Shown here: piece by piece, positions 1 through 64,000 of the stretch
How the letters are laid out: each line of letters starts with the position of its first letter
How positions within the stretch are numbered: the stretch's first letter is position 1
Source: Actinomycetota bacterium
Lineage (GTDB): Bacteria; Actinomycetota; CADDZG01; JAHWKV01; JAOPZY01
Length of the DNA: 64,000 nt
Assembly: GCA_025963875.1 (NCBI GenBank)
Contig: JAOPZY010000260.1
Span: 583 to 64,582, forward strand
Direction of reading: 5' to 3'
Program-made: the position numbers and the translations under genes
The notes under the pieces: model-generated
Database searches by the model: none
What the model saw: only the letters and a program-made list of their open reading frames with translations
Told to the model about the DNA's origin: nothing

Positions 1-151
1 CTGCGTAGCGGGTGCGGTGCTCGGCCAGGCTCTGCCACGCCCCCCGCTCCGCTCCCGGTGCCGGCAGGTGGGCGAGCAGCCGAGGGGCTGGGATTCCGTG
101 CGCCGGATGTGCCGGCGGGCGGTCGGTGGCCATCTCAGTCGTGGGGGTCAC
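1..151 (-). CDS. Partial CDS running off the window start, hypothetical protein. Translation begins V/MATDRPPAHPAHGIPAPRLLAHLPAPGAERGAW.
   Basis: A GAAGGAG-like RBS sits 5 nt upstream of a GTG at about 149-151, with an in-frame ATG at about 131-133. The ORF is open to the window edge. Not in the ORF track because it is truncated. Confidence 0.25.
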   Translation of the reverse strand, partial: MTPTTEMATDRPPAHPAHGIPAPRLLAHLPAPGAERGAWQSLAEHRTRYA

Positions 152-264
152 GTGGGGCTCCTTCGATTCTTAGTCGGGCCTTTGTCGGGACCACCGGCGT
201 GCGGTGTCGGTGTCATGGTCGACCCCGCTCGTGAGAGTCCGCTGTGGTTCTGCTCAGAGGCCCC

Positions 265-831
265 TCAGAAACGGTGGGGCACGGGCACGGCCGCCTGGGG
301 CCGTGGCGGCATCGCCGAGATCACCCGCACGGTGGTGAGGGCGGCGACCACGACCGATATGGCGATGGTGCCCCACACCATCAGGGGGGAATGGCGGTCG
401 GTGCCGGCGGACAGGCCGTGGATCGCTGTGACGACGAAGAGCGGGAAGCTGGCGAAGTGGACGCTGCGCCACCAGCGCTGAGGGAGGCGGGAGCGCACCA
501 GCGACGTCACCTCGATGGCGACGAGCAGGTAGAAGCCGACGATGCCCCAGGCGACCGCCACGGGGTGCCAGGTGCCGGTGAGCGGCACCAGGACCTCCGC
601 GAGGCCGAAGTGCACGTAGGTGTCGAGCAGGATCGCCACGACGTGGATCCCGGTGAAGACGAGCGCCGCGGCGCCCAGGAACCGGTGGAGGTCCAGCAGC
701 CAGGCGGGCCGGGTGATCCGGTTCGCCGCCCTCGTCGTGATGGCGAGGCCCCACAGCACCGAGGCGGCCAGCAGCAGCGAGGCGAGGATGCCCCCGGAGC
801 GGGCCGTGTACCACCAGATCTGACTGTTCAC
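265..831 (-). CDS. Ferric-reductase-like transmembrane domain protein (MsrQ/FRD-type heme-b membrane protein)
   Basis: 188 aa with about 6 predicted TM helices and conserved His pairs. Its ATG overlaps the apbE stop in an ATGA junction, indicating one operon. Confidence 0.55.
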   Translation of the reverse strand: MNSQIWWYTARSGGILASLLLAASVLWGLAITTRAANRITRPAWLLDLHRFLGAAALVFTGIHVVAILLDTYVHFGLAEVLVPLTGTWHPVAVAWGIVGFYLLVAIEVTSLVRSRLPQRWWRSVHFASFPLFVVTAIHGLSAGTDRHSPLMVWGTIAISVVVAALTTVRVISAMPPRPQAAVPVPHRF

Positions 832-1784
832 ATCGCCGCCTCGCTCACGGCGGGGATGTCCCCGAGGAAGGCCGTGAGGTTCGTGGTCTGGAGTACGGAG
901 CCGTCGTCGGTGACGAACAGACCCGCGGCGCCGAAGTCGTCGAGCAGCGCCGCTCCCGCCGTTGCGCCGCTCACGAAGACAGCCTTCGACAGCATCTCCG
1001 CCTGCCAGGCATGGGCCGCCACGACCGTGACGGCGGCGAGTCCGGCGTCGGCAGGCATGCCGGTGCGGGGGTCGATGAGATGGTGGGAGGGCTTCCCCCC
1101 GGCCGCCGTCCAGCGCCGGCGGAGCCGGCTGGACGTCGCGACCCCTCCGTCGGCGAGGCCCAGGACGGCCACCGATTCTTCGCTGACGGGGCTGTCGACG
1201 CCGACGGCCCAGCCGGATCCGGGGACGCTGTCCGGCGGCGTGCCGCAGACGCGGAGGTCGCCGCCGACGTTGACACAGGCGCCCTCCGCCCCTGCGGCGA
1301 TGAGCTCCCCGGCGACCATGTCGGCGGCGAGGCCCTTGCCGATCCCGCCCGGGTCGAAGCCCACTCCGGGTGGCAGCTCAATTGTGCGATCGACGGGATT
1401 GATCCGGATGCCCCCGGCTCCAATCCGAAGCTGGCTGTTGGCGAGGGGGCCGGTGAGCAGGGCCGGCAGGGATTCGAAGCTCACCGTGTAGCCCGCCCGG
1501 AGGACGTCGCCCAGTACGGTGGGGTCGTACGCCCCTCCGGTCACGAACCAGGCTCCCACGGCGGTGCTCACGAGACGGATGGTCTCGCCGGACACCTCCA
1601 TGGCTCGCCCGCCGGCTGTGTTGAGCAAGCTGACCTCGCTGTCCGGACGGAACCGGCTCCAGAGGCGCTCCAGCTCGTCGAGGCGCTCCCTGGCCCGCTC
1701 CGTCAGCCCGGGGGGGCCGCCGACGGCGATCACGGTCGCGTCGCTGCCCATCACGCGGAACGCAAGCCGGTCAGTGGCTTGCAT
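828..1784 (-). CDS. apbE: FAD:protein FMN transferase (ApbE family flavin transferase)
   Basis: 318 aa matching the ApbE family over its length (GGIGKG-type motif, DPGGIGKG). Translationally coupled to the downstream ferric-reductase-like gene. Confidence 0.8.
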   Translation of the reverse strand: MQATDRLAFRVMGSDATVIAVGGPPGLTERARERLDELERLWSRFRPDSEVSLLNTAGGRAMEVSGETIRLVSTAVGAWFVTGGAYDPTVLGDVLRAGYTVSFESLPALLTGPLANSQLRIGAGGIRINPVDRTIELPPGVGFDPGGIGKGLAADMVAGELIAAGAEGACVNVGGDLRVCGTPPDSVPGSGWAVGVDSPVSEESVAVLGLADGGVATSSRLRRRWTAAGGKPSHHLIDPRTGMPADAGLAAVTVVAAHAWQAEMLSKAVFVSGATAGAALLDDFGAAGLFVTDDGSVLQTTNLTAFLGDIPAVSEAAM

Positions 1785-2109
1785 GGGACCGGGTGACGGG
1801 CTGCTGGTTGAAGCTCCGGGCGGGGAGCCCGCCGTAGGCAGACTGGTTGTTGGACGTGGACGGCGCTGTGGTTTGCGCCGGTGCCGGGGCTGCGGGCACG
1901 TACGCGGGCGCAGGGGCGACGTCCGCTGGTGGCGACGGCGCCGGTGTCGCGTCGGGTTGGGTGGTGCTGGTCGTCGAGGTCGAGGCGGCCGTCCGGCTCG
2001 CCGCGAGGGCTCCGATGATCCCGAGGAAGCCCCCGACCGAAAGCAGCGCCGTCGCCACGCGTGCCTGGGCGGCGGCGTGGCGGCGTTGCGAGGAGGGATT
2101 GGTGGACAT
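1771..2109 (-). CDS. Small membrane-anchored low-complexity (Thr/Ala/Pro-rich) protein
   Basis: Basic N-terminus (QRRHAAAQARV), one TM helix (ALLSVGGFLGIIGALAA), then a T/S/A/P-rich tail. The start is placed at the internal M (MSTNPSS). It overlaps the apbE start by 14 nt. It has the same architecture as the 2186-2500 protein. Confidence 0.35.
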   Translation of the reverse strand: MSTNPSSQRRHAAAQARVATALLSVGGFLGIIGALAASRTAASTSTTSTTQPDATPAPSPPADVAPAPAYVPAAPAPAQTTAPSTSNNQSAYGGLPARSFNQQPVTRSHASH

Positions 2110-2185
2110 CACGTGTCCCAGTGTGGGCGCCATTTCTCAGAACTGGCTCAGAGCGGGCTGAAAGTTCCGGGAACATCCGGTTTCT

Positions 2186-2500
2186 TCAGCTGCTGTGGGT
2201 GGTGGTGACATCCTTGGTGCTGGTCGAGGTCGTGGCGGGGGTCGCCGCAGCAGGCGACGGCGCCCCGGCCGTGGAGGTGGCCGCGGCCGTGGAGGTGGTC
2301 GCGGCCGTGGAGGTGGTCGCTTTTGCCGCCGACGTCGTCGAGCCCGAGGACGTGGGAGCGCTGCCGCTGGCGGACGCCATTCCAAAGGCGGCGGCGAGGA
2401 ATTCTCCGATCGACAGGAGGGCTGCGGCGGCCCGGGTCCGGCTGGCCGGGTGGCGGCGCCGGACGTTCCTTTGGTCCTGTGGCTTCGGCGGGGTCGGCAT
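2186..2500 (-). CDS. Small membrane-anchored Thr/Ser/Ala-rich protein, paralogous in architecture to 1771-2109
   Basis: The internal start MPTPPKPQDQRNVRRRHPASRTRAAAALLSIGEFLAAAFG is followed by a T/S/A-rich tail. It is divergent from the response regulator gene. Confidence 0.35.
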   Translation of the reverse strand: MPTPPKPQDQRNVRRRHPASRTRAAAALLSIGEFLAAAFGMASASGSAPTSSGSTTSAAKATTSTAATTSTAAATSTAGAPSPAAATPATTSTSTKDVTTTHSS

Positions 2501-2627
2501 CGCCGGCTCCTTTCTTCGGTTTCGGTGGGTTCCTTCCTGGCCTCCACGATCGGCCTGGCATCTCACAGGGCTCTGAGAAGGAACTCCGGGATCCCTCACA
2601 GCAGGCTCTGAGGTAATCCTGAGGAAT

Positions 2628-3338
2628 GTGGCTGAAACTTTGGGCATGGAACGACCAAGCCGCATCCTGGTGGTGGACGACGAGGAGAACATCCGCGAGC
2701 TCCTCGCGATGGGTCTTCGCTACGAGGGCTTCGAGGTCGAGGTGGGCGACGGGGGGCGCGCTGCGCTCGCCGCCGTGCCCAAGTTCCGGCCCGACCTCAT
2801 CGTGCTCGATGTGATGATGCCGGACCTCGACGGGTTCGACGTCTGCCGCCGGCTGCAGGCCGACGGCGTCCGGGCCCCCGTGATCTTCCTCACCGCCCGC
2901 AAGGGCCTGGAGGACCGGCTGACCGGCCTCACGATCGGCGCGGACGACTATCTCACGAAGCCCTTCAGCTTCGAGGAGCTGCTCGCCCGGGTCCGCATCG
3001 TGCTGCGGCGCCTCGGCCGGGCCGCCGACGCGCCCCACCGGCTCAACTTCGCCGACCTGGAGCTTGACGAGGACGCCCACGAGGTGTGGCGCAACGGCGA
3101 GCGCATCGATCTCACGCCCACCGAGTTCAACCTGCTGCACTTCCTGCTCACCAACAACGGACGGGTGCTCTCCAAGCAGCAGATCCTGGACAACGTCTGG
3201 CAGTACGACTTCAATGGTGACGCCTCGGTCGTGGAGACCTACGTGTACTACCTGCGCAAGAAGATCGATGCCGTGCAGCCTCCCCTGATCCACACGGTGC
3301 GGGGCGTCGGTTACACGTTGCGCCTGCCCCGCAAGTAG
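2628..3338 (+). CDS. OmpR-family two-component response regulator
   Basis: Receiver domain (ILVVDDEENIRELL, phospho-acceptor D in DVMMPDLDGF) plus a winged-helix OmpR/PhoB DNA-binding domain (TPTEFNLLHFLL, VRGVGYTL). The start is GTG at 2628 or ATG at 2646. Confidence 0.9.
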   Translation: MAETLGMERPSRILVVDDEENIRELLAMGLRYEGFEVEVGDGGRAALAAVPKFRPDLIVLDVMMPDLDGFDVCRRLQADGVRAPVIFLTARKGLEDRLTGLTIGADDYLTKPFSFEELLARVRIVLRRLGRAADAPHRLNFADLELDEDAHEVWRNGERIDLTPTEFNLLHFLLTNNGRVLSKQQILDNVWQYDFNGDASVVETYVYYLRKKIDAVQPPLIHTVRGVGYTLRLPRK

Positions 3339-3340
3339 CC

Positions 3341-4810
3341 GTGTCGCTGCGCCTGCGTCTGGTGACCGGGCTTGCGGCGCTGGTGGTCGTCGGCCTGCTC
3401 GTCTTCGGCACCGTGACGTACCTTTCCGTCAACCGTTTCCTCCTCACCCGCCTCGACAGCCAACTCTCCGACGCCGCCAGGGCCCTGGTCGCGACCGACG
3501 CCGCGCGGCTCAGGATCCCCGGCGGGGGAGCCCCCGACGGGGGGCCGGGTCCCGGCGGCCCGGGTGGCTCTTCGGATGAGACCAGCGCGCGGAATGCCGC
3601 CGGCCCCGAGCTCTTCGTCGAGTTCGTGCACCCGGACGGCAGTGTGTTCGAGCCGGTCGGGGCAACGAGGGATCCGGGCGGCCTGGCGCCGCAAACCGGC
3701 CCGGTCGTGGCGGCGATGACCGCGCACCCCGGGGACAGGCAGGTGCGCCGCCTCACCGTCGCCCCCGAGGGGGGCGGCAAATCTGAGCGTGTGGCGGTGC
3801 TCCCGATGAACGCTGGGGCCATCGTCGTCACCGCGTCCCTGAAGCCCATCCGGGACACGCTGGAGCATCTCCTCGTCGTCGAGGTCGCGGTCGGGCTCGG
3901 CGTGCTGGTCCTCACCGGGGGGCTGGGGCTGGCGCTGGCGCGGCAGGCGACGCGCCCCCTGGAGGAGATCGCCGTCACGGCGGACGCAATCGCGGCCGGG
4001 GACATGGACCGCCGGGTGCCGCCCGGCCGGAGCGGCAGCGAGACAGGCCGCGTCGCCCGGGCCCTCAACGCCATGCTCGCCCAGATCCAGGATGCCTTCA
4101 CGCGGCGTGACGCCACGGAGGCGCGTCTCAGGACGTTCGTGGCCGACGCCTCCCACGAGCTCTCCACCCCGCTCACCTCCATCCGCGGGTACGCCGAGCT
4201 GTTCCACCGCGGCCTCCAGAACCGGCCGGAGGACCTCGCGAAGGCCCTGCAGCGCATCGAGAGCGAGGCCACCCGGATGGGCCTCCTCGTCGACGAGCTC
4301 CTCACGCTGGCGAGCTTCGACGCCGGGCGGCCGCTGGCCCGCGACCCGGTCGACCTGCGCAGCATCGCCCACGACGCTGCAGTCGACCTGCGGGCCGTCG
4401 ACCCCACGCGCCAGGTCGACCTCGATGCCGCCCACCCGGTCATCGTCGTCGGCGACGAGGCCCGCCTGCGCCAGGTGGCGGCCAACCTCGTTTCGAACGT
4501 CCGTCGCCACACGCCGGCGGGAACGTCGGTGACGGTGCGGGCGCATCAGGAGGACGGCGTCGGGCTGCTCGAGGTGGCCGACACGGGGCCGGGCATGACC
4601 GGCGAGCAGGCCGCCAAGGTGTTCGACCGCTTCTACCGGGTGGACAAGGCACGCTCCCGGGCGGTCGGCGGGGCCGGACTCGGGCTGGCCATCGTGGCGT
4701 CGATCGCCGAGGCCCACGGGGGCCAGGCATCGGTGAAGACGAGGGAGGGAAAGGGAACGACGTTCACCGTCGCGATCCCGCTGGCGGCACCGCCCCCCGA
4801 CGCCGGGTAG
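3341..4810 (+). CDS. Sensor histidine kinase (HAMP-HisKA-HATPase_c)
   Basis: N-terminal TM helix and periplasmic region, second TM helix, HAMP domain, H-box ASHELSTPLTSIRGY, G-boxes (DTGPGM, GGAGLGLAI). It lies 3 nt downstream of the regulator. Confidence 0.9.
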   Translation: MSLRLRLVTGLAALVVVGLLVFGTVTYLSVNRFLLTRLDSQLSDAARALVATDAARLRIPGGGAPDGGPGPGGPGGSSDETSARNAAGPELFVEFVHPDGSVFEPVGATRDPGGLAPQTGPVVAAMTAHPGDRQVRRLTVAPEGGGKSERVAVLPMNAGAIVVTASLKPIRDTLEHLLVVEVAVGLGVLVLTGGLGLALARQATRPLEEIAVTADAIAAGDMDRRVPPGRSGSETGRVARALNAMLAQIQDAFTRRDATEARLRTFVADASHELSTPLTSIRGYAELFHRGLQNRPEDLAKALQRIESEATRMGLLVDELLTLASFDAGRPLARDPVDLRSIAHDAAVDLRAVDPTRQVDLDAAHPVIVVGDEARLRQVAANLVSNVRRHTPAGTSVTVRAHQEDGVGLLEVADTGPGMTGEQAAKVFDRFYRVDKARSRAVGGAGLGLAIVASIAEAHGGQASVKTREGKGTTFTVAIPLAAPPPDAG

Positions 4811-4891
4811 CAGGCTCGAACTTTCTGCCAAAAAGTTCGGATAACGAGCTTTTTGGCACAATCTAGCCCCCGCAACGAAAGGAGCAGTTCG

Positions 4892-5614
4892 ATGAACCGA
4901 GGAGTACCTGTCTGGGCAAAGCTCGTCATCGCCGCTTTCCTGCTGCTGGTGGTGGGGGTGGTGGGTGGCCCGTACGTCTACATCCACTTCATCGAAGGCA
5001 AGGCACCGGCGCCGCTCAGCGTCAACACCTCCATATCGTCCACGGCATCCGCGTCTGCCAGCGCCTCCGCCGGCTCGACGTCGTCCAGCTCCATCGACGG
5101 GACGTGGAAGGTCACCTCCGGCTCCACCGTCGGCTACCGGGTGAACGAGACTCTCTTCGGTCAGTCCAACACGGCAACCGGGCGGACCGGCTCGGTCACC
5201 GGCTCGCTGACGGTTGCGGGGCACACGGCGACGGCGGGTTCCTTTACCGCCGCCCTGACCACGGTTGCCAGCGACAAGGCCCAGCGTGACCGCCAGTTCC
5301 AGGGCCGGATCATGAACACGGCCACCTACCCGACCGCCACCTTCAAGCTGACCCAGCCGATCGCGCTCGGCTCCGAGCCCGCCGACGGCGTCACCGTGAC
5401 GAAACAGGCCACCGGCGACCTGACCCTGCACGGCGTCACCAAGTCCATCACGTTCACGGTCAGCATCAAGAAGACCGGATCCACCGTCGCCGCCAGCGGC
5501 TCGGTCCCCGTCGTCTTCGCCGACTACAACATTGGCAATCCGAGCTTCGCCGGCACCGTCACGACCGACGACCACGGCACGCTCGAGTTCCTGCTGAACT
5601 TCACCAGGTCGTAG
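4892..5614 (+). CDS. YceI-family protein (polyisoprenoid-binding-like), secreted or membrane-anchored
   Basis: The N-terminal TM/signal region is followed by a low-complexity linker, then a YceI-like domain (GTWKV, TGDLTLHGVTKSITF). Confidence 0.7.
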   Translation: MNRGVPVWAKLVIAAFLLLVVGVVGGPYVYIHFIEGKAPAPLSVNTSISSTASASASASAGSTSSSSIDGTWKVTSGSTVGYRVNETLFGQSNTATGRTGSVTGSLTVAGHTATAGSFTAALTTVASDKAQRDRQFQGRIMNTATYPTATFKLTQPIALGSEPADGVTVTKQATGDLTLHGVTKSITFTVSIKKTGSTVAASGSVPVVFADYNIGNPSFAGTVTTDDHGTLEFLLNFTRS

Positions 5615-5652
5615 CCGGGGTCCCCGTCGGGCCCCGCGTCTACCCTGATCGG

Positions 5653-7038
5653 GTGAGGATCCGACGGATGCTGGCGTTCGGCGCGGCGCTCTCCCTCCTG
5701 GCGGGTTCGTGCTCGCACCCCAGCTCTTCGGCGTCCCACATCGCCGATCCCCCCGCATCCGTCCCGGCGAAGCCCGACTACACGCAGTCCTGTTCGCCGT
5801 CCGGGGCCGACGCCTCCGTCGAGTGCGCACAGGTGGTGCTCCAGTCGATCGACAACGCCCGGGCGAAGGAGCATGTCGGGCCGATGGTGCTCCCCTCGAA
5901 TTTCGGCAAGCTGTCCGTGCCCCAGCAGCTGTTCGTGGCCCTCAACCGGGAACGGGTCGACCGCCGCCTCCCGCCGATCACCGGGCTGAGCGATGGCCTC
6001 TCAGCCCTGGCGGAGCGGGGAGCGTCGACGGGCAGGCTCCCGGCGGACCCGGGATCCGGCTACAGCAACGCCGACACCGAGTGGATCGGTGCCGTTGCCA
6101 ACGCGCTCGACGCCGTGTACCAGTGGATGTATGAAAAGGGGTCGGCGTGGGCAGACCGCCACGCCGTCCTCGACGACTTCGGCTCCGCCGGCACGGTGGT
6201 CATGGGGGCGTCGTTCAGCCCTACCGGCGACACCGACCCGACCGACGGAGGCACGTCGCTGGCGGCGGTCGTTGCCGTGGCCGCGACGCCCGGCCCCCTT
6301 GCCTACGCCTGGACGCAGGCCCAGGCCGACCTCGCGGCAGGGACGCTGCGCCCCCGTGGCGCTCTGCCCACGAACGCCTCGGCCACCCACATCGCGGACC
6401 CGCCGCAGACCGTCCCGGCCAATCCGGACTTCACCGAGGCGTGCGCCCCTTCCGGTCTGGACAGTTCGGCAGCCTGCATCCAGTCGGCGCTGGAGGCGGT
6501 CGACAACGCCCGTGCCGCCGAGGGAGTGAAGGCGATGGTGTTGCCCACCGGCTTCGCCTCGTTGACCGTGCCGAAGCAGCTGTTCGTCGCCGTCAACCTC
6601 GAGCGCGTCGACCGCGGCCTGCCGCCGTTCGCCGGGCTGACCGCCGCCCTGAACGCGAACGCCCAGCGGGGAGCCGACATCGCCAACGACCCTCCCGATC
6701 CCGGGAAGGACTACGACGTGGTCGACACGGAGTGGGCCGGCGGGTCGAGCAATGGCCTCGATGCCGTGTACGGCTGGATGTACGACGACGGGGTCGGCAG
6801 CGGCAACCTGGACTGCCCGAAGGGAGGGGGGCCCGGGTGCTGGGGGCACCGCCACGGGATTCTCGATGACTTCGGGACGGTGGGCACCCTTGTCATGGGG
6901 GCGGCCCTCAACCCCACCTCCGACACCGGCGACGACAAGGGTGGCCCCTCGATGGCGGCATCGCTCGCCATCACCAGCAAACCCGTGCCCGGCTACACGT
7001 ACACGTGGGCGCAGGCGACCGGCTCCCCGGCTCCCTAG
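5653..7038 (+). CDS. Secreted lipoprotein with two tandem copies of a roughly 210-aa domain of unknown function
   Basis: Lipoprotein signal (LSLLAGSCS). Residues about 28-240 and 243-461 are clearly homologous (HIADPPxxVPAxPDxTxxCxPSG ... DTEWxG ... LDAVYxWMY ... HRHxxLDDFG ... YxWAQA). Confidence 0.6.
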   Translation: MRIRRMLAFGAALSLLAGSCSHPSSSASHIADPPASVPAKPDYTQSCSPSGADASVECAQVVLQSIDNARAKEHVGPMVLPSNFGKLSVPQQLFVALNRERVDRRLPPITGLSDGLSALAERGASTGRLPADPGSGYSNADTEWIGAVANALDAVYQWMYEKGSAWADRHAVLDDFGSAGTVVMGASFSPTGDTDPTDGGTSLAAVVAVAATPGPLAYAWTQAQADLAAGTLRPRGALPTNASATHIADPPQTVPANPDFTEACAPSGLDSSAACIQSALEAVDNARAAEGVKAMVLPTGFASLTVPKQLFVAVNLERVDRGLPPFAGLTAALNANAQRGADIANDPPDPGKDYDVVDTEWAGGSSNGLDAVYGWMYDDGVGSGNLDCPKGGGPGCWGHRHGILDDFGTVGTLVMGAALNPTSDTGDDKGGPSMAASLAITSKPVPGYTYTWAQATGSPAP

Positions 7039-7058
7039 CGCGCCGAGAAGGGCTCGGC

Positions 7059-8069
7059 CTAGGGTCCCGATGTCACGAAGGCCCAGATGACCTCGGCGGC
7101 CGACGGGGTGCCGTTGCCGCCGACGGGCCAGGTGTGGTCCCCGCCGGCGTAGGTGGCCAGTTCGACCCTGGTGGCGGCCGAGCACCGCCAGGTCTGTGCG
7201 GTGAGCTCGCCGGACGTCTGGCGCACGGGAGTCCCGTCGCAGACGTCCAGCGACCTCCAGGCAGTGACCTGGGCGGTGACCGTCGCCTCCTTGAACCCGC
7301 CGACGACGTGGGCGGGCGTCGTCGAGTCGTAGGTGACCCTGGGGTCCTTCGTGGCCGCCACCATGAGCAGGCTCACCGGGGCACCCACCTGGCAGGCCGT
7401 ACCCGGCACCGCGTGGATCGAGATGAGCGCCGTCAGGAGCGACGGATCGGCGCAGGCGACCCGGAAGGCGACCTTGCCGCCGTTGCTGTAGCCAACCAGG
7501 TAGGAGCCGGAAAGCGCCGGGTCGGCCTGGGTCTGGTGGAGGAGCGTGGCGACGAAACTCACGTCGTCGATGCCGGCGGTCTGGGCCGGCCCGCAGCAGG
7601 ACCCGCCGTCCCAGCTCTGCTGGAAACCGGCCGGGTAGATGAGCTCGGCATCCCCGCCGAAGGCGAGGGGGATCAGCCCGTCGCGGCCCGCCTCCTGGTC
7701 GGGCGTCACGCCAAGACCGTGCAGCACGACGAGGGCCGGGATCCGGGCCGCCACCGGGTGAGCCGGCAGGAAGGTCACGTAGGTGCGAGCCAGGCCCGCG
7801 ATGGTCACCGTCTGGGTTGTCTCGGTGAAGCCGGTGGTGACTACCGGCGATGGGCTTGCGGTGGATGTGGGGGTGGTGGGCGGCTTGCGGGCCGGGGCGG
7901 CGCCCGCATTGCCAGGCCCCTTCCCCAGAGCGAGCCGGGATGACGGGCGGCCATCCAGGCCGGGCAGTGCCAGGATCGACAGCACCACCACGAGGACGGT
8001 CAGAGCGCCAGCTACCGCAGCGGGTAGCGGCCACCGCCTGGGCTGTCGGTGCCGGGGGGCACGGGTCAT
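7059..8069 (-). CDS. PHB-depolymerase-family esterase (alpha/beta hydrolase, LpqC-like)
   Basis: N-terminal TM region and Pro/Thr linker, then an esterase domain with the nucleophile elbow GYSNGG and the LVVLHG motif. The start is set at an ATG overlapping the HAD stop (ATGA). The upstream part of the longer ORF is P/R/G-rich frame noise. Confidence 0.6.
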   Translation of the reverse strand: MTRAPRHRQPRRWPLPAAVAGALTVLVVVLSILALPGLDGRPSSRLALGKGPGNAGAAPARKPPTTPTSTASPSPVVTTGFTETTQTVTIAGLARTYVTFLPAHPVAARIPALVVLHGLGVTPDQEAGRDGLIPLAFGGDAELIYPAGFQQSWDGGSCCGPAQTAGIDDVSFVATLLHQTQADPALSGSYLVGYSNGGKVAFRVACADPSLLTALISIHAVPGTACQVGAPVSLLMVAATKDPRVTYDSTTPAHVVGGFKEATVTAQVTAWRSLDVCDGTPVRQTSGELTAQTWRCSAATRVELATYAGGDHTWPVGGNGTPSAAEVIWAFVTSGP

Positions 8070-8680
8070 CGTGGTGGCCAGCGTCTGACGCCAGGCTGGG
8101 TCCGGCCTGGTTGCAGCTTGTCGATCGGCTGTGAAGATGTTGCCCCGGCCAGGAGGGGGAGGAGGTCGGCCGGGTGCGCCAGGACCGTGTCGTTCCCCCG
8201 CGGCGTCGCCCGTGGGTTCCATCCCGCGAGCGCAAAGGCCACGCCAGCGTCGGTTGCACAGGCCCGGTCGTGGTCGGTGTCGCCGACGAACATGGCCTCC
8301 GCCGCGTCGAGGCCGAGGGTCGCCAGCACCAGGTCGAGGCGCTTGGGGCCCCCGAAGTCCTCCGAGAACAGCGCCGCGGCGGGTTTCCAACCGAGCCGGG
8401 CCAGCTCGGTGCGGCCCGAGGACGAGTGCTTGTTCGAACACAGGCCCCAGCGGCTCAGGGCGGCGAGCATCTCCTCCACGCCCGGGAAGGGTAGCGTGGC
8501 CCCGTGGTCGTAGGCCTCGAGGAACGCCTCGAGGCTGACGCCCAGGCGGGCGCACTCGTCGGCCACGACGTGGCCGAAGGTGATGGACTCCGCAGGGATG
8601 CCCAGCGCCACGAATGCACCGGTGAGGGCCGCGTCGGAGTCGAGCAGCGTCCCGTCGAGGTCGAAGATGGGGACGAGCAC
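8066..8680 (-). CDS. HAD-superfamily hydrolase (phosphatase-like)
   Basis: N-terminal FDLDGTLLDS (HAD motif I), a VGDTDHD-type motif III, and about 200 aa overall. Confidence 0.7.
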   Translation of the reverse strand: MLVPIFDLDGTLLDSDAALTGAFVALGIPAESITFGHVVADECARLGVSLEAFLEAYDHGATLPFPGVEEMLAALSRWGLCSNKHSSSGRTELARLGWKPAAALFSEDFGGPKRLDLVLATLGLDAAEAMFVGDTDHDRACATDAGVAFALAGWNPRATPRGNDTVLAHPADLLPLLAGATSSQPIDKLQPGRTQPGVRRWPPR

Positions 8681-8953
8681 CTTTCAGTAGTCTCCTCTGG
8701 TCCTGACGGTATGTTCTCGTAGGTCTCGTGCGACCGGCTCATCATTCCTGCGTACCCGGTGGAAGTGGGGCGAGGTGTTACCCCCGCGTAACGTCGAGGC
8801 CGTACCATGCCAGAGAAGATGAAGAGCCGCCGGGTTCGTCGAGCTCCGAGAACCCGTGGACGATGCCAGCGCCGCCGTGGCGAGCGCAGGCCCGCCGGTA
8901 GACGCCCGGCGGCGCCGGGCCAGTTCCTCCGCTGTCCCTTGACCCAGGCTGGC

Positions 8954-9211
8954 ATGGCAGTTCCGGATCCCTGTCATACAGTCCCCGACGCCGCAGCATC
9001 GAGGAGGTCGGATTTGGAGTTCGAAGACAGTGGCAGCGGGCTCGACTGGGTGGACTGCCCCGAGTGCGGCCTCCCCGCCTACGTCCTGGACCGCTTCGTC
9101 CGGCCTTCGACGGACGGTCCGCTTCCGCACGCGGTCACCGTGTGCGCCCGCATGCACCATCTCTGCATGACCGACGAGCCAGCCAGTCAGATCGACCCCG
9201 GGTTGGCATGA
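8954..9211 (+). CDS. Small Cys-containing hypothetical protein (possible zinc ribbon)
   Basis: Contains WVDCPECG ... C-x3-HH-x-C. Its stop overlaps the ATG of the next gene in an ATGA junction. The start codon is uncertain. Confidence 0.25.
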   Translation: MAVPDPCHTVPDAAASRRSDLEFEDSGSGLDWVDCPECGLPAYVLDRFVRPSTDGPLPHAVTVCARMHHLCMTDEPASQIDPGLA

Positions 9212-9942
9212 CAAAACCGCTCGAGGAAGATGCCCCCGAGGCCGCTCCTCCCATGGTCTTCAGCCTGCGCATCTCCCTGCCCGACCTCCCCGGCATGCTG
9301 GGACGGGTCGCACGGGCATTCGGCAAAGGGGACGTCAACATCCTGACCCTTGACGTGGTCGATCGTGGGGACGGGATGGCCATCGACGATGTCCGGGTCG
9401 AGGCCCCCCGCGGGATGCAGGAGGCCCTCCGCCGGGCAGCGGCCGACGTCCCGGGCTTCCTCGTCGAGTATGTCCGCCCGCTGGAGGCGTTCCGTCACGT
9501 GCTGGAACCTCTCGAGCTGGCAGCGCTCCTGGAGGACAGCGGCTCGGCGGCCCTGGTCCGGCTCGTCGAGAACCTCCCCGACACCTTCGGGGCCACGTGG
9601 GCCCTGGTCGTGGACGTGTCCGGAGGGCCCGGTGGCCGTCCGGAGGTCCTGGCGGCCAGCCTCGGCGCGCCCAGTGCCGCCCGGCTCCCCGACTCGTGGC
9701 TCGACTTCAGCCTGCTCGAGTCCTTCCAGGGCGGCAGGGAGGTGGCCAGCCAGCCGGTTCCGCACCACACCGATGGCCTGGAGGTGGCCGCCGCCCTCCT
9801 CGACCGGCCTTCGGCCGCAGTACTCCTCGGCCGCGAGCGAGGGCCTCGATTCCGCCCTTCCGAGCTGCGCCACCTGGGGTTGCTGGCTCGCATCGCGGCG
9901 GCGGTTGCGGCCAGATCAGACACTCTTATCCAAGCGATCTAG
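9208..9942 (+). CDS. ACT-domain-containing protein of unknown function
   Basis: The N-terminal ACT-like fold (VFSLRISLPDLPGMLGRVARAFGKGDVNILTLDV) is followed by an uncharacterised roughly 160-aa region. Confidence 0.5.
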   Translation: MTKPLEEDAPEAAPPMVFSLRISLPDLPGMLGRVARAFGKGDVNILTLDVVDRGDGMAIDDVRVEAPRGMQEALRRAAADVPGFLVEYVRPLEAFRHVLEPLELAALLEDSGSAALVRLVENLPDTFGATWALVVDVSGGPGGRPEVLAASLGAPSAARLPDSWLDFSLLESFQGGREVASQPVPHHTDGLEVAAALLDRPSAAVLLGRERGPRFRPSELRHLGLLARIAAAVAARSDTLIQAI

Positions 9943-10076
9943 GCGTTCGTCTAGCTCGACGCTTTCAAGCCGGTGAGGCCCGCATCCACACCTATCGCTC
10001 GGGGCACCCGCGGGCTTACGATCTCGAACACAAGCCCGGGGGGCGCTTGGGGAAGGGCGGTTCGGTGCAGGCCACG

Positions 10077-11705
10077 ATGCAGCAATTCCCGCTGACGATT
10101 GCGCACATTCTCCGCCATGGCAGCACCGTCTACGCCGACTCCCGGGTCTCGACCCTCACCGGCGAAGGCATCCGCTCGGCAAGCTTCGCCGACGTCGCCG
10201 CCAGGGCGGGGCGCCTCGCCGCGGCGCTCCGTCGCCTCGGGGTGCGTGCCGTCGACTGCGTCGGGACCTTCGGTTGGAACCACCAGGAACACCTCGAGGC
10301 CTACTACGCGGTCCCGTGCATGGGGGCGGTCCTGCACACCCTCAACATCCGGCTGTTCACGGACCAGCTCACCTACGTCATCAACCATGGCGGCGACAAG
10401 GTGGTGATCGTGGACGCAACGCTGATCCCGCTGCTCGCCAACCTCGCGGGGGACCTCACGAACGTGGAGCGGTATGTCGTCGTGGGGGAAATGGGGAAGG
10501 GCGATCTCTCGCTGCTGCCGGGAGCGCTCCGCTACGAGGAGCTGCTGGCGGCCGAGGAGGACGGCGAGGACTGGCCGGAGCTCGAGGAGAGCTCGGCGGC
10601 GGCGATGTGCTACACGACGGGGACCACCGGCGACCCCAAAGGGGTCGTGTACAGCCACCGCTCGGTGTTCCTGCATGCCCTGTCGGAGTGCTCCGGCGCG
10701 GCATTCGGGCTCAGCTGCGCGGACCGGATCATGCTCGTGAACCCCATGTTCCATGCCATGGGCTGGGGCCTTCCGTACGCCGCCTGGCTGGTTGGAGCCG
10801 ACCTCGTGTTCCCCGGTCCGTACGCGCAGCCGGAGGGACTCAGCCGGCTCGCTGCCCTCACGAGGCCGACCTTCGCGGGAGCCGTGCCGACCGTATGGAG
10901 CGACCTGCTCCGCTACTCGGAGAGCCATAGCGTCGACCTGTCCTCGCTTCGGATGATCATCTCCGGGGGTTCGGCGGTGCCCCCCGCCCTTATGGATCGC
11001 TTCGAGCGCCGGCACGGCGTGCGGATCGTCCAGGCCTGGGGCATGACCGAGACCAGCCCCGTCGCGGCCGTGTCGTTCCCCCCGCCCGGCACCGCGGCCG
11101 GCGATGAGATGACCTGGCGCGCCAAGACCGGCCGTCCCCTCCATGGCGTCGAGTTCCGCCTCTGCGACGACGCCGGCAATCTGCTGCCCTGGGACGGCAT
11201 CGCCGTCGGCGAGATCGAGGCACGGGGGCCGTGGGTCACGGGCTCGTACCACGCCGTCGAGGCCGGCGAGAAGTTCCACGACGGCTGGCTGCGCACCGGT
11301 GACGTCGGGACGATCGACCCCCTGGGGTTCGTCCAGATCACCGACCGGGCCAAGGACGTCATCAAGACCGGTGGGGAGTGGATCTCCTCGGTCGAGCTCG
11401 AGAACGCACTCATGGGTCATCCGGCGGTGCGGGAGGCGGCGGTGGTCGGCGTCGTGGACGAACGCTGGGGCGAGCGGCCCCTTGCCTGCGTCGTACTGCG
11501 GGACGACACGACGGCCCGCCCCGAGGAACTGTGCTCCTTCCTGTCGAGCCGGGTGGCGAGATGGTGGCTGCCGGAGCGCTGGGCCCTCATCGAGGTCATC
11601 CCGAAGACGAGCGTCGGGAAGTTCGACAAGAAAGCGTTGCGGGCGTTGTACGCCGGGGGCAACCTGCCCGTGGAGGTCCTCCCGTCCTTGACGAAGGCTC
11701 GTTGA
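10077..11705 (+). CDS. Fatty-acid--CoA ligase (AMP-dependent synthetase/ligase, FadD-like)
   Basis: AMP-binding motif [15 protein letters not shown], and GEW...KTGG-type C-terminal motifs. The start is set at the ATG giving [11 protein letters not shown]. The upstream part of the long ORF is G/R-rich noise. Confidence 0.85.
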
Positions 11706-11826
11706 CCGGTCTCAGGAGCAGATGATGTAGCGTCGGCGCCGGACAGGCTGCAGAGAGAGCAGAGGGAGCTGAACGGACGTGAGAGAAGCGAGAGAAGCGA
11801 GAGAAGAGAGAGAAAGGGAGCGGGAG

Positions 11827-13029
11827 ATGAGGAAGTGGCGGTTCGTCGTCGTTGCCATGCTGGCCACCCTGAGCATTGTTGCCGCGGCCTGCGGCAAATC
11901 GACGTCGACCGGCGCCAACTCGAAACCGGCCTACAAGATCGGGTTCATGGGGGCGCTGACCGGCCCCAACGCGCAGCTTGTCATCGGCTCCGAGAAGGGA
12001 GCAAACCTGGCCATCAAGCAGGCCAACGACAAGGGTGACCTGCCTGTGACCCTCAGCCTCGACCCCCAGGACACCCTGGGAGCTGCAGCATCCGCGGTGC
12101 CACTGGCGAGCAAGCTGGCCGGGGACTCGAGCATCCTCGGGGTCGTCGGGCCGGCGTTCTCCGGCGAGTCCCTTGCCGCCAACCCGACCATCCAGCAGGC
12201 GAGTATCCCCCAGATCACCCCATCGGCGACCAACCCGGCCCTCGCCCAGGCCGGTTGGAAGGAGTGGTTCCGGGCTGTCGGCAACGACAACTCGCAGGGC
12301 GGTCCGGCACCGGATGTGGCGGAGAAGATCCTCAAGGGCGCCAAGATCTATGTCGCCGACGACAACTCCGCCTATGGCAAGGGTCTCGCCACCATCGTGG
12401 CGAACGGGGTCAACACGAAGTACCCAGGCGCACTCGTCGGCACCAACTCCGTTGACCCCGGCAAGGACGACTACAGCGACCTCGCCAACAAGATCGTCAC
12501 CAGCAAGGCCAACGTCTTCTTCTGGGGCGGCTACTCGCCCGAGGCGGCGAAGATCATCACCCAGGCCCGGGCCAAGGGCTTCACCGGGACCTACCTCGGT
12601 GCCGACGGGAGCAAGGACACCACGTTCCTCACCAACGCCGGCGCCAACGGCGAGGGGGCCTATTTCCTCTGCCCCTGCGCCGACGTGGGCACCATCACCG
12701 ATCCGGTCGACACCACGTTCGTCTCTGACTACAAGGCGTTCACCAACTCCGACCCGATCATCTACTCGGGCGAGGGCTACGACTCGACCAACCTGATCAT
12801 CAACGCCATCCGCAAGGCGGGCAAGCCAGGGTCGGACATCACGACCTACCGCAAGACCCTGGGGACGGACATTGCTGCCACGACGGGCTTCGTCGGCACC
12901 ACGAAGACGTACGCCTTCCAGCCCAACGGAGAGCTGGTCGACAGCGCCGTGGTCATCTACCTCTACAAGGTGGTCGGAGGCAAGTTCGTGTTGCAGGGCA
13001 AGGTGAACGACCTGCTCGCCAAGGCCTAA
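11827..13029 (+). CDS. livJ: Branched-chain amino acid ABC transporter substrate-binding lipoprotein (LivJ/LivK family)
   Basis: Lipobox LSIVAAAC. Family-1 periplasmic binding protein matching Leu/Ile/Val-binding proteins, and first gene of the liv operon. The start is set at MRKW, because the upstream (RE)n region is a GA-rich leader. Confidence 0.85.
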   Translation: MRKWRFVVVAMLATLSIVAAACGKSTSTGANSKPAYKIGFMGALTGPNAQLVIGSEKGANLAIKQANDKGDLPVTLSLDPQDTLGAAASAVPLASKLAGDSSILGVVGPAFSGESLAANPTIQQASIPQITPSATNPALAQAGWKEWFRAVGNDNSQGGPAPDVAEKILKGAKIYVADDNSAYGKGLATIVANGVNTKYPGALVGTNSVDPGKDDYSDLANKIVTSKANVFFWGGYSPEAAKIITQARAKGFTGTYLGADGSKDTTFLTNAGANGEGAYFLCPCADVGTITDPVDTTFVSDYKAFTNSDPIIYSGEGYDSTNLIINAIRKAGKPGSDITTYRKTLGTDIAATTGFVGTTKTYAFQPNGELVDSAVVIYLYKVVGGKFVLQGKVNDLLAKA

Positions 13030-13087
13030 CCGGCCTGACGCACCTGACCAAGAAGCTGCCCCGGTCCGAGAGGTAGGAGGACGAGCA

Positions 13088-14023
13088 CTGCCTGACTGCC
13101 TCCGGACCGGGTTCTGGCCCCACGTCTTCGACGGGCTGACCCTGGGGTCGATTTACGCCATGATCGCCCTCGGCTACACCATGGTGTACGGGGTCCTGCA
13201 GCTGATCAACTTCGCCCACTCCGAGGTGTTCATGGTGGGGACGTTCGCCGGCCTCTACGCCCTCAAGGCCATGGCGAGCGGTCCCGAGGGGGGCATCGTG
13301 CTCGCCGGCGTCGTCGGCACCGCGATGCTCGCCGCCATGGGCGCCTCGGCCCTGACCGCGCTCGGGCTCGAACGGATCGCCTACCGCCCGCTGCGGAACC
13401 GGGGAGCGCCGAGGCTGTCCTACCTGATCTCGGCCATCGGGGCCTCGCTGTTCCTGCAGAACCTGTTGTTCGTGCTCACCCCCATCGGCGGTCCGGCGCC
13501 ACGGCCCTACCCCAACGTCATGGTCCGCCGCACCGCCTTCACCGTCCTCGGCTACAGCGTGTCCAATCAGCAGTTGCTGATCGTGGCCACGATGATCGCC
13601 ATGTACCTGGCTCTCGACCGCTTCGTCATGGCCAGCCACACCGGCCGGGGGATCCGCGCGGTGGCGGAGGATCCGGAGACCGCCGGGATGATGGGCGTGA
13701 ACATCAAGCGCATCGTCGTGGTGACGTTCCTTGTGGGCGGGCTCATGGCCGGGGCGGCGGGGTCCCTGTACGGCATCTACTTCGGGCAGGCCCGCTTCGA
13801 CATCGGCTTCATCCCCGGGATCAAGGCGTTCACCGCGGCGGTGCTGGGCGGGATCGGGAACATCCGGGGTGCGCTGCTCGGCGGCCTGCTGCTCGGCCTC
13901 CTGGAAAACCTCGGCGTCACCTGTATCCGCAGCGACTGGCAGGACGTCATCGCGTTCCTGGTGCTGGTCGCCGTCCTCATGTTCCGGCCGTCGGGTCTCC
14001 TCGGCGAGGCGGTGCGCGGTTGA
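13088..14023 (+). CDS. livH: Branched-chain amino acid ABC transporter permease LivH
   Basis: LGSIYAMIALGYTMVYG, the signature N-terminus of LivH, and multiple TM helices. The true start is uncertain: a possible in-frame CTG at about 13088 lies after an AGGAGG RBS at 13075-13080, and the first in-frame ATG at 13160 would truncate the conserved N-terminus. Confidence 0.75.
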   Translation: MPDCLRTGFWPHVFDGLTLGSIYAMIALGYTMVYGVLQLINFAHSEVFMVGTFAGLYALKAMASGPEGGIVLAGVVGTAMLAAMGASALTALGLERIAYRPLRNRGAPRLSYLISAIGASLFLQNLLFVLTPIGGPAPRPYPNVMVRRTAFTVLGYSVSNQQLLIVATMIAMYLALDRFVMASHTGRGIRAVAEDPETAGMMGVNIKRIVVVTFLVGGLMAGAAGSLYGIYFGQARFDIGFIPGIKAFTAAVLGGIGNIRGALLGGLLLGLLENLGVTCIRSDWQDVIAFLVLVAVLMFRPSGLLGEAVRG

Positions 14024-15085
14024 ACATCTCCGGCCGCGCGGCGTCGGTGGGGGCGTGGATCCGCGAGCACCGGGGCTGGGCGACCATCGTGGTGGTCGCC
14101 GCCCTCCTCGTGCTCGTCCTGGTCCCGCTGCGGCTGTCCCCGTACTCGCAGTCGGTCCTCGTCGACATGCTGCAGTACGCCCTGCTGGCCCTCGGTCTCA
14201 ACGTGGTCGTTGGCTTCGCGGGGCTGCTGGACCTCGGCTACGTGGCGTTCTACGCCATCGGCAACTATGCGTTCGCCATCGTCACCGCCGGCACCTTCTC
14301 GAAGGCTCTGTATTTCGGCGCCGGTACGCATCTGCCGCCTGTCCCCGTGTGGCACGACTGGATGTGGCTGCTCCTGCTGGTGGGCCTCGTGGCCGCGATG
14401 GTGGCAGGGGTCGTGCTGGGGGCCCCCACGCTTCGCCTGCGGGGCGACTACCTGGCCATCGTCACCCTCGGTTTCGGCGAGATCGTGCGCATCGCGGCTC
14501 GCAACTTCGACTCCATCACGGTGGGGCCGCGGGGGATCACGTCCATCCCCCATCCCGAGTTGCACCTGTTCGGCCTGCACTACAGCTTCGGGCTCGACCC
14601 GCGGCCGTACTACTACCTCCTCCTGGTGCTGTGTGCCCTGATGATCGGCGTGGTCACGCGGCTCAACCGCTCCCGCATCGGGCGGGCCTGGGTGGCCATC
14701 CGCGAGGACGAGCTTGCCGCCGCAGCCATGGGGGTGCCGACCGTGAGGATGAAGCTGTGGGCCTTCGCCATCGGTGCGTCGACGGCGGGGGTGGCGGGGG
14801 TGGTCAACGCGAGCCGCGTCAACTTCGTCAGCCCGGACGGTTTCACCCTGCTGACGTCGATCTTCATCCTGTCGATGGTCGTGCTGGGCGGCATGGGAAA
14901 CGTCTGGGGCGCGATCGTCGGGGCTGCCGTCATCGTGGTCGTGCCGGAGGTCATCCGCAGCGCCGTCCCGAGCTTCCAGCAGTACCGCTTCCTGGTCTTC
15001 GGGGCGGTGCTGGTCATCGTCATGATCTTCCGCCCGCAGGGCCTCATCCCCAGCCGCCGGCGCGCCATGGAGCTGGAGTCAGCCG

Positions 15086-15099
<14 letters not shown>
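14020..15099 (+). CDS. livM: Branched-chain amino acid ABC transporter permease LivM
   Basis: TTG start overlapping the livH stop. Polytopic membrane protein of the LivM family. Confidence 0.85.
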
Positions 15100-16618
<1,519 letters not shown>

Positions 16619-16638
16619 CTCCTTGTTGAGCGCGAACG

Positions 16639-17226
16639 TCAGGGCACGACGACGATCGCCCGGAACAGGATCACGTACTGCGCGCACACGTGGCCCGGCT
16701 CGCAGATGGGCGCGCCGGTCGACTCGATCACCGCAACGCCGTGGCCGGTGGTGGTGACCTTCCAGGCGTGGTAGCCGGCGTCCGTTGGGATGGCCTCCTG
16801 TGTGAGGGAGACGATGGCGGGCGTGGCCTGCGGCGGGCTCCACCGGAGGTTGCCCCCCAGCCGTAATTCGGCGGCAGAGCCGGAGGTGAGCGTGAACGTC
16901 TTGCCGGTGTCCGCCTGCGTGATGACCACCGCCACCCCGGCCGGGGGTGCGGCGGACACCGACGGGGAGGTGGGAATCGTCGTCGGGGTGCTGGGACCCG
17001 GGCGGGCGGTGGACGAGCCTGGCTTCGGAGTGACGCCCCCGGTCTGCGTGGGCGTAGCGACGGGGGCGGCGGCGGTGGGCGTTACCCCTGCGGTGGCCGT
17101 CACCGCTGCGGTGGCGGTGGTGGTGGGTGACGATGCCGGGGCGCCTGCGCTGCGGTGGTGGGTGCAGCCGGCGAGGGTCACCAGCCCCGCCACCGCCGCC
17201 CAGTATCCAGCCCGGTAACGCGCCAT
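16639..17226 (-). CDS. Secreted lipoprotein of unknown function
   Basis: Lipobox LVTLAGC, a Thr/Pro/Ala linker and a roughly 100-aa C-terminal domain. The start is placed at MARYRAGYW. Confidence 0.5.
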
Positions 17227-17291
17227 CTCCCTCCGTCCACCATGTCCGCACCAAATTTCCCTCACCTACGATAATCCCGGCTGTCATCACG

Positions 17292-17789
17292 ATGTCGGTT
17301 GTCGCTGAAGCGGGGAAGGAGACGTTGGTGAAGTCGCACACGGTGTACAAGACATTCGAGACGGCCCGGCGCCGGGAGATGGTGAGGATCACCGGGGACG
17401 TCCAGCGGGCCGTCGACGAGGCGGGGATCCTCGAGGGCATGGCCCTCGTCTCCGCCATGCACATCACCGCCGGGGTCTGGGTGAACGACGACGAGCCGGG
17501 CCTGCACCGGGACGTGCTGGAGTGGCTCGACAAGGTGGCTCCCCCGAGCTGGCAGCCGCCGGTCAACGAGGTGGCAAAGGGGCTGCTGCCGGATCCGGGT
17601 GATTACCGCCACCACGCCGGTGGGGAGGACAACGGGGACGCGCACTTGAAGAACCTGCTCGTCCACCACCAGGTGATCGTCCCGGTCACCGACGGCCGCC
17701 TCGACCTCGGTCCCTGGCAGCAGGTGTTCTACTGTGAGTTCGACGGTGGGCGCCGCAAGCGCCTTATCATCAAGGTGCTCGGCGATTGA
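17292..17789 (+). CDS. YjbQ/UPF0047 family protein (secondary thiamine-phosphate synthase-like)
   Basis: Full-length match to the YjbQ family (ITGDVQRAV ... HITAGV ... DNGDAHLKN ... LDLGPWQ). Confidence 0.8.
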
Positions 17790-17799
17790 GGGGGACGTG

Positions 17800-18570
17800 A
17801 TGCTGGAGATCGAGGCAACCAAGGAGGCGGTCCGGACGAAGTACGCCGAACTCGCCATCATCGCGGCCGAAGAGTCGGAGGATGACTGTTGCGGCGGGTC
17901 GTCCTGCGCCTGCGGCGTCGGTGGCAACGCCTGCTTCGGGCCGGGCGACTACAGCGATCGGGAGCTTGGGTTCCTACCCGATGCTGCCGTCCAGGCCTCG
18001 CTCGGATGCGGCAACCCGCTGGCCGTCGCCGCCCTTCGGGAAGGCGAGGTCGTGCTCGATCTTGGCTCCGGCGGCGGGATCGATGTCATCCTCTCGGCCC
18101 GCCGGGTGGGCTCCGCCGGCAAGGTCTACGGGCTCGACATGACCGACGAGATGCTTGCGCTCGCCCGGCGTAACGCCGAGGAGGCCGGTCTGGCCAATGT
18201 CGAGTTCCTGAAGGGTGAGATCGAGGACATCCCCCTGCCGACGGCGTGCGTCGACGTGGTCATTTCGAACTGCGTCATCAACCTCTCGACCGACAAGGTC
18301 ATGGCCCTCGCCGAGGCGGCCCGGGTGCTCCGGCCGGGGGGCCGGCTCGCCGTGACCGATGTCGTCGCCGATCCAGACCTCGACGAGGCGACCCGCCGGG
18401 ACATGGAAGCCTGGACGGGCTGTATTGCAGGGGCGCTCACCCGTGAGCACTACCGGGAATTGCTCGAAGGGGCCGGGTTTGGCGACGTTGAGATACAGGA
18501 GACACACCGTGTCCATCCTCGAGCAAGCTCGGCCATCATCCGCGCCCGAAGGCCGCCGGGGGTTGTCTAG
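17800..18570 (+). CDS. arsM: Arsenite S-adenosylmethionine methyltransferase-like protein (ArsM/Cyt19 family)
   Basis: N-terminal Cys cluster (CCGGSSCACG), then SAM-MTase motif I VLDLGSGGGID, then the VISNCVINL, LRPGGRL and GCIAGAL motifs typical of actinobacterial ArsM. Confidence 0.75.
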   Translation: MLEIEATKEAVRTKYAELAIIAAEESEDDCCGGSSCACGVGGNACFGPGDYSDRELGFLPDAAVQASLGCGNPLAVAALREGEVVLDLGSGGGIDVILSARRVGSAGKVYGLDMTDEMLALARRNAEEAGLANVEFLKGEIEDIPLPTACVDVVISNCVINLSTDKVMALAEAARVLRPGGRLAVTDVVADPDLDEATRRDMEAWTGCIAGALTREHYRELLEGAGFGDVEIQETHRVHPRASSAIIRARRPPGVV

Positions 18571-18577
18571 AAATCGA

Positions 18578-18622
18578 GATTCTGTTTAACCACGCCATAC
18601 GCGGTCAAACAGAAAGAGAATC
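18578..18622. terminator. Imperfect long inverted repeat immediately after the arsM stop (stem GATTCTGTTTAACC / GGTCAAACAG..AGAATC, 11-nt loop)
   Basis: Seen directly in the sequence. There is no clear U-tract, so it may be a terminator or a protein-binding palindrome. Confidence 0.35.
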
Positions 18623-18655
18623 GTTGCATCAAGTTGCCCGTTCGCCCTGCCGACA

Positions 18656-19702
18656 ATGGAAGGTGCAGCACACAGAAGTCGGGGGTGCAGGACGGCGGAG
18701 ACGGGCTCGGTTGGTCCGGTGGCATTCGTCCTTTCGGGCGGGGCCAACCTCGGTGCCGCGCAGGCCGGGATGCTCGAGGCGCTGCTCGGGGCCGGTATCG
18801 TTCCCGACCTCCTCGTGGGAACCTCGATCGGCGCTGTCAACGCCGCCTTCATGGCCGCCGGGCCCAGCCCCGAGCGTGCCCGTGCGCTCTCGGACGTCTG
18901 GCGGCGCCTGAGCGTGGAGGAGATCTTCCCGCTGCATGCCGCTCAGGTCACCCGGGCAATCCTGGCGGGCGGGCTGTTCTCCCCGGCACCCCTGCGGCGG
19001 ATGTTGGAGCGGGAGATCCCGTTCCGGCTGATCGAGGAGGCGACGACGCCGCTACGCATCGTGGCGACCAGATGCGAACGACGGGCCGATGGCCCCCACT
19101 CGCTGCGATCCATGGCGGCGGGTCTCGACCGGCGGGCCGGCCAGGTGGCGGTGCCCCTGCGCCTCGCCGTGGAGAGGCTCGATCGGACGGTCGAGACGGC
19201 GGGCATCCCCCTGCGGATCGTGGCCACGGCCTTCGAGCGCCGCGCCGAGGAGGTCTTCGCCGCCGGGCCGGTGCTGGATGCGCTGCTGGCGAGCAGCGCC
19301 CTCCCGCTGGTCTTCCCGCCCTACCGTATCGACGGGAACGTCTACGTCGACGGGGCTCTGTCCGAATACGTGCCGCTGCTGCCTGCCCTCGAGGCGGGCG
19401 CACGGACGATCTACGTATTGTCGCTGCGGTCTGCCGCCGCACGAGGAAAGGGCGCCACGGTCGACGACGACCGGCGCCGCGACGGGGTGTACCGGTCCCT
19501 GGGCAACCGGTTCTGGCGCCGGGAGAGCCTGACCGCCGCGCAGGCGCAGGCAGCGCATCCCACTGTCCGGGTGGTGGAGCTGCCCGGCCTGTCGGTCCAC
19601 CCGGGTCTCCGGGACTTCTCCCATCTGGGCGACCTCATCGAGCAGGCCCGCCACGAGGTCGAGGCGTTCCTCGCTCGGGGGACTATCGGTCCGGCTGCCT
19701 GA
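18656..19702 (+). CDS. Patatin-like phospholipase
   Basis: Oxyanion hole LSGGANLG, nucleophile elbow GTSIG, and a DGA-type Asp of the catalytic dyad (VDGAL). Confidence 0.8.
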   Translation: MEGAAHRSRGCRTAETGSVGPVAFVLSGGANLGAAQAGMLEALLGAGIVPDLLVGTSIGAVNAAFMAAGPSPERARALSDVWRRLSVEEIFPLHAAQVTRAILAGGLFSPAPLRRMLEREIPFRLIEEATTPLRIVATRCERRADGPHSLRSMAAGLDRRAGQVAVPLRLAVERLDRTVETAGIPLRIVATAFERRAEEVFAAGPVLDALLASSALPLVFPPYRIDGNVYVDGALSEYVPLLPALEAGARTIYVLSLRSAAARGKGATVDDDRRRDGVYRSLGNRFWRRESLTAAQAQAAHPTVRVVELPGLSVHPGLRDFSHLGDLIEQARHEVEAFLARGTIGPAA

Positions 19703-19717
19703 GGCCCGGCGGCGGCC

Positions 19718-22120
19718 TTACGTCGCACGCTGAGGATCGACGATGCGAGCGCGGCGGGCGGATCCCTCGCTCTTCTGAACGGCAGAAAAGGGGCTCAGGA
19801 CCAACGTCGCCCGGTCGGTGATGGTGAGCAGCTGGGTGAACTCGCCCGCCGGCATCGGGCGGGCGTAGAAGTAGCCCTGGGCGGCGTCGCAGCCCAGCTC
19901 CTTCATGTGGGATGCCTGGGCAGAGTGTTCGATGCCTTCGGCCACCGTCTTGAGGTGCAGTCCGGCTCCGAGGTCGACGATGGCCTTGATGAGTGCCTCG
20001 CCTCCGGCCGCCCCGGTCGAGGCGGCGTCCACGAACCCCTTGTCGATCTTCATGATGTCGAAGGGGAACCGGCCGAGGTAGGCGAGCGAGGAGTACCCGG
20101 TACCGAAGTCGTCGATGGCCAGTTTGATGCCCAGGGCCTTGAGATCCTCGAGGCGGCCGATGACCGCCTCGGCGCCGGTCACGAAAATGGTCTCGGTGAT
20201 CTCCAAGGTGAGCGAATCTGGCGCCAGCCCCGTCCGGTCGAGGATGGCGGCGGTGTCGCTGACGATGTTGGGCTCCATGAGCTGACGACCGGAGACGTTG
20301 ACGTTCATGCTGAAGGTCCTGCCCGGAAACGCCTGCCTCCAGCGGGCGGCCTGCCAGCACGCCTGCTCGAGCACCCAGCGCCCGATGGCCACGATCTCAC
20401 CGCTGTGCTCGGCAAGCGGGATGAACGCGAGGGGCGGCACCACGCCGCGGTCGGGATGGTTCCAACGCAGCAGCGCCTCGGCTCCCTCCAGCTCGCCGGT
20501 GACCAGCGACATCGTCGGCTGGTAGTGGATGAAGAGCTCGCCACGTGCCAGCGCCCGGCTCAGGTCGAGTGAGAGCACCAGGGCGTCTTCGGCGTCGGCA
20601 TGCATCGAGGGCTCGAAGCGGACGCGGTGGTCCGGACCCCTGGACTTCGCCACGTACATGGCGAGGTCGGCATTGCGAAGCAGCTTCTGCGCGGACTGGG
20701 ATTCGTCGCTGGAGAGCGCCATGCCGATGCTGGTCGAGACGTGCAGTTCGTGTCCGTGCAGGCTGAACGGCTTCCGCACATGCTCGGCCACCCGCGCCGC
20801 GACCAGTTCGATGACCGAAGGGTCATCCATGTTCTCCAGGAGCACGGTGAACTCATCGCCGCCGCGCCGGGCGACGGTGTCCCCCGGCCTGACGCAGGTG
20901 CCAAGACGCGCCGCGACCTCGACGAGCACTTCGTCCCCCGCGTCGTGGCCCATGGTGTCGTTGATCGCCTTGAACCCGTCAAGGTCCAGCATGAGCACAC
21001 CGATCGGTTCGTGGCTGCGGGCGACGCGGGCGAGGGCCTGGGTCAACCGGTCCTGGAAGAGCGCCCGATTCGCCAGGCCGGTCAGGGAGTCCCGGAACGC
21101 CTGGTGGGCAAGCTCATCCTCGAGGCGGCGACGCTCCGTCACGTCCCGCCCATGCCAGACGACGCAACCGACCTGGGGATGGGAGGACAGGTCGGTCGCG
21201 GCAAGTTCCAGGAGGCGCCACGTTCCGTCGGCATGCAGGAATCGAACGTCCATCGGGTCGCTCTTGCCCACGAGTGCCACGCGCTGGAACGCCTCGGCGA
21301 CCGCCGGCTGGTCCTCGGCCAGGATCAGGTCCAGTCCCTGCCGGCCGAGCCAGCTTGCGGGCTCGATGCCGAGCACATGGGTCAGCGAGGAACTCACGTA
21401 GGAGACGACGCCCTTGCGGTCGGCTAGCACGACGAGGTCCGAACCTTGCTCCACCAAGGCCTCGAAGCGAGCGTGGCTCGCCGCTTCCGTCCGCGACTGA
21501 ACGGCGTTTCGTCTTCGCCGACTCTCCCACCACAGGACCACGCCAAGCAGAAGGGCAATGGCAGGGAGCGTGATCGAGAGGGCCAACCGTTGCGGCGCCG
21601 ACGTAGCGGCGGCCGAGGCTTGGAGGTCCTGCACGAGTTGGTCGGACAGACGAGTCACCTGGGCGGGGTCGAGCGGGAGAGCCTGGGGACCAGCCGTGCC
21701 GGCACCGCCCTGGGGAGCGGGCGTGATCGTGCGGTTGAGGCTTGCCAGGAGCTTGTCGGCTTCAGCTGTCAACGAGGCGACTTCGTCGGTGTCCATCTTC
21801 AGGGCCACGAGCCTCCGCAGGTTCTCGTGGACGCCCTCTCCCCGCTGGGCCACCTGGCTCGTGATCGCCGGCGTCCAACCCGACTGCTGGGCCTGGAGGC
21901 AGAGTCCGATGAGCCAGCCGAGGTCGTTTTCCACTTGCGACGCGGCGAGGTCGGCCTGGGCGTGGGCCCGCGTGTCGGTGATCAGCCCGAGCAGGGAAAA
22001 GGTTGCGAAGGCGACCAGCAGCACGAGGATCCCGCCCAGGAGATAGCCCGCGTTCGCCCGTGCCCACCGGGTAAGCGGCGCGCTGGCACGGCGATTCGGC
22101 GTCGGCGCGTGGGGGGACAC
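19718..22120 (-). CDS. Membrane-associated signalling protein with PAS, GGDEF and EAL domains
   Basis: N-terminal TM/sensor region, a PAS region, GGDEF (RRGGDEF), EAL (EALLRW, DDFGTGYSS). Confidence 0.85.
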   Translation of the reverse strand: MSPHAPTPNRRASAPLTRWARANAGYLLGGILVLLVAFATFSLLGLITDTRAHAQADLAASQVENDLGWLIGLCLQAQQSGWTPAITSQVAQRGEGVHENLRRLVALKMDTDEVASLTAEADKLLASLNRTITPAPQGGAGTAGPQALPLDPAQVTRLSDQLVQDLQASAAATSAPQRLALSITLPAIALLLGVVLWWESRRRRNAVQSRTEAASHARFEALVEQGSDLVVLADRKGVVSYVSSSLTHVLGIEPASWLGRQGLDLILAEDQPAVAEAFQRVALVGKSDPMDVRFLHADGTWRLLELAATDLSSHPQVGCVVWHGRDVTERRRLEDELAHQAFRDSLTGLANRALFQDRLTQALARVARSHEPIGVLMLDLDGFKAINDTMGHDAGDEVLVEVAARLGTCVRPGDTVARRGGDEFTVLLENMDDPSVIELVAARVAEHVRKPFSLHGHELHVSTSIGMALSSDESQSAQKLLRNADLAMYVAKSRGPDHRVRFEPSMHADAEDALVLSLDLSRALARGELFIHYQPTMSLVTGELEGAEALLRWNHPDRGVVPPLAFIPLAEHSGEIVAIGRWVLEQACWQAARWRQAFPGRTFSMNVNVSGRQLMEPNIVSDTAAILDRTGLAPDSLTLEITETIFVTGAEAVIGRLEDLKALGIKLAIDDFGTGYSSLAYLGRFPFDIMKIDKGFVDAASTGAAGGEALIKAIVDLGAGLHLKTVAEGIEHSAQASHMKELGCDAAQGYFYARPMPAGEFTQLLTITDRATLVLSPFSAVQKSEGSARRARIVDPQRAT

Positions 22121-22353
22121 TGTTGCTCCTCACCTGGGCGTTGCGGACGGTGCCTCTCCAGGTATCGACGGGCGCCGCTCTCCTGCTCGGATGCGCGTGC
22201 ACCAGATTGGGATGGTCCTCAGACTGCCCGCCGGACTTTTAGCCCCCATTTGGGCCAGGGAAGACTATCCATTGTGACTATGTTGTTCGGGCGGTCATGG
22301 GCCGAAGAGAAGAGGTACCAGGTTGGATCCCGGGTGCCGGCAACGGAGAGCGA

Positions 22354-22539
22354 ATGACGAAGAGGGTCGAACAGCGCTGTCATCGCTGTGGGCGCACCGC
22401 TGGAACGCTCAAGGTCTACCGGGATCCGTTTGGTGAGGAGACTGCGCCCGGGCGGTGGCCAACCCTCACCATGCATTCGGACTGCTTCCTTGCCTACCTC
22501 GGCGAACGCCGGATCGTGTTGTCGACCGCCGGCCGGTAA
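22354..22539 (+). CDS. Small hypothetical protein of about 61 aa with a CxxC motif
   Basis: A GGAGAG RBS precedes the ATG. Translation MTKRVEQRCHRCGRTAG...HSDC. Convergent with the MazF gene. Confidence 0.25.
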   Translation: MTKRVEQRCHRCGRTAGTLKVYRDPFGEETAPGRWPTLTMHSDCFLAYLGERRIVLSTAGR

Positions 22540-22558
22540 GGATCGACCAGCAGGACTG

Positions 22559-22888
22559 TCACGTTATCCGGCAGGGGAGGGGCACGCCGAGGGCAAGGTG
22601 CATGGCTCGTTCCACCTCGTGCATGCGTGCCGATCCGAGGGTGGTGATGAGGGAACTCAGCATGCTCCGGCGGATGGTGGCCAGGCTGTCCAGATTCACC
22701 ACGCACGGCCGCGCCATTCCGTCGGCAGGCCCGAGCGTCACCTCGGCGTCCAAACCACGCATGTTGGTGGTCACTTCAGCGACCGTCACGCGATCTCGCC
22801 AATCCCCATGAGCGTCCCAGGACAGGAGAAGAACGGGGTGACGTTGACCGGGGGGCTGCTCGGCCCACCAGATCTCAGCTCGCCGCAC
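22559..22888 (-). CDS. mazF: Type II toxin, PemK/MazF family endoribonuclease
   Basis: RRAEIWWAEQPPGQRHPVLLLS...RVTVAEVTTN matches the MazF/PemK pattern. A GTG start is inferred, overlapping the antitoxin end. Confidence 0.7.
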   Translation of the reverse strand: MRRAEIWWAEQPPGQRHPVLLLSWDAHGDWRDRVTVAEVTTNMRGLDAEVTLGPADGMARPCVVNLDSLATIRRSMLSSLITTLGSARMHEVERAMHLALGVPLPCRIT

Positions 22889-23171
22889 GCCGCTTGCGCT
22901 CAGGGATGGAGTCGGGCTCGCCCGTATCCCCGGCGAGGAGCTCAGCCGCTGCCATGTCTGCCCACTCCAACTCCCCGATCGTTTCGGGCTGTGCCTGATA
23001 AGCGGCCCGGTAGCGCTCCTCTCGACGCTCGTTCTCGAGCTGGCGCCACCCACGCCAGAGGAGGTCCGTCACCACCTCCGAGCGGTTGGCGCCCGCCTCC
23101 TGCCGCAGTCCCTCGATGTGGGCCATCAGTTCCGTCGGCACGCTGATCGTTACTTTCTCGACCTTTGGCAT
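22875..23171 (-). CDS. Ribbon-helix-helix (CopG-like) antitoxin partnered with MazF
   Basis: N-terminal RHH fold (KVTISVPTELMAHIEGLRQEAGANRSEVV). It lies immediately upstream of the mazF-like gene and overlaps it. Confidence 0.65.
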   Translation of the reverse strand: MPKVEKVTISVPTELMAHIEGLRQEAGANRSEVVTDLLWRGWRQLENERREERYRAAYQAQPETIGELEWADMAAAELLAGDTGEPDSIPERKRRAAS

Positions 23172-23227
23172 ACCGACAGCATACCAATCTTCCTACTCCC
23201 AGGGAGAGCGCCCGCTCCCCCGAGGCC

Positions 23228-23884
23228 TCAGCCGAGGCCGGGGACCAGGGGGCCCACCTGGTTCATTACGCTGACGAGGTTGGCTTTGCAGGGGTCGCCA
23301 ACCACGGGGCGGATGAAGAACGGGAGCTGTCCGACCATCTGGTTGAGTAGCTTGACCACGGCGGGATCCAGGCAGAGGTTCGCTATCACGGCCTGGACCT
23401 CCGAACCGCACATGTTTCGGCCCAGGAGGGCCTCAAGCTGGGTCTTGAGTGTCCCGACGCCCGAGGACAGTTCGGGGTGTTTGCTGGCCGTCTTGGCGAT
23501 CTCGCCGAGCAGCCAGTTGATCTTGGCGTCGTTCAACTGCTCCTTGGCGCGACACGTGACGGCGACGGCCGCCTGCCTCAGTGAGGAGACCGATTTGGCA
23601 ACGACCGCAACGGCTGCGGGGACGACTGGGGCCTTGGGCGTCACCTTTGGCGACGGAGCGATGGTCGACTTGATGGCGGAAAGCTTGGTGCTGGGTGGAA
23701 GCGCCGAGGCAGAGCCCGCCGCGGGCGATGGCAGGGCCGGGGTGGCGCTCGGGATCGCTACGGCGGCCGAAGCGCCAGCAATCGAGAGCGGCGGAGGGGG
23801 AGCGGCGCTGCCGGCTGCCACAAAGGCCACCGCTCCACCCCCGGTGGAGGCGGCGATGACAAGGGCCACCAGCTTGTGCTTCAT
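23228..23884 (-). CDS. Secreted Ala/Pro-rich protein with a Cys-containing C-terminal domain, function unknown
   Basis: Signal peptide MKHKLVALVIAASTGGGAVAFVAA, an A/P/S-rich linker, and a roughly 110-aa C-terminal domain with 4 Cys. Confidence 0.45.
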   Translation of the reverse strand: MKHKLVALVIAASTGGGAVAFVAAGSAAPPPPLSIAGASAAVAIPSATPALPSPAAGSASALPPSTKLSAIKSTIAPSPKVTPKAPVVPAAVAVVAKSVSSLRQAAVAVTCRAKEQLNDAKINWLLGEIAKTASKHPELSSGVGTLKTQLEALLGRNMCGSEVQAVIANLCLDPAVVKLLNQMVGQLPFFIRPVVGDPCKANLVSVMNQVGPLVPGLG

Positions 23885-24091
23885 CAAGGCTGCGAGGTGA
23901 TGGCTCATGGAGGTGGTGGTCCTTTCGCGCGGGAAACATGCCCTGTCACTGGGGCATCGGCACTGCCGGGTTGCAGGGTTACGGTTCGCAGCCCTCGCGG
24001 GACGATTTGGTCCGAACGGACGAGGGTGGGCGCACGGCCGCGCTATGCCGGCTCTCCCCCGAATGGGCGACGGGGGAGCTCGACGGCAGGC

Positions 24092-25453
24092 TCATCCAGT
24101 GAACGTGGCCCCTGGCTCCGCCCAGCCTGCGACCCCCTCGTAAGCGCAGCCCAGCCGGAGCACCGTCTCCTCGTCGCGGGCGATGAGCTGCAGTCCGATC
24201 GGCAAGCCTCCCGCCCCCAGCCCGCAGGGCACCGAGAGGGCGGCCAGGCCCGCCACGTTGACCGGCCCGGGGATCCGCGTCAGCTTCATCACGATGGGCC
24301 GGCGTGGGCTTCCCTCCGAGCGCTGCGCCGCCTCCTCGTGCGTGGGCGCAATGCACGGCACCGTCGGGGTCACCAACACGTCGGCGTCGTCGAAGACCGA
24401 ACCGAGCCGGGCGGCGAGCCTCCGGCACTCGGCCCGTGCCGCCTCGACGGCTCCGGGGGTGAGGTTCTTCTCTGCGTGCAGGAGGTAACCGCGGGTCTCT
24501 TCCGTGTAGTCGCCGGCCCGGTCGGGCCACCAGCCTCGGGAACGGTGCACCTCCAGCGCCTCCCACATGAGAACGGTGGAACGGGGGGCATCGAAGCTGG
24601 TGAAGGGTGGCACGTCGGCGTCGCGAAGGCTGGCGGTCATCCCCCGGAACGCATCGACGGCGCCGGCGTAGGCTGACGCCACCTCCGGCTCCAACTCGGG
24701 TAGGGCGTCCAGCGGAGCGCAGACCACCCGCAGATCGCCGGCGCCGCCGAGCTCCAGCGGGGCACCCGACAGCACCTCCCACAGCAGGGCGACGTCCTCG
24801 ACGGTCCTGGCCATCGGCCCCACCACATCGAAGCTCGGCGCCAGCGGGATCACCCCCTCCGTGCGAACTTGCTGCTGCCGCGGCTTGAGGCCGGCGACCC
24901 CACAGAGGGCCGCAGGGATCCGGATCGAGCCGGCCGTGTCGGTGCCCAGGGCACCGAGGCAGTGCCCGGCCGCAAGGGCCGCCGCCGAGCCGCCGCTGGA
25001 GCCGCCAGGGATCCGGCCAAGGTCCCAGGGATTGGACGTGCCCGGAGTGACTGCGCCGTAGGCGAACTCGTGCGTCGCCGTCTTGCCGAGGATCACGGCG
25101 CCAGCAGCGCGTAGCCGGGAGACGACCGGGGCGTCGGCATCGGCAATCGTGCCCGCGAGTACCCGGGAGCCCCCTGTCGTCGTCATCCCAGCGACGTCGA
25201 TCATGTCCTTGATCCCGATGGGGATCCCCCACAGGGGCAGCTCGGTGCGCTCGGCGGCCTCCATCCCCTCCACGCCGCGCCGGGCGAGATCCGGATCGCA
25301 GGTCCTCCACGCGCGCACCGCCGCCTCCGACTGCTCGATGCGGTCGCGGCAGGCGGCCAGCACCTCGATGGGGGAGGCCGCTCCCGACCTCAGAGCGTTC
25401 CGCGCGCCGGCGAGGGTGGCGAAGCGTGGCAACGATGACTGGGCGATAGCAAC
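24092..25453 (-). CDS. Amidase (amidase-signature family)
   Basis: AS signature GGSSGGSAAALAAG and GKTATHEFAYG, catalytic Ser/Lys context. The start is inferred at GTG (VAIAQSS), so the divergent greA promoter region is not overlapped. Confidence 0.8.
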   Translation of the reverse strand, partial: VAIAQSSLPRFATLAGARNALRSGAASPIEVLAACRDRIEQSEAAVRAWRTCDPDLARRGVEGMEAAERTELPLWGIPIGIKDMIDVAGMTTTGGSRVLAGTIADADAPVVSRLRAAGAVILGKTATHEFAYGAVTPGTSNPWDLGRIPGGSSGGSAAALAAGHCLGALGTDTAGSIRIPAALCGVAGLKPRQQQVRTEGVIPLAPSFDVVGPMARTVEDVALLWEVLSGAPLELGGAGDLRVVCAPLDALPELEPEVASAYAGAVDAFRGMTASLRDADVPPFTSFDAPRSTVLMWEALEVHRSRGWWPDRAGDYTEETRGYLLHAEKNLTPGAVEAARAECRRLAARLGSVFDDADVLVTPTVPCIAPTHEEAAQRSEGSPRRPIVMKLTRIPGPVNVAGLAALSVPCGLGAGGLPIGLQLIARDEETVLRLGCAYEGVAGWAEPGATFTG

Positions 25454-25553
25454 ACATTGAAACTGATCTCTCGCACACGTTGCATCGGTGCCCTCGCGGC
25501 GCGTCTCGAAGGGGCGTACCGAAGGCGACGGTTGTCGTGTAAAAATGAGGCGC

Positions 25554-26039
25554 ATGAACGAATCTCAGGATGCGATGGTTGTTAGTTCCGAGACGCTTGA
25601 TCGCTGGGAGCAGGAGCTGAAGGAGCTCACCAGCGATGGCCGGGCCGCAATGAGCGAACGCCTGCAGCGAGCTCGCGAGTTCGGCGATATCCGGGAGAAC
25701 GCCGACTACGACGCCGCACGGGACGAGCAGGCAATGATGGAGGCGCGGATCCGCCACCTCCAGCACATGATCAAGAACGCCATCGTCCAGACGTCGCCGG
25801 CCACCACCGACCTTGCGGGCCCCGGCATCATCGTGACCATCCTCGAGGCCGGCGAGGCCGACGTCGAGGAGTACCTGCTCGCTTCGACGGCGGAGGAGAA
25901 GGTGGCCGGCGTCAGGACCATCACCACGTCGTCGCCGCTCGGTAGCGCCCTGCTCGGCAAGAAGGTCGGGCAGACCGCGGAGGTGGCAGCCCCGGGGGGC
26001 AGGTTCTCCGTCGAAGTCAAGGCGCTACGACCACGCTGA
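25554..26039 (+). CDS. greA: Transcription elongation factor GreA
   Basis: N-terminal coiled coil with the acidic tip (GDIRENADYDAARDEQ) and a C-terminal FKBP-like domain. Confidence 0.85.
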   Translation: MNESQDAMVVSSETLDRWEQELKELTSDGRAAMSERLQRAREFGDIRENADYDAARDEQAMMEARIRHLQHMIKNAIVQTSPATTDLAGPGIIVTILEAGEADVEEYLLASTAEEKVAGVRTITTSSPLGSALLGKKVGQTAEVAAPGGRFSVEVKALRPR

Positions 26040-26674
26040 ACCACTCCACGTTCGTCAAGATCTGCGGCATCACGCGCCTGGGGGACGCCCGGGTCGCTGT
26101 CCGCGCGGGAGCCAACGCCGTCGGCTTCGTCTTCGCCCCCAGCCCCCGCCGGATCGTGCCATCGCGGGCGAAGGAGATCGCCCGCCACCTCCACCCGAGC
26201 GTGACGAGCATCGGCGTCTTTGTGGATGCCACCGTCGACCAGGTGCTGCGCATCGTCGGAGAGGTCGGCCTCGGCGGCGTGCAACTCCAGGGGGCCGAGC
26301 CGCCCGAGATGATCGAGGCGCTCCGCCGGGCACGCCCCGGCCTCTTCATCTCGAAGGTCGTCCGCATGTTCGATGCTCGATCCCTGGCCGCCACGGCGAC
26401 CAGCCCCGCCGACGCCGTCATGGTCGATCCCAAGGATCCCAACGATCCCGGCGCCCGCAGTTCGCCGATCCCCGTCGACTGGCTGGCCGGCGCCCACCAC
26501 GGACACCTCATCGTGGCGGGGGGCCTGACGCCGTCGACCGTCGGCGATGTCGTGCGCATCCTGCATCCGTGGGGCGTGGACGTGTCGGGTGGGGTCGAGG
26601 CGTCGCCGGGGCGAAAGGACGTCCGGCTGGTGCGGGAGTTCGTGGCGGAGGTTCGAGCCGCCGAGCACGGGTGA
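26036..26674 (+). CDS. trpF: Phosphoribosylanthranilate isomerase TrpF
   Basis: FVKICGIT N-terminal motif and GGL..VDVSGGVE C-terminal motifs. The start codon is uncertain, with no in-frame ATG near the conserved N-terminus. It may be CTG near 26036, overlapping the greA stop. Confidence 0.65.
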   Translation: MNHSTFVKICGITRLGDARVAVRAGANAVGFVFAPSPRRIVPSRAKEIARHLHPSVTSIGVFVDATVDQVLRIVGEVGLGGVQLQGAEPPEMIEALRRARPGLFISKVVRMFDARSLAATATSPADAVMVDPKDPNDPGARSSPIPVDWLAGAHHGHLIVAGGLTPSTVGDVVRILHPWGVDVSGGVEASPGRKDVRLVREFVAEVRAAEHG

Positions 26675-26685
26675 GACTCCAGGTG

Positions 26686-27141
26686 ATGGATCGCTCAAAG
26701 TTCGAAGACTTGCGTCCGCAGATCCAGCGGGGCGTGCAGTGGGCGGCGGGGCGGAGCCTCAACCACGCCGCGGTCGCGGCCCTGCGGCTCGGGCTGCCGT
26801 TCCCGCCCTACCCGGCGGACGGGGCGCTGGTGATGGAGACCATCGGTCGCAAGACGGGCAGGCGCCGCCTCGTGCCGATGGGCTGCCTCAAGGACGTAGA
26901 CCGGCTGCTGGTGGTGGCCGAGCACGGGCGCCGCTCCGACTGGCTGCGCAACGCCCTGGCCGCGCCGGGCTCGAAGGTGCGGCTGTGGCTGGCCGGCCGG
27001 CCCTACACCGGTCGGGTGCATGTCCTGGACGACGAGGACCCCGAGGAGCTGCTCGCCCGGATCGGCAACAAGGTGCACACCGCCACGATCCGGACCATGG
27101 CCTACGAGCCGTGTGTCGTGGCCATCGACCTGGGGGCCTGA
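26686..27141 (+). CDS. Deazaflavin (F420)-dependent nitroreductase-family protein (DUF385/PNPOx-like)
   Basis: Family pattern TIGRKTGRRR...VVAEHG..SDWLRN...V.L. Confidence 0.65.
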   Translation: MDRSKFEDLRPQIQRGVQWAAGRSLNHAAVAALRLGLPFPPYPADGALVMETIGRKTGRRRLVPMGCLKDVDRLLVVAEHGRRSDWLRNALAAPGSKVRLWLAGRPYTGRVHVLDDEDPEELLARIGNKVHTATIRTMAYEPCVVAIDLGA

Positions 27142-27162
27142 GGGGGCCTCATCTCGCATCAT

Positions 27163-27175
27163 GATGCTATGATGC
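27163..27175 (+). promoter_or_regulatory. Extended -10 (TGcTATGAT) in 13-mer GATGCTATGATGC ending 4 nt before the antitoxin ATG; predicted leaderless promoter, overlaps 12-bp palindrome GCATCATGATGC
   Basis: The -10 hexamer TATGAT ends 6 nt before ATG 27180 and there is no SD. An identical 13-mer with identical spacing occurs at 34614-34626. Confidence 0.45.
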
Positions 27176-27179
27176 GGTT

Positions 27180-27410
27180 ATGTCGAAAACGCGGACCACC
27201 CTCACCATCGACGAAGCGGTTCTTCGAGCCGTCAAGATCCGGGCGGCCCGCACCGGAAAGGGCGACAGCGAAGTGATTGAGGACGCTCTCCGACGGGAGC
27301 TTGGTCTGGATCTCCTCGACAAGCTCTGGAAGCGCGGTGACCTCGATGAGGGCCAGGCCATCGAGTTGGCCGTCGAAGCGCAACACGCAACGCGGCGCGC
27401 CAAGCGCTGA
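27180..27410 (+). CDS. Ribbon-helix-helix antitoxin (VapB/CopG-like)
   Basis: N-terminal RHH (TLTIDEAVLRAVKIRAARTGKGDSEVIEDALR). It is followed by the PIN toxin gene. Confidence 0.65.
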   Translation: MSKTRTTLTIDEAVLRAVKIRAARTGKGDSEVIEDALRRELGLDLLDKLWKRGDLDEGQAIELAVEAQHATRRAKR

Positions 27411-27438
27411 CCCGTGAACGCGTGGACGCGCGGCAAGA

Positions 27439-27885
27439 TTGGCACAATCTACGACCGCTATTGACGTCCGCGTGAAGGCAGTCCTCGATCCGAACGTCAT
27501 CATTTCCGCACTGGTCGCTCCAGCCGGCTCGCCCGCCAAGGTGTTGCGGGCTTGGGTGGAGGGCGCCTACGAACTTGTCGCCTCACCCCTTCTGCTCGCG
27601 GAGGTGGAGAGGGCGCTCGGCTACCCAAAGCTCCGAAAGGGAATCAACGCGGCGGAGGCCTTGGCGCTGATCGATCTACTCAGGCGGCAGGCAGAGTTGA
27701 TGGAGGATCCGGCAGCCCCTCCGACGTTTCGGTCGCCCGACCCCGGTGACGACTATCTGATTGCCTTGGCCGAGTCGGCCCACGCAGTCCTCGTCTCCGG
27801 CGACGGCCATCTCCTGGGGATGGGACCAGGCGCCTCCGTCTCTACGCCGGGGGCGTTCCTTGCGCTGATCGCCTCCGGAACATGA
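27439..27885 (+). CDS. PIN-domain toxin (VapC-like ribonuclease)
   Basis: LDPNVIISALV N-terminal acidic motif and D..SGDGHLL C-terminal PIN motif. GTG at 27472 is an alternative start. Confidence 0.65.
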   Translation: MAQSTTAIDVRVKAVLDPNVIISALVAPAGSPAKVLRAWVEGAYELVASPLLLAEVERALGYPKLRKGINAAEALALIDLLRRQAELMEDPAAPPTFRSPDPGDDYLIALAESAHAVLVSGDGHLLGMGPGASVSTPGAFLALIASGT

Positions 27886-27919
27886 GCCGAGCCTTCGCCG
27901 GGACGTGTCCGCCGCCGGC

Positions 27920-28228
27920 TCAGCAGCCGGTTGCCGCGGCGAGGGTTCGGCAGGCTCCCGCCATCCTGGCCGGCGACAGCGCTGCGATCCGGCGCCGAAG
28001 CGCGGTCCTGGGCAGCGTCTGGATGTTGTCGAAGTTCACGACGCAGTCGGTGGGAACGCCGTCCCCCTGGGCCGAAAGCTCCAACTCTGAGACCAGGCCA
28101 CGGCGGGTTCGGGTAAGGGCGGCGACGACCACATTGGCGATTCGCTCCGCCACCGGGTCGCGGGTGAGGACCAGCACGGGCCGGTCGCCCCCGGGCGTCG
28201 CGGCGAACCACACCTCACCTCTGAGCAT
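27920..28228 (-). CDS. mazF: Type II toxin, MazF/PemK family
   Basis: GEVWFAATPGGDRPVLVLTRDPVAERIANVVVAALTRTRRGLVSEL matches mycobacterial-type MazF. Confidence 0.7.
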   Translation of the reverse strand: MLRGEVWFAATPGGDRPVLVLTRDPVAERIANVVVAALTRTRRGLVSELELSAQGDGVPTDCVVNFDNIQTLPRTALRRRIAALSPARMAGACRTLAAATGC

Positions 28229-28466
28229 CCGACCAGTCCGACCAGTCTTCGGCCGGCCCCCAATCGGCGATAGCCGCGAGCGACAGCTCGCCCTGGTCGA
28301 GCGGGAGCCGCTCCCAGATTTCAGACTCGACTTCGCTGGCCAGGCGGAGGAGGTGACGGCGGACAGCGTCGCGCAGGATCTCCGAGCGATCCACGGCCAG
28401 CCGGTCCGCCCATGCCTGCAATTCCGTGGCTACGGCCTCGTCAACCCGGAAGCTCAGCATTGTCAT
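28215..28466 (-). CDS. mazE: MazE-like antitoxin (RHH/CopG family)
   Basis: Short protein directly upstream of mazF and overlapping it, with an acidic C-terminus. A TATCAT -10 ends 6 nt before its ATG. Confidence 0.6.
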   Translation of the reverse strand: MTMLSFRVDEAVATELQAWADRLAVDRSEILRDAVRRHLLRLASEVESEIWERLPLDQGELSLAAIADWGPAEDWSDWSDAQR

Positions 28467-28560
28467 ACAGGGATGATATCATGTATGACGCCGGTCCGCA
28501 GTAGGGAATCCGGCCTTCTACCAGGCAAAATGGGTCTCGCATCCCCACGGCCGCTGGGCG

Positions 28561-28625
28561 GGGTTGGGGTAGATCGGGGAAACCCAACCTGCTAGACTGG
28601 GATGAGGTTAGGGTAACCTAACCTT
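28561..28625. promoter_or_regulatory. Two palindromic elements upstream of sufB: GGGTTGGG-N14-CCCAACC and AGGTTAGGGTAACCTAACCT
   Basis: Seen directly. They lie about 90-150 nt upstream of the sufB start and are candidate operators for a SufR-like or other regulator. Confidence 0.3.
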
Positions 28626-28714
28626 GGTCGGGACCGGCCCGAAACTGAGCCGGAGGCTGAGGGCGGCCGGACCCGATTGACCGTAAATGTCGCCCCAGAG
28701 GAGGGTTCTTCGCT

Positions 28715-30145
28715 ATGGCTACACAAGCACAAGACCCGATCCTTGCTGAGAACGAGGCAGTTCGTCAGCTGAAGGAGGGCTACAAGTACGGATGGAGCGA
28801 CGCCACCAACTACGTCGAGAAGCCCCAGCGCGGCCTGAGCCACGACGTCATCGACCAGATTTCCGATCGCAAGGGCGAGCCGGACTGGATGCGGGCGTAC
28901 CGGCACAAGGCGCTCAACTACTTCCTGGCTCGGCCGATGCCGAAGTGGGGCGCCGATCTCACGGGCATCGACTTCGACAACATCTACTACTACATCAAGC
29001 CGACCAACCTGGTGAAGAACTGGGAGGACATGCCTGCCGAGATCCGGGACACCTGGGACAAGCTCGGGATCCCGGAGGCGGAGAAGAGTTACCTGGGCGG
29101 CGTCAGCGCCCAGTACGAGAGCGAGGTCGTCTACCACTCGACGAAGAAGGAGCTGGAGGACCTCGGCGTCATCTTCTGCGACATGGACACGGCGCTGCGT
29201 GAGCACGAGGACATCGTCAAGGAGTACTTCGGCACGATCATCCCCGCCAACGACAACAAGTTCGCCGCCCTCAACTCGGCGGTGTGGTCGGGTGGCTCCT
29301 TCATCTACGTGCCGAAGGGCGTGTCGGTGGAGATCCCGCTCCAGGCCTACTTCCGGATCAACCAGGAGAACATGGGCCAGTTCGAGCGCACGATGATCAT
29401 CGTCGACGAGGACTCGTGGGTGCACTATGTCGAGGGATGCTCGGCACCGGTCTACTCCAGCGACTCCCTGCACTCTGCGGTGGTCGAGATCATCGTCAAG
29501 CCACGGGCGCGGTGCCGCTACACCACCATCCAGAACTGGTCGAACAACGTCTACAACCTGGTCACCAAGCGGGCCGTGGCCTACGACCACGCCACGATGG
29601 AGTGGGTCGACGGCAACCTCGGGTCCAAGGTCACGATGAAGTACCCGGCCGTGTGGCTGATGGGCGAAGGCGCCAAGGGCGAGATCCTGTCGGTGGCCTA
29701 CGCCGGGAACGGCCAGCACCAGGACGCCGGCGGCAAGGTCGTCCACGCCGCCCCCAACACCCAGTCGACCATCATCTCCAAGTCGATCTCGAAGGACGGG
29801 GGCCGGGCCGGGTACCGCGGGCTCGTGCGCGTCGAGGACGGCGCGACGAAGGCGAAGTCCAACGTCCGCTGCGACGCCCTGATCCTTGACGAGGCGTCGC
29901 GCTCCGACACCTATCCCTACATCGAGATCGAGGAGGAGACGGCCTCCATCGGCCACGAGGCCACGGTGTCGCGCATCGGCGACGAGCAGCTCTTTTACCT
30001 GCGGAGCCGGGGCATCGACGAGGCCGAGGCCATGAGCCTGATCGTCCGGGGCTTCATCGAGCCGATCACCAAGGAGCTGCCGCTGGAGTACGCGGTCGAG
30101 CTCAACCGGCTGATCCAGCTCCAGATGGAGGGCTCTGTCGGCTAG
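28715..30145 (+). CDS. sufB: Fe-S cluster assembly protein SufB
   Basis: Full-length SufB, highly conserved. Confidence 0.95.
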
Positions 30146-30172
30146 GCCCGAGGCCACCGAGGAGCACGAGAC

Positions 30173-31396
30173 ATGGGGTTTGACAAAGAGCACGTCGAGA
30201 ATCTGAGCCGCGCCTTGGATGAGCCTTCCTGGCTCACCGAGCGCCGCTTGGAGGCCTGGGGCTACTTCGAGAAGCTGGAGCTGCCCAGGGAAAAGGACGA
30301 GCCGTGGCGCTACACCGATCTCCGGCGCCTCGGCTTTGATCTCGACGCCTTCTCGCCGCTGGAGCCCAACCCCCACGACGCTGGGCTGGCGCTCGAGCGT
30401 GACCCCAAGCTCGAGGAGCGCGGCGTGGTGCTCCTGCCGCTCTACAACGCCATCCAGACCCGTCCCGAGCTTGTCCAGCGTTACCTGCTCAGCCAGGGCA
30501 ACCCGGGCCAGGACATCTTCACGGCGCTGCACACCGCCCTCTTCTCCGGCGGCACCTTCCTCTACGTGCCCCGGGGCGTGGACGTGGACATCCCGGTCGA
30601 GGCCACCCGCACCCTGTCGCAGGGTGGCGTGGGGATCTTCCCGCACACCCTCGTGGTAGTGGAGGAGGGGTCCTCCGTTGTCTTCATCGACCGGTACCGC
30701 TCCGACAACCTCACCCAGCCGAGCCTGTCCGATGCCGGCGTCGAGATCGTCGCCGGCGCGGGCTCCAGCGTCACCTTCGTCGCCATCCAGGAGTACGGGC
30801 GGGGGGTCTGGCACTTCGGCACGCAGCGTGCTCTCCTCGGCAGGGATGCGTCGTTGCAGAGCCTGGTCGTGACCCTCGGGGCCAGCTTCTCCCGGGCGCA
30901 GGTCGAGACGACCATCGCCGGCGAGCACGGCGACGTCCAGATGCTCGGCGTCTACTTCGCCGAGGCCGACCAGCACTTCGACATGCGCACGCTGCAGGAC
31001 CACGCGGCCCCCCGCAGCACCTCGGACCTGCTCTACAAGGGGGCGTTGAAGGACCACTCGCACACCGTGTACTCGGGCCTCATCCGGGTGCAGCGCAACG
31101 CCGAGAAGACCGATGCCTACCAGGCCAACCGCAACCTGGTGCTGTCGGACCATGCGAAGGCCGACTCCAAGCCCGAGCTCGAGATCCTGAACAACGACGT
31201 CCGCTGCACCCACGGGTCGACCGTCGGCCAGGTGGACGACGAGCAGCTCTTCTACCTCGAGTCCCGGGGCATCTCCCATGACGACGCGCAGCGCCTCATC
31301 GTCGAGGGGTTCTTCGAGGACGTCATCAACCGCGTGCGGGTCGAGGCGGTTCGCAACGTGCTCCACGACGCCATTGCACGGAAGCTGGCGGGCTGA
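30173..31396 (+). CDS. sufD: Fe-S cluster assembly protein SufD
   Basis: SufB paralog at the SufD position between sufB and sufC. Confidence 0.9.
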   Translation: MGFDKEHVENLSRALDEPSWLTERRLEAWGYFEKLELPREKDEPWRYTDLRRLGFDLDAFSPLEPNPHDAGLALERDPKLEERGVVLLPLYNAIQTRPELVQRYLLSQGNPGQDIFTALHTALFSGGTFLYVPRGVDVDIPVEATRTLSQGGVGIFPHTLVVVEEGSSVVFIDRYRSDNLTQPSLSDAGVEIVAGAGSSVTFVAIQEYGRGVWHFGTQRALLGRDASLQSLVVTLGASFSRAQVETTIAGEHGDVQMLGVYFAEADQHFDMRTLQDHAAPRSTSDLLYKGALKDHSHTVYSGLIRVQRNAEKTDAYQANRNLVLSDHAKADSKPELEILNNDVRCTHGSTVGQVDDEQLFYLESRGISHDDAQRLIVEGFFEDVINRVRVEAVRNVLHDAIARKLAG

Positions 31397-31400
31397 GGCC

Positions 31401-31754
31401 ATGAGCCCCATGAGCTCATTGGGGAGCGACGACTGGCAGCTCGTGGCCCACGTTTTCGACGTGAAGCCCGGGCAGGTCATCAAGGTTGTGGTGGGGAAGG
31501 ACCCGGTCTGCCTCGGCAACGTCGACGGCGAGTTCCTGGCGATCTACGACATCTGCAGCCACGAGTACGTCGAGCTGCACGAGGGCTGGCTGGAGGGCGA
31601 CGAGGTGGAGTGCCCCCAGCACGGGTCGAAGTTCTCCATGCGTACCGGGGCCGTACGGGGACTGCCGGCCACCAAGCCCGTGCCCGCGTACGAGACCAAG
31701 GTCGAGGGCGAACACGTCTACGTCCGGGGGCCTGTCCCCGTTTCTTCTTCCTGA
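31401..31754 (+). CDS. Rieske (2Fe-2S) domain protein of the actinobacterial suf operon
   Basis: CxH...CxxH boxes (CSHEYVELHEG ... CPQHGSKF). Confidence 0.8.
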   Translation: MSPMSSLGSDDWQLVAHVFDVKPGQVIKVVVGKDPVCLGNVDGEFLAIYDICSHEYVELHEGWLEGDEVECPQHGSKFSMRTGAVRGLPATKPVPAYETKVEGEHVYVRGPVPVSSS

Positions 31755-31768
31755 AGGGGTGATGAGTA

Positions 31769-32563
31769 ATGGCTGAGCCGATCCTGGTGGTCGAGGACCT
31801 CCACGCGACGGTCGAGGGCAAGGAGATCCTGCGGGGGGTTGACCTCAAGATCCTGCCCGGCGAGATCCACGCCATCATGGGCCCGAACGGGTCCGGAAAG
31901 TCCACGCTCGCCAACGTCCTCATGGGCAAGCCCGGCTACGAGATCGCCCAGGGCCGCGTCGTCTACAAGGGCGAGGACCTGAGCGGCCTGGCACCCGAGG
32001 AGCGGGCCCGCAAGGGCATCTTCCTGGCATTCCAGAACCCCCTCGAGATCCCCGGCGTGTCGGTCGTCAACTTCCTGCGGACCGCCTACAACGCCAGCCG
32101 GCCCGACAAAACCTTGGGGGCAATGGAATTCCGTAAGTACCTGCAGACCAAGATGGACATGCTCGGGGTCGGCAGCGAGCTCATCAACCGCTACGTCAAC
32201 CAGGGGTTCTCCGGCGGCGAGCGCAAGCGGTCCGAAGTGCTGCAGATGGCGGTGCTCGACCCGGAGCTGGCGGTCCTCGACGAGACCGACACCGGGCTCG
32301 ACATCGACGCCCTGCGGGAGGTCGCCGCCGGCGTCATGAAGGTCCACAACGACAGGCGCGGCATCCTCATCATCACCCACTACCAGCGGATCCTGAACTA
32401 CATCGAGCCCACGTTCATCCACGTCCTTCTCGGCGGCCGCATCGTGCGGGAGGGCGGCAAGGAGCTCGCGCTCGAGCTGGAGGCGAAGGGCTACGAGCAG
32501 TTCCGGGCCGACGCCGGGCTTCCCGACTCCGCCCCGCTGACCGACGAGGCGCCCGCCAAGTAG
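31769..32563 (+). CDS. sufC: Fe-S cluster assembly ATPase SufC
   Basis: Walker A GPNGSGKST, signature FSGGERKR, Walker B LDETDTGLD. Confidence 0.95.
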   Translation: MAEPILVVEDLHATVEGKEILRGVDLKILPGEIHAIMGPNGSGKSTLANVLMGKPGYEIAQGRVVYKGEDLSGLAPEERARKGIFLAFQNPLEIPGVSVVNFLRTAYNASRPDKTLGAMEFRKYLQTKMDMLGVGSELINRYVNQGFSGGERKRSEVLQMAVLDPELAVLDETDTGLDIDALREVAAGVMKVHNDRRGILIITHYQRILNYIEPTFIHVLLGGRIVREGGKELALELEAKGYEQFRADAGLPDSAPLTDEAPAK

Positions 32564-32581
32564 GTGGACAAGGGCCAACGC

Positions 32582-32620
32582 AAAACCCCCGCCGCAGAGC
32601 ACCGCGGCGGGGGTTTTGCT
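32582..32620. terminator. Rho-independent, probably bidirectional terminator between convergent sufC and the phosphodiesterase gene
   Basis: AAAA-CCCCCGCCGC-agagcacc-GCGGCGGGGG-TTTT: a perfect 10-bp GC stem flanked by A and T tracts. Confidence 0.7.
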
Positions 32621-32633
32621 TTCTCCTGATTGG

Positions 32634-34349
32634 TCAGCCTTCGAAGCCAGGCAGGACCTGGGTGTGCTCGATGCGGACGGCGTCGAGCTTGTACGGGTTC
32701 AGTCCGAGGGCCGCGAGGACCGTCGGCGCGACCTGGGCGGTGTCCACCCTCTCGTCGACGACGTTGCCGCCGCCGTTGCCGTGCCCGCCGGTGAGGCGAG
32801 CGCCGTTGACGACGATCAGGGCGACGTGGGTATCGTCCGTCGCGAAGCCGCCGTGCTCGGCCACCTTGGCGCCACTGCCGGTGTAGATGGTTCCGGGGAC
32901 AGGCTGGACGATGAGGTCCGGTGTCCTGGGGTCGACCAGCGGGCTGTTGAAGCGATCGGCCAGGGCCTTGCCGGACAGGACGTACTGGACCTTGGCGGTG
33001 TTGGCCCCCGCCTTGTCCGCCAGCAGGGCGTTGACGGCCGTCGTCACCTGCGACTGGTTCTTCAGCCACATCAGGGAGATGTCGTCGTCGGTGGTCTGGG
33101 CGATGGCGACGCCGGCGTTGGTGACCACGTTTGCCTCGGCGTGACCGACCTTGGCCAGCTTCGACGGGTCGATCGGGGACTGCCCGTGCTTGGCCGTGAC
33201 GATGATGTCGGTCGAGCTGAGCTTGTTCCTGGCCTTCAGCTCCGCCACCATCTTGCCGAGCGCTCCATCGACGAAGCTCACGGCGCCCGAGAGCTGTGGC
33301 GTGAACTGAAGGGTGGTGGGCTCGTAGCCGCCGGGGAAGTAGTTCGGGTCGCAGCCCGGCGCGTTGTTGCTGCGCACGCACGACAGCTGCGGGTCGACGA
33401 GCTTCTGCCCGACACTCACCGACTGGAAGTTCATGCCGAAGATTGCGGGCGTGCCCACCTGCTTCGTGCCTGCCGAGTTGAGCCCGTCGATCTGGTTCAG
33501 GATCGCGTCGACCTTGATCTCGTCATAGGCCGAGGTGTCGCCGACCTTGTCCGTGATGAAGGGGCCGTTGTTGTCTCCCGTCGGGTTGGGGAGCGGGAAG
33601 GTGACCGTGTTGCCGCGGGTGTCGACCAGGGAGGGCGGGATGATGTCGGCGTTGATCTCGGTCATGAACTTGTCGTCGACCGCGTTGGCCGTGCCGTGCC
33701 CGCTCACCATCACGTTGGCCGAGGGGTGCTTGTCCGCCCATGCCGTGCGGAGACCGGCCTGGTGGGCGACGCTGAACATCGAGTTCGACCGGAGGTAGTC
33801 GTTCGGGGCCACGGGCACACACTTGCCGCCGACCAGCGCGCGCGGGAGCTGGGCCGGGTCGATGGACTCGTTGAGGATGGTCCGGCTCCCGATCCCGCCG
33901 TTGGCGGTGCTCGGGGCGTTGATGTCGAGGTTCTCGAAATACTGCATCTCGGCCCCGGGAGGCCCGGAGCAGTCCTGGACCGTCCCGGTCGGCAGCTGGG
34001 CCGGAGGTGTGAACATCGTCCGGTCGTAGCTGTCGTCGTAGTAGACGCCGCTCAGCTTGGGTGTGGCGCCCGTCGTGAGTGCCACCACGCCCGGCGATGA
34101 GTCGGAAGGCGTCGATGTCGACACGTTCGAGTACGAGGTGCCGTTGGCCATCAAGCTCGCAATGGTGGGACACAGGTTTGCCGCCATGCATTTGGTCACA
34201 TCCGAGGCGTGCAGGCCATCCACGCTGATCAAGAGCACGTGGTGAGCCGGTTCGGCGTTCGCAATGGCGGTGGCGCCCGCCACCGCCGTTGCGGTCAGCG
34301 ACATCACGCTCAGGCCGACAAGCGCCGAGCGGGGCAGTCGGTGTCTCAT
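32634..34349 (-). CDS. Secreted type I phosphodiesterase / nucleotide pyrophosphatase (alkaline-phosphatase superfamily, NPP-like)
   Basis: Signal peptide, then HHVLLISVDGLHASDV metal-ligand motif typical of NPP/AlkP-core enzymes. About 570 aa mature. The start is set at MRHRLPRSALVGLSV. Confidence 0.7.
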   Translation of the reverse strand: MRHRLPRSALVGLSVMSLTATAVAGATAIANAEPAHHVLLISVDGLHASDVTKCMAANLCPTIASLMANGTSYSNVSTSTPSDSSPGVVALTTGATPKLSGVYYDDSYDRTMFTPPAQLPTGTVQDCSGPPGAEMQYFENLDINAPSTANGGIGSRTILNESIDPAQLPRALVGGKCVPVAPNDYLRSNSMFSVAHQAGLRTAWADKHPSANVMVSGHGTANAVDDKFMTEINADIIPPSLVDTRGNTVTFPLPNPTGDNNGPFITDKVGDTSAYDEIKVDAILNQIDGLNSAGTKQVGTPAIFGMNFQSVSVGQKLVDPQLSCVRSNNAPGCDPNYFPGGYEPTTLQFTPQLSGAVSFVDGALGKMVAELKARNKLSSTDIIVTAKHGQSPIDPSKLAKVGHAEANVVTNAGVAIAQTTDDDISLMWLKNQSQVTTAVNALLADKAGANTAKVQYVLSGKALADRFNSPLVDPRTPDLIVQPVPGTIYTGSGAKVAEHGGFATDDTHVALIVVNGARLTGGHGNGGGNVVDERVDTAQVAPTVLAALGLNPYKLDAVRIEHTQVLPGFEG

Positions 34350-34613
34350 GGTTCCTCCTTCGGTCAGGGGCCGCGATGCCGGCCACGAACGGAGAGGAGT
34401 GGGCTCGGATGCCACCCCCCGATCGGCGCAGCCGGACCGGGGGTTCATGGGACAGGCGCGCAACCTCCCACCCCCGAGCTCAAGTACGCCTTGAGACTCG
34501 AACGTAGCAACGACCCTTGAACGAATCGTGAACGGCGCGTGACGGGAGGCCGTCATTCTCCTGAGAGTCTGCGCGCAGCGCTCCAGGCGAGACAGCAAGG
34601 TGCACCGGCCGAC

Positions 34614-34626
34614 GATGCTATGATGC
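34614..34626 (+). promoter_or_regulatory. Second copy of GATGCTATGATGC with the -10 TATGAT ending 6 nt before the vapB ATG; predicted leaderless promoter
   Basis: Identical 13-mer and identical spacing to the site at 27163-27175. Confidence 0.45.
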
Positions 34627-34630
34627 TCCC

Positions 34631-34885
34631 ATGCGTACCACCGTGACGCTGGACCCCGACGTCGAGGCGCTGATCAAGTCGGCTATGGCCGAGCAGCACC
34701 TGACCTTCAAGGATGCGGTGAACCAGGCGATCAGGGCCGGACTGTCTCCACGGCGGAGAGAGCCATTCCGACAGCGGACCTTCGACCTCGGCTTCCGTCC
34801 GGATATCCCCTACGACAAGGCGCTGCAGCTGGCGGCGGCCGTCGAGGGCGAGGAGATCGTGCGCAAGCTGTCGTTGGGAACGTAA
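34631..34885 (+). CDS. vapB: VapB-type antitoxin
   Basis: Small protein (MRTTVTLDPDVEALIKSAMAEQHLTFKDAVNQAIR) directly upstream of vapC. Confidence 0.65.
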   Translation: MRTTVTLDPDVEALIKSAMAEQHLTFKDAVNQAIRAGLSPRRREPFRQRTFDLGFRPDIPYDKALQLAAAVEGEEIVRKLSLGT

Positions 34886-34896
34886 GTCGCCTGTCG

Positions 34897-35322
34897 ATGG
34901 TCATTGTCGATGCCAATGTGCTGCTCTACGCCGTCAACGGGGCTTCGCCCCACCACCTGGCAGCCAAGGGATGGGTCGAGGGGGCCCTCGGCGGCGACGA
35001 GCCGGTGGGTTTCGCCTGGGTCGTGCTCCTCGCGTTCCTGCGCCTGGTCACGCTCCCGGCCGTGTTCCCGAAGCCTCTCGACGTCGACGTGGCGCTCGAA
35101 GTCGTAGAAGCCTGGCTGTCTGCTCGGGCTGCCACAGTCGTGCAGCCCACTGCTCGGCATGCCGCAGTCCTCGGAGGCTTCCTCAGAGCGTCGGGCACAG
35201 CGGGCAACCTCGTCACGGATGCACATCTGGCAACGCTCGCCGTCGAATACGGGGCTCGCCTCTGTACCTTTGACCGAGACTTCGCCCGCTTCGCCGGTGT
35301 GCGCTCCTTCGCGCCTGCCTGA
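34897..35322 (+). CDS. vapC: VapC PIN-domain toxin (ribonuclease)
   Basis: MVIVDANVLLYAV...LVTDAHLATLAVEYGARLCTFDRDF gives the canonical PIN acidic residues. Confidence 0.8.
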   Translation: MVIVDANVLLYAVNGASPHHLAAKGWVEGALGGDEPVGFAWVVLLAFLRLVTLPAVFPKPLDVDVALEVVEAWLSARAATVVQPTARHAAVLGGFLRASGTAGNLVTDAHLATLAVEYGARLCTFDRDFARFAGVRSFAPA

Positions 35323-35356
35323 CGTTCCGGGCCGGAACGCCTGGTAAGTCTGGGCA

Positions 35357-35399
35357 GTTTCCGTCAAAAAGTGTCCCCACGGCCCTTTTTGACGGAAAC
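35357..35399. terminator. Perfect 15-bp inverted repeat (GTTTCCGTCAAAAAG / CTTTTTGACGGAAAC, 13-nt loop) between convergent vapC and the CMD gene
   Basis: Seen directly. The 3-prime arm abuts the CMD gene stop codon. Confidence 0.5.
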
Positions 35400-35968
35400 T
35401 ATGAAGCGCGGCTCCCGAGACCTCGCTTGGCGAAAACCTGCGCCGCGGCAGCCATGCCGTTCAGCGCCGCCGGGAACCCTGCGAAGACCACCATGAGCAG
35501 GATGGTCTCGACCACGTCGGCGGGGCTCCCTCCGGCGTCGAGCAGGGCGTGGATGCGCAGGAGCAGCTCCTGGTGGCCGGGTGTGCCGAGGGCGGTGAGC
35601 CGTGCCACCGCAACGATCTCCCGGTCCTGGGCGGTGAGGGCACCCGTCGTTTGGCCGGACCGGGCTTCGTTGATCTCCGGCTCCATGGCGCCGGCGTTGC
35701 GGGCGCCCTGGGCGTGGAAGCGCAGTTGCGGGGTGGCATTGCCGAGAGCAGCGAGGGCCGCGACCGCAGCCAGCTCGCGCCGGCGCAGGCTCAGCCCCGG
35801 ACGGGCGTAGACGTCGCCGTAGGCGAACTCGACGAGGTAGCGCCCGAGGTCCGGCGCCACGCCGGCCAGGTCCTGCAGCACCTGCGGATCCTCTGCCGCC
35901 GCAACCTCCCGCAGGATCGCCACTCCGCGCTCGTAGCGGTCTTTATCCGGCGCCTTGAGGGGCGCCAT
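35399..35968 (-). CDS. Carboxymuconolactone decarboxylase (CMD) family protein
   Basis: About 189 aa matching the CMD/AhpD-like fold. The 501-aa track ORF is a fusion with antisense pstB noise. Confidence 0.65.
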   Translation of the reverse strand: MAPLKAPDKDRYERGVAILREVAAAEDPQVLQDLAGVAPDLGRYLVEFAYGDVYARPGLSLRRRELAAVAALAALGNATPQLRFHAQGARNAGAMEPEINEARSGQTTGALTAQDREIVAVARLTALGTPGHQELLLRIHALLDAGGSPADVVETILLMVVFAGFPAALNGMAAAAQVFAKRGLGSRAS

Positions 35969-36006
35969 TGCTTTCACTCGGCGCCTTGAGGGGCGCCTGG
36001 GCGGGC

Positions 36007-36897
36007 TCAACCCATCTGGCCGGTCACGTAGGCCTTCGTGCGGAGGTCCATCGGCACCTCGAAGACATGGTCGGTCTGACCGTACTCGATCAGCTCGCCC
36101 GTCCGCCGGTCGTCCCCGAGGAGAAAGACGGCCGTGTAGTGCGACACCCGCCGCGCCTGGAACATGTTGTGCGTGACGAGGCACACCGTGACGTCGGCGG
36201 CGAGACGGGTGATGAGCTCCTCGATCTTGGCGGTCGCAATGGGGTCGAGGGCGGAGCACGGCTCGTCCATCAGCAGCACCTCCGGCTCGACCGCGAGTGC
36301 CCGTGCGATGCAGAGGCGCTGCTGCTGGCCGCCCGAGAGCACCCCGGCGGGGGAGTGCAGCCGGTCCTTCACCAGTTCCCACAGGGCGGCATGGTGGAGG
36401 GCCGACTCGGCGGCCTCCCTGAGGATGGACTTCGAGCGGACACCGTTGAAGCGCAGGCCCGATACGACGTTCTCGAAGATGCTCAGGTTCGGGAACGGGT
36501 TGGGGCGCTGGAAGACCATGCCGACGCGGCTTCGGACGAGCTCGGGCTGGGTGTCCCTGGCGTACACGTCGAGCTCGCCGATCCGGATGGTGCCGGTGAC
36601 GGATCCGCCGGCGTCGTCGTGGAGGCGAGTGATGGCCCGCAGCAGCGTGGTCTAGCCGCAGCCCGACGGGCCGACCAGCGCCGTCACGCGGTTGCGGGCG
36701 AGGTCGAAGGTCACGTCGCGCACGACCTGGTGGGCGCCGAAGGCAACGCCCACGCCGGCGAGGGTGACGGCGCTGCCCGTATCCGGGAGTGGGTCCGGGA
36801 GCTTCGGCTTCGTTGCCGGCCCTGAAGGGGCGGCCTTGTCCGCTGGCCATGCAGCCGGCAGCTCCACCTCGGGTTCGTTTGTCACGGTGTCCGTCAT
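36007..36897 (-). pseudogene. pstB: pstB, phosphate ABC transporter ATP-binding protein, interrupted by an in-frame TAG replacing the Walker-A lysine codon (GPSGCG*TT)
   Basis: One reading frame is continuous from 36897 to 36007 except for a TAG at about 36652-36654. The N-terminal part ends ...ALVGPSGCG and the C-terminal part continues TTLLRAI... with the signature LSGGQQQRL and Walker B LLMDEP. Confidence 0.7.
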
Positions 36898-36916
36898 CGC
36901 ACACTCCTGAACTCGG

Positions 36917-37918
36917 TCAACGGGATCTGCCCGCGAGCCGCCCCGACACCATACGGGCTGCGACGCTCAGGAGCAGCACGAGGGCCAGCAGCACGAAGGC
37001 GGTCCCCCAGGCGACCTGCTGCGCCTCGGGGAACGCCTGGGTCCCGTCGGCGTAGATCACCAGCGGCATCGCGGCGGTGGGCTGCAACGGCGACAGATTG
37101 AACAGCTGGCTGCCGATGGAGGTGAAGAGCAGGGGGGCCGTCTCGCCGACGGCCCTGGCGATGGCGAGCAGGCTCCCCGTGACGAGCCCCGCGACCGCTC
37201 CCCGGAGAACCACGGATCTGGCCACCCTCGAGCGCCGGGCGCCCAGGGCCAGGGCGGCCTCCCGCAGGTCGACGGGCACCGCCAGCATGGCGGCCTCGCT
37301 CGCCCGGATCACGATGGGCAGCATGAGCACCGCCAGGGCGAAGCTGCCCGCGAGCGCGGAGAAATGGCGCAGGGGCTCCACCAGCACGGCGTAGGCGAAG
37401 ATGCCGATGGCGATGGACGGCACCCCCGTGAGGACGTCGGCCCCGAAGCGGATCGTGGCGGCGAGGCGCCCCTTGCGTTCCAGGAGGAACAGCGCCGCCG
37501 CGATGCCGACCGGGACGGCCATCAGCGCCGCCAGGCCCACGGTGAGCGCCGATCCGGCGATGGCATTGCGGATACCGCCCCCCGGGATGCCGGGCGGGGT
37601 GGGGTCGTGGGCGAAGAAGCCGAGTGTGACGGCATGGATGCCCCGCGAGGTCGTGTAGGCGAGGAGCGCCACCAGCGGGACCAGGCAGATGCCGACGGCG
37701 AGAGCGCACAGCGCGTGGGAAAGTCGGGTGGCAGCACGCCGGCGGGGAAGGCTCCGGCGGGCCGAGTTCCGGATCTTCTCGCGCCGTGCGGTTGCCCCCG
37801 CGGCCAGGTGCGCGGGCAGGGGGTCCGCGGGCAGCAGTTCCCCCGAGGCGCCCCTCAAGGCGCCGTATACAGTCTCGACCACGACGTCGCCGGTGTCGGT
37901 GGTCCGAAGTGTCGTCAC
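36917..37918 (-). CDS. pstA: Phosphate ABC transporter permease PstA
   Basis: Polytopic permease with the EAA-like loop (ASEAAMLAVPVDLREAALALGA). Its GTG start overlaps the pstC stop in a GTGA junction. Confidence 0.85.
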   Translation of the reverse strand: MTTLRTTDTGDVVVETVYGALRGASGELLPADPLPAHLAAGATARREKIRNSARRSLPRRRAATRLSHALCALAVGICLVPLVALLAYTTSRGIHAVTLGFFAHDPTPPGIPGGGIRNAIAGSALTVGLAALMAVPVGIAAALFLLERKGRLAATIRFGADVLTGVPSIAIGIFAYAVLVEPLRHFSALAGSFALAVLMLPIVIRASEAAMLAVPVDLREAALALGARRSRVARSVVLRGAVAGLVTGSLLAIARAVGETAPLLFTSIGSQLFNLSPLQPTAAMPLVIYADGTQAFPEAQQVAWGTAFVLLALVLLLSVAARMVSGRLAGRSR

Positions 37919-38967
37919 GCCGTCACCAAACGGGCAGCCTGTCGCCTGCGACGGCGGAGCAGGATCTGGCCCAGCGCGTTCACCGCCACGCTGATGGCGA
38001 ACAGGTAGACGACGACGGCGATCACGGCGCTGCGCTGCAGCCCGGGGGCCGCCTCCCCGAACGTGTTGATGACGGCGGAGCCGAGGGTGGCGCCGGGCGA
38101 CAGCAGGGTGGTCGACACGCTGTGGGGCAGGGCAAAGCGGTTGCCGATCACCATGGCGACGGCGATGGTCTCGCCCAGCGCACGGCCCATCGCGAGGGTG
38201 ACCGCTGCCTCGATGCCCGAACGGGCGCCGGGGATCACCGCCTTCCTGGTCACCTGCCAGCGGGTTGCCCCGAGCGCGCGGGCCGCCTCCCGTTCGGACA
38301 CGGCCACGCCGGAGAGGGCGGTGCGGGAGAGGGCGACAACGGTCGGCAGGATCATCACCGCCAGCACGACGCTCGCCAGCAGCAGGCTGGAGCCGAGCGG
38401 GGGACCCGCGAAGACCAGGCGTCCCAGCACCGGCAGCCTCGACAGCCAGGGCTCGACGTGATGCTGGAACAGCGGGACGAGGACGAGCAGCCCCCACAGC
38501 CCCACGACGATGCTGGGCACCGCGGCGATGAGGTCGATCAGCACCGACAGCGGCTGTGACAGCCGGCGGGGCGCCATCTCGGAGAGGTAGGCGGCGCTGC
38601 CGACCCCGATGGGGACGGCAAGCAGGAGCGCGAGCAGCGTGGTGACCAGCGTGCCGACGACGAAAATGCCTGCCCCGTAGACCTTCCGGCTGTCGTCCCA
38701 GGTCCCCGACCACAGGAACGTGAGCCCGGAGTGGCGGAACGCCTCGCTCGACCCGGTCACGAGCGTGACCACAAGGCCGAGGAGCACCGAGGCGAACACC
38801 AGCGCCCCCAGCCAGCGCAGGAGGGTGTAGGCACGGCCCCCACCCCGGGCGCGGTGGCGTTGGACCGCTTCCCGTACCCCGGCGACGGGGACCCGGTGCT
38901 CGGGCGGGGACTCCTCCAGCAGCGTCGGGGCGGCCACCGGCTCCCCGCCCCGGTCGAAGACCTTCAC
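37915..38967 (-). CDS. pstC: Phosphate ABC transporter permease PstC
   Basis: Polytopic permease with the EAA loop (SEREAARALGATRWQ). Its GTG start overlaps the pstS stop. Confidence 0.85.
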   Translation of the reverse strand: MKVFDRGGEPVAAPTLLEESPPEHRVPVAGVREAVQRHRARGGGRAYTLLRWLGALVFASVLLGLVVTLVTGSSEAFRHSGLTFLWSGTWDDSRKVYGAGIFVVGTLVTTLLALLLAVPIGVGSAAYLSEMAPRRLSQPLSVLIDLIAAVPSIVVGLWGLLVLVPLFQHHVEPWLSRLPVLGRLVFAGPPLGSSLLLASVVLAVMILPTVVALSRTALSGVAVSEREAARALGATRWQVTRKAVIPGARSGIEAAVTLAMGRALGETIAVAMVIGNRFALPHSVSTTLLSPGATLGSAVINTFGEAAPGLQRSAVIAVVVYLFAISVAVNALGQILLRRRRRQAARLVTA

Positions 38968-40109
38968 GAGAAGAGCGGCTGACCACTCGCGGTCTGGAGG
39001 GTGAGCAGGGTCGTGTGCGCCAGCGTGACGGCGTTGTCGGGCAGCGGGGCGTACCCGAGCGGGGCTGCCTGTTGCTGCCCGGTGGTCGTGACCCAGTCGA
39101 AGAGCTTCCCGAGCACGATCCCCACGTTCGTGGACGCCTGCTTCTGGTAGAGGAGGGCCCAGCTGAAGTTGGCGAGGGGGTAGGTGGCGGCCCCCCCGCC
39201 GTTGACGATGTTGAAGTTCGCCGCGCTCAGGTTCGTCGCCTGGGCGCCGGCGGCTTTGATGGAGTCCAGCGTCGGCGCCACGAATGCGCCGGAGGCGTTC
39301 TTCAGCGCCACGTTGTTGAACTTGCTCTTCTGCGCGAAGGCGTACTCCACGTAGCCGATGGCGCCCTGGGTCTGCTGGATGTAGCTGGCCACGCCGGTGT
39401 TGAGCTGCTGGCCCACTCCGATGCTGGCGATCGGCCAGCGAGTGGCGGCCTTGCTGCCCGCCTTGGACGTCCAGGCGGTGCCGCCCGTGGCGAGGAGGTA
39501 CTGGTCCAGGTCGTAGCCCGGCCCGGACGAGTCGGCCCGGTGCACGGGCACGATGGCGAGGTGCGGAAGCTTCACCCCGGTGTTGAGCCCCGCGATGGCC
39601 GGGTCGTCCCAATTCGTGACGGCGCCGGTGTAGATGCCGGCGAGCGTCGGCCCGTCGAGCTTCAGCCCGGTGTCGAGGCCCGGGATGTTGTAGCTGAGCG
39701 CCACCCCACCGAGGTCCACCGGTACCTGGAGAATGGTCCCGGCTGTGCCGGTGGCCGGGGACGGCATCGGGACCTCGGACTGGCCGAACTGGACGGTGTT
39801 CTGCTGGACGTCGGTGATGCCGACGCTGCTGCCCACCGGCGAGTAGTCGACGGACACGCCCTTGTTGGCCTGGTTGTAGTAGTAGAAGGCGCGCTCGTAG
39901 AAGGGCTGGATGGAGTTGGCTCCGGCACCGGTCAACTTGAGCGTTGGCGTCCTCGTGTCGCAGTCGCCGCCCAGCGTGCCCCCCGGCGCCGGCGAAGAGG
40001 TCGATGACGAGCAGGATCCCGACGAGCCGGCGTTGGTCGACGTCGTGCTGGAGGACGTGCACGCGACCGCCAGGAGACCTGCAGCGCAGGCGATCGCCCC
40101 GAGGCGCAT
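38964..40109 (-). CDS. pstS: Phosphate-binding lipoprotein PstS
   Basis: Lipobox LLAVAC and a PBP-superfamily phosphate-binding fold. The start is set at MRLGAIACAAG. An alternative upstream M is at 40142. Confidence 0.85.
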   Translation of the reverse strand: MRLGAIACAAGLLAVACTSSSTTSTNAGSSGSCSSSTSSPAPGGTLGGDCDTRTPTLKLTGAGANSIQPFYERAFYYYNQANKGVSVDYSPVGSSVGITDVQQNTVQFGQSEVPMPSPATGTAGTILQVPVDLGGVALSYNIPGLDTGLKLDGPTLAGIYTGAVTNWDDPAIAGLNTGVKLPHLAIVPVHRADSSGPGYDLDQYLLATGGTAWTSKAGSKAATRWPIASIGVGQQLNTGVASYIQQTQGAIGYVEYAFAQKSKFNNVALKNASGAFVAPTLDSIKAAGAQATNLSAANFNIVNGGGAATYPLANFSWALLYQKQASTNVGIVLGKLFDWVTTTGQQQAAPLGYAPLPDNAVTLAHTTLLTLQTASGQPLFS

Positions 40110-40253
40110 CCGGTGTCGGAGGTGGTGCGGCGGGCCTTCCATGGTTGCGTGGCTCAACGGCCTGCTCCTCTCGTCGCGCTGGACCGCGGGAGTCGGGGGG
40201 ACGGAAGCGCCCGCCACGACGCGGCGGGACCTTACATCATTAGAGCAGTGGAT

Positions 40254-40282
40254 ATCGTAAAAATACTACAAAGGCCTGTCAA
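40254..40282 (-). promoter_or_regulatory. Candidate sigma-70-type promoter for pstS (-35 TTGACA, 17-nt spacer, -10 TACGAT)
   Basis: Read on the minus strand: TTGACAggcctttgtagtattttTACGAT. It lies 110-140 nt upstream of the pstS start in an AT-rich patch. Confidence 0.4.
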
Positions 40283-40337
40283 CCGCCCCGCCGGGTGGGC
40301 TATTCCCCCAACTTGCCAGGGATCTGGCTCTGGAGTA

Positions 40338-40362
40338 CCCTATTTTCAACGTTGTTATAGGG
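40338..40362. promoter_or_regulatory. Nested palindrome CCCTATtttCAACGTTGttATAGGG about 14 nt upstream of the SBP56 gene start; candidate operator
   Basis: Outer 6-bp arms are perfect (CCCTAT/ATAGGG). The inner 8-bp palindrome CAACGTTG is perfect. The GGGAAAGGAG RBS follows. Confidence 0.35.
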
Positions 40363-40375
40363 GAAAGGAGTCAAA

Positions 40376-41785
40376 GTGGCGGATCCCACGTTCTACCGTT
40401 CGGCGAAGACGGCAGCCGCCGCACCGCCCGAACGCCTCGCCTACGTCGCTACGCTCAACACGCCGGGACAGGATGGGGAGGCCCGCCCTGACGCCATCGT
40501 GGTACTCGACACTGACCCCCAATCGCCGTCCTACGGCAAGATCGTGGGGCGCGTCGACATGACCCATACCGGCGACGAGCTCCACCACTTCGGCTGGAAC
40601 GCCTGCAGCGCTTGCCTCTGCCACATCGGGTCCAACGGCCACGCCGGGCACGACCATCACCACGACGCCGAACGGCGCTACCTCGTCGTCCCCGGCCTGC
40701 GCTCGTCGCGCATCTACATCATCGACACCAAGCCGGACCCGACCAAGCCCACCATCGTCAAGACCATCGAGGCCGACGAACTGGCGGCCAAGACCGGCTA
40801 CAGCCGGCCCCACACCTCGCACTGCGGCCCGGATGGCATCTATATGAGCGCTCTCGGTGCCGCCGACGGCAACGCGCCCGGCGGGATCTTCGTCCTCGAC
40901 CCCGACACCTTCGAGATCCGGGGCGCCTGGGAGCAGGAGCGGGGGCCGCAGACCCTCGCCTACGACTTCTGGTGGCACCTCAACCACGACATATTGATCA
41001 GCAGCGAGTGGGGCACGCCGAACATGGTCGAGGGCGGCCTCGATCCCTCGCTCATCGGGCAGTTCGGCCACCAGCTCCACGTCTGGGACCTGCCCAACGC
41101 CAAGCACCTCCAGACCATCGACCTCGGCCCCGAACAGCAGATGGTCCTCGAGCTGCGCCCCTCGCACGACCCGGACAAGACGTACGGCTTCGTGGGCGTC
41201 GTCGTCTCCACCGCCGACCTGTCCGCATCGGTGTGGACCTGGTACCGCGGCGACGACGGCGAGTGGAAGGCCGTGAAGACCATCGAGATCCCTGCCGAGC
41301 CGGCCCCCGCGGAGCAGCTTCCCCCCGCCCTGCAGCCCTTCGGGGCCGTGCCGCCGCTCATCACCGACATCGATCTGTCCGTCGACGACAAGTTCCTCTA
41401 CGTCTCCTGTTGGGGCACCGGCGAGTTCCGCCAGTACGACGTGTCGGACCCGTTCAACCCCAAGCTCACCGGCTCCGTCCACCTCGGTGGCATCGTGCAC
41501 AAGGGCGCCCACCCGACGGCCGGTCCGCTCAACGGCGGCCCGCAGATGGTGGAGATCAGCCGGGACGGCAGGCGCGTCTACGTGACGAACTCGCTGTACG
41601 CCTCCTGGGACGCGCAGTTCTACCCGGAGGGCATCAAGGGCTGGATCGTGAAGCTCGACGCCGACCCCAACGGCGGCATCGCCGCCGACCCGGACTTCTT
41701 CGTACCGTTCGAGGGCGAGCGCCCGCACCAGGTCCGCCTCGAGGGTGGCGACGCCTCGTCCGACTCATATTGTTATTCGTCGTAG
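40376..41785 (+). CDS. Selenium-binding protein (SBP56) family protein / putative methanethiol oxidase homolog
   Basis: 469 aa with full-length similarity to the SBP56 family (beta-propeller, conserved His/Cys cluster CSACLCHIGSNGHAGHDHHHD). Confidence 0.8.
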   Translation: MADPTFYRSAKTAAAAPPERLAYVATLNTPGQDGEARPDAIVVLDTDPQSPSYGKIVGRVDMTHTGDELHHFGWNACSACLCHIGSNGHAGHDHHHDAERRYLVVPGLRSSRIYIIDTKPDPTKPTIVKTIEADELAAKTGYSRPHTSHCGPDGIYMSALGAADGNAPGGIFVLDPDTFEIRGAWEQERGPQTLAYDFWWHLNHDILISSEWGTPNMVEGGLDPSLIGQFGHQLHVWDLPNAKHLQTIDLGPEQQMVLELRPSHDPDKTYGFVGVVVSTADLSASVWTWYRGDDGEWKAVKTIEIPAEPAPAEQLPPALQPFGAVPPLITDIDLSVDDKFLYVSCWGTGEFRQYDVSDPFNPKLTGSVHLGGIVHKGAHPTAGPLNGGPQMVEISRDGRRVYVTNSLYASWDAQFYPEGIKGWIVKLDADPNGGIAADPDFFVPFEGERPHQVRLEGGDASSDSYCYSS

Positions 41786-41833
41786 CCGGGTACCGGCGCA
41801 ACCGAACAGGAAGGTCAGGAGTACGATACGCCC

Positions 41834-43063
41834 ATGGATGCACGAGAGGTTCGCAAGGACTTTCCGATTCTGGACCAGGAGGTAAACGGCAAGCCCCTGT
41901 CCTACCTGGACAACGCCGCCACCTCGCAGAAGCCCCGCCAGGTCATCGATGAACTGAAGCGGTTCTTCGAGGAGGACAACGCCAATGTGCACCGCTCGGT
42001 GCACACCCTGGGGGAGCGCGCCACCGTGCTCTACGAGGGCGCCCGGGCCAAGGTCGCCGAGTTCATCGGGGCCCCCAGCCCTCGGGGCATCATCTTCACC
42101 AAGTCCGCCACCGAGGGCCTGAACCTGCTCGCCTACGCCTGGGCGAGGCACCGCCTGTCCGAGGGCGACGAGATCATCACCACCGAGATGGAGCACCACT
42201 CGAACATCGTGTCCTGGCAGCTCGCGTGCCGGGACACCGGCGCGACGCTCAGGGCGATCCCGGTCCGGGACGGGGCGACGCTCGACCTCGACGCCTACGA
42301 AAGGATGCTCTCCAACCGGACCCGCATCGTGACGGTGGGCCACGTGTCGAACGTCCTCGGCACGATCAACCCCATCGCCGACATCGCCGAGAAGGCCCAC
42401 GACGCCGGGGCGATCGTCGTCTGCGACGGAGCACAGGCGGCGCCGCACCTCCCCGTGGACGTGGGTGCCCTCGGCTGCGACTTCTACGTGGGCACCGGCC
42501 ACAAGATGTGCGCCCCGACCGGCATCGGCTTCCTCTGGGGCCGGGAGGCGCTCCTCGAGGACATGGAGCCCTTCCATGGCGGCGGCGACATGATCAGCGA
42601 CGTCTGGATCGACCACTCGACGTGGAACGAGATCCCGTACAAGTTCGAAGCGGGCACGCCACCGGTCGCCGATGCCATCGCGCTGGGGACTGCCATCGAC
42701 TACCTCAACGCCATCGGCATGAAGGCCATCCGGGAACACGAGATCGAGCTCACGCGGTACGCCCTGGAGCGTCTCCGGGAGGTGCCGGAGATCCAGATCT
42801 ACGGCCCCACCGACCCGGAGCTCAAGGGTGGCGTGGTGTCCTTCAATCTCGGTGACATCCATGCGCACGACGTGGGCACGATCGTCGACAGCTGGGGGGT
42901 CGCCATCCGGGCGGGCCACCATTGCTCGAAGCCGCTGATGCGTAAGCTTGGGATAGCGGCCTCGGCCAGAGCGTCGTTCTATCTGTACAACGTCGAAGAG
43001 GAGGTAGATCGGTTGGTTGAGGCACTGGGTGACGTGACGCGGCTGATGGGGGGTAGGTCATGA
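41834..43063 (+). CDS. sufS: Cysteine desulfurase SufS
   Basis: Class V aminotransferase with PLP-Lys context (TGHKMCAP) and the catalytic Cys loop (RAGHHCSKP). Confidence 0.9.
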   Translation: MDAREVRKDFPILDQEVNGKPLSYLDNAATSQKPRQVIDELKRFFEEDNANVHRSVHTLGERATVLYEGARAKVAEFIGAPSPRGIIFTKSATEGLNLLAYAWARHRLSEGDEIITTEMEHHSNIVSWQLACRDTGATLRAIPVRDGATLDLDAYERMLSNRTRIVTVGHVSNVLGTINPIADIAEKAHDAGAIVVCDGAQAAPHLPVDVGALGCDFYVGTGHKMCAPTGIGFLWGREALLEDMEPFHGGGDMISDVWIDHSTWNEIPYKFEAGTPPVADAIALGTAIDYLNAIGMKAIREHEIELTRYALERLREVPEIQIYGPTDPELKGGVVSFNLGDIHAHDVGTIVDSWGVAIRAGHHCSKPLMRKLGIAASARASFYLYNVEEEVDRLVEALGDVTRLMGGRS

Positions 43064-43503
43064 GCGGCCTCGACGAACTCTACAAGGAAGTGATCCTCGA
43101 CCACTACCGGTCGCCTCGCAACCGCGGAAAGCTGGAGCCTTCGGACTTCGACCTGCACCGGGACAACCCCCTGTGCGGCGACGAGGTCCACCTCTACGGC
43201 CACATCGAGGACGGCAAGCTGGTCGGCGTCGCCTTCGAGGGCAAGGGCTGCTCGATCTCCCAGGCCTCGACCTCGATGATGACCGAGCGGGTCAAGGGCG
43301 TGAACCTGGACAACGCCGAGGAGCTGGCGCACCTGTTCAAGCGCCTGATGCAGGGGGAGTCACTGGCCGACGACGAGCGCCTGGGCGACCTTGCGGCGTT
43401 GCAGGGCGTCCAGAAGTACCCCGTACGGATCAAGTGCGCCCTCCTGGGCTGGAACACCCTCCTGGAGGGCCTGAAGGCGTACAAAGAAAAGCATGAAGGA
43501 TAA
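43060..43503 (+). CDS. sufU: Fe-S cluster assembly sulfur-transfer/scaffold protein SufU
   Basis: NifU-like N-terminal domain with Cys ligands (NPLCGDEV, GKGCSIS, IKCALLGWN). Overlaps the sufS stop. Confidence 0.9.
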   Translation: MSGLDELYKEVILDHYRSPRNRGKLEPSDFDLHRDNPLCGDEVHLYGHIEDGKLVGVAFEGKGCSISQASTSMMTERVKGVNLDNAEELAHLFKRLMQGESLADDERLGDLAALQGVQKYPVRIKCALLGWNTLLEGLKAYKEKHEG

Positions 43504-43596
43504 GGGCGGCTGCCGAGGTTAGTGTCTCGGCGCGCATCGGCGCGCGGTGGCGGACTAACTTAGGGCACGCCCCCAGATTTGACTCATAAGCAAAGG

Positions 43597-43635
43597 GAAA
43601 AGCAGGGGGCCTGAGCCCCCTGCTTTGTGGCTTTG
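43597..43635. terminator. Rho-independent terminator downstream of sufU (GCAGGGGGC-ctga-GCCCCCTGC-TTTGTGGCTTTG)
   Basis: Perfect 9-bp GC stem with AAAAG upstream and a T-rich tail. Confidence 0.65.
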
Positions 43636-43666
43636 TCGGGCCTCCGGGTCGGAATCGGACACCAAC

Positions 43667-43707
43667 TTTGCTCCAAAAGTGCCCATTTACGGACGTTTTG
43701 GAGCAAA
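43667..43707 (-). terminator. 12-bp perfect inverted repeat (TTTGCTCCAAAA / TTTTGGAGCAAA, 17-nt loop) just downstream of aceA
   Basis: Seen directly. It is positioned 14 nt after the aceA stop on the minus strand. Confidence 0.45.
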
Positions 43708-43720
43708 GTCCATCGGCGTC

Positions 43721-45034
43721 CTACCCTGCGGCTGCCTGACGGCCCTCGAACTGCTCCTCCTCGGTCGACCCGAGCAGGGCCAGCGTCGAGGCCGCCCCGC
43801 CGGAGACGACCTTGGCGATCTCGTCGAAGTAGCCCGCGCCCACCTCACGCTGGTGGCGGGTCGCGGTGTAGCCCTCAGACTCGAGGGCGAACTCACGGTC
43901 CTGGACGCCGAGGTAGGCGGTCATGTCGTCGGCGGCGTAGCCCCGGGCCAGCTCGAACATCGACACGTTGAGGGCGTGGAAGCCCGCCAGGGTGATGAAC
44001 TGGAACCGGTAGCCCATGGCCCCCAGCTCCTTCTGGAACCGGGCGATGGTGGCCTCGTCGAGGTGCCGGCGCCAGTTGAACGACGGGGAGCAGTTGTAGG
44101 CGAGGAGCTTGCCGGGGTGAGCGTCGTGCACGGCCTCTGCGAAGCGCCGGGCCTCCTCGAGGTCGGGGGTCGACGTCTCGCACCACAGCACGTCGGCGTA
44201 CGGGGCGTAGGCGATGGCCCGGGCGATCGGGGCCTCGATCCCGGCACGGACGCTGAAGAAGCCCTCCGCGGTGCGCTCCCCGGTGAGGAACGCACGGTCG
44301 GCCGGGTCGATGTCGCTGGTGAGCAGGGTGGCCCCGAGGGCGTCGGTGCGGGCGACGACGAGCGTCGGCACGCCGGCGACGTCGGCCGCCAGGCGGGCTG
44401 CCTTCAGGGTGCGGATGTGCTGCGCGGTGGGGACGAGCACCTTGCCGCCCATGTGCCCGCACTTCTTCTCGGAGGAGAGCTGGTCCTCGAAGTGCACTGC
44501 GGCGGCGCCTGCCTCGATCATCGCTTTCATGAGCTCATAGGCGTTGAGCGGCCCACCGAAGCCGGCCTCGGCGTCGGCGACGATGGGCACCATCCACTCG
44601 TGCGACGTGGTCGACTCCGCCCACTCGATCTGGTCCGCTCGCAGGAGGGCGTTGTTGATGCGCCGCACCAGCGAGGGGACGCTGCTGACCGGGTACAGGC
44701 TCTGGTCGGGGTAGACGTTCTCCGACAGGTTGGCGTCGGCGGCGACCTGCCATCCGCTGACGTAGATCGCCTGCAGCCCCGCCCGCACCATCTGCACCGC
44801 CTGGCCGCCGGTCATGGCGCCGAGCGCGTGGACGTAGTCCTCGGTCTGGAGCAGTTCCCACAGGCGGGCCGCGCCCGCCGTTGCGAGGGTGTGGTCGATA
44901 GCCATCGACCCCCGCAGACGGATGACGTCGGCCGCCGAGTAGTCACGGCGGACGCCCGTCCAACGATCCTGCTCCGACCAGGCTGCCTCCAACTCGGCGA
45001 TCGCTCGCTGGCGCTGCTCAAAGATGCTGACCAC
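43721..45034 (-). CDS. aceA: Isocitrate lyase
   Basis: ICL signature KKCGHMGGK, about 436 aa. A GTG start is inferred ([11 protein letters not shown]). The upstream part of the track ORF is noise. Confidence 0.9.
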
Positions 45035-45099
45035 AGTGGATCTCCCTTCTAGGTGTGCGGGAGTTCCGGCTCCCGGCGCTTGCAACAAAGGACGAACCC

Positions 45100-46701
<1,602 letters not shown>

Positions 46702-46829
46702 GGTCCGCCTCCTACCTAGGTTTCTGCTGGAAAGTTACTGAAAGTATTGTTATCGGCAGATTATGAGGATCTTTCACATGTTAAGATTGCTCAAAGATTT
46801 CGATACAGTGAATTTTTAGGAAAGTTGTC

Positions 46830-48269
46830 ATGCAAAACGGCAGTGTTGACTCCCTTGTCTTCGGCCAACGGCTCCGCCACCTGCGGCGTTCGAAGGACCT
46901 CACGCTCGATCAGCTCGGCGAGCTGGTGGGCAAGCAGGCGTCGTTCCTCTCGCTGATCGAGAACGGCAAACGTGAGGCCAGGCTGTCGCTCATCGAGGAC
47001 CTCGCCCGTGGACTCGGGGTGAGCTCCGCCGAGCTGCTCGCCACCGAGCCGCCCACCCGCCGGGCCCGCCTCGAGGTGGAGCTGCAGCGGGCGCAGGAAG
47101 ACCCGCTCTACAAAGAGCTCAACCTCCCGCTGCTGCGGCCCTCCCGGCAGGTTCCCCACGAGTTTCTCGAACATGTCGTGGGATTGTTCGAGGCGCTGAA
47201 GGCCCGGTCACAGGACCTGGGGGGGACGCCCGAAGGCGCCCGGGCGGCCAACGCTCGCCTGCGGGCCGAGATGCGGGCGCGCGACAACTACTTCCCGGAG
47301 ATCGAGCTGGTCGCCACCCAGGCGCTGCGCTCAGCGGGCTACGAGGGCGGTGCGGTGGCGGAGAGCACGCTGACGTCGCTCGTCGCCCATTACGGCTTCA
47401 CGCTGCACCGTGTGCAGGATCTGCCGGTATCGGTCGATTCGGTCGCGGACCTCGAGCACCGTCGCATCTACGTCCACCAGCGCAACACCATGCCGACGAG
47501 GGCCGCCCGGTCGGTGGTCCTGCAGACCCTCGGGCATTTCGCCCTGGGCCACGGCGACCCCAAGGACTTCGGCGAGTTCCTCCGCCAGCGGGTGGAGGCC
47601 AACTACTTCTCGGGGGCGGTGCTGGCCCCGCAGCGGCCCGCGGTCGAGCTCCTCACGGCCGCCCGGCGCAAGGGCGACATCTCGGCGGAGGACCTGAAAG
47701 AGGTCTTCTACATCTCCTACCAGATGGCGGCCCACCGCCTCACGAACCTCGCAACCCACCACCTCGGGCTGGCGGTGCACTTCCTCCGGACCGACGACGA
47801 GGGCGTGATCTGGAAGGCCTACGAGAACGACGGGGCACCCTTCCCGACCGACAGCGCCGGGATCATCGAAGGCCAGCGGGTCTGCCGGAAATGGGGGACG
47901 CGCCAGGCGTTCGGCTCGTACGACAAGTTTGCGGAGTACGCCCAGTACACGTCGACGCCGGCGGGGGAGTTCTGGTGCACCACCTATCTCGAGGCGGACA
48001 TGGCGACACCCGAGGCCGTCACCATCGGGTCGAGAGCCGAGGACGCCCGCTACTTCCGTGGGCACGAGACCACCAACCGGAAGGTCTCCCGTTGCCCCGA
48101 CGGGGAGTGCTGCCGGCGCCCGCCGTCGGACGCCGCCGCGAGGTGGCAGGGCCGGGTGTGGCCGGCCGCCCGGGTGCACAGCTACGTGCTGGCGACCCTC
48201 CCGGCTGGCGCCTACGCCGGCGCGGACCTGAGCGAGGTCTACGACTTCCTGGATCGCCAGCTGCCGTAG
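46830..48269 (+). CDS. ramB: RamB/ScfR-like transcriptional regulator (XRE HTH plus DUF955 ImmA/IrrE-like domain), divergent from aceB
   Basis: N-terminal XRE HTH (LRHLRRSKDLTLDQLGELVGKQASFLSLIENGKR), about 479 aa. Its position divergent from glyoxylate-shunt genes is the same arrangement seen in corynebacteria and mycobacteria. Confidence 0.7.
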   Translation: MQNGSVDSLVFGQRLRHLRRSKDLTLDQLGELVGKQASFLSLIENGKREARLSLIEDLARGLGVSSAELLATEPPTRRARLEVELQRAQEDPLYKELNLPLLRPSRQVPHEFLEHVVGLFEALKARSQDLGGTPEGARAANARLRAEMRARDNYFPEIELVATQALRSAGYEGGAVAESTLTSLVAHYGFTLHRVQDLPVSVDSVADLEHRRIYVHQRNTMPTRAARSVVLQTLGHFALGHGDPKDFGEFLRQRVEANYFSGAVLAPQRPAVELLTAARRKGDISAEDLKEVFYISYQMAAHRLTNLATHHLGLAVHFLRTDDEGVIWKAYENDGAPFPTDSAGIIEGQRVCRKWGTRQAFGSYDKFAEYAQYTSTPAGEFWCTTYLEADMATPEAVTIGSRAEDARYFRGHETTNRKVSRCPDGECCRRPPSDAAARWQGRVWPAARVHSYVLATLPAGAYAGADLSEVYDFLDRQLP

Positions 48270-48337
48270 AGCCGCCTGGGGTGGCAGCAAAAGACCACAC
48301 CATGGGTGGAAAATCCCAGCCACCCCGAGGCGAATCC

Positions 48338-48703
48338 CTAGGCCGCGCCCCCCACGAAGCCCCGGTAGACGGCGAGGAGGGCTTCCTTCTGGCTCTCGGT
48401 CAGGGCCGGATCGAGGCGGATCGCCGCCTCGGTGGTCGTGGCCTCCCGTTCTGCCCCCTCCCCGACGTCGTCGACGGAGGGCGGTCCCGAGCCGTCGAGC
48501 AGGCCCGCCTGGGCGAGCAGGGTGTCGGCCGAGATGTTGAGGGCGGACGCGATCGAGCGCAGCACGCGAACCGAAGGTTCGTGGAGGCCACGCTCGATCT
48601 GGCTGAGGTAAGGGTTGGACACCTTCGCAAGCTCGGCCATCTCCCTCAGTGTGAGATTGGCGAGCCGCCGCTGGGAGCGGATGAAGCTACCGAGTGTGTC
48701 CAT
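48338..48703 (-). CDS. XRE-family helix-turn-helix transcriptional regulator
   Basis: HTH_3 (LREMAELAKVSNPYLSQIERGLHEPS). Small regulator adjacent to the PHA genes. Confidence 0.7.
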   Translation of the reverse strand: MDTLGSFIRSQRRLANLTLREMAELAKVSNPYLSQIERGLHEPSVRVLRSIASALNISADTLLAQAGLLDGSGPPSVDDVGEGAEREATTTEAAIRLDPALTESQKEALLAVYRGFVGGAA

Positions 48704-48751
48704 GTGCGGCCATGATCATGCCCGATCTGCCCGCTCAACGTGGTGCAGGTG

Positions 48752-49036
48752 TTACTTGGCTGCGGCTGCGGCGGTCTTCTTCGCGGCGTCCGGAACCTTC
48801 TTGCCGGCTTCCGTGGCGACCTCGAGCAGCTTGACGAAGAAGTCCTTCTCCGTCGCCCACAGCTTCTCGGCGAACCCGTAGAACGTGTCCATCTTCGGCA
48901 TCGGGTAGACCTCGGACAGCGACGGGGCCGACGACAGGGTGTCGGTCCAGCCCTTGAGCACCTTCAGCGTTGCGTCCTGCGCGGTGGTGATCGTGTCGAG
49001 CACCTGATCCTGCACTGCGGTGGCTGCGTCAACCAT
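48752..49036 (-). CDS. Putative phasin-like / granule-associated small helical protein
   Basis: 94-aa helical protein with an Ala/Lys-rich C-terminus, adjacent and divergent to phaJ-phaC. The assignment rests on context and composition only. Confidence 0.35.
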   Translation of the reverse strand: MVDAATAVQDQVLDTITTAQDATLKVLKGWTDTLSSAPSLSEVYPMPKMDTFYGFAEKLWATEKDFFVKLLEVATEAGKKVPDAAKKTAAAAAK

Positions 49037-49064
49037 GCTCTTCTCCTTTCGGGGCGATTCCTCT

Positions 49065-49092
49065 TGCTAACTATGCAGTAGCTCTGCTAACT
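49065..49092. promoter_or_regulatory. Direct repeat TGCTAACT-N12-TGCTAACT in the phasin / phaJ-phaC divergent promoter region
   Basis: Seen directly. The centre-to-centre distance is 20 bp, two helical turns. The TGC-rich repeats are a candidate PhaR-type regulator site. Confidence 0.3.
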
Positions 49093-49152
49093 TTGTCAAG
49101 AGAAAAGGGCTTCATCGAGACCGGGAAAAATGCCGAGGAAAGGTCTGACATC

Positions 49153-49659
49153 GTGCCTGAGACACCCATAGCACTCCAGACCGTCGACATCGGGGAACTC
49201 AAGGGCTTGGCGGGCTCGCCCCTCGGGGTAAGTTCCTGGAGAGAGGTTACCCAGGACGAGGTGAACGGATTCGCCCGGTCCACGGGAGACGACCAGTGGA
49301 TCCATGTGGACCCGGAGCGGGCCAAGCGTGGGCCGTTCGGCACTACCGTCGCCCACGGATTCATGACGCTGGCCATGTTCACCGGCATGCTGTACGAACT
49401 CCTGGAGGTGACGGGCGCCGCCCTGATCCTCAACTACGGGACCAACCGGGTGCGGTTTCCTGCGCCCGTGCCGACGGGGTCGAAAGTCCGGGGCCATATC
49501 GACTATGGCATGGTCGACGACGTCCCCGGCGGTGTCCAGGTCGAGTTCCGAGTTACCGTGGAGATCGACGGCAACCCCAAGCCGGCGTGCGCCGCCGAGA
49601 TCCTTTTCCGGTACTACCGGGAGGTTCCAGGCGCCGCCGCCGGAGGATCAGGAGCTTAA
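49153..49659 (+). CDS. phaJ: MaoC-like (R)-specific enoyl-CoA hydratase (PhaJ-like hot-dog fold)
   Basis: MaoC dehydratase motifs (DDQWIHVDPERAK, GTTVAHGFMTLAM). The GTG start is preceded by a GAGGAAAGG RBS. It lies immediately upstream of phaC. Confidence 0.7.
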   Translation: MPETPIALQTVDIGELKGLAGSPLGVSSWREVTQDEVNGFARSTGDDQWIHVDPERAKRGPFGTTVAHGFMTLAMFTGMLYELLEVTGAALILNYGTNRVRFPAPVPTGSKVRGHIDYGMVDDVPGGVQVEFRVTVEIDGNPKPACAAEILFRYYREVPGAAAGGSGA

Positions 49660-49660
49660 C

Positions 49661-51406
49661 GTGGCGACGACATCCGAGTCCAAGCAAGGACCCGAGGAGG
49701 CAAATGGTTCCAACGGGAACGGGATCGCAGCGACCGCGGCCGCGGTCGGCCCGGAGGCCGACTTGTTCGCGCGCCAGGACCCCCTGTCCCTAGTTCCCAC
49801 GATGAAGAAGCTGGGAGCCGCCCTGGCGGCGAACCCCGCAGCGGTGTGGGAGGCGGGCACCCGTTTCAGCACCCGCCTCGTCGCCTCCACGGCCGGCATG
49901 ATGGCGAGGGCGCTCGGCGCCAAACCGCAGCCTGAGCTGCAGCCCGACCCCAAGGACCGGCGGTTCAAGGATCCTGCCTGGAACGAGAACCCGGTGTTCT
50001 TCGGCGAGCGGCAGGCCTACCTCGCGTGGGCCCACTTCGTCCACGAACTGGTCACCTCGTCGGGGCTCGAGCAGCATGATGCTGACAAGGCGGCGTTCGG
50101 TCTCGGCCTCGTCGTCGACGCACTGTCGCCCACCAACTTCCTCCTGTCCAACCCGACGGCCCTCCGCACGGCCCAGGAGACCAAGGGGCTCAGCGTGTTG
50201 AAGGGCCTCCGGAACTTCATCGACGACGCCCTGCACAACGAGGGCATGCCCCGCCAGTTCGACCCGGAGGCCTTCGCGGTCGGGCGCAACCTCGGCGTGA
50301 CGCCGGGCAAGGTCGTCTACCGCAACGACCTCATGGAGCTGATCCAGTACGAGCCGCAGAGCAAGACCACGTACGAGATCCCGCTGCTCGTGTCGCCGCC
50401 CTGGATCAACAAGTACTACCTGATGGACCTGGCGCCGGGCCGCAGCTTCATCGAGTGGGCGGTCCAGCACGGCCACACCACCTTCGCCATCAGCTACCGC
50501 AACCCCGATGAGTCGATGCGGGACGTGTCCCTCGACGACTACCTGATCCACGGCCCCCTCGACGCCCTGGATGTCATCCGCGACATCACGGGCCAGCCGA
50601 AGGTCAACATGGCCGGCCTGTGCATCGGCGGAACGCTGACAACGATGCTGCTGGCCTACCTGGCGGCGGGGGGCCAGGACCGGATCAACTCGGCGACGCT
50701 GCTCAACACGATCGTCGATTTCTCCGAACCGGGCCCTCTGGGGTGCTTCACCGACGCCGAATCCATCGCACGGCTCGAGCAGAAGATGGCCAAGACCGGC
50801 TTCCTGGACTCGTCGGACATGGAAAAGACCTTCAATGCCCTGCGGGCCAACGACCTGATCTGGAACTACGTGGCCTCCAACTGGCTCATGGGCAAGGACC
50901 CGCCCGCGTTCGACATCCTGACCTGGAACGCCGACAGCACCCGGATGCCGGCCAACATGCACTCGTTCTACCTCCGCTACTGCTACCAGGAGAACCAGCT
51001 GGCCAAGGACGAGATGACGCTCGCTGGACGGCAGCTGCTGCTGGGCAAGATCGACGCGGATGTCTACATCGTCGGCGCGGTCGAGGATCACATAGCACCC
51101 TGGACCACGTCGTACGCCACAACGCGGCTGCTCGGCGGGTCATGCCGCTACGTGCTGACGTCGTCCGGCCACATCGCCGGCATCGTCAACCCGCCCGACT
51201 CCAAGCGCAGGTACTGGACCAATGACGAGCTCCCCAACGACCCCCACGAGTGGCGGGCCGCGGCAACGCCTCAGGAGGGTTCGTGGTGGGAGGACTGGAC
51301 CACATGGATGGCGCAGCGGTCCGGCAAGCGGATCAAGCCGCCGTCCACGGGCAGCGCGGAGCACCCACCCATCGCCGACGCACCAGGGGAGTATGTCCAT
51401 GGCTGA
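49661..51406 (+). CDS. phaC: Poly(3-hydroxyalkanoate) synthase PhaC (class I/II type)
   Basis: Alpha/beta-hydrolase core with the lipase-box-like GLCIGG (catalytic Cys) and PhaC N-terminal region. The GTG start lies 2 nt after the phaJ stop, with a GGAGGA RBS. Confidence 0.85.
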   Translation: MATTSESKQGPEEANGSNGNGIAATAAAVGPEADLFARQDPLSLVPTMKKLGAALAANPAAVWEAGTRFSTRLVASTAGMMARALGAKPQPELQPDPKDRRFKDPAWNENPVFFGERQAYLAWAHFVHELVTSSGLEQHDADKAAFGLGLVVDALSPTNFLLSNPTALRTAQETKGLSVLKGLRNFIDDALHNEGMPRQFDPEAFAVGRNLGVTPGKVVYRNDLMELIQYEPQSKTTYEIPLLVSPPWINKYYLMDLAPGRSFIEWAVQHGHTTFAISYRNPDESMRDVSLDDYLIHGPLDALDVIRDITGQPKVNMAGLCIGGTLTTMLLAYLAAGGQDRINSATLLNTIVDFSEPGPLGCFTDAESIARLEQKMAKTGFLDSSDMEKTFNALRANDLIWNYVASNWLMGKDPPAFDILTWNADSTRMPANMHSFYLRYCYQENQLAKDEMTLAGRQLLLGKIDADVYIVGAVEDHIAPWTTSYATTRLLGGSCRYVLTSSGHIAGIVNPPDSKRRYWTNDELPNDPHEWRAAATPQEGSWWEDWTTWMAQRSGKRIKPPSTGSAEHPPIADAPGEYVHG

Positions 51407-52346
51407 GAGAGCGACGAACAGCGCACCCACGAACGGCAGCACCGATCTCGCCGAGCTTCCGGCCCCCGGGTCCGAGGTGCCGGCCGTCATCGACCGGGTC
51501 GGGGTGGTCGGCTGCGGGCTCATGGGATCGGGCATCGCGGAGGTCTGCGCCCGGGCCGGCCTCGACGTCATCGTCGTCGAGGCGGGGCAGGACGCATTGA
51601 ATGCCGGACGGCGGCGCATCGAGTCGTCGCTGGCCAAGGCGGTCGCCCGGGGCAAGCTGGCCCCCGAGGCCCAGGCCGACGCCCTCGAGCGGATGAAGTT
51701 CTCCATCCGGATGGCAGATCTTGCCGACCGAGAGCTGGTGGTCGAGGCAGTCGTCGAGCGCTTCGACGTCAAGGCCGCGATCTTCGAGCAGCTCGACGCC
51801 GTGACCGGCCCCGGCACCATCCTGGCCTCGAACACGTCCTCGATTCCCATCATGCGGCTGGCAATGGTGACCAGGCGTCCCGAGGAGGTTCTCGGGCTGC
51901 ATTTCTTCAACCCGGTTCCGGTCATGCGCCTGGTCGAGCTGGTGACGTCGCTGCTCACGAGCGAGTCCACGGCCACCCGGGCAGCCGACTTCATCGACCA
52001 GGTCCTGCACAAGCGGATCGTGCGGTCGAAGGACCGGGCGGGCTTCATCGTCAACGCCCTGCTGATCCCCTACCTCCTCTCGGCGATCCGGATGATGGAG
52101 TCAGGTTTCGCCACCGCCGCAGACATCGACGCCGGCATGGTGGAGGGGTGCGCCCACCCGATGGGGCCGCTTGCGTTGTCGGACCTGATCGGGCTCGACA
52201 CCGTTTCGGCGGTCGCGGAATCGCTGTACGACGAGTTCAAAGAACCTCTTTATGCACCGCCACCACTGTTGGACAGGATGTGCGAAGCCGGCCTGCTGGG
52301 CCGCAAGGTCGGCCGTGGTTTCTACGAATACAATGGTCGGCCATAG
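51399..52346 (+). CDS. NAD-dependent 3-hydroxyacyl-CoA dehydrogenase
   Basis: Rossmann motif VGVVGCGLMGSGIA and the 3HCDH N- and C-domains. Its start overlaps the phaC stop by 8 nt. Confidence 0.85.
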   Translation: MAERATNSAPTNGSTDLAELPAPGSEVPAVIDRVGVVGCGLMGSGIAEVCARAGLDVIVVEAGQDALNAGRRRIESSLAKAVARGKLAPEAQADALERMKFSIRMADLADRELVVEAVVERFDVKAAIFEQLDAVTGPGTILASNTSSIPIMRLAMVTRRPEEVLGLHFFNPVPVMRLVELVTSLLTSESTATRAADFIDQVLHKRIVRSKDRAGFIVNALLIPYLLSAIRMMESGFATAADIDAGMVEGCAHPMGPLALSDLIGLDTVSAVAESLYDEFKEPLYAPPPLLDRMCEAGLLGRKVGRGFYEYNGRP

Positions 52347-52647
52347 CTAACGTGGATAGGTAGCGTTCAGGTAGGCGTAACGCAACGTTTACGAAGAGGC
52401 AATTGACTTTCGATAGCATTTCGTTCAAGCTCCAAGGAGCCGCGACAGTACGACCGATGCACGGAATCGGCACCCAGAGGTCCTGGAAAAGGCCTATCCA
52501 GCAGCCTCTCCACGTGGGTCAAGGCTGGGTTCATCCCCAGTCTGGGCCTCGGAAACCTGCAACACCCCCGCCTGCCTTTTCGTCCGTGCATCTCCGCTAC
52601 TGCCGGAGCGGCATGCCACATAGGACATTACAAATCGGAGGTAAATC
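52347..52647. other. 300-bp lower-GC intergenic region between two paralogous 3-hydroxyacyl-CoA dehydrogenase genes, with no convincing ORF
   Basis: Contains AACGTT-centred inverted repeats and a TTGACT hexamer. Candidate promoter, 5-prime UTR or small RNA. Confidence 0.3.
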
Positions 52648-53529
52648 GTGACGGTAAAACGCGTGGGAATAGTGGGTTCAGGGATCATGGGGGCGGGGAT
52701 AGCCGAAGTAGCCGCCAAAGCCGGTTTCGACGTCGTAATCCGCAGTCGATCGCAGGAATCGGCAGACACTTGTCTCGCCAAGGTAGGCAAATCACTCGGA
52801 CGCCAGGTGGAGAAGGACAAGATCACCGCCGCCGACTCCGAGGCGATCCTGGCTCGGATCAAGGGAGTCACCGACCTGGCCGAGCTCGAGTACTGCGAGC
52901 TGGTGCTGGAGTCGGTCGTCGAGGACCTCGGCACGAAGAAGCAACTCTTCTCCGAGCTCGACGCCGCCTGCTCCGCAGGCACGATCATCGCCACCAACAC
53001 GTCCACGCTGCCGATCCTCGAGCTTGCCGTCTCGGTCTCGAGGGCGGACCGGGTGGTGGGGATGCACTTCTTCAACCCCGCCGCGGTCATGCCCCTGGTC
53101 GAGGTCGTGCCGGCGCTGACGACCTCCCCGGAGACGTTCGACGTTGCGTGGGAGTTCGCCCTGGCGTGCGGCAAGACCCCGGTGAAGTCGAAGGATCAGG
53201 CGGGCTTCATCGTCAATGCCCTGCTCTTCCCGTACCTGAACGCGGCCATCCGGATGCTGGAGGGCGACATCGCCACCAAGGAGGACATCGACACCGCCAT
53301 GAAGGGCGGGTGCGGCTTCCCGATGGGGCCGTTCGAGCTCCTGGACCTGATCGGCCTCGACACCAGCCTGGCGGTGCTGGAGCGCCTCTACGAGGAGCGC
53401 CGGGAGCCCGGCTGCGTGCCGGCCGGCAAGCTTCGGCAGATGGTGATGGCCCGACAGCTGGGTCGCAAGACCGGTGGCGGCTTCTACGCCTACCCGACCG
53501 CAGCCGCCTCGAAGGTGAGTTCCTCATGA
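52648..53529 (+). CDS. hbd: 3-hydroxybutyryl-CoA dehydrogenase (Hbd/PaaH-like)
   Basis: GTG start after a GGAGGT RBS, Rossmann motif VGIVGSGIMGAGIA, 293 aa. Confidence 0.85.
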   Translation: MTVKRVGIVGSGIMGAGIAEVAAKAGFDVVIRSRSQESADTCLAKVGKSLGRQVEKDKITAADSEAILARIKGVTDLAELEYCELVLESVVEDLGTKKQLFSELDAACSAGTIIATNTSTLPILELAVSVSRADRVVGMHFFNPAAVMPLVEVVPALTTSPETFDVAWEFALACGKTPVKSKDQAGFIVNALLFPYLNAAIRMLEGDIATKEDIDTAMKGGCGFPMGPFELLDLIGLDTSLAVLERLYEERREPGCVPAGKLRQMVMARQLGRKTGGGFYAYPTAAASKVSSS

Positions 53530-53545
53530 TGCTGGCCCTGATCGT

Positions 53546-56269
53546 TTGGAGGACATAGAGATGGATACCCGTGCACTGGAGGTCACCGGGCTGCCGCCCG
53601 ATGTCGACCCGGGGGAGACGCAGGAATGGACCGAGTCGATCCGCGATGTCATCGACCTCCGCGGTGCAGCACGGGCCCGGTATCTCCTCCGCCGCCAGCT
53701 CGAGGTGGCGGAGCAGTACGGGGCGGGTCTGCCGCCCTCCGTGTCGACGCCCTATGTCAACACGATTCCCCCCGACCAACAGCCGGCAACGCCGGGGGAC
53801 CTCGCCATGGAGCGACGGGTCCGGGCGTACCTGCGCTGGAACGCGGTCGTCATGGTGCTGCGCGCCAACGCGGCTTCGGAAGGCATCGGCGGGCACCTGT
53901 CGACGTACGCGTCGTCTGCGTCGCTGTACGAGACCGGCTTCAACCACTTCTTCCGGGGCAAGGACGACGGCGGGGCAGGCGATCAGGTGTACTTCCAGGG
54001 CCACGCCTCGCCCGGCATCTACGCCCGGGCCTTCCTCGAGGGCCGCATCGGGGAAGAGGAGATGGACGGTTTCCGGCGAGAGGTCAACGGCGGTGGACTG
54101 TCGAGCTATCCGCACCCCCGCCTCATGCCCGAGTTCTGGGAGTTCCCCACGGTTTCCATGGGCCTCGGCCCCCTGAACGCCGTCTACCAGGCCCGGTTCA
54201 ACCGCTACCTCGACCACCGGGGCATCGCCGACACCTCGGCCTCCAAGGTGTGGTGCTTCCTCGGCGACGGCGAGTGCGACGAGCCGGAGAGCCTGACGGC
54301 GCTGCCGCTCGCGGCCAGGGAGGGCCTCGACAACCTCGTCTTCGTCATCAACTGCAACCTCCAGCGCCTCGACGGGCCGGTGCGCGGCAACGGCAAGGTC
54401 ATCCAGGAGCTCGAGGGCGTCTTCCGGGGTGCGGGATGGAACGTCATCAAGGTGATCTGGGGCTCCGACTGGGACCCGATCCTGGCGGCGGACGTCGACG
54501 GTGCCCTCGTCGACCGGCTGAACACCACCCTGGACGGAGACTTCCAGCGGTGCACCGTCGAGTCGGGCGCCTACATCCGTGAGCGCCTCTTCGGGTCCGA
54601 TCCCCGGCTGGAGGCCCTCGTCGAGCACCTGAGCGACGAGGAGCTGGCCGCCATGCGCCGGGGTGGCCACGACGACCGCAAGCTCTACGCCGCGTACCGC
54701 AAGGCCACGGAGCACCAGGGAGCGCCGTCGGTGATCCTCGTGAAGACCGTGAAGGGATGGGCCCTCGGCCCCGAGATCGAGGGCCGCAACTCCACCCACC
54801 AGATCAAGAAGATGGCGACGCCCCAGCTGAAGGCCCTTCGGGACCGCCTCGGCCTCGCCACGGAGATCTCCGACGAGGTGCTGGACGGCGGGCTCCCGCC
54901 GTACTGCCGTCCGGAGCCCGGCTCCGCCGAGCACGAGTACCTGCTGGACCGCCGGCGCAAGCTTGGCGGAGCCGTCCCCCGGCGCGTGGTCGTATCCGCC
55001 CCGATCGGCCTGCCCGACCCCTCCTGCTTCGCCGACTTCTTCGCCGGATCCGGCCCCCGGTCCGTCTCGACCACCATGGCCTTCTCGGTGCTGCTGCGGT
55101 CGTTGCTGCGGGACGCCACCGTGGGCCACCGCGTGGTGCCGATCATCCCCGACGAGGCTCGGACGTTCGGCATGGACGCCCTCTTCAGCGAGGTGAAGAT
55201 CTACTCGCCGGACGGACAGAACTACGAGCCGGTCGACGCCGGGATGCAGCTCTCGTACCGTGAGGACCCCCGGGGCCAGATCCTGCAGGAGGGCATCACC
55301 GAAGCGGGGGCGATGGCGAGCTTCACCGCCGCGGCCACGTCCTACGCCACCTGGGCACAGCCGATGATCCCCTTCTACGTCTTCTACTCGATGTTCGGCT
55401 TCCAGCGCACCGGCGACGCCATCTGGGCCTGCGGGGACATGCGGGGGAGAGGCTTCCTCTGCGGTGCCACGGCGGGGCGCACGACGTTGAACGGCGAGGG
55501 CCTCCAGCACGAGGACGGCCACAGCCTGCTGCTGGCCTCGACCGTTCCCAACCTCGCTGCCTACGACCCCGCCTTCGCCTATGAGATGGCGGTGATCGTG
55601 CGGGACGGCATCGACCGCATGTTCGGCGACAGCCCCGAGGACGTCTTCTACTACCTCACGCTCTACAACGAGAACTACCCGATGCCGCCGATGCCAAAGG
55701 CTCCGGAAGGGGTTGTCGAGGAGGGCATCCGCCGCGGCATGTACCGTTTCGCCCCGGCCCCCGAGGGCCCCAAGCGCCAGGCGACCATCCTGTTCAGCGG
55801 CAGCGCCCAGGGTGCCGCCAGGGAGGCGCAGCAGCTCCTCGCCGACGACCACGACGTGGCTGCGGAGCTGTGGAGCGTGCCGTCGTACAAGGCCCTCCGG
55901 GAGGACGCGCAGTCCGCCGAGCGCTGGAACCGCCTCCATCCGACCGAGCCGGCCCGGGTTCCCTACGTCACCGAGCAATTGCTCGCCAGCCAGGGCCCGC
56001 TCGTCGCCGTGAGCGATTACATGCAGATGGTCCCCGATCAGGTGTCCCGCTGGGTACCCGGCCACCTGACCGTCCTCGGCACCGACGGCTACGGGCGCTC
56101 GGACACACGAACGGCGCTCCGGCGCCACTTCGGCACCGACGCGGCCCATGTCGTGGTGGCGGTCCTGAAGGGCCTGGCCGACGCCGACCTTGGCAAGCCC
56201 GAGGAAGTGGCCGATGCCATCAACACGTACGCCATCGATCCCGAGTCGGTCGAGCCCCGCCTCGCCTGA
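53546..56269 (+). CDS. aceE: Pyruvate dehydrogenase E1 component, homodimeric type
   Basis: 907 aa with full-length AceE similarity (ThDP-binding GDG...N motif region). An alternative start is at 53561. Confidence 0.9.
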   Translation: MEDIEMDTRALEVTGLPPDVDPGETQEWTESIRDVIDLRGAARARYLLRRQLEVAEQYGAGLPPSVSTPYVNTIPPDQQPATPGDLAMERRVRAYLRWNAVVMVLRANAASEGIGGHLSTYASSASLYETGFNHFFRGKDDGGAGDQVYFQGHASPGIYARAFLEGRIGEEEMDGFRREVNGGGLSSYPHPRLMPEFWEFPTVSMGLGPLNAVYQARFNRYLDHRGIADTSASKVWCFLGDGECDEPESLTALPLAAREGLDNLVFVINCNLQRLDGPVRGNGKVIQELEGVFRGAGWNVIKVIWGSDWDPILAADVDGALVDRLNTTLDGDFQRCTVESGAYIRERLFGSDPRLEALVEHLSDEELAAMRRGGHDDRKLYAAYRKATEHQGAPSVILVKTVKGWALGPEIEGRNSTHQIKKMATPQLKALRDRLGLATEISDEVLDGGLPPYCRPEPGSAEHEYLLDRRRKLGGAVPRRVVVSAPIGLPDPSCFADFFAGSGPRSVSTTMAFSVLLRSLLRDATVGHRVVPIIPDEARTFGMDALFSEVKIYSPDGQNYEPVDAGMQLSYREDPRGQILQEGITEAGAMASFTAAATSYATWAQPMIPFYVFYSMFGFQRTGDAIWACGDMRGRGFLCGATAGRTTLNGEGLQHEDGHSLLLASTVPNLAAYDPAFAYEMAVIVRDGIDRMFGDSPEDVFYYLTLYNENYPMPPMPKAPEGVVEEGIRRGMYRFAPAPEGPKRQATILFSGSAQGAAREAQQLLADDHDVAAELWSVPSYKALREDAQSAERWNRLHPTEPARVPYVTEQLLASQGPLVAVSDYMQMVPDQVSRWVPGHLTVLGTDGYGRSDTRTALRRHFGTDAAHVVVAVLKGLADADLGKPEEVADAINTYAIDPESVEPRLA

Positions 56270-56333
56270 CGCATGACCCTGCCCAGCTATGCCCCAGGGT
56301 GGGCCCTAGTTTCGACACGGAGGCGCAATCCCC

Positions 56334-57803
56334 ATGAACCAGCACCAACAACGACGCACCAAGATCGTCTGCACGCTCGGCCCCGCTACCCAGTCACCCG
56401 ATGCCATTGCCGGCCTGGTCGCCGCCGGCATGGACGTGGCACGGCTCAACTTCTCGCACGGCTCCCGTGACGACCACGCCGAGATCTACGGCCGGGTGCG
56501 GGATGCGTCGGATGCCGCGGGGCGGGCGGTCAGCATCCTGGTGGACCTGCAGGGGCCGAAGATCCGCCTCGGCTGCTTCGACGGCGGCTTTGCGGTGCTG
56601 GAGCCGGGGTCGGTGTTCACCGTCACCGCCGAACAGCCCCACGGCGCCGTCCAGGCGCTCGCGGGTTCCAGCCGCGGCGCCTCCACCACCTACGGCGCGC
56701 TGGCCCGGGATCTGTCTCCCGGTGACACGATCCTCATCGACGACGGCCTGATCAAGCTCACCGCCATCTCCTCGGACGGGACCGAGGTCGCGTGCCGGGT
56801 GATCGAGGGCGGCCTGGTCTCCGATCGCAAGGGCATCAATCTGCCGGGTGCCCGCGTCAGCGCCCCGGCGCTCACCGACAAGGACGCCGAGGACCTGCGG
56901 TTCGCCCTGGCGCTCGGCGTCGACCTGGTCGCCCTGTCGTACGTCCGCCGGCCGGAGGACGCCGACATCGTGCGGCAGGCGATGGAAGCGGCAGGCCGGC
57001 GGGTACCGGTCATCGCCAAGCTGGAGAAGGCGGAGGCGGTCGAGAACCTCACGCAGATCGTCGACGCGTTCGACGGCGTCATGGTGGCCCGCGGCGACCT
57101 CGGTGTCGAGACGCCCATGGAACAGGTGCCGCAGGTCCAGAAGCGTGCGGTGACGCTGGCCAGGGAGCGGGCCAAGCCGGCGATCGTGGCCACCCAGATG
57201 CTGGAGTCGATGCGGGTGCACTCCCGCCCCACGCGCGCCGAGGTCTCCGACGTCGCCAACGCGGTGCTCGACGGCGCCGACGCGCTGATGCTGTCGGCCG
57301 AGACCAGCGTCGGCGAGCACGCCCGGGAGGCGGTCGCCACGATGGCCAGGATCATCGCCGCGACGGAGGAGGGCACCGACTTCCCGGTGATCGAACCGGC
57401 GAACGCCACACCCGAGGAGGCCATCGCCGCAACCGCCCCCCAGCTCGCACGGGCCGTCAACGCCCGGGCGCTGGTCGCCTTCACCCAGACGGGGGCCACC
57501 GCCCGCCGCATCGCGGCGCAGCGGCCGCCGGTGCCCGTGCTGGCGTTCACGCCGGTGGCGGCGGTGCGGAGCCGCCTGACGCTTACCTGGGGGGTGGAGA
57601 CCTTCGTGGCGCCCCTGTCCGGGCACCTCGAGGACATGGTGACCCAGGTCGCCGACACAGTTCTCAGCTGCGGGCGCATCCGTTGGGGCGACGCCGTCGT
57701 GATCGTCGCCGGGAGCCTGCAGGGCCGCAGCGGTGCCACCGACCTGATCAGGGTGCTGCAACTCGACTCGCCTGGAGATTTCCATGCCCGGATCTCCGCG
57801 TGA
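56334..57803 (+). CDS. pyk: Pyruvate kinase
   Basis: TKIVCTLGPA, the K/Mg-binding region and the MVARGDLG motif. 489 aa. Confidence 0.9.
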   Translation: MNQHQQRRTKIVCTLGPATQSPDAIAGLVAAGMDVARLNFSHGSRDDHAEIYGRVRDASDAAGRAVSILVDLQGPKIRLGCFDGGFAVLEPGSVFTVTAEQPHGAVQALAGSSRGASTTYGALARDLSPGDTILIDDGLIKLTAISSDGTEVACRVIEGGLVSDRKGINLPGARVSAPALTDKDAEDLRFALALGVDLVALSYVRRPEDADIVRQAMEAAGRRVPVIAKLEKAEAVENLTQIVDAFDGVMVARGDLGVETPMEQVPQVQKRAVTLARERAKPAIVATQMLESMRVHSRPTRAEVSDVANAVLDGADALMLSAETSVGEHAREAVATMARIIAATEEGTDFPVIEPANATPEEAIAATAPQLARAVNARALVAFTQTGATARRIAAQRPPVPVLAFTPVAAVRSRLTLTWGVETFVAPLSGHLEDMVTQVADTVLSCGRIRWGDAVVIVAGSLQGRSGATDLIRVLQLDSPGDFHARISA

Positions 57804-58863
57804 CAAGCCGGGGACGATCCTCATCCTGCAGGGCGGCGGGGCGCTCGGTGCCTACGAGTGCGGCGTCTACAAGGTCCTGGCGGAGCGGCTCGACGACCTG
57901 AGCATCATCGCCGGCACGTCCATCGGCGCCATCAACGCCGGCGTCATCGCCCGGAACTTCGGCGACCCCGATCGGGGTGTGGCAGCCCTCGAGGCGTTCT
58001 GGCACGACCTCGCCTTCCCCGTGTTGCCGGTGTGGGGGTCCAACCCCTGGATGAAGCTGTGGGGCAGCGTTCAGGCGGTGGCGACGTCGCTCACGATCGG
58101 CAACCCGAGCCTCTTCCAGCCGGTGCTGTTCGGGGAAGCGCCCTACTCGACCGACGCCATGCACGCGACCGTCGCATCGGCGGTGGGGACGTACACCAAG
58201 GGCTCCACCCCCCGGCTGATCGTGACCGCGGTCGAACTGGAGCAGAGCCGGCCCGTGGCGTTCGACAGCGCCGAGTGCCACATCACCCCCGACCACATCG
58301 TGGCGAGCGGGAGCCTCCCGCCCGGCTTTCCTCCCCACGTGATCGACGGCCTGCACTACTGGGACGGTGGGCTCTGGTCCAACACGCCGCTGCCCGACGA
58401 GCTCGCGGCGGTCCGGGGAGGCTCCCATGGTGACGCTGATCCCGCCGCCGGCTACCAGGTCTACGTCGTCGACGTCTTTCCCCAGCAGTTCGTCCCCCCC
58501 GACGATCCCCTGCCGACGAGCACCGAGGTGCAGGCCCGGATGGGCCAGATCATCTACCAGGACAAGACCCGCTCCGACGCCTCCGGCAGCCGGTGGGTGA
58601 CGTGGTGCCGGGAGCTCTACGACATGCTGGAGGCGATCCCGCCCGCGGTGACCTCCGCCCTCGAGGCCCCCCTGCGGTCGCGTCGCGAACAGCTCCTCAC
58701 CGATGTCGCAGCCGTCAAGTCCCGGGTCCCGGTGACCGTGACCCGCATCCAGCGGATGTCGCTGCCGTACGAGCAGATCTCCTCCGGCGTCGACTTCTCG
58801 GTGGGCCGCATCGAGGCCCTGATCGAGCAGGGAGAACAGGATGCCCGGCGGGCCGTGGCCTGA
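57784..58863 (+). CDS. Patatin-like phospholipase (second copy in the window)
   Basis: QGGGALGAYECGV oxyanion region, GTSIGAINA nucleophile elbow. Overlaps the pyk 3-prime end by 20 nt. Confidence 0.75.
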   Translation: MPGSPRDKPGTILILQGGGALGAYECGVYKVLAERLDDLSIIAGTSIGAINAGVIARNFGDPDRGVAALEAFWHDLAFPVLPVWGSNPWMKLWGSVQAVATSLTIGNPSLFQPVLFGEAPYSTDAMHATVASAVGTYTKGSTPRLIVTAVELEQSRPVAFDSAECHITPDHIVASGSLPPGFPPHVIDGLHYWDGGLWSNTPLPDELAAVRGGSHGDADPAAGYQVYVVDVFPQQFVPPDDPLPTSTEVQARMGQIIYQDKTRSDASGSRWVTWCRELYDMLEAIPPAVTSALEAPLRSRREQLLTDVAAVKSRVPVTVTRIQRMSLPYEQISSGVDFSVGRIEALIEQGEQDARRAVA

Positions 58864-58957
58864 CGACGGCGAAGCACCCCATTGGGCAGAAGACGATGCG
58901 GACGACGGCGCGGGTCCTTCTGCCGAGCGTGCCGATGTGGTTCACTACTCCCATATG

Positions 58958-59557
58958 GTAGGTGAGCACCCGGACCTGAACTCCACGGCTGCATCGCTGC
59001 TCGGTTTCCTCGAGAGTTACGGACCGATGAGCGGCTACGACATCGTCGGCATGGTGGAGGGGTCGATCGGCTACTTCTGGAACGTCACCCGCAGCCAGGT
59101 CTACCGGGAGCTCAACCGCCTCGCCGAGGCGGAACTCGTCGAGATGGGGGAGTCGGGGGCCAGGGCCCGCCGTCCCTACACCATCACCGGGGCGGGGCGG
59201 CGGGCGTTCCTCAACTGGCTGGCGCTGCCGCCGGGGCCGGACATCATCCGGCTGCCCTTCCTGCTCCGCTACTTCTTCGGCCAGCATCTCGACCCCCAGA
59301 CGCTCCGGGCGTTCGTGACCCTGCACCGGCCCCAGCACGAGCAGCGCCTGCAGTACTTCCAGTCGCTCATCCCCAAGCTCCTCGACGAGCAGCCCTTCAT
59401 GGCCCACGTGGCGGAGCTCGGGGTGGCCTACGAGGAGACGATGCTGGCCTGGTTCGACACGATCCCCCAGGAGCAGGCACGCCAGCAGGCGAAGCGGGAC
59501 CTGAAGGCCGTCCCTCCCGTGCAGGACGCTTCACCGCCGGACTCAGCCTCAGCCTGA
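58958..59557 (+). CDS. PadR-family transcriptional regulator
   Basis: Winged HTH of the PadR type (SGYDIVGMVEGSIGYFWNVTRSQVYRELNRLAEAELVE) plus a C-terminal dimerisation region. Confidence 0.75.
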   Translation, partial: VGEHPDLNSTAASLLGFLESYGPMSGYDIVGMVEGSIGYFWNVTRSQVYRELNRLAEAELVEMGESGARARRPYTITGAGRRAFLNWLALPPGPDIIRLPFLLRYFFGQHLDPQTLRAFVTLHRPQHEQRLQYFQSLIPKLLDEQPFMAHVAELGVAYEETMLAWFDTIPQEQARQQAKRDLKAVPPVQDASPPDSASA

Positions 59558-59612
59558 GCAGCTCTAGGCCAGCGCCTCCATGAGGTCCCCGACCTCCGGC
59601 GTCTCCTGCTCC

Positions 59613-59661
59613 AACGTTTGAGTAAATCCCGCCCCAATGGGGGCGGAAAATGCTCAAACGT
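59613..59661. terminator. Compound inverted repeat (AACGTTTGAG...CCCGCCCC aatg GGGGCGG...CTCAAACGTT) downstream of padR in an AT-rich patch
   Basis: Outer 10-bp arms are perfect and an inner 7-8-bp GC stem is present. A terminator or a small palindromic element. Confidence 0.4.
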
Positions 59662-59698
59662 TTATAGAATAGCGTTATGGAGCCTTGGATGGCGCAGG

Positions 59699-59780
59699 CT
59701 AGATGAGGCCGAAGGTGATGGCGCCCTTCCAGATGGCCCGGTTGCTGGTGGGGGAGCGCTCCGACTTCTTCCCGGCCATG
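59699..59780 (-). pseudogene. ku: Remnant of a Ku (NHEJ) gene: only the N-terminal about 26 codons survive
   Basis: Minus-strand translation from an ATG at about 59777-59779 gives MAGKKSERSPTSNRAIWKGAITFGLI. RAIWKGAITFGL matches the near-invariant Ku N-terminal motif (MRAIWKGAISFGLV). The downstream reading frame has no Ku similarity and runs antisense into padR. Confidence 0.45.
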
Positions 59781-59855
59781 CCCTAGGGTTTCCCAGGCGG
59801 CCTCCGTGCGAAACCGAACAAGTTGCCAGCCTATTTCAACCTTTACCCCTTGCTA

Positions 59856-59874
59856 ATACCGCGAAAGTCGGTAT
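59856..59874. promoter_or_regulatory. Palindrome ATACCG-cgaaagt-CGGTAT about 10 nt upstream of the HTH regulator gene; candidate autoregulatory operator overlapping a TTGCTA -35-like hexamer
   Basis: Seen directly. Confidence 0.3.
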
Positions 59875-59883
59875 GCTGGATTT

Positions 59884-60717
59884 ATGCCTGTGGGAGACGA
59901 CCAGTCGGTCAAAGCTGCAAAAGCTCTCGCGCTGCCCACGCGTTCGGCCATCCTCGCGCACCTGCTGACCTCAGGTCCCCTGACGGCCAAGGAGGTCGCC
60001 GACGAGTTCTCTCTGCACGCCAACGTCGCCCGGGCGCACCTCGACCTCCTCGTCGAGGCGGGGTTCCTGGCCACCGGTGTGCGGCGCAAGCGCAAGGGCC
60101 GGCCCGCCAAGGTCTACTTCACCTGGGAGGGCGAGATGGGCGCCCTCGAGGACTGGGAGGTCTCACCGCAGCCCGGGATCGTGCCGCCGGAGGCCGAGAT
60201 GCTGGTCACCGTGGCCGAGCCGCTGCCGGCCGGACCCAATCCCCACCGGTTGATCGCCGCGATCCTCATCCGCCTCGTCGAGCGCGTCGACGCCCCCACC
60301 CTCTACAGCGTGGCGGAGCAGGTGGCTCGGGAGGAGGGGCGCAAGCTCATGCTCGACTACCGCGACGGGGGCCTCGACTTCGCAGCCGCCGTGCGGGCGA
60401 TGGTCGAGGAGCTCCGCCGGTTCTCGCCCCAGGCCCAGATCGTGCGCCTCTCCCACGACGAAGCCGAGATCGACACCCCCGACTGCCCCTTCCGTGACAT
60501 CGCCCTCGAGCACTCGGATCTCGTGTCGGTCATCGACCCGGCCCTCAAGGAGGGGGCCATGGCCGCCCTCGGGCACCCGAGCGACATCGAGGTCGAGGCC
60601 TCGGTCGCCCGTGGGGATGCGTCGTGCCGGGAGATCATCCGCCGCCGTGAGACAGCCGCTGCAAGCAGTGATGCACGAGAAGCGTCCGTGATTGCGAAAG
60701 GAGTAGAGCATGGCTGA
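59884..60717 (+). CDS. Winged-helix transcriptional regulator with C-terminal Cys-containing putative sensor domain
   Basis: N-terminal ArsR/TrmB-like wHTH (TRSAILAHLLTSGPLTAKEVADEFSLHANVARAHLDLLVEAGFL), then a roughly 170-aa C-terminal domain of unknown function. First gene of a rhodanese/carbonic-anhydrase cluster. Confidence 0.55.
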   Translation: MPVGDDQSVKAAKALALPTRSAILAHLLTSGPLTAKEVADEFSLHANVARAHLDLLVEAGFLATGVRRKRKGRPAKVYFTWEGEMGALEDWEVSPQPGIVPPEAEMLVTVAEPLPAGPNPHRLIAAILIRLVERVDAPTLYSVAEQVAREEGRKLMLDYRDGGLDFAAAVRAMVEELRRFSPQAQIVRLSHDEAEIDTPDCPFRDIALEHSDLVSVIDPALKEGAMAALGHPSDIEVEASVARGDASCREIIRRRETAAASSDAREASVIAKGVEHG

Positions 60718-61558
60718 GTACGTCCATCCCGATGTCCTGATCTCAGACGAGGAGCTCGAAGCGAAGCTGGGAGACCCCTCGATCCGTGTCATTGAGGTCG
60801 ACGAGGACACCTCGCTGTACAGCAAGGGCCACATCCCGGGCGCCATCGCCTGGAACTGGAAGACCGAGCTGCACGACCCGCTCCGCCGGGAGTTCCTCGA
60901 CCAGAAGCAGCTCGGCGCCCTCCTCAAGAAGTCGGGCGTGGGGCCGGACACCACGGTGGTCCTCTACGCCGGCAACAACAACTGGTTCAGCGCCTACACC
61001 TTCTGGCTGCTGCGCTACCTCGGCTTCGACAACGTCAAGCTCCTCAACGGCGGCCGCAAGAAGTGGGAGCTCGAGAGCCGCGAGCTCACGGCCGACGTGC
61101 CCGTTATCGCCCCCGCCACCAGCGCCCCGACCCTCGGCGCGGTCCGGCCGGAGCTTCGTGCGCTGCGCGACGAGGTCCTCAACTCCGTCAAGGCCGGCGA
61201 CAGGGCGTGGGTCGACGTCCGCTCGCCCGAGGAGTTCCGTGGCGACCTCCTCGCCCCGCCGCACCTTCCTCAGGAGCAGGCGCAGGTGCCGGGCCACATC
61301 CCCGGGGCGTCCAACATCCCGTGGAGCAAGGCTGCTGCGGAGGACGGCACGTTCCGCTCGGCCGACGAGCTGAAGGAGCTTTACGGCAACGCCGGGATCA
61401 GCGGCGACACGCCGATCATCGCCTACTGCCGCATCGGCGAGCGCTCGTCGCACTCGTGGTTCGTCCTGACCGAGCTGCTCGGCTACGACAACGTCAAGAA
61501 CTACGACGGGTCGTGGACCGAGTACGGCTCGCTCGTGGGCGTCCCCGTCGAGCGATAA
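60710..61558 (+). CDS. Thiosulfate sulfurtransferase (tandem rhodanese domains)
   Basis: Two rhodanese domains with the catalytic loop CRIGERSS in the second one. Confidence 0.85.
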   Translation: MAEYVHPDVLISDEELEAKLGDPSIRVIEVDEDTSLYSKGHIPGAIAWNWKTELHDPLRREFLDQKQLGALLKKSGVGPDTTVVLYAGNNNWFSAYTFWLLRYLGFDNVKLLNGGRKKWELESRELTADVPVIAPATSAPTLGAVRPELRALRDEVLNSVKAGDRAWVDVRSPEEFRGDLLAPPHLPQEQAQVPGHIPGASNIPWSKAAAEDGTFRSADELKELYGNAGISGDTPIIAYCRIGERSSHSWFVLTELLGYDNVKNYDGSWTEYGSLVGVPVER

Positions 61559-61582
61559 GAGAGCACAGGAGAGGAGACCCCG

Positions 61583-62107
61583 TTGAGCGTGACCGATGAG
61601 TACCTGACGAACAACGCTGCGTATGCCGAGTCGTTCGCCGAGCAGCTCCCGATGCCGCCGTCACGGCAGGTGGCCGTGGTCGCCTGCATGGACGCCCGCC
61701 TCGACGTCTACCGGATCCTCGGGCTGAACCCGGGCGAGGCTCACGTCATCCGCAACGCCGGCGGGGTCGTCACCGACGACGCCATCCGCTCGCTGACCAT
61801 CTCGCAGCGCCTGCTGGGGACCAGGGAGATCATCCTGATCCACCACACCGACTGCGGGATGCTCACGTTCAGCGACGACGCCGTGAAGCGCCAGATCCAG
61901 GACGAGACCGGCGTCAAGCCGCCCTTCGCCCTGGAGGCGTTCCCCGACCTGGACGAGGATGTGCGACAGAGCATCGCCCGGATCCGGGAGAGCCCGTTCA
62001 TCCCCAACAAGAACATCCGCGGGTTCGTGTTCGACGTCGGCTCGGGTCGCCTGAACGAGGTGACCGAGTCCGTCGGCCTGCGGGAGCCGGCGGGGGCCTC
62101 CGCCTAG
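61583..62107 (+). CDS. Beta-class carbonic anhydrase
   Basis: Zn ligands in CMDAR...HTDCG motifs, about 174 aa. Confidence 0.85.
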   Translation: MSVTDEYLTNNAAYAESFAEQLPMPPSRQVAVVACMDARLDVYRILGLNPGEAHVIRNAGGVVTDDAIRSLTISQRLLGTREIILIHHTDCGMLTFSDDAVKRQIQDETGVKPPFALEAFPDLDEDVRQSIARIRESPFIPNKNIRGFVFDVGSGRLNEVTESVGLREPAGASA

Positions 62108-62136
62108 CGCTTGTAGTCCAGCGGTACGCTGTCCGC

Positions 62137-62487
62137 GTGACGGATCCCCTCGACGAGCGTTCGCCCTACCTCGTCGAGGGGATCCGTCTTTTCCGGGCCG
62201 GTGAGTACTTCCTGGCCCACGAGACCCTCGAGGAGCACTGGGCGGAGGCGCCTGCCTCGGAACGGCCGTTCCTCCAGGGCCTGATCCAGCTTGCGACCGG
62301 GTTCCACCACCTTGCCCGTGGCGGGATGGTGGGGGCACGGCTGCAGTTCACGAAGGCCCGGGACCGGCTCTCCGGGTACCCCGATCGCTACGAGGGCGTC
62401 GACGTGGCCGGGATCCGGTCGTTCCTTGCCGATGCCCTGGTGCGGATCTCGGCGGGGGAGCCGATCACGCCGCCGGAGCTCGAGTAG
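62137..62487 (+). CDS. DUF309 family protein
   Basis: The HE.LEE.W motif region (FLAHETLEEHW) typical of DUF309. Confidence 0.65.
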   Translation: MTDPLDERSPYLVEGIRLFRAGEYFLAHETLEEHWAEAPASERPFLQGLIQLATGFHHLARGGMVGARLQFTKARDRLSGYPDRYEGVDVAGIRSFLADALVRISAGEPITPPELE

Positions 62488-62563
62488 GTCGGGGACGCTG
62501 GCGAACTGAGGAGTTTTTTACGCGTGGGACTGCACTTTTTCTCCTCACTTCGTCCGCCAAGCG

Positions 62564-63748
62564 CTACGAGCCCGAGGGGAAGCGCCGCACCTCGACGTTG
62601 GCGAGGGCCTTCTCGACCAGGGCAGGCACATCCAGGACCGCCTCGGCCGCCTCGAGTTCCGGCAGGCGGGCCCGGGTGGCGGCCTGGCGGGGGGCGAAGA
62701 GCACGCAGCAGTCCTGGTGGGGGTCGATGGAGATCTCGTAGGTCCCCACCCGGCGGGCGATGGCCTCGATCTCGATCTTGTCCCGCCCGACGAGTGGGCG
62801 AAGGACGGGCAGGGTCTCGACGACGGCGTCGATGGCCCGCATGTTCGGCAGGGTCTGCGACGCCACCTGGCCCAGGCTCTCGCCGGTGACCAGGGCCTCG
62901 GCCCCCACGTTGAGGGCGAGCGCCTCGGCGATGCGCATCATGAAGCGGCGGTAGAGGACCGTCCGGAGCTCTGCGGGGGCCACCGTCACGATCTCGGCCT
63001 GCACGTCGCCGAAGGGGACGAGCCACAGGTCGATGTCCCGCACCCACGGGGCGAGGTGCTCGGCGAGGCGGGCTGCCTGGCGGGCGCTGGACGGGTCGGA
63101 GAAGGGCTGGCCGTGGAAGTGCACGGCCGTCACCGCCGCTCCGCGTTTGGCCAGCTCCCAGATCGCCACCGGGGAGTCGATGCCGCCCGACAGCAGGGCG
63201 ACGGCACGCCCGGCCGTCCCGGCCGGCAGGCCGCCGGGACCCGGGAGCCGGTTGGCGTAGAGGAAGGCCCGGTTCTGGACCAGCTCGATGTGGCAGGTCC
63301 ACTCACCGTGGGAGAGGTCGACCCGGGCGCCCGTGGCGTCCTTGATGGCCTGGCCGACCACCTCGTTCACCCGCTGGGAGCTCTCCGGGAACGAGGAATG
63401 GCCCCGGCGGGCCCGGACCCGGAACGACTCGAAGGGGGCCTCGCGGGCAAGGTCCAGCGCGGTGGCCACGAGTGAATCGATATCTGCCGGCGACGACACC
63501 GCGGGGGAGAAGCTCGACAGGCCGAACGTCCGCCCGAGCGCCTCGGTGATCCGGTCGAGGTCGGCGTCCTCGGTCAGCTCCACGAGGATGCGTCCCGGGA
63601 TCGCCCGGACCTTGGCATAGCCGGTGTCCCGGAGGCCCCATCGGATGTTCTCGACGAGGCGGCGCTCGAAGAAGGAGCGGTTTCGGCCTTTCAGGCCCAC
63701 CTCGTGGTAGTGGGCGACGATCAGGTCGCGCTTCGGTGTCTCGGTCAT
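62564..63748 (-). CDS. thiI: tRNA 4-thiouridine(8) synthase ThiI
   Basis: THUMP domain plus PP-loop ATP pyrophosphatase motif LLSGGIDSPVA. 394 aa. Confidence 0.9.
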   Translation of the reverse strand: MTETPKRDLIVAHYHEVGLKGRNRSFFERRLVENIRWGLRDTGYAKVRAIPGRILVELTEDADLDRITEALGRTFGLSSFSPAVSSPADIDSLVATALDLAREAPFESFRVRARRGHSSFPESSQRVNEVVGQAIKDATGARVDLSHGEWTCHIELVQNRAFLYANRLPGPGGLPAGTAGRAVALLSGGIDSPVAIWELAKRGAAVTAVHFHGQPFSDPSSARQAARLAEHLAPWVRDIDLWLVPFGDVQAEIVTVAPAELRTVLYRRFMMRIAEALALNVGAEALVTGESLGQVASQTLPNMRAIDAVVETLPVLRPLVGRDKIEIEAIARRVGTYEISIDPHQDCCVLFAPRQAATRARLPELEAAEAVLDVPALVEKALANVEVRRFPSGS

Positions 63749-63758
63749 GGTGTTGCCC

Positions 63759-64000
63759 TCATGATGCCTCGGAGCCCGTTTCGTAGTCCGTTTCGTAGTC
63801 CGTTTGTTCGTCCGTTTCGTAGCCCAGGGAGAAGAGGCGCTCCAGGTCGTGGCGGGAGAAGACCTGCAGGCCGAGGAGGGTCTCGCTGGCGGTGATGCCG
63901 GGGATCTTGTCGATTTGCTGCGTGATCGCCTCGCCCAGCTCTTCCTGGCTGTGGACCCGCACGATCGCCACGAGGTCCCAGGGACCGGCCACCGAGTAGA
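63759..64000 (-). CDS. Lrp/AsnC-family regulator, C-terminal part only (gene continues beyond the window end), with a repetitive acidic tail
   Basis: The RAM/AsnC_trans_reg C-terminal domain (LVAIVRVHSQEELGEAITQQIDKIPGITASETLLGL) is followed by ...GYETDEQTDYETDYETGSEAS. Confidence 0.55.
   Translation of the reverse strand, partial: YSVAGPWDLVAIVRVHSQEELGEAITQQIDKIPGITASETLLGLQVFSRHDLERLFSLGYETDEQTDYETDYETGSEAS
63775..63822. repeat. Four tandem copies of a 12-bp unit (CCGTTTCGTAGT, two perfect and two degenerate) inside the 3-prime end of the Lrp-family gene, encoding (T/E)DYE repeats
   Basis: Seen directly. The repeat is in-frame, so copy-number change would lengthen or shorten the C-terminal tail without a frameshift. 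Confidence 0.7.

Follow-up and report, generated by a model that had tools for sequence, protein, structure and literature searches.

The window analysed here (the whole stretch of DNA, 64,000 nucleotides) carries one and the same 13-mer, GATGCTATGATGC, immediately upstream of two antitoxin genes that are only distant relatives, and two further antitoxin genes start with a comparable promoter geometry. The question raised by this locus is whether the 13-mer is the trace of a recent duplication or a regulatory element of these toxin-antitoxin (TA) modules. We consider it probable that the four operons are read from leaderless extended -10 promoters overlapped by predicted antitoxin operators, and that the half-operator contained in the 13-mer was kept across phyla rather than recently duplicated.

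The gene identities proposed by an earlier sequence-only reading were confirmed by Pfam or profile matches, namely RHH_1/PIN_3, RHH-like/PIN, RHH_1/PemK and weak RHH_1/PemK (Table 1). The antitoxin of module 2 scores 31.7 bits against RHH_1 (cut-off 20.5) and has 4047 homologues; it also matches Omega_Repress weakly (E=0.0011, below the cut-off). The GTG start of its partner follows the gene calls of the homologous loci L001-L010, where this partner gene is conserved. The genes of the pairs 27180/27472 and 34631/34897 are adjacent and co-oriented, with gaps of 61 nt and 11 nt respectively, and the same pairs are found in relatives. By gene order and by their PIN toxins, both above the Pfam cut-offs, these two modules are of the VapBC type, and their antitoxins display, by sequence or model, an RHH N-terminal domain and a predicted toxin-binding C-terminus. 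A co-oriented gene ends only 38 nt upstream of 27180, so read-through leadered transcripts may coexist at this locus.

Table 1. Coordinates of the four TA modules and of their promoter regions in the window
Feature	Coordinates	Strand	Evidence or content
Module 1, promoter region	23168..23186	-	extended -10 TGgTATGCT, 23186 to 23178
Module 1, RHH-like antitoxin, 98 aa	22875..23171	-	Pfam RHH_1, E=0.0027, below curated cut-off
Module 1, PemK/MazF-like toxin	22559..22888	-	Pfam PemK_toxin, E=8.7e-11, profile positions 1-107
Module 2, predicted promoter-operator, CGCATCATGATGCTATGATGCG	27155..27176	+	sequence, family-wide consensus
Module 2, RHH antitoxin (family 1), 76 aa	27180..27410	+	Pfam RHH_1, E=1.3e-7
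Module 2, PIN_3-domain toxin, 137 aa	27472..27885	+	Pfam PIN_3, E=1.3e-14; GTG start as in relatives
Module 3, predicted promoter-operator	28462..28489	-	inverted repeat GTCATACA-N12-TGTATGAC
Module 3, RHH antitoxin, 83 aa, N-terminus MTMLSFRVDE	28215..28466	-	Pfam RHH_1, E=1.3e-5
Module 3, PemK/MazF-like toxin, 102 aa	27920..28228	-	Pfam PemK_toxin, E=4.4e-13
Module 4, second 13-mer copy, part of predicted promoter-operator	34614..34626	+	extended -10 TGcTATGAT at 34616-34624
Module 4, RHH-type VapB antitoxin (family 2), 84 aa	34631..34885	+	profile match to family 1
Module 4, PIN-domain VapC toxin, 141 aa	34897..35322	+	Pfam PIN, E=1.7e-14; partner conserved at homologous loci

The antitoxin of module 4 matches no Pfam family above the cut-off. 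Its AF2 model presents an extended N-terminus, the helices H9-22 and H26-37 and a C-terminal helix (pLDDT 74). RHH proteins account for every top Foldseek match of this model, with E-values that are weak (0.088 at best); these matches include VapB26, the CopG-DNA complexes (rmsd 1.3 A over 37 columns) and the mycobacterial RHH-type MazE proteins MazE-mt1 and MazE6.

Concerning the modules 1 and 3, their toxins (starting at 22888 and 28228) are of the PemK/MazF type, which places them among the MazEF/PemIK systems. The antitoxin of module 3 has 2980 homologues and its 3' end is overlapped by the toxin gene over 14 nt. In module 1, 22888 is the probable GTG start of the toxin, overlapping the end of the antitoxin gene; the antitoxin is assigned as such because the PemK gene adjoins it, its RHH_1 match being below the cut-off. 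The label "MazE" given previously to the 28466 gene should be used with caution, since the protein matches RHH_1 (CopG family) and not the AbrB-type MazE of E. coli. No AbrB-type family match was found in Pfam for the 28466 and 23171 antitoxins, which thus do not have the canonical fold of the E. coli MazE and resemble mycobacterial RHH-type MazE proteins.

All four antitoxin genes display the sequence TGnTAnnnT ending 6 nt 5' of the ATG. As the sequence-only reading had described, TATGAT precedes the starts 27180 and 34631 (27168-27173 and 34619-34624) with TGc before it, 6 nt after it and no Shine-Dalgarno (SD) sequence; in module 2, TGcTATGAT occupies 27165-27173. The same geometry and the repeats quoted for the other two modules are also present, with TGaTATCAT-ccctgt-ATG at 28466 (extended -10 from 28481 to 28473) and TGgTATGCT-gtcggt-ATG at 23171, both on the minus strand. 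There are only nine TGNTANNNT sites in the window, and for four of them the distance to the ATG of an antitoxin downstream is exactly 6 nt. When the spacer x of TANNNT-Nx-ATG is varied, seven occurrences are observed at x=6; none is found at x=5 or x=8 and one at x=7, and the other spacers from 0 to 20 give 0-5 each. The N6 geometry is thus more than chance, with a spacer-specific peak. Read from the sequence, no SD-like motif is present between -17 and -5 at the four antitoxin starts, and no TTGACA-like hexamer is found 16-18 nt upstream at the loci of the window. A promoter consensus scan requiring a -35 box called none of the four predicted promoters, which have the TG one base 5' of TAnnnT that characterizes extended -10 promoters, where the -35 is dispensable. 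This geometry had been presented as a trait of the TA modules. It is indeed found at all four antitoxins, but it is not exclusive to them: the N6 spacing also precedes 41834 (class-V aminotransferase), 59884 (HTH_20 regulator) and 62137 (DUF309, GTG start), with hexamers devoid of the TGn extension.

From these elements, we propose that each of the four type II TA operons would be transcribed from a separate extended -10 promoter of the sigma-A type (TGnTAnnnT), without recognisable -35 here. Counted from the A of the antitoxin ATG, the hexamer occupies the positions -12 to -7; the transcription start is therefore predicted at this A, notably at 27180 and 34631, giving a leaderless mRNA. By analogy with mycobacteria, such an mRNA would be translated without SD sequence. 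The RHH antitoxin, with or without its toxin, may bind short repeats flanking and overlapping the -10 and the start, and would repress its own operon, as the conservation of these repeats suggests.

The 13-mer occurs exactly twice in the window (27163-27175 and 34614-34626), with no further copy on either strand, and both copies end 4 nt 5' of an antitoxin ATG (27180 and 34631), so that the identity and placement noticed earlier are exact. It can be written GATGC-TAT-GATGC, that is two direct copies of (T)GATGC placed 8 bp apart, the hexamer being formed between them. If two promoter hexamers, richer in AT than the GC-rich genome around them, had come to match by coincidence, they would have been helped by TGnTAnnnT, which fixes 5 of the 13 positions at both sites. 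Nevertheless, about 0.0005 copies are expected from the base composition (2 x 64 kb) and shuffled sequences average only 0.68 matches even with up to 2 mismatches; given, in addition, the conservation across species described below, we regard chance as a negligible explanation.

Homologous loci were compared for both PIN-module families. The family 1 set comprises 78 loci, one per species, from Acidimicrobiia, Gaiellales, Thermoleophilia, Chloroflexota and Acidobacteria MAGs; the Dormibacterota locus L093, whose tblastn match begins at query residue 2, does not enter the counts that are anchored on the start codon. The family 2 set comprises 69-78 metagenomic loci (69 distinct). The DNA around these loci is unrelated, yet (GCATCnT)GATGCTATGATGC-N4-ATG is conserved in both families, and the exact 13-mer is found at N4 in 35/78 loci of family 1 and 20/69 of family 2. 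The consensus of family 1 is gcatc...GCATCaTGATGCTATGATGC-N4-ATG (71-78 species), where GCATCnTGATGCTATGATGC-N4-start reaches 1.2-1.8 bits per position, against near 0 bits both for third-codon positions nearby and for the N4 spacer. Family 2 has the consensus gcATCatgACAgCa-N7-TGATGCTATGATGc-N4-ATG, with the same 14-mer as family 1 and the upstream elements GCATCA / TGACAGCA. In 577 kb of fetched loci together with the window, the 166 matches with at most one mismatch, inverted upstream copies included, are all inside these promoter regions.

These data bear directly on the proposal that the two VapBC-like modules were recently duplicated. A duplication or a gene conversion between loci of this genome would account for 13 identical nucleotides in an identical placement. 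However, the identity ends with the 13-mer (flanks catGATGC...ggtt and gacGATGC...tccc), the antitoxins share 26% identity (hhalign probability 85%) and the toxins are essentially unalignable (BLASTP E=0.017). For each family, moreover, dozens of other species, in several phyla, carry the same 13-mer at the same place before the homologous gene, which marks it as a trait of these families rather than a copy made locally. Recent duplication was rejected as the origin of the 13-mer on the grounds of protein divergence and cross-species conservation, and we hold it, with gene conversion, for very improbable. The 13-mer is instead, by comparison of the homologous loci, the predicted core of a promoter and repressor-site cassette preceding two distantly related antitoxin families in many soil bacteria.

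The leaderless geometry is also conserved. The spacer between the -10 and the start is of 6 nt in 65/78 loci of family 1 and 59/78 of family 2 (about 80%); among the remaining homologues, most have 5 or 7 nt. TGn is present in 66/68 and 61/62, respectively, of the homologues with a hexamer at N6. Family 1 starts with ATG (64) or GTG (13) and family 2 with ATG only (78/78), and SD-like 4-mers were detected in 2/78 and 0/78 loci. With the 7/7 independent homologues of the 28466 antitoxin that keep the 6-nt spacer, comparative evidence from three antitoxins supports the leaderless geometry, with a conserved distance of about 6-7 nt between the -10 and the start. One alternative is that transcription starts further upstream, or arrives by read-through, and that a GCAUC/GAUGC hairpin near the start codon controls translation. 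The inverted repeats do adjoin the start codon at three loci, and the co-oriented gene 38 nt upstream of 27180 is compatible with such a transcript. On the other hand, none of the four regions stands out by its folding energy (z = -0.79, +0.67, -1.49, -1.65), no Rfam match was obtained, and it is the sequence rather than the pairing that is conserved, the distances between the arms differing between the two families. A leadered mRNA is also difficult to reconcile with the lack of SD in 154/156 homologous loci, and it gives no rationale for the fixed N6 between the -10-like hexamer and the start codon. We therefore judge this alternative improbable.

Several observations point to operators overlapping the leaderless promoters, as had been suggested from the window. 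The region 27155-27176 contains CGCATCAT/ATGATGCG repeats and a GCATCA/TGATGC palindrome (27156-27167) that had escaped the first examination. In both families, conservation reaches bases outside those read by RNA polymerase, namely the GCATC of the spacer, the GC that follows the hexamer and, within TATGAT, its inner G and A. The repeats that overlap the -10 and the start are conserved beyond the needs of a promoter. One or two inverted GCATC(A) copies are present upstream, directly adjacent in the 27180 family; in the 34631 family they are about 14 bp further off and merge with a TTGACA/ATGACA -35 box. In the clade of the window itself, the predicted family 2 operator has a degenerate upstream half, with GCACC for GCATC and a GACAGCA element displaced by about 8 nt (34591-34597).

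It could be objected that the 14-20 conserved bp are only an unusually strong extended -10, whose GATGC flanks favour promoter escape or the binding of polymerase at a leaderless start. Conservation is indeed highest at TG and TA...T, and extended -10 promoters formed the strongest class in M. tuberculosis (PMC3898074). A strong promoter alone could therefore explain part of the conservation. It does not account for the conserved spacer and post-hexamer positions, nor for the inverted upstream copies at family-specific distances, and the other TGnTAnnnT promoters of the window (28590, 46779, 49085 and 34509 on the minus strand) have no GATGC. Furthermore, RHH antitoxins as a rule control their own operons through repeats that overlap the promoter. 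This explanation by promoter strength is in our view unlikely, although less so than the preceding alternatives.

The distribution of the motif among homologues also argues for operators. The N-terminal strands KTRTTLTID (27180; reading residues R5, T7 and T9) and MRTTVTLD (34631; R2, T4 and T6) share the DNA-reading R-x-T-x-T of CopG; KTRTTLTI and MRTTVTL align by eye with KKRLTITL of CopG, whose sequence was verified. R5, T6, T7, L8 and T9 are invariant in family 1 (alignment A1), as are M1, R2, T3, T4, T6 and L7 in family 2 (alignment A2). Mycobacterium plasmid homologues of family 1, with the different head KKTTVYID, keep the geometry (TGtCAAAAT-N6-ATG) but lose GATGC. For family 2, a homologue from a Mycobacterium plasmid (48% identity) has retained MRTTVTLD and displays TTGACAgca...TGATGCTATGCT-N6-ATG. 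On these two lineages, the motif thus seems to track the reading head. We propose that both families would have kept the same half-operator, with the repeat unit (T)GATGC, across several phyla, and that the CopG-like strand carried by both may explain why the two loci have an identical 13-mer. Since the promoter-proximal half-operator and the R-x-T-x-T strand are common to the two PIN modules, cross-binding between them is plausible and cross-regulation possible.

The PemK modules would combine the same promoter geometry with different repeats, matching their different N-terminal strands. In module 3, the GTCATACA/TGTATGAC arms occupy 28462-28469 and 28482-28489, the start-proximal arm holding the ATG. 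TANNNT-N6-ATG and the arms GTCATAC/GTATGAC are kept in seven of seven independent homologues (70-87% identity, unrelated genomic contexts), where the inner bases of the hexamer vary while GTCATAC...GTATGAC stays. Module 1 has a direct repeat of GGTATGC (GCATACC at 23168-23174 and 23179-23185, 11-nt spacing) whose second copy holds the ATG; its only relatives found, L181 and L182, are identical in sequence and give no comparative support.

Such an architecture is already known and is not peculiar to the window: operons of TA modules without leaders are documented in M. tuberculosis. There, 73% of the transcription starts have a TANNNT hexamer 7-12 bp before them, a -35 consensus was not found, and the leaderless genes are strongly enriched in TA modules, 32 of the 37 TA pairs with a mapped primary start being leaderless (Cortes et al. 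2013, PMC3898074). More generally, leaderless genes are abundant in Actinobacteria (PMC3160421). The loci described here are similar by TANNNT at a fixed short distance, the lack of a conserved -35 and the lack of SD; the M. tuberculosis starts were mapped, whereas the antitoxin starts at transcript 5' ends are here predicted from sequence. TGn accompanies 7% of the M. tuberculosis TANNNT promoters, against 4/4 here, and a promoter-operator common to different TA families is not reported in the available sections (PMC3898074).

The nearest solved relatives, Rv0298/MazE-mt10 (8u12, 8ypj) and VapB26 (5x3t), are weak matches (E=9e-4 and E=0.2-0.6) that combine an N-terminal RHH domain with a toxin-binding segment at the C-terminus, as in the present families, but their reading strands differ (KEKISVTV and KTTVYL); no solved DNA complex of a close relative of either family was found. 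The operator of FitAB from Neisseria consists of inverted repeats overlapping the promoter and the start. In VapBC/FitAB-type systems, an RHH or AbrB antitoxin complexes the PIN toxin and the toxin:antitoxin ratio modulates repression, and in VapBC of Shigella and Salmonella antitoxin dimers bind inverted repeats over the promoter and start (PMC3378870). Unlike the loci described here, these enteric-type operons have SD-led mRNAs, and their operator sequences are unrelated. CopG (RepA) of plasmid pMV158 (1b01/1ea4) belongs to the same Pfam family RHH_1, has the R-x-T-x-T strand and binds its operator as several dimers side by side. This operator overlaps the CopG promoter. Arg4 and Thr6 contact bases and Thr8 the backbone (PMC8251345, citing PDB 1b01). 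CopG is nevertheless a 45-aa plasmid copy-number repressor without toxin partner or C-terminal toxin-binding tail, its operator sequence differs, its gene is not known as leaderless, and the alignment of its residues with the VapB heads was made by eye. The met-boxes of MetJ and the heptads of the omega repressor are direct and inverted repeats of 7-8 bp that each bind one RHH dimer. The proteins, sequences and roles of these systems differ from the present ones, and their repeat units resemble the 8-bp period of GATGC described here.

The 13-mer GATGCTATGATGC is found exactly twice in the window (GC content 68.5%), where base composition predicts 0.0005 copies. As the sequence-only reading had described, both copies are identically placed: each is followed by 4 nt and then by the ATG of a small antitoxin gene. 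Four toxin-antitoxin (TA) modules are present, two with PIN toxins and two with PemK toxins, and antitoxin proteins identical to those of the window occur in related MAGs and in soil metagenomes. At all four antitoxins, the sequence TGnTAnnnT ends exactly 6 nt upstream of the ATG and no SD-like sequence precedes the start; the common geometry proposed from the sequence is thus borne out, and the repeats quoted with it are in place. A hexamer occupying -12 to -7, counted from the A of the ATG, has the canonical position for a transcript starting at this base.

Features of the window, in order of position
Position	Strand	Feature	Remarks
23171/22888	-	TA pair, weak RHH_1 + PemK (Pfam)	TGgTATGCT before antitoxin
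27132-27151		Tandem 10-mer GGGGGCCTGA / GGGGGCCTCA	Across stop codon of F420H2-dependent quinone reductase gene, immediately 5' of vapB promoter
27155-27176		Palindrome GCATCA-TGATGC	With 8-nt inverted repeat
27163-27175		13-mer	Exact copy
27180/27472	+	TA pair, RHH_1 + PIN_3 (Pfam)	TGcTATGAT before antitoxin
28466/28228	-	TA pair, RHH_1 + PemK (Pfam)	TGaTATCAT before antitoxin
28590-28623		Extended -10-like TGCTAGACT, then near-palindrome GGTTAGGGTAACCTAACC	About 90 nt 5' of sufB (28715); candidate promoter and regulator site of suf operon
32580-32619		Strong terminator-like hairpin	Directly 3' of sufC; 16 pairs, 12 GC, then T-run
34509	-	TGNTANNNT site TGCTACGTT	Apparent intergenic promoter region
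34614-34626		13-mer	Exact copy
34631/34897	+	TA pair, RHH-like protein + PIN (Pfam)	TGcTATGAT before antitoxin
35356-35400		Perfect 16-nt inverted repeat AGTTTCCGTCAAAAAG-N13-CTTTTTGACGGAAACT, AT-rich for genome	Between vapC stop (35322) and end of convergent carboxymuconolactone-decarboxylase-like gene; may be bidirectional terminator or protein-binding site
41834	+	TANNNT-N6-start without TGn	Class-V aminotransferase (SufS-like)
46779	+	TGNTANNNT site TGTTAAGAT	Apparent intergenic promoter region
49085	+	TGNTANNNT site TGCTAACTT	Apparent intergenic promoter region
59884	+	TANNNT-N6-start without TGn	HTH_20 regulator
62137	+	TANNNT-N6-start without TGn	DUF309 protein, GTG start

The spacing of 6 nt is not restricted to the TA modules. 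TANNNT precedes an ATG at this distance seven times in the window, against 0, 1 and 0 times at 5, 7 and 8 nt, and six of the seven sites lie at the start of ORFs 76 codons or longer. The genes 41834, 59884 and 62137 are probably leaderless too, and their geometry indicates that leaderless-type starts are a general habit of the organism rather than a property of TA genes. TA genes are nevertheless over-represented among the leaderless-type starts of the window, and among those only TA genes display an extended -10. On both strands, TGNTANNNT occurs only nine times: four sites are the antitoxin promoters, a fifth mirrors the 28466 site through its palindrome, and the remaining four are intergenic and look like ordinary promoters. 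The sites at 46779, 49085 and 34509 suggest that the organism makes general use of extended -10 promoters. A sigma-70 consensus scan requiring a -35 box called none of the four antitoxin promoters; its sole match (minus strand, 27186-27158) mirrors the palindromic motif, and a single match is about what chance would give (0.8 expected). The GC content at third positions of the eight TA genes (22559-23171, 27180-28466 and 34631-35322) is 0.75-0.85, compared with 0.85-0.95 for their neighbours, a difference consistent with horizontal mobility or weak expression.

Homologues of both PIN-module antitoxins were collected and aligned, and the encoding loci were then fetched from 80 species-representative genomes for the 27180 antitoxin (family 1) and from 80 metagenome contigs for the 34631 antitoxin (family 2). 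In both families, the DNA beyond about -35 to -45 is unrelated among loci and the stretch abutting the start codon is conserved. The consensus sequences are gcatc...GCATCaTGATGCTATGATGC-N4-ATG in family 1 and gcATCatgACAgCa-N7-TGATGCTATGATGc-N4-ATG in family 2. The extended -10 lies 6 nt from the start in 65 of 78 loci of family 1 and in 59 of 78 of family 2, most others having 5 or 7 nt, and SD-like 4-mers precede the start in two and none of these loci, respectively. The exact 13-mer is found at N4 in 35 of 78 family 1 loci and in 20 of 69 distinct upstream regions of family 2; with at most one mismatch, these values rise to 62/78 and 35/69. The only Dormibacterota locus (L093) was excluded from these start-anchored counts, since the tblastn alignment covers the query only from residue 2 on and does not fix the start codon. 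The 577 kb of fetched DNA and the window together contain 166 matches within one mismatch, every one of them in a PIN-antitoxin promoter region; some family 2 loci contribute inverted copies located upstream. These comparative data contradict a coincidental repetition of the 13-mer, whose probability we consider negligible. Two family 1 modules, each with the motif, are found in some genomes (L066/L067 and L057/L099), and at one locus (L052, 1476-1500) the start is preceded by three GATGCTAT units in tandem, which indicates that the repeat number is variable.

The motif positions contain 1.2-1.8 bits of information, whereas the N4 spacer and the neighbouring third-codon positions are near zero, so selection acts on the DNA itself. 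A leadered mRNA whose start region forms an RNA hairpin is improbable: it is the sequence that is conserved rather than the pairing, folding of the four start regions gave no structure signal (z-scores of -1.65 to +0.67), and an Rfam search of 22500-35500 gave only a sub-threshold miRNA match. The PIN genes located downstream in the homologous loci are clearly orthologous to the toxins of the window, so the conserved unit is the entire cassette, from promoter-operator through antitoxin to toxin. According to the submitters' names, this cassette is found in Acidimicrobiia, Gaiellales, Thermoleophilia, Solirubrobacterales, Nitriliruptorales, Chloroflexota, Dormibacterota and Acidobacteria MAGs. 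A scan of viral contigs with TGATGCTATGATGCNNNNATG gave nine matches, eight of them from one AT-rich phage group; none of the nine is located at an RHH gene, and by a rough estimate the count is about chance level.

Counting from the first base of the -10 hexamer, GATGC is present at -5 and +3 in both families, as direct copies 8 bp apart between which TATGAT is formed. The inverted GCATC is localized at -12 (and -20) in family 1 and at -27 (and -19) in family 2, where it overlaps a TTGACA/ATGACA -35-like box situated 16 nt from the hexamer. In the clade of the window itself, the upstream half of the family 2 site is degenerate (GCACC; GACAGCA shifted by about 8 nt) and the promoter-proximal 13-mer is intact.

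The shared motif had raised the idea that the two VapBC-like modules were recently duplicated. The proteins speak against it: the antitoxins display 26% identity over 62 columns (hhalign probability 85%) and the toxins barely align (BLASTP E=0.017). Recent duplication, which the comparative data also contradict, is therefore rejected as very improbable, and sequence comparison indicates that the two antitoxins are remote homologues. The family 2 protein matches no Pfam family above the cut-off; PSK_trans_fac (Rv0623-like) was rejected as an assignment for the 34631 protein, its E-value of 0.0075 being below the cut-off. The AF2 model of family 2 displays a strand-helix-helix topology, and its top Foldseek matches are all RHH proteins, with weak E-values (0.088 or worse); they include CopG-DNA complexes (rmsd 1.3 A over 37 columns). 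Together with the family 1 profile match, this model and these matches point to an RHH fold.

Both families have in common an N-terminal strand, KTRTTLTID in family 1 and MRTTVTLD in family 2, the residues being invariant within each family. The other two RHH antitoxins of the window have the strands MTMLSFRVD and KVEKVTISV, and their repeats differ too. KKTTVYID is the head of the family 1 homologues (45-55% identity) from Mycobacterium plasmids, in which a TGtCAAAAT-N6-ATG promoter is retained and GATGC repeats are absent. A family 2 homologue (48% identity) from a Mycobacterium plasmid keeps MRTTVTLD, with TTGACAgca...TGATGCTATGCT-N6-ATG upstream. As far as these sequences go, the two cases fit a link between head and motif. 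This link, and the conservation of positions that RNA polymerase does not read, make it unlikely that the motif is a pure promoter devoid of operator.

Concerning the PemK modules, seven independent homologues of the 28466 antitoxin were found (70-87% identity, unrelated genomic contexts). In all of them, 6 nt separate TANNNT from the ATG, the inner bases of the hexamer being variable (TATCAT, TAACAT, TACTCT, TAGCAT, TACGCT, TACAGT), and the inverted repeat GTCATAC...GTATGAC is kept, whose proximal arm includes the start codon. In L003 and L005, relatives of the window at 28466, gene callers took the second ATG, giving 81 aa instead of 83 aa; the conserved geometry favours the first ATG as the likely start of the module's antitoxin. 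For the 23171 antitoxin, an exact-sequence look-up gave two relatives only, both identical, and tblastn against plasmids gave no match; its putative promoter and GGTATGC repeats are read from the window.

The sequence, its geometry, its conservation and the protein families are direct observations. The explanation that we consider quite probable is that the four antitoxin genes have leaderless extended -10 promoters overlapped by the operators of their own RHH proteins, the common GATGC half-operator of the PIN modules reflecting a shared reading head. The transcript of each operon would start at the A of the ATG, giving a leaderless mRNA, and each antitoxin would bind the operator overlapping its own promoter; both PIN modules would carry the same half-operator as a result of the same head. 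Across genomes, this explanation predicts nearly all TGATGCTATGATGC matches 4 nt before ORFs beginning with M(xKx)RTT[LV]T. The steps that we infer are the site of transcription initiation, translation of a leaderless message, binding and repression.

We put forward tentatively, as a possible but doubtful extension, that the GATGC cassette is an operator 'code', shared by at least two remotely related VapB families and recognised through their CopG-like R-x-T-x-T strand, and that non-cognate antitoxins cross-repress the modules. If so, the cassette would move together with the modules among Actinomycetota, Chloroflexota, Dormibacterota and Acidobacteriota, non-cognate binding would occur wherever a genome has both families (as here) or several paralogues, and the TA modules would form one cross-repressed network whose output is set by the summed antitoxin pool. 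A full-text literature search for the 13-mer and 12-mer cores recovered no relevant paper, and a cross-phylum promoter-operator cassette common to two distantly related VapB families was not found in the searchable literature. For TA biology, a cassette of about 20-45 bp, present in several phyla and common to two antitoxin families 26% identical, is paired with a specific reading strand, which yields a testable prediction of operator specificity and non-cognate cross-talk. For annotation, the start codons of four antitoxin genes are fixed, an uncultured soil actinobacterial lineage would be credited with mycobacterial-style extended -10 leaderless promoters, and the rule TGnTAnnnT-N6-ATG can find further leaderless genes.

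The arrangement described above, in which inverted sets of short repeats cover the promoter, is the one expected for RHH dimers carried on a TA complex, FitAB, VapBC, MetJ and omega being the comparison systems. CopG contacts bases specifically through Arg4 and Thr6, and the backbone through Thr8 (PMC8251345). Its N-terminus, verified as KKRLTITL, presents an R-x-T-x-T face that, in an alignment by eye, is likewise found on both VapB heads. Actinobacteria as a group are rich in leaderless genes (PMC3160421). For M. tuberculosis, the start-mapping study (PMC3898074) places TANNNT 7-12 bp upstream of the transcription start in 73% of the mapped cases, reports no -35 consensus, gives TGn-extended promoters as the strongest class with only 7% of the total, and counts leaderless transcripts for 32 of the 37 TA pairs that have a primary start. 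Since leaderless autoregulated TA operons are well known, the main interpretation of the sequence-only reading is ordinary actinobacterial biology; the architecture is established, and the present finding extends it and overturns nothing.

Follow-up and report, generated by a model that had tools for sequence, protein, structure and literature searches.

Gene organization of the locus

The suf genes of the window (the whole stretch of 64 kb analysed here) form two groups, sufB-sufD-Rieske-sufC and sufS-sufU, which are separated by 9.27 kb of other genes (Table 1). Reading from sufC, this gap holds a reverse-strand NPP gene, vapBC, a CMD gene and pstBACS on the reverse strand, and a forward-strand SBP56 gene, after which sufS restarts. 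The Rieske-type orthologues of the relatives match the Pfam Rieske model, and sufS and sufU overlap by 4 nt. The hairpin between sufC and NPP has 12 GC pairs in its stem, is structured on both strands (z = -4.5 for the + and -5.9 for the - strand) and is also kept in the relative L087. In pstB, an in-frame TAG at 36652-36654 replaces the Walker-A lysine codon (GPSGCG*TT), which is AAG in three relatives (L087, L106, and L100). In L087, the CMD start overlaps the pstB stop. These results confirm much of what the sequence-only reading had proposed for the locus: the separation of the two suf groups, the strong bidirectional terminator after sufC and the one after sufU, the identity and order of the cargo genes (Pfam and NCBIfam), their combination of phosphate-scavenging genes with a toxin-antitoxin module, and the broken pstB.

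Table 1. Features of the suf locus and its surroundings (positions in the window).
Feature	Position	Strand	Basis or remark
PemK/RHH toxin-antitoxin pair, upstream of sufB	27920-28466	-	
Operator-like perfect palindrome AGGTTAGG-GTAA-CCTAACCT	28605-28624	+	just 3' of a CTAGACT -10-like box, 5' of sufB
sufB	28715-30145	+	Pfam SUFBD_core, 292 bits; clade relatives 85-100% identical
sufD	30173-31396	+	Pfam SUFBD_core, 282 bits
Rieske-type [2Fe-2S] ferredoxin gene	~31401-31754	+	translation; NCBIfam Rieske ferredoxin models
sufC (ABC ATPase)	31769-32563	+	Pfam ABC_tran; orthologues 77-98% identical
Bidirectional intrinsic terminator, convergent sufC and NPP	32580-32619	both	16-bp stem, then T-tail
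NPP/Phosphodiest-family enzyme	32634-34349	-	Pfam PF01663, 87 bits; signal-peptide-like N-terminus
vapB-like gene, 84 aa	34631-34885	+	
vapC, PIN, 141 aa	34897-35322	+	PIN domain, 55 bits
CMD-family protein, predicted last gene of the pst unit	35399-35968	-	Pfam CMD, 79 bits
pstB, broken	36007-36897	-	one in-frame TAG
pstA	36917-37885	-	Pfam BPD_transp_1
pstC	37915-38967	-	Pfam BPD_transp_1
pstS	38964-40142	-	Pfam PBP_like_2
Divergent pstS/SBP56 intergenic region	40143-40375		
pstS promoter-like site TTGACA-17-TACGAT	40254-40282	-	sole sigma-70-type match in 28-44 kb
Promoter-like box TTCAACGTTGTTATAGG, upstream of SBP56	40345-40361	+	common to the split-clade relatives examined
SBP56-family protein (methanethiol-oxidase family)	40376-41785	+	Pfam SBP56, 626 bits
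SBP56-sufS spacer, 48 nt	41786-41833	+	holds conserved sufS leader GGAGTACGATACG at 41818-41830
sufS	41834-43063	+	TIGR01979, 596 bits (cutoff 475)
sufU	43060-43503	+	TIGR01994, 165 bits (cutoff 92.5)
Bidirectional terminator, sufU and convergent isocitrate lyase gene	~43602-43630	both	terminator and structure scans
Second derived block, ~15.5 kb	43721-58863		Pfam
Former downstream neighbours of sufU	58973-63748		PadR, SufR-like HTH_20 (59884-60651), rhodanese, DUF309, ThiI (- strand)

The palindrome upstream of sufB occurs once in the window. It is conserved in L087, L093, L089, and L090, and with one mismatch in L096, and was not found upstream of sufS or SBP56. The earlier reading had also pointed out that sufU has no sufT behind it and that toxin-antitoxin genes stand before sufB in place of sufR. 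The absence of both genes stands, as neither SufT nor a Streptomyces-type SufR gave a tblastn match anywhere in the 64 kb, and the PemK/RHH pair is indeed located upstream of sufB. However, it does not hold as a trait related to the split: in both relatives checked, the unsplit L096 and the small-insert L089, sufR and sufT are likewise missing at these positions, and their absence is thus not a consequence of the split.

Downstream of sufU lies a second derived block, which was absent from the earlier reading. It encodes isocitrate lyase (ICL) and malate synthase (MS), both on the reverse strand, a RamB-like regulator, MaoC, PhaC, two 3HCDH proteins, pyruvate dehydrogenase E1, pyruvate kinase, and a patatin. 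Its first part, from ICL to PhaC, is common to L098, L100, and L007 over the length covered by their fetched contigs; L089 and L096 showed none of its genes. The genes located after sufU in these latter two relatives match the window beyond the block (tblastn, 49-82% identity). With a bootstrap value of only 73% for the relative placement of L089 and L090, the ICL-MS block may represent one gain, or may have been lost in L089.

Distribution of the split among relatives

We used SufD identity to the window as a distance marker for the relatives. sufC and sufS are adjacent in L096 (57% identity) and in both L011 and L013 (~50%). The same applies to 70+ loci from Streptomyces, Micromonospora, and other actinobacteria, so that the arrangement assumed as normal for actinobacteria in the earlier reading holds in the loci fetched. 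Because these outgroups (SufD identity of at most 57%) and the other Actinomycetota have the two genes adjacent, the split is the derived state, in agreement with the proposal that an insertion or rearrangement broke up a contiguous sufB-D-Rieske-C-S-U operon. All relatives with a SufD identity of at least 72% and a contig extending past sufC are split, with non-suf genes at this position, and a neighbour-joining tree of SufB, SufD, and SufC recovers the split clade at 100% bootstrap.

Most relatives are short metagenomic contigs, and the full gap is seen only in the window, L087 together with L001, L106, L089, and L090/L098. The cargo of the window is shared by relatives at 93-99% SufD identity. 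Gene order is identical in L087 (94%), the same up to the contig end in L101 (99%), and the same apart from missing vapBC in L106 (93-94%), where the NPP-side sequence is conserved up to the start point of vapBC in the window. Farther out, L089 (75%) has a 1.2-kb insert with a 70-aa open reading frame and a PNPOx gene between sufC and sufS-sufU. L090/L098 (72%) carry 9.1 kb of glycerol/dihydroxyacetone genes in the order glyoxalase-dhaKL-glpK-...-dhaM between sufC and sufS-sufU-PAP2-ICL-MS-...-MaoC-PhaC, with flanks as in the window, where NPP...SBP56 lies between sufC and sufS-sufU-ICL-MS-...-MaoC-PhaC. Individual cargo genes come and go as well. NPP follows sufC in L087, L101, L102, L106, L107, L121, and L181/L182, and is missing in L093, the sister of L181; vapBC is present in L087, L101, and L093; SBP56 is full-length in L087, L106, and L001, reduced to a C-terminal remnant (aa 346-468) in L007, and lacking in L100. 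pstBACS stands beside sufS already in L100 (84% SufS identity), and pstA, pstC, and pstS orthologues adjoin sufS in both L100 and L007.

The composition of the block is native. Its genes have GC3 values of 0.85-0.93 and CAI-like values of 0.67-0.80, inside the reference range of the window, and tetranucleotide correlation is flat across the block. The only atypical gene is the short vapC (GC3 0.76, CAI-like value 0.55). Searches for an integrase, a transposase, or a tRNA, and for direct repeats at the edges of the block, found none. Between the window and L087, the proteins encoded in the block are 84-97% identical, and those of the suf genes 94-98%.

Putative promoters and transcription units

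Upstream of sufS, a box of the form cACGgTTG-nTATAG and a leader, GGAGTACGATACG-N3-ATG, are common to L089, L098, L100, and L007. The leader is present in all split-clade sufS genes and absent in the contiguous L096. The window has a single copy of the box; here and in L087 it lies 5' of SBP56, with the leader directly before sufS. Its conservation, its position, and its TATAG(N) -10-like core make this box a candidate promoter; a sigma-70 consensus scan of 28-44 kb did not call it. The site detected by that scan, upstream of pstS, is conserved in L100 and L007. In L007, box copies flank the SBP56 remnant, the second lying between the remnant and sufS, an arrangement that a simple insertion scenario does not predict.

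The 48-nt spacer between SBP56 and sufS contains no terminator, no significant structure (z = +1.0), no promoter-like match, and no copy of the clade box. Since the box is upstream of SBP56 and not in this spacer, SBP56-sufS-sufU probably form one transcript, and an internal promoter may exist within the 3' end of SBP56. The earlier proposal that sufS-sufU depend on a promoter other than that of sufB is supported.

Discussion

Altogether, we consider it likely that one old interruption between sufC and sufS was followed by piecewise remodelling of the gap and by vertical inheritance, leaving three transcription units in the window. The host lineage is an uncultured, high-GC soil member of the Actinomycetota, whose ancestor would have had contiguous sufB-sufD-Rieske-sufC-sufS-sufU, with neither sufR upstream nor sufT downstream, and with its own operator-like palindrome 3' of the sufB promoter. 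From the box and leader common to split-clade sufS loci, we infer a single interruption in the ancestor of the subclade with at least 72% SufD identity, after which sufS-sufU would have relied on a promoter region of their own and on the characteristic leader. Each sublineage would then have remodelled its gap stepwise, arriving at 1.2 kb with PNPOx, at ~9 kb of glycerol/dihydroxyacetone genes or, in that of the window, at NPP, vapBC, CMD-pstBACS and finally SBP56; the absence of vapBC in L106 and of NPP in L093, and the full, cut, or absent SBP56 genes, argue for such piecewise change. As SBP56 lies between the old putative promoter box of sufS and sufS itself, three units are most likely: sufB-D-Rieske-C, ending at the hairpin after sufC; pstS-C-A-B-CMD on the opposite strand; and SBP56-sufS-sufU, which would start between the divergent pstS and SBP56 genes and end at the terminator after sufU. 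The comparable identities to L087 in block and suf genes, together with native GC3, CAI-like, and tetranucleotide values, suggest that the block is vertically inherited DNA and not a mobile islet.

The sequence-only reading had likened the block to a small genomic islet. As a recent islet, it would be a phosphate-scavenging and toxin-antitoxin cassette lately inserted into a canonical actinobacterial suf operon, probably by horizontal transfer. The block is indeed non-suf, mostly on the opposite strand, and starts directly after a strong terminator; codon usage of vapBC is atypical, and vapBC and SBP56 vary by small indels between close relatives, which shows that the region is plastic. However, relatives with exactly the arrangement of the window exist (L087, and L101 to its contig end), divergence of the block is comparable to that of its flanks, the split reaches down to 72% SufD identity with varying cargo, and pstBACS already adjoins sufS in L100 (84% SufS identity). 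With the native composition and the lack of detected mobility genes, tRNA, and repeats, a recent islet is largely refuted and very improbable. A chimeric contig is conceivable for metagenome-type data, but it is ruled out, with practically no probability left, by independent assemblies from different samples and sources: the sufC/NPP junction recurs in L087, L088, L101, L102, L106, L107, L121, and L182, the SBP56/sufS junction in L001, L004, and L005, and the whole order across L087, L088, L101, L106, L001, L004, and L005.

Two further alternatives concern the genes next to sufS. The cargo could be held in place by working with SufS/SufU: SBP56 could supply sulfane sulfur to the cysteine desulfurase pair, or handle selenium, as a methanethiol-oxidase-type enzyme, or sufSU could be under phosphate-limitation control through the promoter region shared back-to-back with pstS. 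SBP56 is on the same strand as sufS and 48 nt from it, with no terminator between them; the family comprises Cu-dependent methanethiol oxidases (PMC5739008), of which some reportedly yield sulfane sulfur (PMC10936201). Against this stands a narrow and decaying linkage, with sufSU intact in L007 and L100 despite a remnant or no SBP56, unrelated cargo in other sublineages, and a score of 129 bits against the MtoX equivalog model (cutoff 650); such coupling is thus quite unlikely. A promoter for sufS-sufU in or just before the spacer, independent of SBP56, had also been proposed. The second box of L007 demonstrates that such a placement can exist in the lineage, but the spacer of the window offers just a ribosome-binding leader, and we regard this proposal as unlikely.

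Compared with the sufR-sufBDCSU-sufT operon of Mycobacterium, Streptomyces, and Corynebacterium, the window has the same core of SufB, SufD, SufC, type II SufS, and SufU. Unlike that operon, its cluster is non-contiguous, has a PemK/RHH pair in place of sufR and lacks sufT; as the sufR/sufT difference extends to L096 and L089, it is not split-specific. As in the Streptomyces loci fetched, the distance from sufD to sufC accommodates a small gene, which is the Rieske ferredoxin gene in the window. The candidate operator, AGGTTAGG-N4-CCTAACCT, is unlike the sites reported for SufR, CAAC-N6-GTTG and ACACT-N5-TGTGA (preprint 10.64898/2025.12.26.696629).

The block resembles a classical genomic island as a multi-gene unit joining a toxin-antitoxin module to niche-adaptive phosphate scavenging, but differs from one in composition, in mobility genes, and in its distribution, which is not patchy. 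It also resembles operon fragmentation by insertion or rearrangement with lineage-specific cargo, in which differing content lies between conserved flanks (here sufC and sufS-sufU-ICL-MS), although this cargo is native in composition, consists for the most part of housekeeping-type metabolic operons, and showed no recognisable mobility genes, tRNA target, or repeats. Split suf clusters occur in other bacteria, with sufS (and sufE or sufU) apart from sufBCD. They would share with the window a sulfur-donor pair on a transcription unit separate from the scaffold genes, whereas the separation described here can be dated within one clade, with the old leader of sufS and its candidate promoter box still traceable. 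Judging from the sequences compared, the split is old and inherited clade-wide with differing cargo, an ordinary genome rearrangement rather than a recently acquired island.

Organization of the split suf locus

The window encodes ordinary members of the SufBCD/SufSU-type machinery, which we identified by GC3-guided gene calling together with Pfam and NCBIfam scans. However, the layout departs from the canonical sufR-sufBDCSU-sufT operon of cultured Actinomycetes, as the genes are not contiguous and there is no sufR upstream and no sufT downstream. A gap of 9,270 bp carrying 10 non-suf genes separates sufC from sufS, and a strong terminator follows sufC. These analyses confirm the gene map and the split proposed by a sequence-only reading of this DNA. 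Both junctions of the gap recur, exactly or nearly so, in independent assemblies (NCBI MAGs, JGI, ENA and Logan), and hence the gap is not an artefact. Exact-sequence look-ups with SufC and PstA of the window returned no matching record.

Features of the suf locus and its surroundings (window positions)
Feature	Position	Strand	Remarks
PemK/RHH toxin-antitoxin pair	27920-28466	-	directly upstream of sufB
sufB palindrome	28605-28624
sufB	28715-30145	+	PF01458 SUFBD core, 292 bits
sufD	30173-31396	+	PF01458 SUFBD core, 282 bits
Rieske ferredoxin gene	~31401-31754	+
sufC	31769-32563	+	ABC-type ATPase, PF00005; 77-98% identity to relatives' SufC
Hairpin after sufC	32580-32619		16-bp stem, T-tail
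NPP (Phosphodiest-family enzyme)	32634-34349	-	signal-peptide-like N-terminus
vapB-like gene	34631-34885	+	84 aa; no Pfam match; size and position fit an antitoxin
vapC	34897-35322	+	PIN domain, 55 bits
CMD protein	35399-35968	-
18-nt palindrome, copy 1	35949-35966	-
18-nt palindrome, copy 2	35980-35997	-
pstB	36007-36897	-	interrupted by one in-frame TAG
TAG in pstB	36652-36654	-
pstA	36917-37885	-	intact
18-nt palindrome, copy 3	37847-37864	+
pstC	37915-38967	-	intact
pstS	38964-40142	-	intact
Predicted sufS promoter box	40345-40361
SBP56	40376-41785	+	PF05694, 626 bits; SBP56 family member
sufS	41834-43063	+	TIGR01979, 596 bits (cutoff 475)
sufU	43060-43503	+	sulfur-transfer partner of the SufS cysteine desulfurase; TIGR01994, 165 bits (cutoff 92.5)
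Terminator after sufU	~43602-43630		bidirectional
Second derived block	43721-58863		isocitrate lyase (ICL), malate synthase (MS), RamB-like regulator, MaoC, PhaC, two 3HCDH, pyruvate dehydrogenase E1, pyruvate kinase, patatin
PadR, HTH_20, rhodanese, DUF309 and ThiI genes	58973-63748
ArsR/HTH_20 regulator	59884-60651	+	ARAH and KGRPAKVY motifs; two Cys

The stop codon in pstB replaces the lysine codon of the Walker-A motif (GPSGCG*TT), so that the GxxGxGK(S/T) signature is not intact. The same codon is AAG in three relatives (L087, L106 and L100), and the defect amounts to a single A-to-T change from AAG (Lys) to TAG. Elsewhere the reading frame is preserved, the C-terminal 214 residues share 92-97% identity with PstB of relatives, and the gene of L087 is intact and codes for 304 aa. 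This TAG could mark a pseudogene of very recent origin, vary within the population, or stem from an error in the consensus.

An 18-nt palindrome, GGCGCCCCTCAAGGCGCC, occurs three times in the window, always within the block between sufC and sufS, against a chance expectation of 0.05. Compared with L087, the pair at the pstB/CMD junction amounts to an in-frame duplication of 30 nt.

Conservation of the split among relatives

We mapped the window proteins onto loci fetched from relatives and outgroups, using SufD or SufS identity to the window as a measure of distance. A scan of GTDB species representatives with SufS gave L007 (93%) as the only close relative among the matches listed, the others being at most 59% identical. 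A large protein collection provided SufD relatives graded from 99% down to ~50%, many of them intermediate, and scanning metagenomes with SufD contributed only some 12 further close loci, most of them short. We found that sufC and sufS are adjacent in the fetched loci of Streptomyces, Micromonospora and other actinobacteria, as well as in the lineage outgroups L096 (SufD 57%) and L011/L013 (~50%). Hence, the order sufB-sufD-Rieske-sufC-sufS-sufU is ancestral. Within the clade defined by a SufD identity of at least 72%, non-suf genes follow sufC in every contig that reaches past sufC. In a neighbour-joining tree of SufB+SufD+SufC, this split clade has 100% bootstrap support, and the order of L089 and L090 only 73%.

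Arrangement of the split in relatives of the window
Locus	Identity to window	Arrangement
L101	SufD 99%	window's order up to the contig end, which lies in CMD
L087/L088	SufD 94%	window's order; pstB intact
L106	SufD 93%	window's order minus vapBC
L007	SufS 93%	pstBACS adjoins sufS; C-terminal remnant of SBP56 only
L100	SufS 84%	pstBACS adjoins sufS; no SBP56
L093	SufD 81%	vapBC straight after sufC
L181/L182	SufD 80%	NPP after sufC; sister of L093
L089	SufD 75%	insert of only 1.2 kb: 70-aa protein and PNPOx, opposite strand
L094	SufD 74%	glycerol/dihydroxyacetone genes
L090/L098	SufD 72%	glycerol/dihydroxyacetone genes

The gap of L090/L098, seen whole on one contig, spans 9.1 kb and carries glyoxalase, dhaK, dhaL, glpK, a 988-aa protein, a CCG/Fer4 protein and dhaM. 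It is followed by sufS-sufU, PAP2, ICL, MS, MaoC and PhaC, that is, by the downstream flank of the window. Glyoxalase, the first gene of this cargo, starts 30 nt past sufC (L090 12457-12487; L098 918-948). The fold of this region shows no obvious hairpin and all cargo genes lie on the suf strand, so that, unlike in the window, sufC transcripts may still read through to sufS in this lineage. A more distant locus, L164 (SufD 64%; positions 1-2276), is arranged differently again, as sufD-sufS-sufU-Rieske, and sufS follows sufD without an intervening sufC.

The downstream side of sufU has also been remodelled. PadR, an HTH_20 regulator, rhodanese, DUF309 and ThiI come after sufU, no more than a few genes away, in L089 and the unsplit L096. 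The same genes lie about 15.5 kb past sufU in the window, beyond a second derived block that includes glyoxylate shunt and polyhydroxyalkanoate (PHA) synthesis genes. With derived blocks on both sides, sufS-sufU is a 1.7-kb piece of old backbone between them.

Age and nature of the split

The sequence-only reading suggested an islet-like insertion or rearrangement into the suf operon. In view of the contiguous outgroups, this proposal is correct as to polarity; it is mistaken as to timing and nature. In composition, the block falls within the range of the window, with GC3 of 0.85-0.93, CAI-like values of 0.67-0.80 (0.735 ± 0.07 in the rest of the window) and a tetranucleotide correlation that stays flat throughout; vapC, a short gene, is the one exception. 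No integrase and no recombinase domain was found among the genes of the block, and the window, of high GC content (~68%), contains no tRNA gene. A search for direct and inverted repeats at the block boundaries gave chance-level matches only, the 18-nt palindrome inside the block being the exception. Moreover, block proteins of the window and L087 are 84-97% identical, matching the 94-98% of the suf flanks; secreted NPP and PstS are the fastest evolving. Close relatives do not differ in having or lacking the block as a whole, since it is present in L087 and L106 (93-94%) and L101 (99%) keeps it to the end of its contig. Only sub-parts vary, namely vapBC and SBP56. Altogether, synteny in relatives indicates that the split is old and vertically inherited, with a turnover of cargo in each lineage, rather than a recently acquired islet.

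As for vapBC, a comparison of L106 (3849-4154) with the window (34350-35400) shows that the module is missing from L106, in which the NPP-side sequence is kept up to the point where vapBC starts in the window. The sequence GATGCTATGATGCT precedes vapB both in the window and in L093.

Predicted promoters and operator

The hairpin after sufC is significant on both strands (z -4.5 and -5.9), and a second bidirectional terminator follows sufU. An AGGTTAG...CTAAC hairpin after sufU was dropped, as it is not conserved in relatives. Upstream of sufB, a perfect 8-4-8 palindrome, AGGTTAGG-GTAA-CCTAACCT, unique in the window, follows a -10-like box, CTAGACT, at a short distance. It is kept upstream of sufB in all the clade relatives checked and, with one mismatch, in the contiguous L096. 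We also looked for it near sufS and SBP56, where it would point to shared regulation of both halves, and it was absent there. The palindrome differs from the published SufR sites, CAAC-N6-GTTG and ACACT-N5-TGTGA (preprint 10.64898/2025.12.26.696629). The neighboring PemK/RHH pair is kept in L087 and L093 (83-93% identity), and other genes take its place in L089, L090, L096 and L181.

On the other side of the gap, all the split-clade sufS genes share a leader, GGAGTACGATACG-N3-ATG, and a box, cACGgTTG-nTATAG, with A/T-rich flanks, located 60-100 nt before the start codon. In the window and L087, the box lies immediately upstream of SBP56 and the leader directly before sufS. This box is back-to-back with a pstS promoter-like site, TTGACA-17-TACGAT. 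The 48-nt spacer between SBP56 and sufS (41786-41833), where a sufS promoter had been proposed, contains neither a terminator nor significant structure (z = +1.0). Judging from the position of the box, the predicted sufS promoter likely lies upstream of SBP56 and not in this spacer. The simplest reading of its conservation and position is that SBP56 would have been inserted between a pre-existing sufS promoter and sufS, resulting in an SBP56-sufS-sufU unit. In L007 (3540-4074), the SBP56 remnant has a copy of the box on either side, an arrangement that simple insertion does not predict.

A candidate suf regulator

A tblastn search of the 64-kb window with Streptomyces SufR and SufT found no SufT, and for SufR only an HTH-level match at 59938-60117. 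Neither SufT nor a SufR of the Streptomyces type is thus detectable in the window, and the sequence-only reading had already noted that no sufR precedes sufB and no sufT follows sufU. This absence is independent of the split, since L089 and the unsplit L096 also lack sufR upstream of sufB and sufT after sufU. The SufR match falls in the gene of the HTH_20 regulator, which follows sufU at a distance of 2-4 genes in L089 and L096 and of 16 kb in the window. Comparisons by BLASTP, NCBIfam and PDB link its product to SufR at the HTH level only: similarity to Streptomyces SufR is 33% over 64 aa, confined to the HTH, and the PDB matches are ArsR-family only. SufR-like COG2345 proteins are characterized by a winged HTH, an RRH-type motif, a GRP AT-hook and three conserved Cys ligands (preprint 10.64898/2025.12.26.696629). 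The HTH_20 protein resembles this family in its RRH-like and GRP AT-hook motifs but has only two cysteines. We regard it as a candidate divergent suf regulator.

SBP56 and the sufC-sufS junction

SBP56 proteins are Cu-dependent methanethiol oxidases (PMC5739008). The SBP56 protein of the window scores 129 bits on the MtoX equivalog model (NF052453), far under the cutoff of 650. A homolog search is uninformative on the origin of this gene, because family members from several phyla share at least 70% identity. A functional link between SBP56 and SufS/SufU is conceivable. Three observations weaken this idea: SBP56 has decayed in L007 to the C-terminal ~125 codons (aa 346-468; 3593-3961), L100 lacks the gene, and other sublineages carry unrelated cargo.

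A more far-reaching proposal is that the sufC-sufS junction may serve as a long-lived cargo slot of the clade, in which whole niche-adaptive operons would be swapped between fixed flanks without recognisable mobile-element machinery. The newest arrival would be the methanethiol-oxidase-type SBP56 gene between the sufS promoter and sufS, perhaps recruited as a source of sulfane sulfur (or selenium) for SufS/SufU. Cargo observed at this position comprises genes for phosphate scavenging, genes for the use of glycerol/dihydroxyacetone, and PNPOx. We consider this proposal improbable.

Implications

The event described here is operon fragmentation, which is already known, and not a new kind of system. 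The locus is instructive mainly as a warning and as a modest example of genome evolution, since the gene order of cultured Actinomycetes is not transferable to deep uncultured Actinomycetota. An apparent island in an essential operon turned out, once relatives were compared, to be a split inherited from long ago, with contents that have been replaced since. The analysis also supplies candidate regulatory elements, namely the sufB operator palindrome, the sufS promoter box with its leader, and a two-cysteine SufR-like regulator. For the clade itself, the split indicates that transcription of the SufS/SufU sulfur-donor pair is separable from that of the SufBCD scaffold, a condition that has lasted over long evolutionary time.

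Follow-up and report, generated by a model that had tools for sequence, protein, structure and literature searches.

The pstB gene of the window (the whole 64-kb stretch of DNA analysed here) is broken by a single in-frame TAG codon at the position of the Walker-A lysine, and as written it would encode no functional ATPase subunit. We consider that the TAG is probably a real, very recent and unfixed null allele, private to one strain. The phenomenon is overall an ordinary one, a nonsense codon confined to one strain and linked to a missense change; it is either a pseudogene allele of very young age or an artefact of assembly, and it is not a case of recoding. The gene and its landmarks are:

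36007..36897 (-): pstB, from the ATG at 36897 to the TGA at 36009..36007, 296 codons plus stop, broken at codon 82
36652..36654 (-): the in-frame TAG (K82*), in place of the Walker-A lysine codon AAG
36628..36630 (-): codon 90, which reads ACT (Thr) against AAT or AAC (Asn) in every relative; N90T, the second private change
36904..36908 (-): Shine-Dalgarno sequence AGGAG, 6 nt before the pstB ATG, by direct reading of the sequence
36652..36897 (-): N-terminal fragment according to the depositors, 81 aa, 'hypothetical protein', JWL57_3672, MCW3045514.1
36007..36567 (-): C-terminal fragment according to the depositors, 186 aa, internal GTG start, without the P-loop, MCW3045513.1

The TAG is the only internal stop in the pstB frame (context LVGPSGCG*TTLLRAI), and N90T sits 25 nt downstream of it. 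The initial annotation had described a frame of about 296 codons with a single TAG at the Walker-A lysine, and translation, together with alignment to homologs and to solved structures, confirmed this description. Nine orthologous DNAs were compared at codon 82 (L081–L085, L092–L094 and L096) and all nine have AAG, which bears out the proposal of a one-base A-to-T change, here a single transversion. The comparison of this position with orthologs, also suggested at that stage, gives the same answer for the protein: lysine stands at the TAG position in 120 of 120 retrieved homologs and in all 23 that were aligned. Asparagine is equally constant at position 90 (120/120) and is found there in the solved PstB 9k3x as well.

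In a profile search, the protein with its lysine restored matches TIGR00972 with an E value of 5.6e-94 and a score of 314.1 bits, against an equivalog cutoff of 343.2, and the next family other than PstB reaches 139 bits, so that PstB is the best family by far. This clade of PstB proteins scores below the equivalog cutoff (314 vs 343 bits) although its orthology is clear. Three solved PstB chains (9k3x, 9k3y and 9k3s) match the repaired protein with an E value of 2e-66, the TAG aligning to their Walker-A lysine. Where the Walker-A motif GxxGxGK[ST] has its catalytic lysine, the window pstB has the TAG codon. The other ABC motifs are intact, namely the Q-loop, the LSGGQQQ signature, the Walker B motif LLMDEP and the H-loop VTHN; the Q-loop, LSGGQ, Walker B and H-loop are those of the clade consensus (alignment A1) and also align to 9k3x. 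Compared with canonical PstB (TIGR00972 and the three solved chains), the window gene thus has the same domain, motifs and operon position, whilst its clade differs in carrying a variable N-terminal extension of about 45 aa and the window copy itself differs in having no P-loop lysine. The extension is rich in proline and alanine (residues 1–45, window 36763-36897), and its length differs among close strains, as in the 15-aa insertion of L081/P0001 (alignment A1).

On these motifs and alignments, the window gene is a PstB ortholog by descent that would be unable to encode a functional member of the family. With a premature stop where close orthologs have a sense codon, it would be classed as a nonsense pseudogene. 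That the TAG falls exactly on the Walker-A lysine carries no statistical weight, because, of the 2664 single-base changes open to pstB, 60 create a stop, spread over 53 codons, and a stop at any of these 53 would be equally inactivating.

The rest of the operon, its candidate promoter and the genes downstream of it are arranged as follows:

40254..40282 (-): candidate sigma-70-like promoter TTGACA-N17-TACGAT, proposed solely on its fit to the consensus (10/12 positions; shuffled sequences would give 0.1)
38964..40142 (-): pstS, phosphate-binding lipoprotein, 392 aa, intact; TIGR00975 261.8 bits against a cutoff of 205; exact protein MCW3045517.1
37915..38967 (-): pstC, permease, 350 aa, intact; TIGR02138 258.9 bits against a cutoff of 196; MCW3045516.1
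36917..37918 (-): pstA, permease, 333 aa, intact; TIGR00974 236.9 bits against a cutoff of 193; MCW3045515.1
35399..35968 (-): CMD/AhpD-like gene (carboxymuconolactone-decarboxylase family), directly downstream of pstB; PF02627; MCW3045512.1
34631-35322 (+): VapBC-type pair, an 84-aa partner and a PIN/VapC toxin (TIGR00028, 143 bits), between the CMD and NPP genes
34349..32634 (-): NPP phosphodiesterase, PF01663, with a Sec-type signal peptide

Lying last among the transporter genes in the order pstS-pstC-pstA-pstB, pstB shares one strand with the other three and is coupled to them. At the pstS/pstC and pstC/pstA junctions the GTG start of each gene overlaps the preceding stop (GTGA), and 19 nt separate pstA from pstB; the candidate promoter precedes the pstS ATG by about 110 nt. 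The PstS, PstC and PstA sequences match the depositors' annotated proteins exactly, and the exact PstC protein is present in Logan too. With all three proteins above their equivalog cutoffs, the earlier view of pstS, pstC and pstA as intact and translationally coupled is upheld. Synteny with suf, aceA and glcB is shared by the 90%-identical contig L085 and by the sibling-MAG contig L086, which stops within pstC, short of pstB; this shared gene order identifies the operon as the lineage's orthologous pst operon and not an odd paralog. Between sufS and pstS there is a gene for an SBP56 selenium-binding protein / methanethiol oxidase (40376-41785 (+), PF05694, 626 bits), which is not at that position in L085, the more distant of the syntenic relatives. 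A change in PstS, V156L, is also private to the window. We do not count it as a third sign of decay in the operon, since the substitution is conservative and 7 of 58 homologs have leucine here.

Neither phoU, nor phoR/phoP, nor an alternative Pi transporter was identified within the 64-kb window. A two-component system at 2640-4810, examined as a candidate PhoPR, proved to be a generic OmpR/HK pair that reaches none of the specific cutoffs. The NPP phosphodiesterase had been described as adjacent to pst, which proves inexact: it lies 1.66 kb downstream of the pstB stop, past the CMD gene and the opposite-strand VapBC pair. The CMD gene follows pstB in L081, L092, L093 and L094 as well. In contig L093, from a related MAG, the place after CMD is taken by a DDE transposase (2740-4062) and not by VapBC, marking a variable spot in the population. 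The interval from the pstB stop to the CMD ATG (35948-35997) holds a perfect 19-nt direct repeat, CGGCGCCTTGAGGGGCGCC, with the two copies spaced 31 nt apart; each copy is itself a GGCGCC...GGCGCC hairpin, and one of them scores as terminator-like on the opposite strand. The sibling contig L092 has the repeat in common with the window, and the 95%-identical L081 is without about 30 nt there. At a distance of 18 kb from the pst operon is an arsenite methyltransferase gene (17734-18570 (+), NF008823, 297.9 bits against a cutoff of 263), with a UPF0047 gene beside it at 17292-17789. An ecological link between this methyltransferase and loss of Pst, by way of arsenate entering through phosphate transporters, is possible.

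The closest relatives place both private changes at the very tip of the window branch. A protein from a sibling MAG, MCW3035411.1 (GCA_025963855.1), is the window PstB with K82 and N90 restored, identical at the other 294 residues, and a version with K82 and T90 is absent among some 15 billion proteins. The window and the sibling contig L092 are collinear over 37731..34285 of the window, with 98.7% identity. Their pstB copies differ at nine sites, seven of them synonymous and the remaining two being K82* (AAG to TAG) and N90T (AAT to ACT); pstA shows six synonymous and no nonsynonymous differences from the sibling MAG. As the rest of pstB and pstA thus differ only synonymously from the sibling, any inactivation must be very young, and K82* and N90T are the newest events on the window branch. 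Furthermore, omega values against the 95%-identical L081 are 0.08 for pstB, 0.14 for pstA and 0.09 for pstC. These are the same as values for intact ortholog pairs, and constraint on pstB therefore lasted until very recently. A test for relaxed selection by branch assigned 5 synonymous and 3 nonsynonymous changes to the window and 10 and 4 to L081, counts too small for significance. More widely, the window PstB is 91–95% identical to intact metagenomic orthologs, and the best PstB proteins among GTDB representatives come from Acidimicrobiales MAGs, at no more than 79% identity; the window's own species is not represented in that set.

Considering these observations, the sequence of events under a real null allele can be sketched. 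The host would be a soil-type, Acidimicrobiales-related actinomycetotal population captured as a MAG, and the gene the syntenic pstB of its lineage. A single AAG-to-TAG transversion would cut PstB after 81 residues, ahead of the P-loop lysine; no ATP-binding subunit would then be made, and the PstSCAB importer would be dead despite intact pstS, pstC and pstA. N90T may be a neutral change that followed inactivation, or it may have arisen together with K82* in one mutational event. Transport is abolished in PstB variants that lack ATPase activity (PMC5775613), and pstSCAB-phoU mutants generally express the Pho regulon constitutively (PMC3511308). By analogy with E. coli, Citrobacter and mycobacteria, high-affinity Pi uptake would be expected to be lost and Pho-regulon signalling to be constitutive, derepression of the regulon on loss of PstB being a reasonable inference. 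Expression of the downstream CMD gene may be reduced through polarity from the premature stop, as judged from other bacteria.

The chief alternative is an artefact of assembly or sequencing, which we regard as possible whilst leaning against it. The true pstB would then be intact, with AAG and AAT at the two codons, and the odd bases would come from erroneous or minority reads in a strain-tangled interval of the assembly graph. The Logan assemblies of run SRR13312996 are instructive here, as they hold essentially the same strain as the window in three contigs: L089 (99.95% identical to the window), L095 (99.93% over window 36270..33397) and L096 (99.82% over window 40599..36647). L096 covers codon 82 and reads AAG, a point in favour of an artefact, and it ends 7 nt past the TAG site, where the next base is the polymorphic third position of codon 84. 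Coverage by this run's contigs stops at 36647 and starts again at 36270, so that the gap takes in N90T together with a switch of haplotype. At synonymous sites the window pstB is a mosaic, resembling L092 and L096 over codons 1–138 and L093, L094 and L095 over codons 149–259, with the switch between codons 138 and 149 (window 36451-36484). Both the breaks, which bracket N90T and fall so close to the TAG, and the passage from an L092-like to an L093/L094-like haplotype are in keeping with a faulty consensus. Several strains evidently co-occur, and either recombination between them or a chimeric MAG consensus would have shaped the pstB interval. On these contigs the TAG allele is not fixed, co-occurring strains of 98–99.8% identity keeping AAG and AAT.

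The allele is also unique to one assembly, as an artefact would be, and was found in no other assembly examined. The 90% cluster of the 81-aa fragment contains no further truncated copies (about 15 billion proteins), and JGI metagenome contigs gave no match either to the exact 48-mer with the codon left open or to a degenerate TAG-specific pattern. Finally, K82 and N90 are both invariant (120/120), and unselected noise is as likely to strike such positions as drift after inactivation.

Against an artefact, a mixture of real strains cannot yield bases that none of them has. Moreover, K82* and N90T lie within 25 nt and must therefore share the same reads, so that two errors would have had to occur together in enough copies to win the consensus of a 67-kb contig; this linkage counts in favour of a real allele. 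The remainder of the contig is also clean. Neither frameshifts nor further interrupted genes were found in the 64-kb window, and Pfam matches run full length in the genes examined, save for two shortened by start-codon choice. Over the 14.5 kb for which at least two same-species comparators exist, 23 SNPs are private to the window, of which 13 are synonymous, eight nonsynonymous and two intergenic. Private SNPs being mostly synonymous, the contig is not error-ridden, and the synonymous excess over mutation alone suggests that the private variation is mostly genuine and filtered by selection. Outside pstB, too, private SNPs tend to fall in tight pairs or clusters (34892 and 34911; 46279 and 46281; 48030 and 48035; 45400-45466), a pattern that would fit either short tracts of recombination with unsampled strains or switching of the consensus between strains.

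If the null allele is real, it might in addition have been favoured by selection. Loss of Pst could be positively selected, for example by locking the Pho regulon on, secreted NPP included, or by lessening the entry of arsenate; N90T would have come first, as a hypomorphic change, and K82* would then have abolished function. Two independent-looking changes do fall in the nucleotide-binding helix whilst the other 294 residues are those of the sibling, constitutive Pho expression is a familiar outcome of pst loss of function (PMC3511308), and there is an arsenite methyltransferase gene 18 kb off and an NPP gene with a signal peptide 1.7 kb downstream. We nevertheless judge a selected knockout improbable. 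It is a sub-case of the real allele, two changes cannot carry a test of selection, and the link to arsenic or to NPP is circumstantial. The allele was seen in no other contig or sample, so nothing points to a sweep or to repeated hits. It is similarly improbable, in our view, that natural populations toggle Pho constitutivity or arsenate exposure by means of disposable pstB nulls, with K82* and N90T as a selected two-step knockout.

A last reading concerns the meaning of the TAG codon itself. TAG is a normal terminator in this organism, ending about 21 of the 60 genes called in the window. A GC3-based gene scan found high-GC3 frames meeting across an in-frame TAG at 4810, 15901, 30145 and 41785, and systematic recoding of TAG was considered on that account. 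Translation led to its rejection, all four junctions being ordinary gene ends followed by a same-frame neighbour (the end of a histidine kinase; LivG/LivF; SufB/SufD; SBP56/SufS). Across the 64 kb, pstB is the only conserved gene with an in-frame TAG at a sense position, where recoding would be expected to touch several genes, and neither tRNA genes nor Rfam families were found in the window. The epsilon-amino group of the Walker-A lysine contacts the phosphates of ATP in ABC ATPases, so pyrrolysine or any near-cognate residue other than lysine inserted at this position would still inactivate PstB. We therefore give almost no credence to a suppressed or recoded stop, in which an amber suppressor tRNA, pyrrolysine or programmed read-through would supply full-length PstB: the frame past the TAG is perfectly kept, as such a reading would have it, though this is equally expected of a very young pseudogene, and relatives at 98–99.8% identity have a plain AAG. 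Of the three readings that the initial annotation had offered, two thus remain, recent inactivation and an error of sequencing or assembly, and the suppressed stop is not supported.

The window allele resembles the Pho-constitutive pstSCAB mutants of E. coli, Citrobacter and Salmonella in that a single part of the high-affinity Pi ABC importer is damaged. Those are laboratory mutants of Proteobacteria with phoU in the operon, whereas the window allele is natural or artefactual, belongs to an uncultured actinobacterial MAG in which operon and window are without phoU, and is known from sequence alone. A nearer parallel is Sinorhizobium meliloti 1021, a cultured strain with a natural frameshift in pstC that was verified by resequencing and by phenotype. 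Both cases are recent point lesions in a single strain, with the operon otherwise intact and relatives intact. They differ in that the window has a nonsense codon in the ATPase gene and S. meliloti a frameshift in a permease gene, and in that the window lesion is known from a MAG consensus.

If real, the TAG allele would be one more strain-level loss of high-affinity phosphate uptake, this time in an uncultured soil actinobacterium, with constitutive phosphate-starvation signalling expected. It would be of mild use for population-genomic surveys of pst variation and would not surprise specialists. There is a practical consequence for annotation in either case. In the GenBank record pstB appears as a 'hypothetical protein' plus a truncated 'ATPase subunit', with no pseudogene flag, the product name of MCW3045513.1 being 'phosphate transporter, ATPase subunit'. 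Metabolic reconstructions from the MAG would wrongly call Pst complete or, should the TAG be an artefact, wrongly call it broken. Two other product names in the deposit are garbled, 'inner rane subunit PstA' (MCW3045515.1) and 'transporter rane protein 1' (MCW3045516.1), a matter of the pipeline and not of biology.

What the first reader, a model, noticed from the sequence alone, without database searches (positions are those of the whole stretch)
59699..59780. Vestigial Ku (NHEJ) gene: only about 26 N-terminal codons remain, next to an AT-rich palindromic element
The minus strand encodes MAGKKSERSPTSN-RAIWKGAITFGL-I from an ATG at about 59779. RAIWKGAITFGL is the near-invariant N-terminal signature of bacterial Ku (for example MRAIWKGAISFGLV). 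A 12/12 consensus match is essentially impossible by chance in a 64-kb window. After codon about 26 the frame loses all Ku similarity and runs antisense through a 49-bp compound inverted repeat (59613-59661) into padR. This looks like a deletion scar of ku, and so probably of NHEJ, with the breakpoint adjacent to a palindromic, AT-rich element. It was invisible in the ORF track because the residual ORF is non-homologous noise.
Basis: partly seen in the sequence, partly recalled or inferred. Interest (0 to 1): 0.7.

Follow-up and report, generated by a model that had tools for sequence, protein, structure and literature searches.

The report
Dead ku gene split by repeat
This is the wreck of a DNA-repair gene (ku) in an uncultured soil actinobacterium: only its first 26 and last 15 codons survive, its middle is replaced by an 87-bp piece of a repeat found elsewhere in related soil DNA, and loss of this gene is common in bacteria.

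Summary
The minus strand 59779-59702 encodes MAGKKSERSPTSNRAIWKGAITFGLI and then a TAG stop. (1) The same frame resumes as a Ku C-terminus (LEQETPEVGDLMEALA*, 59612-59564), so both ends of ku survive. (2) The "AT-rich palindromic element" between them (59613/15-59701) is not native DNA. It is an 87-bp fragment of a dispersed repeat of about 0.3-0.45 kb, seen in at least 8 unrelated contexts in soil metagenomes. On the + strand it carries a 49-bp hairpin, a 5' leader and the first 4 codons of a truncated AbiEi_4-family ORF. (3) Other assemblies of the same locus form an allele series: ku with a single nonsense codon; ku cut at codon ~106 by other DNA; ku codons 1-57 fused to a longer piece of the same repeat; and several secondary deletions, the window among them. 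ku therefore decayed in situ. More distant relatives (90% and below) lack ku here. No second ku or ligase motif was found in the 64 kb, so loss of NHEJ as a pathway cannot be judged. This is an ordinary pseudogene with an unusually well-documented decay path. The repeat family is the only mildly novel element.

The parts
59780..59827 (-). ku 5' untranslated/promoter-proximal region. It is shared by all ku-bearing alleles and absent from the ku-less relative L010.
   Evidence: Alignments. L010 is collinear with the window from the HTH gene up to about 59828, then diverges directly into padR. L033, L035, L036 and L052 keep this stretch (…CCTGGGAAACCCTAGGGC ATG).
59702..59779 (-). ku 5' remnant: 26 codons, MAGKKSERSPTSNRAIWKGAITFGLI
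   Evidence: The same DNA continues into a Ku domain in L036, L035 and L052.
59699..59701 (-). TAG stop that ends the 26-codon remnant. It is created at the junction and belongs to the repeat fragment (antisense of …GCTA in the AbiEi_4 ORF).
   Evidence: and the BLAST extent (repeat reference positions 70-156 = window 59615-59701).
59613..59701 (+). Fragment of a dispersed repeat (reference positions 70-156). It holds the hairpin, the leader TATAGAATAGCGTTATGGAGCCTTGG, and ATG GCG CAG GCT, the first 4 codons of a truncated AbiEi_4-family ORF starting at 59689.
   Evidence: Searches show 96-99% identity to copies in unrelated contexts (L039, L041/47, L043, L044, L045, L046, L048, L049-51). In long copies the ORF matches Pfam AbiEi_4 above its cutoff.
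59613..59662 (.). 49/50-bp imperfect palindrome (23-nt arms, 4-nt loop) with a GC-rich inner stem CCGCCCC/GGGGCGG
   Evidence: I2; fold -52/-48 kcal/mol for 111 nt, z about -5.7. It is precisely absent from copy L049-51. It is followed by a T-run in copies L044/L046. It is not scored as a terminator in the window.
59567..59612 (-). ku 3' remnant, in frame with the 5' remnant: (L)EQETPEVGDLMEALA
   Evidence: Alleles L001, L006 and L007 keep 43 nt more (…DLMEALRASVEAARSRSKAKPA*). It aligns to the C-terminus of Ku P0109 (13/25 identical, E=1e-6) and to Mtb Ku residues 241-273. JGI names the 31-aa ORF 'non-homologous end joining protein Ku'.
59564..59566 (-). Stop codon of the ku 3' remnant, 6 nt from the padR stop codon (convergent genes)
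   Evidence: padR 58841-59557, + strand.

Best explanation
The locus is a ku pseudogene that decayed in place.

Shown: an ancestor of this species-level population had an intact ku between the HTH_20/rhodanese operon (divergent) and padR (convergent).

Inferred: one illegitimate-recombination event replaced most of the Ku core (from about codon 58 to about 32 codons before the stop) with part of a dispersed repeat, inserted antisense to ku. That repeat consists of a short 5' segment, a 49-bp hairpin, a leader, and the 5' end of a decayed AbiEi_4 / REase(DUF559)-type gene. Both junctions lie inside the repeat, and the junction on the ku 5' side falls within codon ~10 of the AbiEi_4 ORF. They are therefore deletion or end-joining junctions, not transposon termini.

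Shown by the allele series: small deletions then nibbled the dead gene independently in different lineages. The window allele lost about 105 nt across the 5' junction, leaving 26 ku codons fused to codon 4 of the AbiEi_4 ORF. It also lost about 43 nt of the 3' remnant.

Inferred: nothing here is likely to be functional today. The 26-codon ORF carries a frameshift in one allele. The hairpin may at most attenuate read-through between padR and the old ku promoter.
For: Ku identity:
- TIGR02772 is the only family hit, on profile positions 1-13.
- the N- and C-terminal remnants align to the Ku termini.
- chance expectation is 1.5e-7.

In-situ origin:
- L036 (flanks 96% identical to the window) has ku with one TAC>TAA nonsense codon and good Ku sequence up to the end of the contig (807 Ku hits at E<=1e-20; PDB Ku at 3e-30).
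- L052 (93%) and L035 (90%) also start ku at the same site.

Intermediate allele:
- L033 and L034 have ku codons 1-57 followed by repeat positions 172>70.
- L040 and L003 show other secondary deletions.
- L001 has a +1 frameshift inside the remnant.

The window-type allele is real: it is present in assemblies from 8 samples.

The insert is foreign and repeated:
- at least 8 unrelated contexts at 83-99% identity.
- AbiEi_4, 28.7 bits against a cutoff of 25.
- every close copy is truncated.
- the nearest full-length relatives are AbiEi_4 + REase_MTES_1575/DUF559.
Against: - No fully intact orthologous ku allele was recovered. The ku 3' half is never seen contiguous with the 5' half, so the exact breakpoint on the 3' side and the amount deleted (about 225 codons in the window, by alignment to Mtb Ku) are inferred.
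- All comparison sequences are short metagenome contigs. L034, L042, L035 and L052 could be chimeric assemblies at or near the junctions.
- It is unresolved whether a longer repeat-bearing element first inserted and was then trimmed, or whether a ~100-bp piece was captured in one step.
- L010 (90% identical) has no ku at all. ku may therefore have been acquired within this clade rather than being ancient.
Confidence: 0.88

Rival explanations
1. One-step templated capture. A double-strand break or replication template switch inside ku was repaired by copying about 100 bp from a distant copy of the repeat, deleting the Ku core in the same event. No element ever transposed into ku.
For: Both junctions are internal to the repeat, and no repeat terminus is present in the robust alleles. 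There is a 2-nt AC overlap at the ku/AbiEi junction in L033 (read by eye). The 3' junction sits exactly at the base of the palindrome.
Against: L034 and L042 show the repeat's 5' part (reference positions 15-69 and 38-69) attached to the ku 5' remnant. If genuine, these contigs mean a longer copy once sat in ku. They may, however, be chimeric assemblies through the repeat.
Confidence: 0.3
2. The ku fragment was acquired as a fragment, for example carried in with the repeat or with padR/patatin, and was never an intact gene at this locus.
For: More distant relatives lack ku here. L010 has padR directly next to HTH. L012 has pyruvate kinase directly next to HTH. No Ku motif occurs within +-10 kb in 23 loci.
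Against: Closer relatives (96%, 93% and 90% flank identity) carry 88 to more than 145 Ku codons starting at the same ATG with the same upstream DNA. The 3' remnant lies in the right orientation and in frame next to padR.
Confidence: 0.03
3. The remnant has been co-opted. Either the 26-aa ORF is a functional micropeptide or leader, or the hairpin is now a bidirectional terminator or regulatory RNA between padR and the HTH operon.
For: The hairpin is very stable and is retained in all window-type alleles. In copies L044/L046 it is followed by a T-run, the shape of an intrinsic terminator.
Against: L001 carries a frameshift and an I>M change inside the 26-codon ORF. L040 and L042 delete most or all of that ORF. 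No terminator or promoter is called in the window. There is no Rfam match. The hairpin is deleted cleanly in copy L049-51. The only variation in the hairpin is in unpaired positions, so there is no covariation signal.
Confidence: 0.08
4. Chance similarity or an assembly artefact.
For: The profile score of the 26-aa peptide alone is weak (E=0.11), and Pfam reports nothing.
Against: The expected number of chance matches is 1.5e-7. An identical arrangement is found in independent assemblies from 8 samples and 3 data sources. Alleles continue into a bona fide Ku domain.
Confidence: 0.01

Closest known systems
Bacterial Ku (NHEJ end-binding protein; NCBIfam TIGR02772, Pfam PF02735) as a pseudogene
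   Same: The N-terminal signature RAIWKGAITFGL and the C-terminal DLMEAL(RASVEA…) tail are present. The position and orientation are orthologous to ku in sister lineages. Sporadic loss of NHEJ genes is well documented (PMC7719229: NHEJ gained and lost multiple times).
   Different: The whole Ku core (about 225 codons) is missing and is replaced by 87 bp of unrelated repeat DNA. It cannot encode a functional Ku.
AbiEi_4 + REase_MTES_1575/DUF559 genes (~300-aa actinobacterial proteins)
   Same: The ORF carried by long copies of the repeat matches Pfam AbiEi_4. It aligns at 40-50% identity to the N-termini of ~300-325-aa proteins with this architecture.
   Different: Every close copy is truncated at 27-90 codons and lacks the nuclease domain. 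The window keeps only 4 codons. What is repeated is the gene's 5' end plus ~150 nt upstream, not a gene.
MITE-like / non-autonomous dispersed repeats and REP-type palindromic repeats
   Same: It is short (0.3-0.45 kb), dispersed in intergenic positions among ordinary chromosomal genes, contains a strong palindrome, and has recurrent boundaries in some copies: a 5' start at AAGGAG preceded by CTAAG-like pentamers, and a 3' end …GGATCACGGC|TTAGTC in three contexts.
   Different: No convincing terminal inverted repeats were found. A target-site duplication is seen in only one copy (CTTAGGTT in L049). The 3' ends are variable. No autonomous partner or transposase was found. Copy number within any single genome is unknown.
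Palindrome-stimulated deletion / illegitimate recombination in actinobacteria
   Same: Deletion end-points lie at the base of the hairpin (window 3' junction). The hairpin is precisely excised between GCGTTT/ACGTTT repeats in L049-51. Some junctions show short microhomologies.
   Different: The mechanism is inferred from the junction sequences only. No experimental data exist for this uncultured lineage.

Membership tests
Bacterial Ku (TIGR02772 / PF02735) | N-terminal signature (R-A-I-W-x-G-x-I-x-F-G-L) at profile positions 1-13 | tested here: met
   (residues 14-26 on profile positions 1-13).
Bacterial Ku (TIGR02772 / PF02735) | Ku core domain present; whole-protein score above the curated cutoff (150 bits NCBIfam; Pfam gathering score) | tested here: not met
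   no Pfam hit; 11.9-13.9 bits. The core is present only in alleles L036, L035 and L052.
Bacterial Ku (TIGR02772 / PF02735) | Conserved C-terminal tail (…DLMEAL.ASVE… followed by basic residues) | tested here: met
   (13/25 identical to the P0109 C-terminus, E=1e-6).
Bacterial Ku (TIGR02772 / PF02735) | Partner LigD or another NHEJ ligase in the genome | not testable with these tools
   Only 64 kb is available. There is no ligase motif I in the window and no further Ku.
AbiEi_4 / REase_MTES_1575 (DUF559) gene | N-terminal AbiEi_4 winged-helix domain | tested here: met
   Met for long copies of the repeat (28.7 bits against cutoff 25). In the window only 4 codons remain.
AbiEi_4 / REase_MTES_1575 (DUF559) gene | C-terminal restriction-endonuclease-like domain | tested here: not met
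   All close copies stop at 27-114 aa. The domain is found only in 40-50%-identical full-length relatives.
MITE / non-autonomous transposable element | Multiple dispersed copies in unrelated contexts | tested here: met
   (at least 8 contexts in metagenomes). Copies per single genome were not testable. There is one copy in the 64-kb window.
MITE / non-autonomous transposable element | Terminal inverted repeats and target-site duplication | tested here: inconclusive
   only CTAAG/CTTAG pentamers near the ends; one copy (L049) is flanked by a direct CTTAGGTT; the 3' ends vary.
Intrinsic (Rho-independent) terminator | GC-rich stem-loop followed by a U-tract | tested here: not met
   The stem is present, but no T-run follows it in the window and no site is called. 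A T-run is present in copies L044/L046.
Known RNA families (Rfam 15) | Covariance-model match | tested here: not met
   best 18.5 bits, E=1.3, a miRNA model; no hit at E<=0.1 on four full copies.

The most novel reading that the evidence does not exclude
The 0.3-0.45-kb repeat is an undescribed non-autonomous mobile element of uncultured soil Actinomycetota. It is built from the 5' end of an AbiEi_4/REase gene plus a palindrome, and its ends are associated with CTAAG/CTTAG. ku in this clade has been knocked out repeatedly and independently: by a nonsense codon, by two or three different foreign-DNA junctions, and by an internal deletion in P0109. That pattern would point to active selection against NHEJ, or very relaxed selection on it, in these soil lineages rather than a single accident.
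Probability: 0.25. Interest if true: 0.45.

Novelty: new member of a known kind. Interest (0 to 1): 0.3.

Why it matters
On its own this is another example of the well-known sporadic loss of bacterial NHEJ. Its value is documentary. Public metagenomes happen to hold a graded series of alleles of one locus: nonsense mutation, replacement of the core by repeat DNA, then independent nibbling deletions. Together they show step by step how a bacterial gene is erased in natural populations, and they show that a palindrome-bearing dispersed repeat took part. For annotation, it shows that a 26-codon ORF and a 31-codon ORF (the latter already labelled 'Ku' by JGI) are two halves of one pseudogene. It also shows that the hairpin is repeat-derived and not a native regulatory site.

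Tried and rejected
- Engineered-deletion scar (FRT/loxP-like, in-frame remnants). Rejected: the allele occurs in environmental assemblies from 8 samples, and the insert is a natural dispersed repeat.
- Integron attC or a known RNA. By eye there is no R''/R' core match, and Rfam finds nothing.
- Intact ku or ligD elsewhere in the window. None found. Motif regexes gave the same answer.
- ku at the syntenic site in 23 related MAG loci. None found.
- Viral collection scan for the hairpin arm. Two hits share only the pattern itself, so they are chance matches.
- Plasmid database search with a full repeat copy. No match.
- Consensus promoter/terminator scan. Nothing called.
- Pfam on the foreign ORF in L052, which I had guessed to be recombinase-like. 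No hit, so the guess is dropped.
- Literature search for AbiEi + DUF559 repeats. No papers found.
- Pfam on the 26-aa and 29-aa remnants. No hits; the peptides are too short.

Full report
**1. Observation**

On the minus strand an ATG at 59779 opens 26 codons, MAGKKSERSPTSNRAIWKGAITFGLI (59779-59702), followed immediately by TAG at 59701-59699. Its arms are 59613-59635 and 59640-59662, 23 nt each and 83% complementary, with a 4-nt loop. It lies in a GC trough of 0.42-0.55, against 0.685 for the window.

Pfam reports nothing for so short a peptide. The only NCBIfam family that touches it is Ku_bact TIGR02772, with residues 14-26 on profile positions 1-13 (E=0.11). A permissive form of the 12-residue motif is expected 1.5e-7 times by chance in the six-frame translation, and 62 of 120 retrieved Ku proteins carry it.

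**2.

The same minus frame reads LEQETPEVGDLMEALA* at 59612-59564 after the AT-rich piece. In other assemblies of the same locus (L001, L006, L007) this tail is 43 nt longer: …DLMEALRASVEAARSRSKAKPA*. It aligns to the C-terminus of a bona fide Ku, P0109 (13/25 identical, E=1e-6). JGI already labels the 31-aa ORF 'non-homologous end joining protein Ku'.

So both ends of ku survive, in frame, 6 nt from the convergent padR stop codon. About 225 codons of the Ku core are missing.

**3. Provenance and reality of the allele**

The neighbouring proteins occur with identical sequence on contigs from 8 samples in JGI, NCBI MAG and Logan data. All of these contigs carry the same 5' remnant, insert and 3' remnant, with flanks 99.3-99.6% identical to the window. 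An assembly artefact or a laboratory scar is therefore excluded.

Small differences show a dead gene drifting. L001 has a +1 G frameshift and an I>M change. L003 has a further 60-nt deletion. The window, L008 and L009 lack 43 nt of the tail.

**4. In-situ decay, shown by an allele series**

A search with the joined remnants, followed by look-ups of the encoding contigs, recovered further alleles with the same upstream DNA.

| Contig | Flank identity to window | State of ku |
|---|---|---|
| L036 | 96% | One TAC>TAA nonsense codon, then good Ku sequence to the contig end |
| L052 | 93% | Reads as Ku for ~106 codons, then joins lower-GC foreign DNA |
| L035 | 90% | Reads as Ku for ~88 codons |
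| L033, L034 | L033 96% (L034 has too little flank) | Codons 1-57 fused to a longer version of the window's insert, beginning ACACGCCATGCTG(G)CGTGTAGCC… |
| L040 | 98% | Whole ku 5' end lost |
| L042 | 96% | ku codon 13 joined to the insert |

Supporting calls:
- The L036 fragment gave 807 hits at E<=1e-20, all PF02735, and matched solved bacterial Ku structures at 3e-30.
- The L052 junction is shown, and its foreign ORF has no Pfam match.

The window allele is thus a secondary derivative of the L033-type allele, with about 105 nt more removed across the 5' junction.

More distant relatives have no ku here. L010 (90%) goes from the HTH promoter straight into padR. L012 has pyruvate kinase directly next to HTH. 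None of 23 loci has a Ku motif within +-10 kb. ku is therefore ancestral to a sub-clade that includes the window's species, and the PK-HTH interval is a variable region.

**5. What the 'AT-rich palindromic element' is**

The single metagenome scan, using one arm of the hairpin as the pattern, returned 9 contigs. Seven of them carry the element in unrelated flanking DNA. BLAST against a composite reference shows a repeat of about 0.3-0.45 kb. The window holds only reference positions 70-156, which is 59615-59701.

Read on the window's + strand, the repeat consists of:
- a ~55-nt head (AAGGAGAAGGGCGCGCAGATGCAG…CGCCGCTAG);
- the 49-bp hairpin;
- a leader (TATAGAATAGCGTT.TGGAGCCTTGG);
- an ORF, MAQATRQHGVISTVELRRFGLTEKAIRWRAATGILQPLFVGVFLVAGSPRTWEQRITA…, that matches Pfam AbiEi_4 above its cutoff (28.7 bits against 25).

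Every copy is truncated or frameshifted at a different point. Every database relative above 80% identity is only 53-114 aa long. The nearest full-length relatives (40-50% identity, ~300-325 aa) have AbiEi_4 plus REase_MTES_1575/DUF559.

Some boundaries recur. The 5' start at AAGGAG is preceded by CTAAG-like pentamers. A 3' end …GGATCACGGC|T(T/A)AGTC occurs in three independent contexts. One copy is flanked by a direct CTTAGGTT. I found no convincing terminal inverted repeats and no transposase.

The copies lie among ordinary chromosomal genes. The palindrome itself is unstable: it is precisely missing from copy L049-51. Copies L044 and L046 carry an extra T-run beside it. There is no Rfam family, no plasmid match, and no second copy in the window.

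**6. Mechanism**

Shown: both ku/repeat junctions lie inside the repeat. The one on the ku 5' side falls within codon ~10 of the AbiEi_4 ORF in L033/L034, and within codon 4 in the window. The other lies at the base of the hairpin.

Inferred: these are illegitimate-recombination junctions, not transposon ends. There are two possible routes. In the first, a longer repeat-bearing segment sat in ku and was trimmed together with the Ku core. L034 and L042 support this if they are not chimeric. In the second, about 100 bp was captured in one repair or template-switch event. I cannot separate these two routes with short contigs.

Present-day function is unlikely. There is a frameshift in one allele, whole-remnant deletions in others, no called terminator or promoter, and no covariation in the hairpin.

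**7. Comparison and novelty**

Bacterial NHEJ is known to have been gained and lost many times (PMC7719229), so a ku pseudogene is ordinary. Whether NHEJ as a pathway is lost in this organism cannot be judged.

The repeat family seems undescribed. A literature search for AbiEi + DUF559 found nothing. However, it is characterised here from only about 8 contexts.

**Verdict:** a real, correctly spotted ku vestige. The interpretation needs correcting: there are two remnants separated by an inserted repeat fragment, and the window allele is a secondary deletion derivative. Interest is low to moderate.

Noticed in passing
L039, L041/L047, L043, L044, L045, L046, L048, L049-L051 (repeat copies); window 59613-59701: This is a dispersed 0.3-0.45-kb repeat family in soil metagenomes. 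It carries a palindrome and a truncated AbiEi_4 ORF. Boundaries recur near CTAAG/CTTAG pentamers, and one copy is flanked by a direct CTTAGGTT. How it moves is unknown.
   Followed up: partly
L049:4919-5322 (also L050, L051): This copy of the repeat lacks the 49-bp hairpin precisely (…CGCTAGGCGTTT|ATAGAATAGCG…), as expected for palindrome excision between short direct repeats.
   Followed up: partly
L044 and L046 repeat copies: This variant has an extra ~22 nt (TTTTTTTGGGGCCGGCAGGGCGG) directly after the hairpin. That gives the shape of an intrinsic terminator in the orientation antisense to the AbiEi_4 ORF.
   Followed up: no
Repeat head, e.g. L043:561-614: A conserved AAGGAG followed 12 nt later by ATG CAG ATC GAC CGG GCG ATG AAG CGC CGC CGC TAG (an 11-codon ORF, MQIDRAMKRRR) lies just upstream of the hairpin. 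In L046 the ATG is ATA, so it may not be coding.
   Followed up: no
L052:630-1062: ku in a 93%-identical lineage is interrupted at codon ~106 by lower-GC foreign DNA. Its antisense 85-aa ORF (MKTKASTGEERDD…) has no Pfam match. This is either an independent ku disruption or an assembly chimera.
   Followed up: partly
P0109 and P0121: Ku proteins from more distant lineages (70-76% identity) are also damaged. P0109 has an internal deletion of the mid-core. P0121 switches to unrelated sequence after …SLRTIG. This hints at recurrent ku decay in the wider clade.
   Followed up: no
L036:1-600: The contig contains the HTH gene's 5' region twice in opposite orientations, joined near position 440 (two BLAST segments). 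It is a fold-back that looks like an assembly artefact or an inversion next to ku.
   Followed up: no
window 56334-59883 compared with L010 and L012: The interval between pyruvate kinase and the HTH_20 gene is variable across relatives. The window has patatin + padR + the ku remnant, L010 has padR only, and L012 has nothing. It is a local hotspot of gene gain and loss.
   Followed up: partly
window 59595-59705: RNA folding extends the hairpin into a ~100-nt structure, because the ku 3' remnant (GCGTCTCCTGCTCC) pairs with the AbiEi leader (GGAGCC…GGATGGCGC). The values are dG -52 kcal/mol and z -5.7. It is probably fortuitous, but it could have favoured the junction.
   Followed up: no
window 58841-58863 and 60710-60717: Patatin and padR overlap by 23 nt, and HTH_20 and rhodanese overlap by 8 nt. 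This suggests two translationally coupled pairs flanking the dead ku.
   Followed up: no
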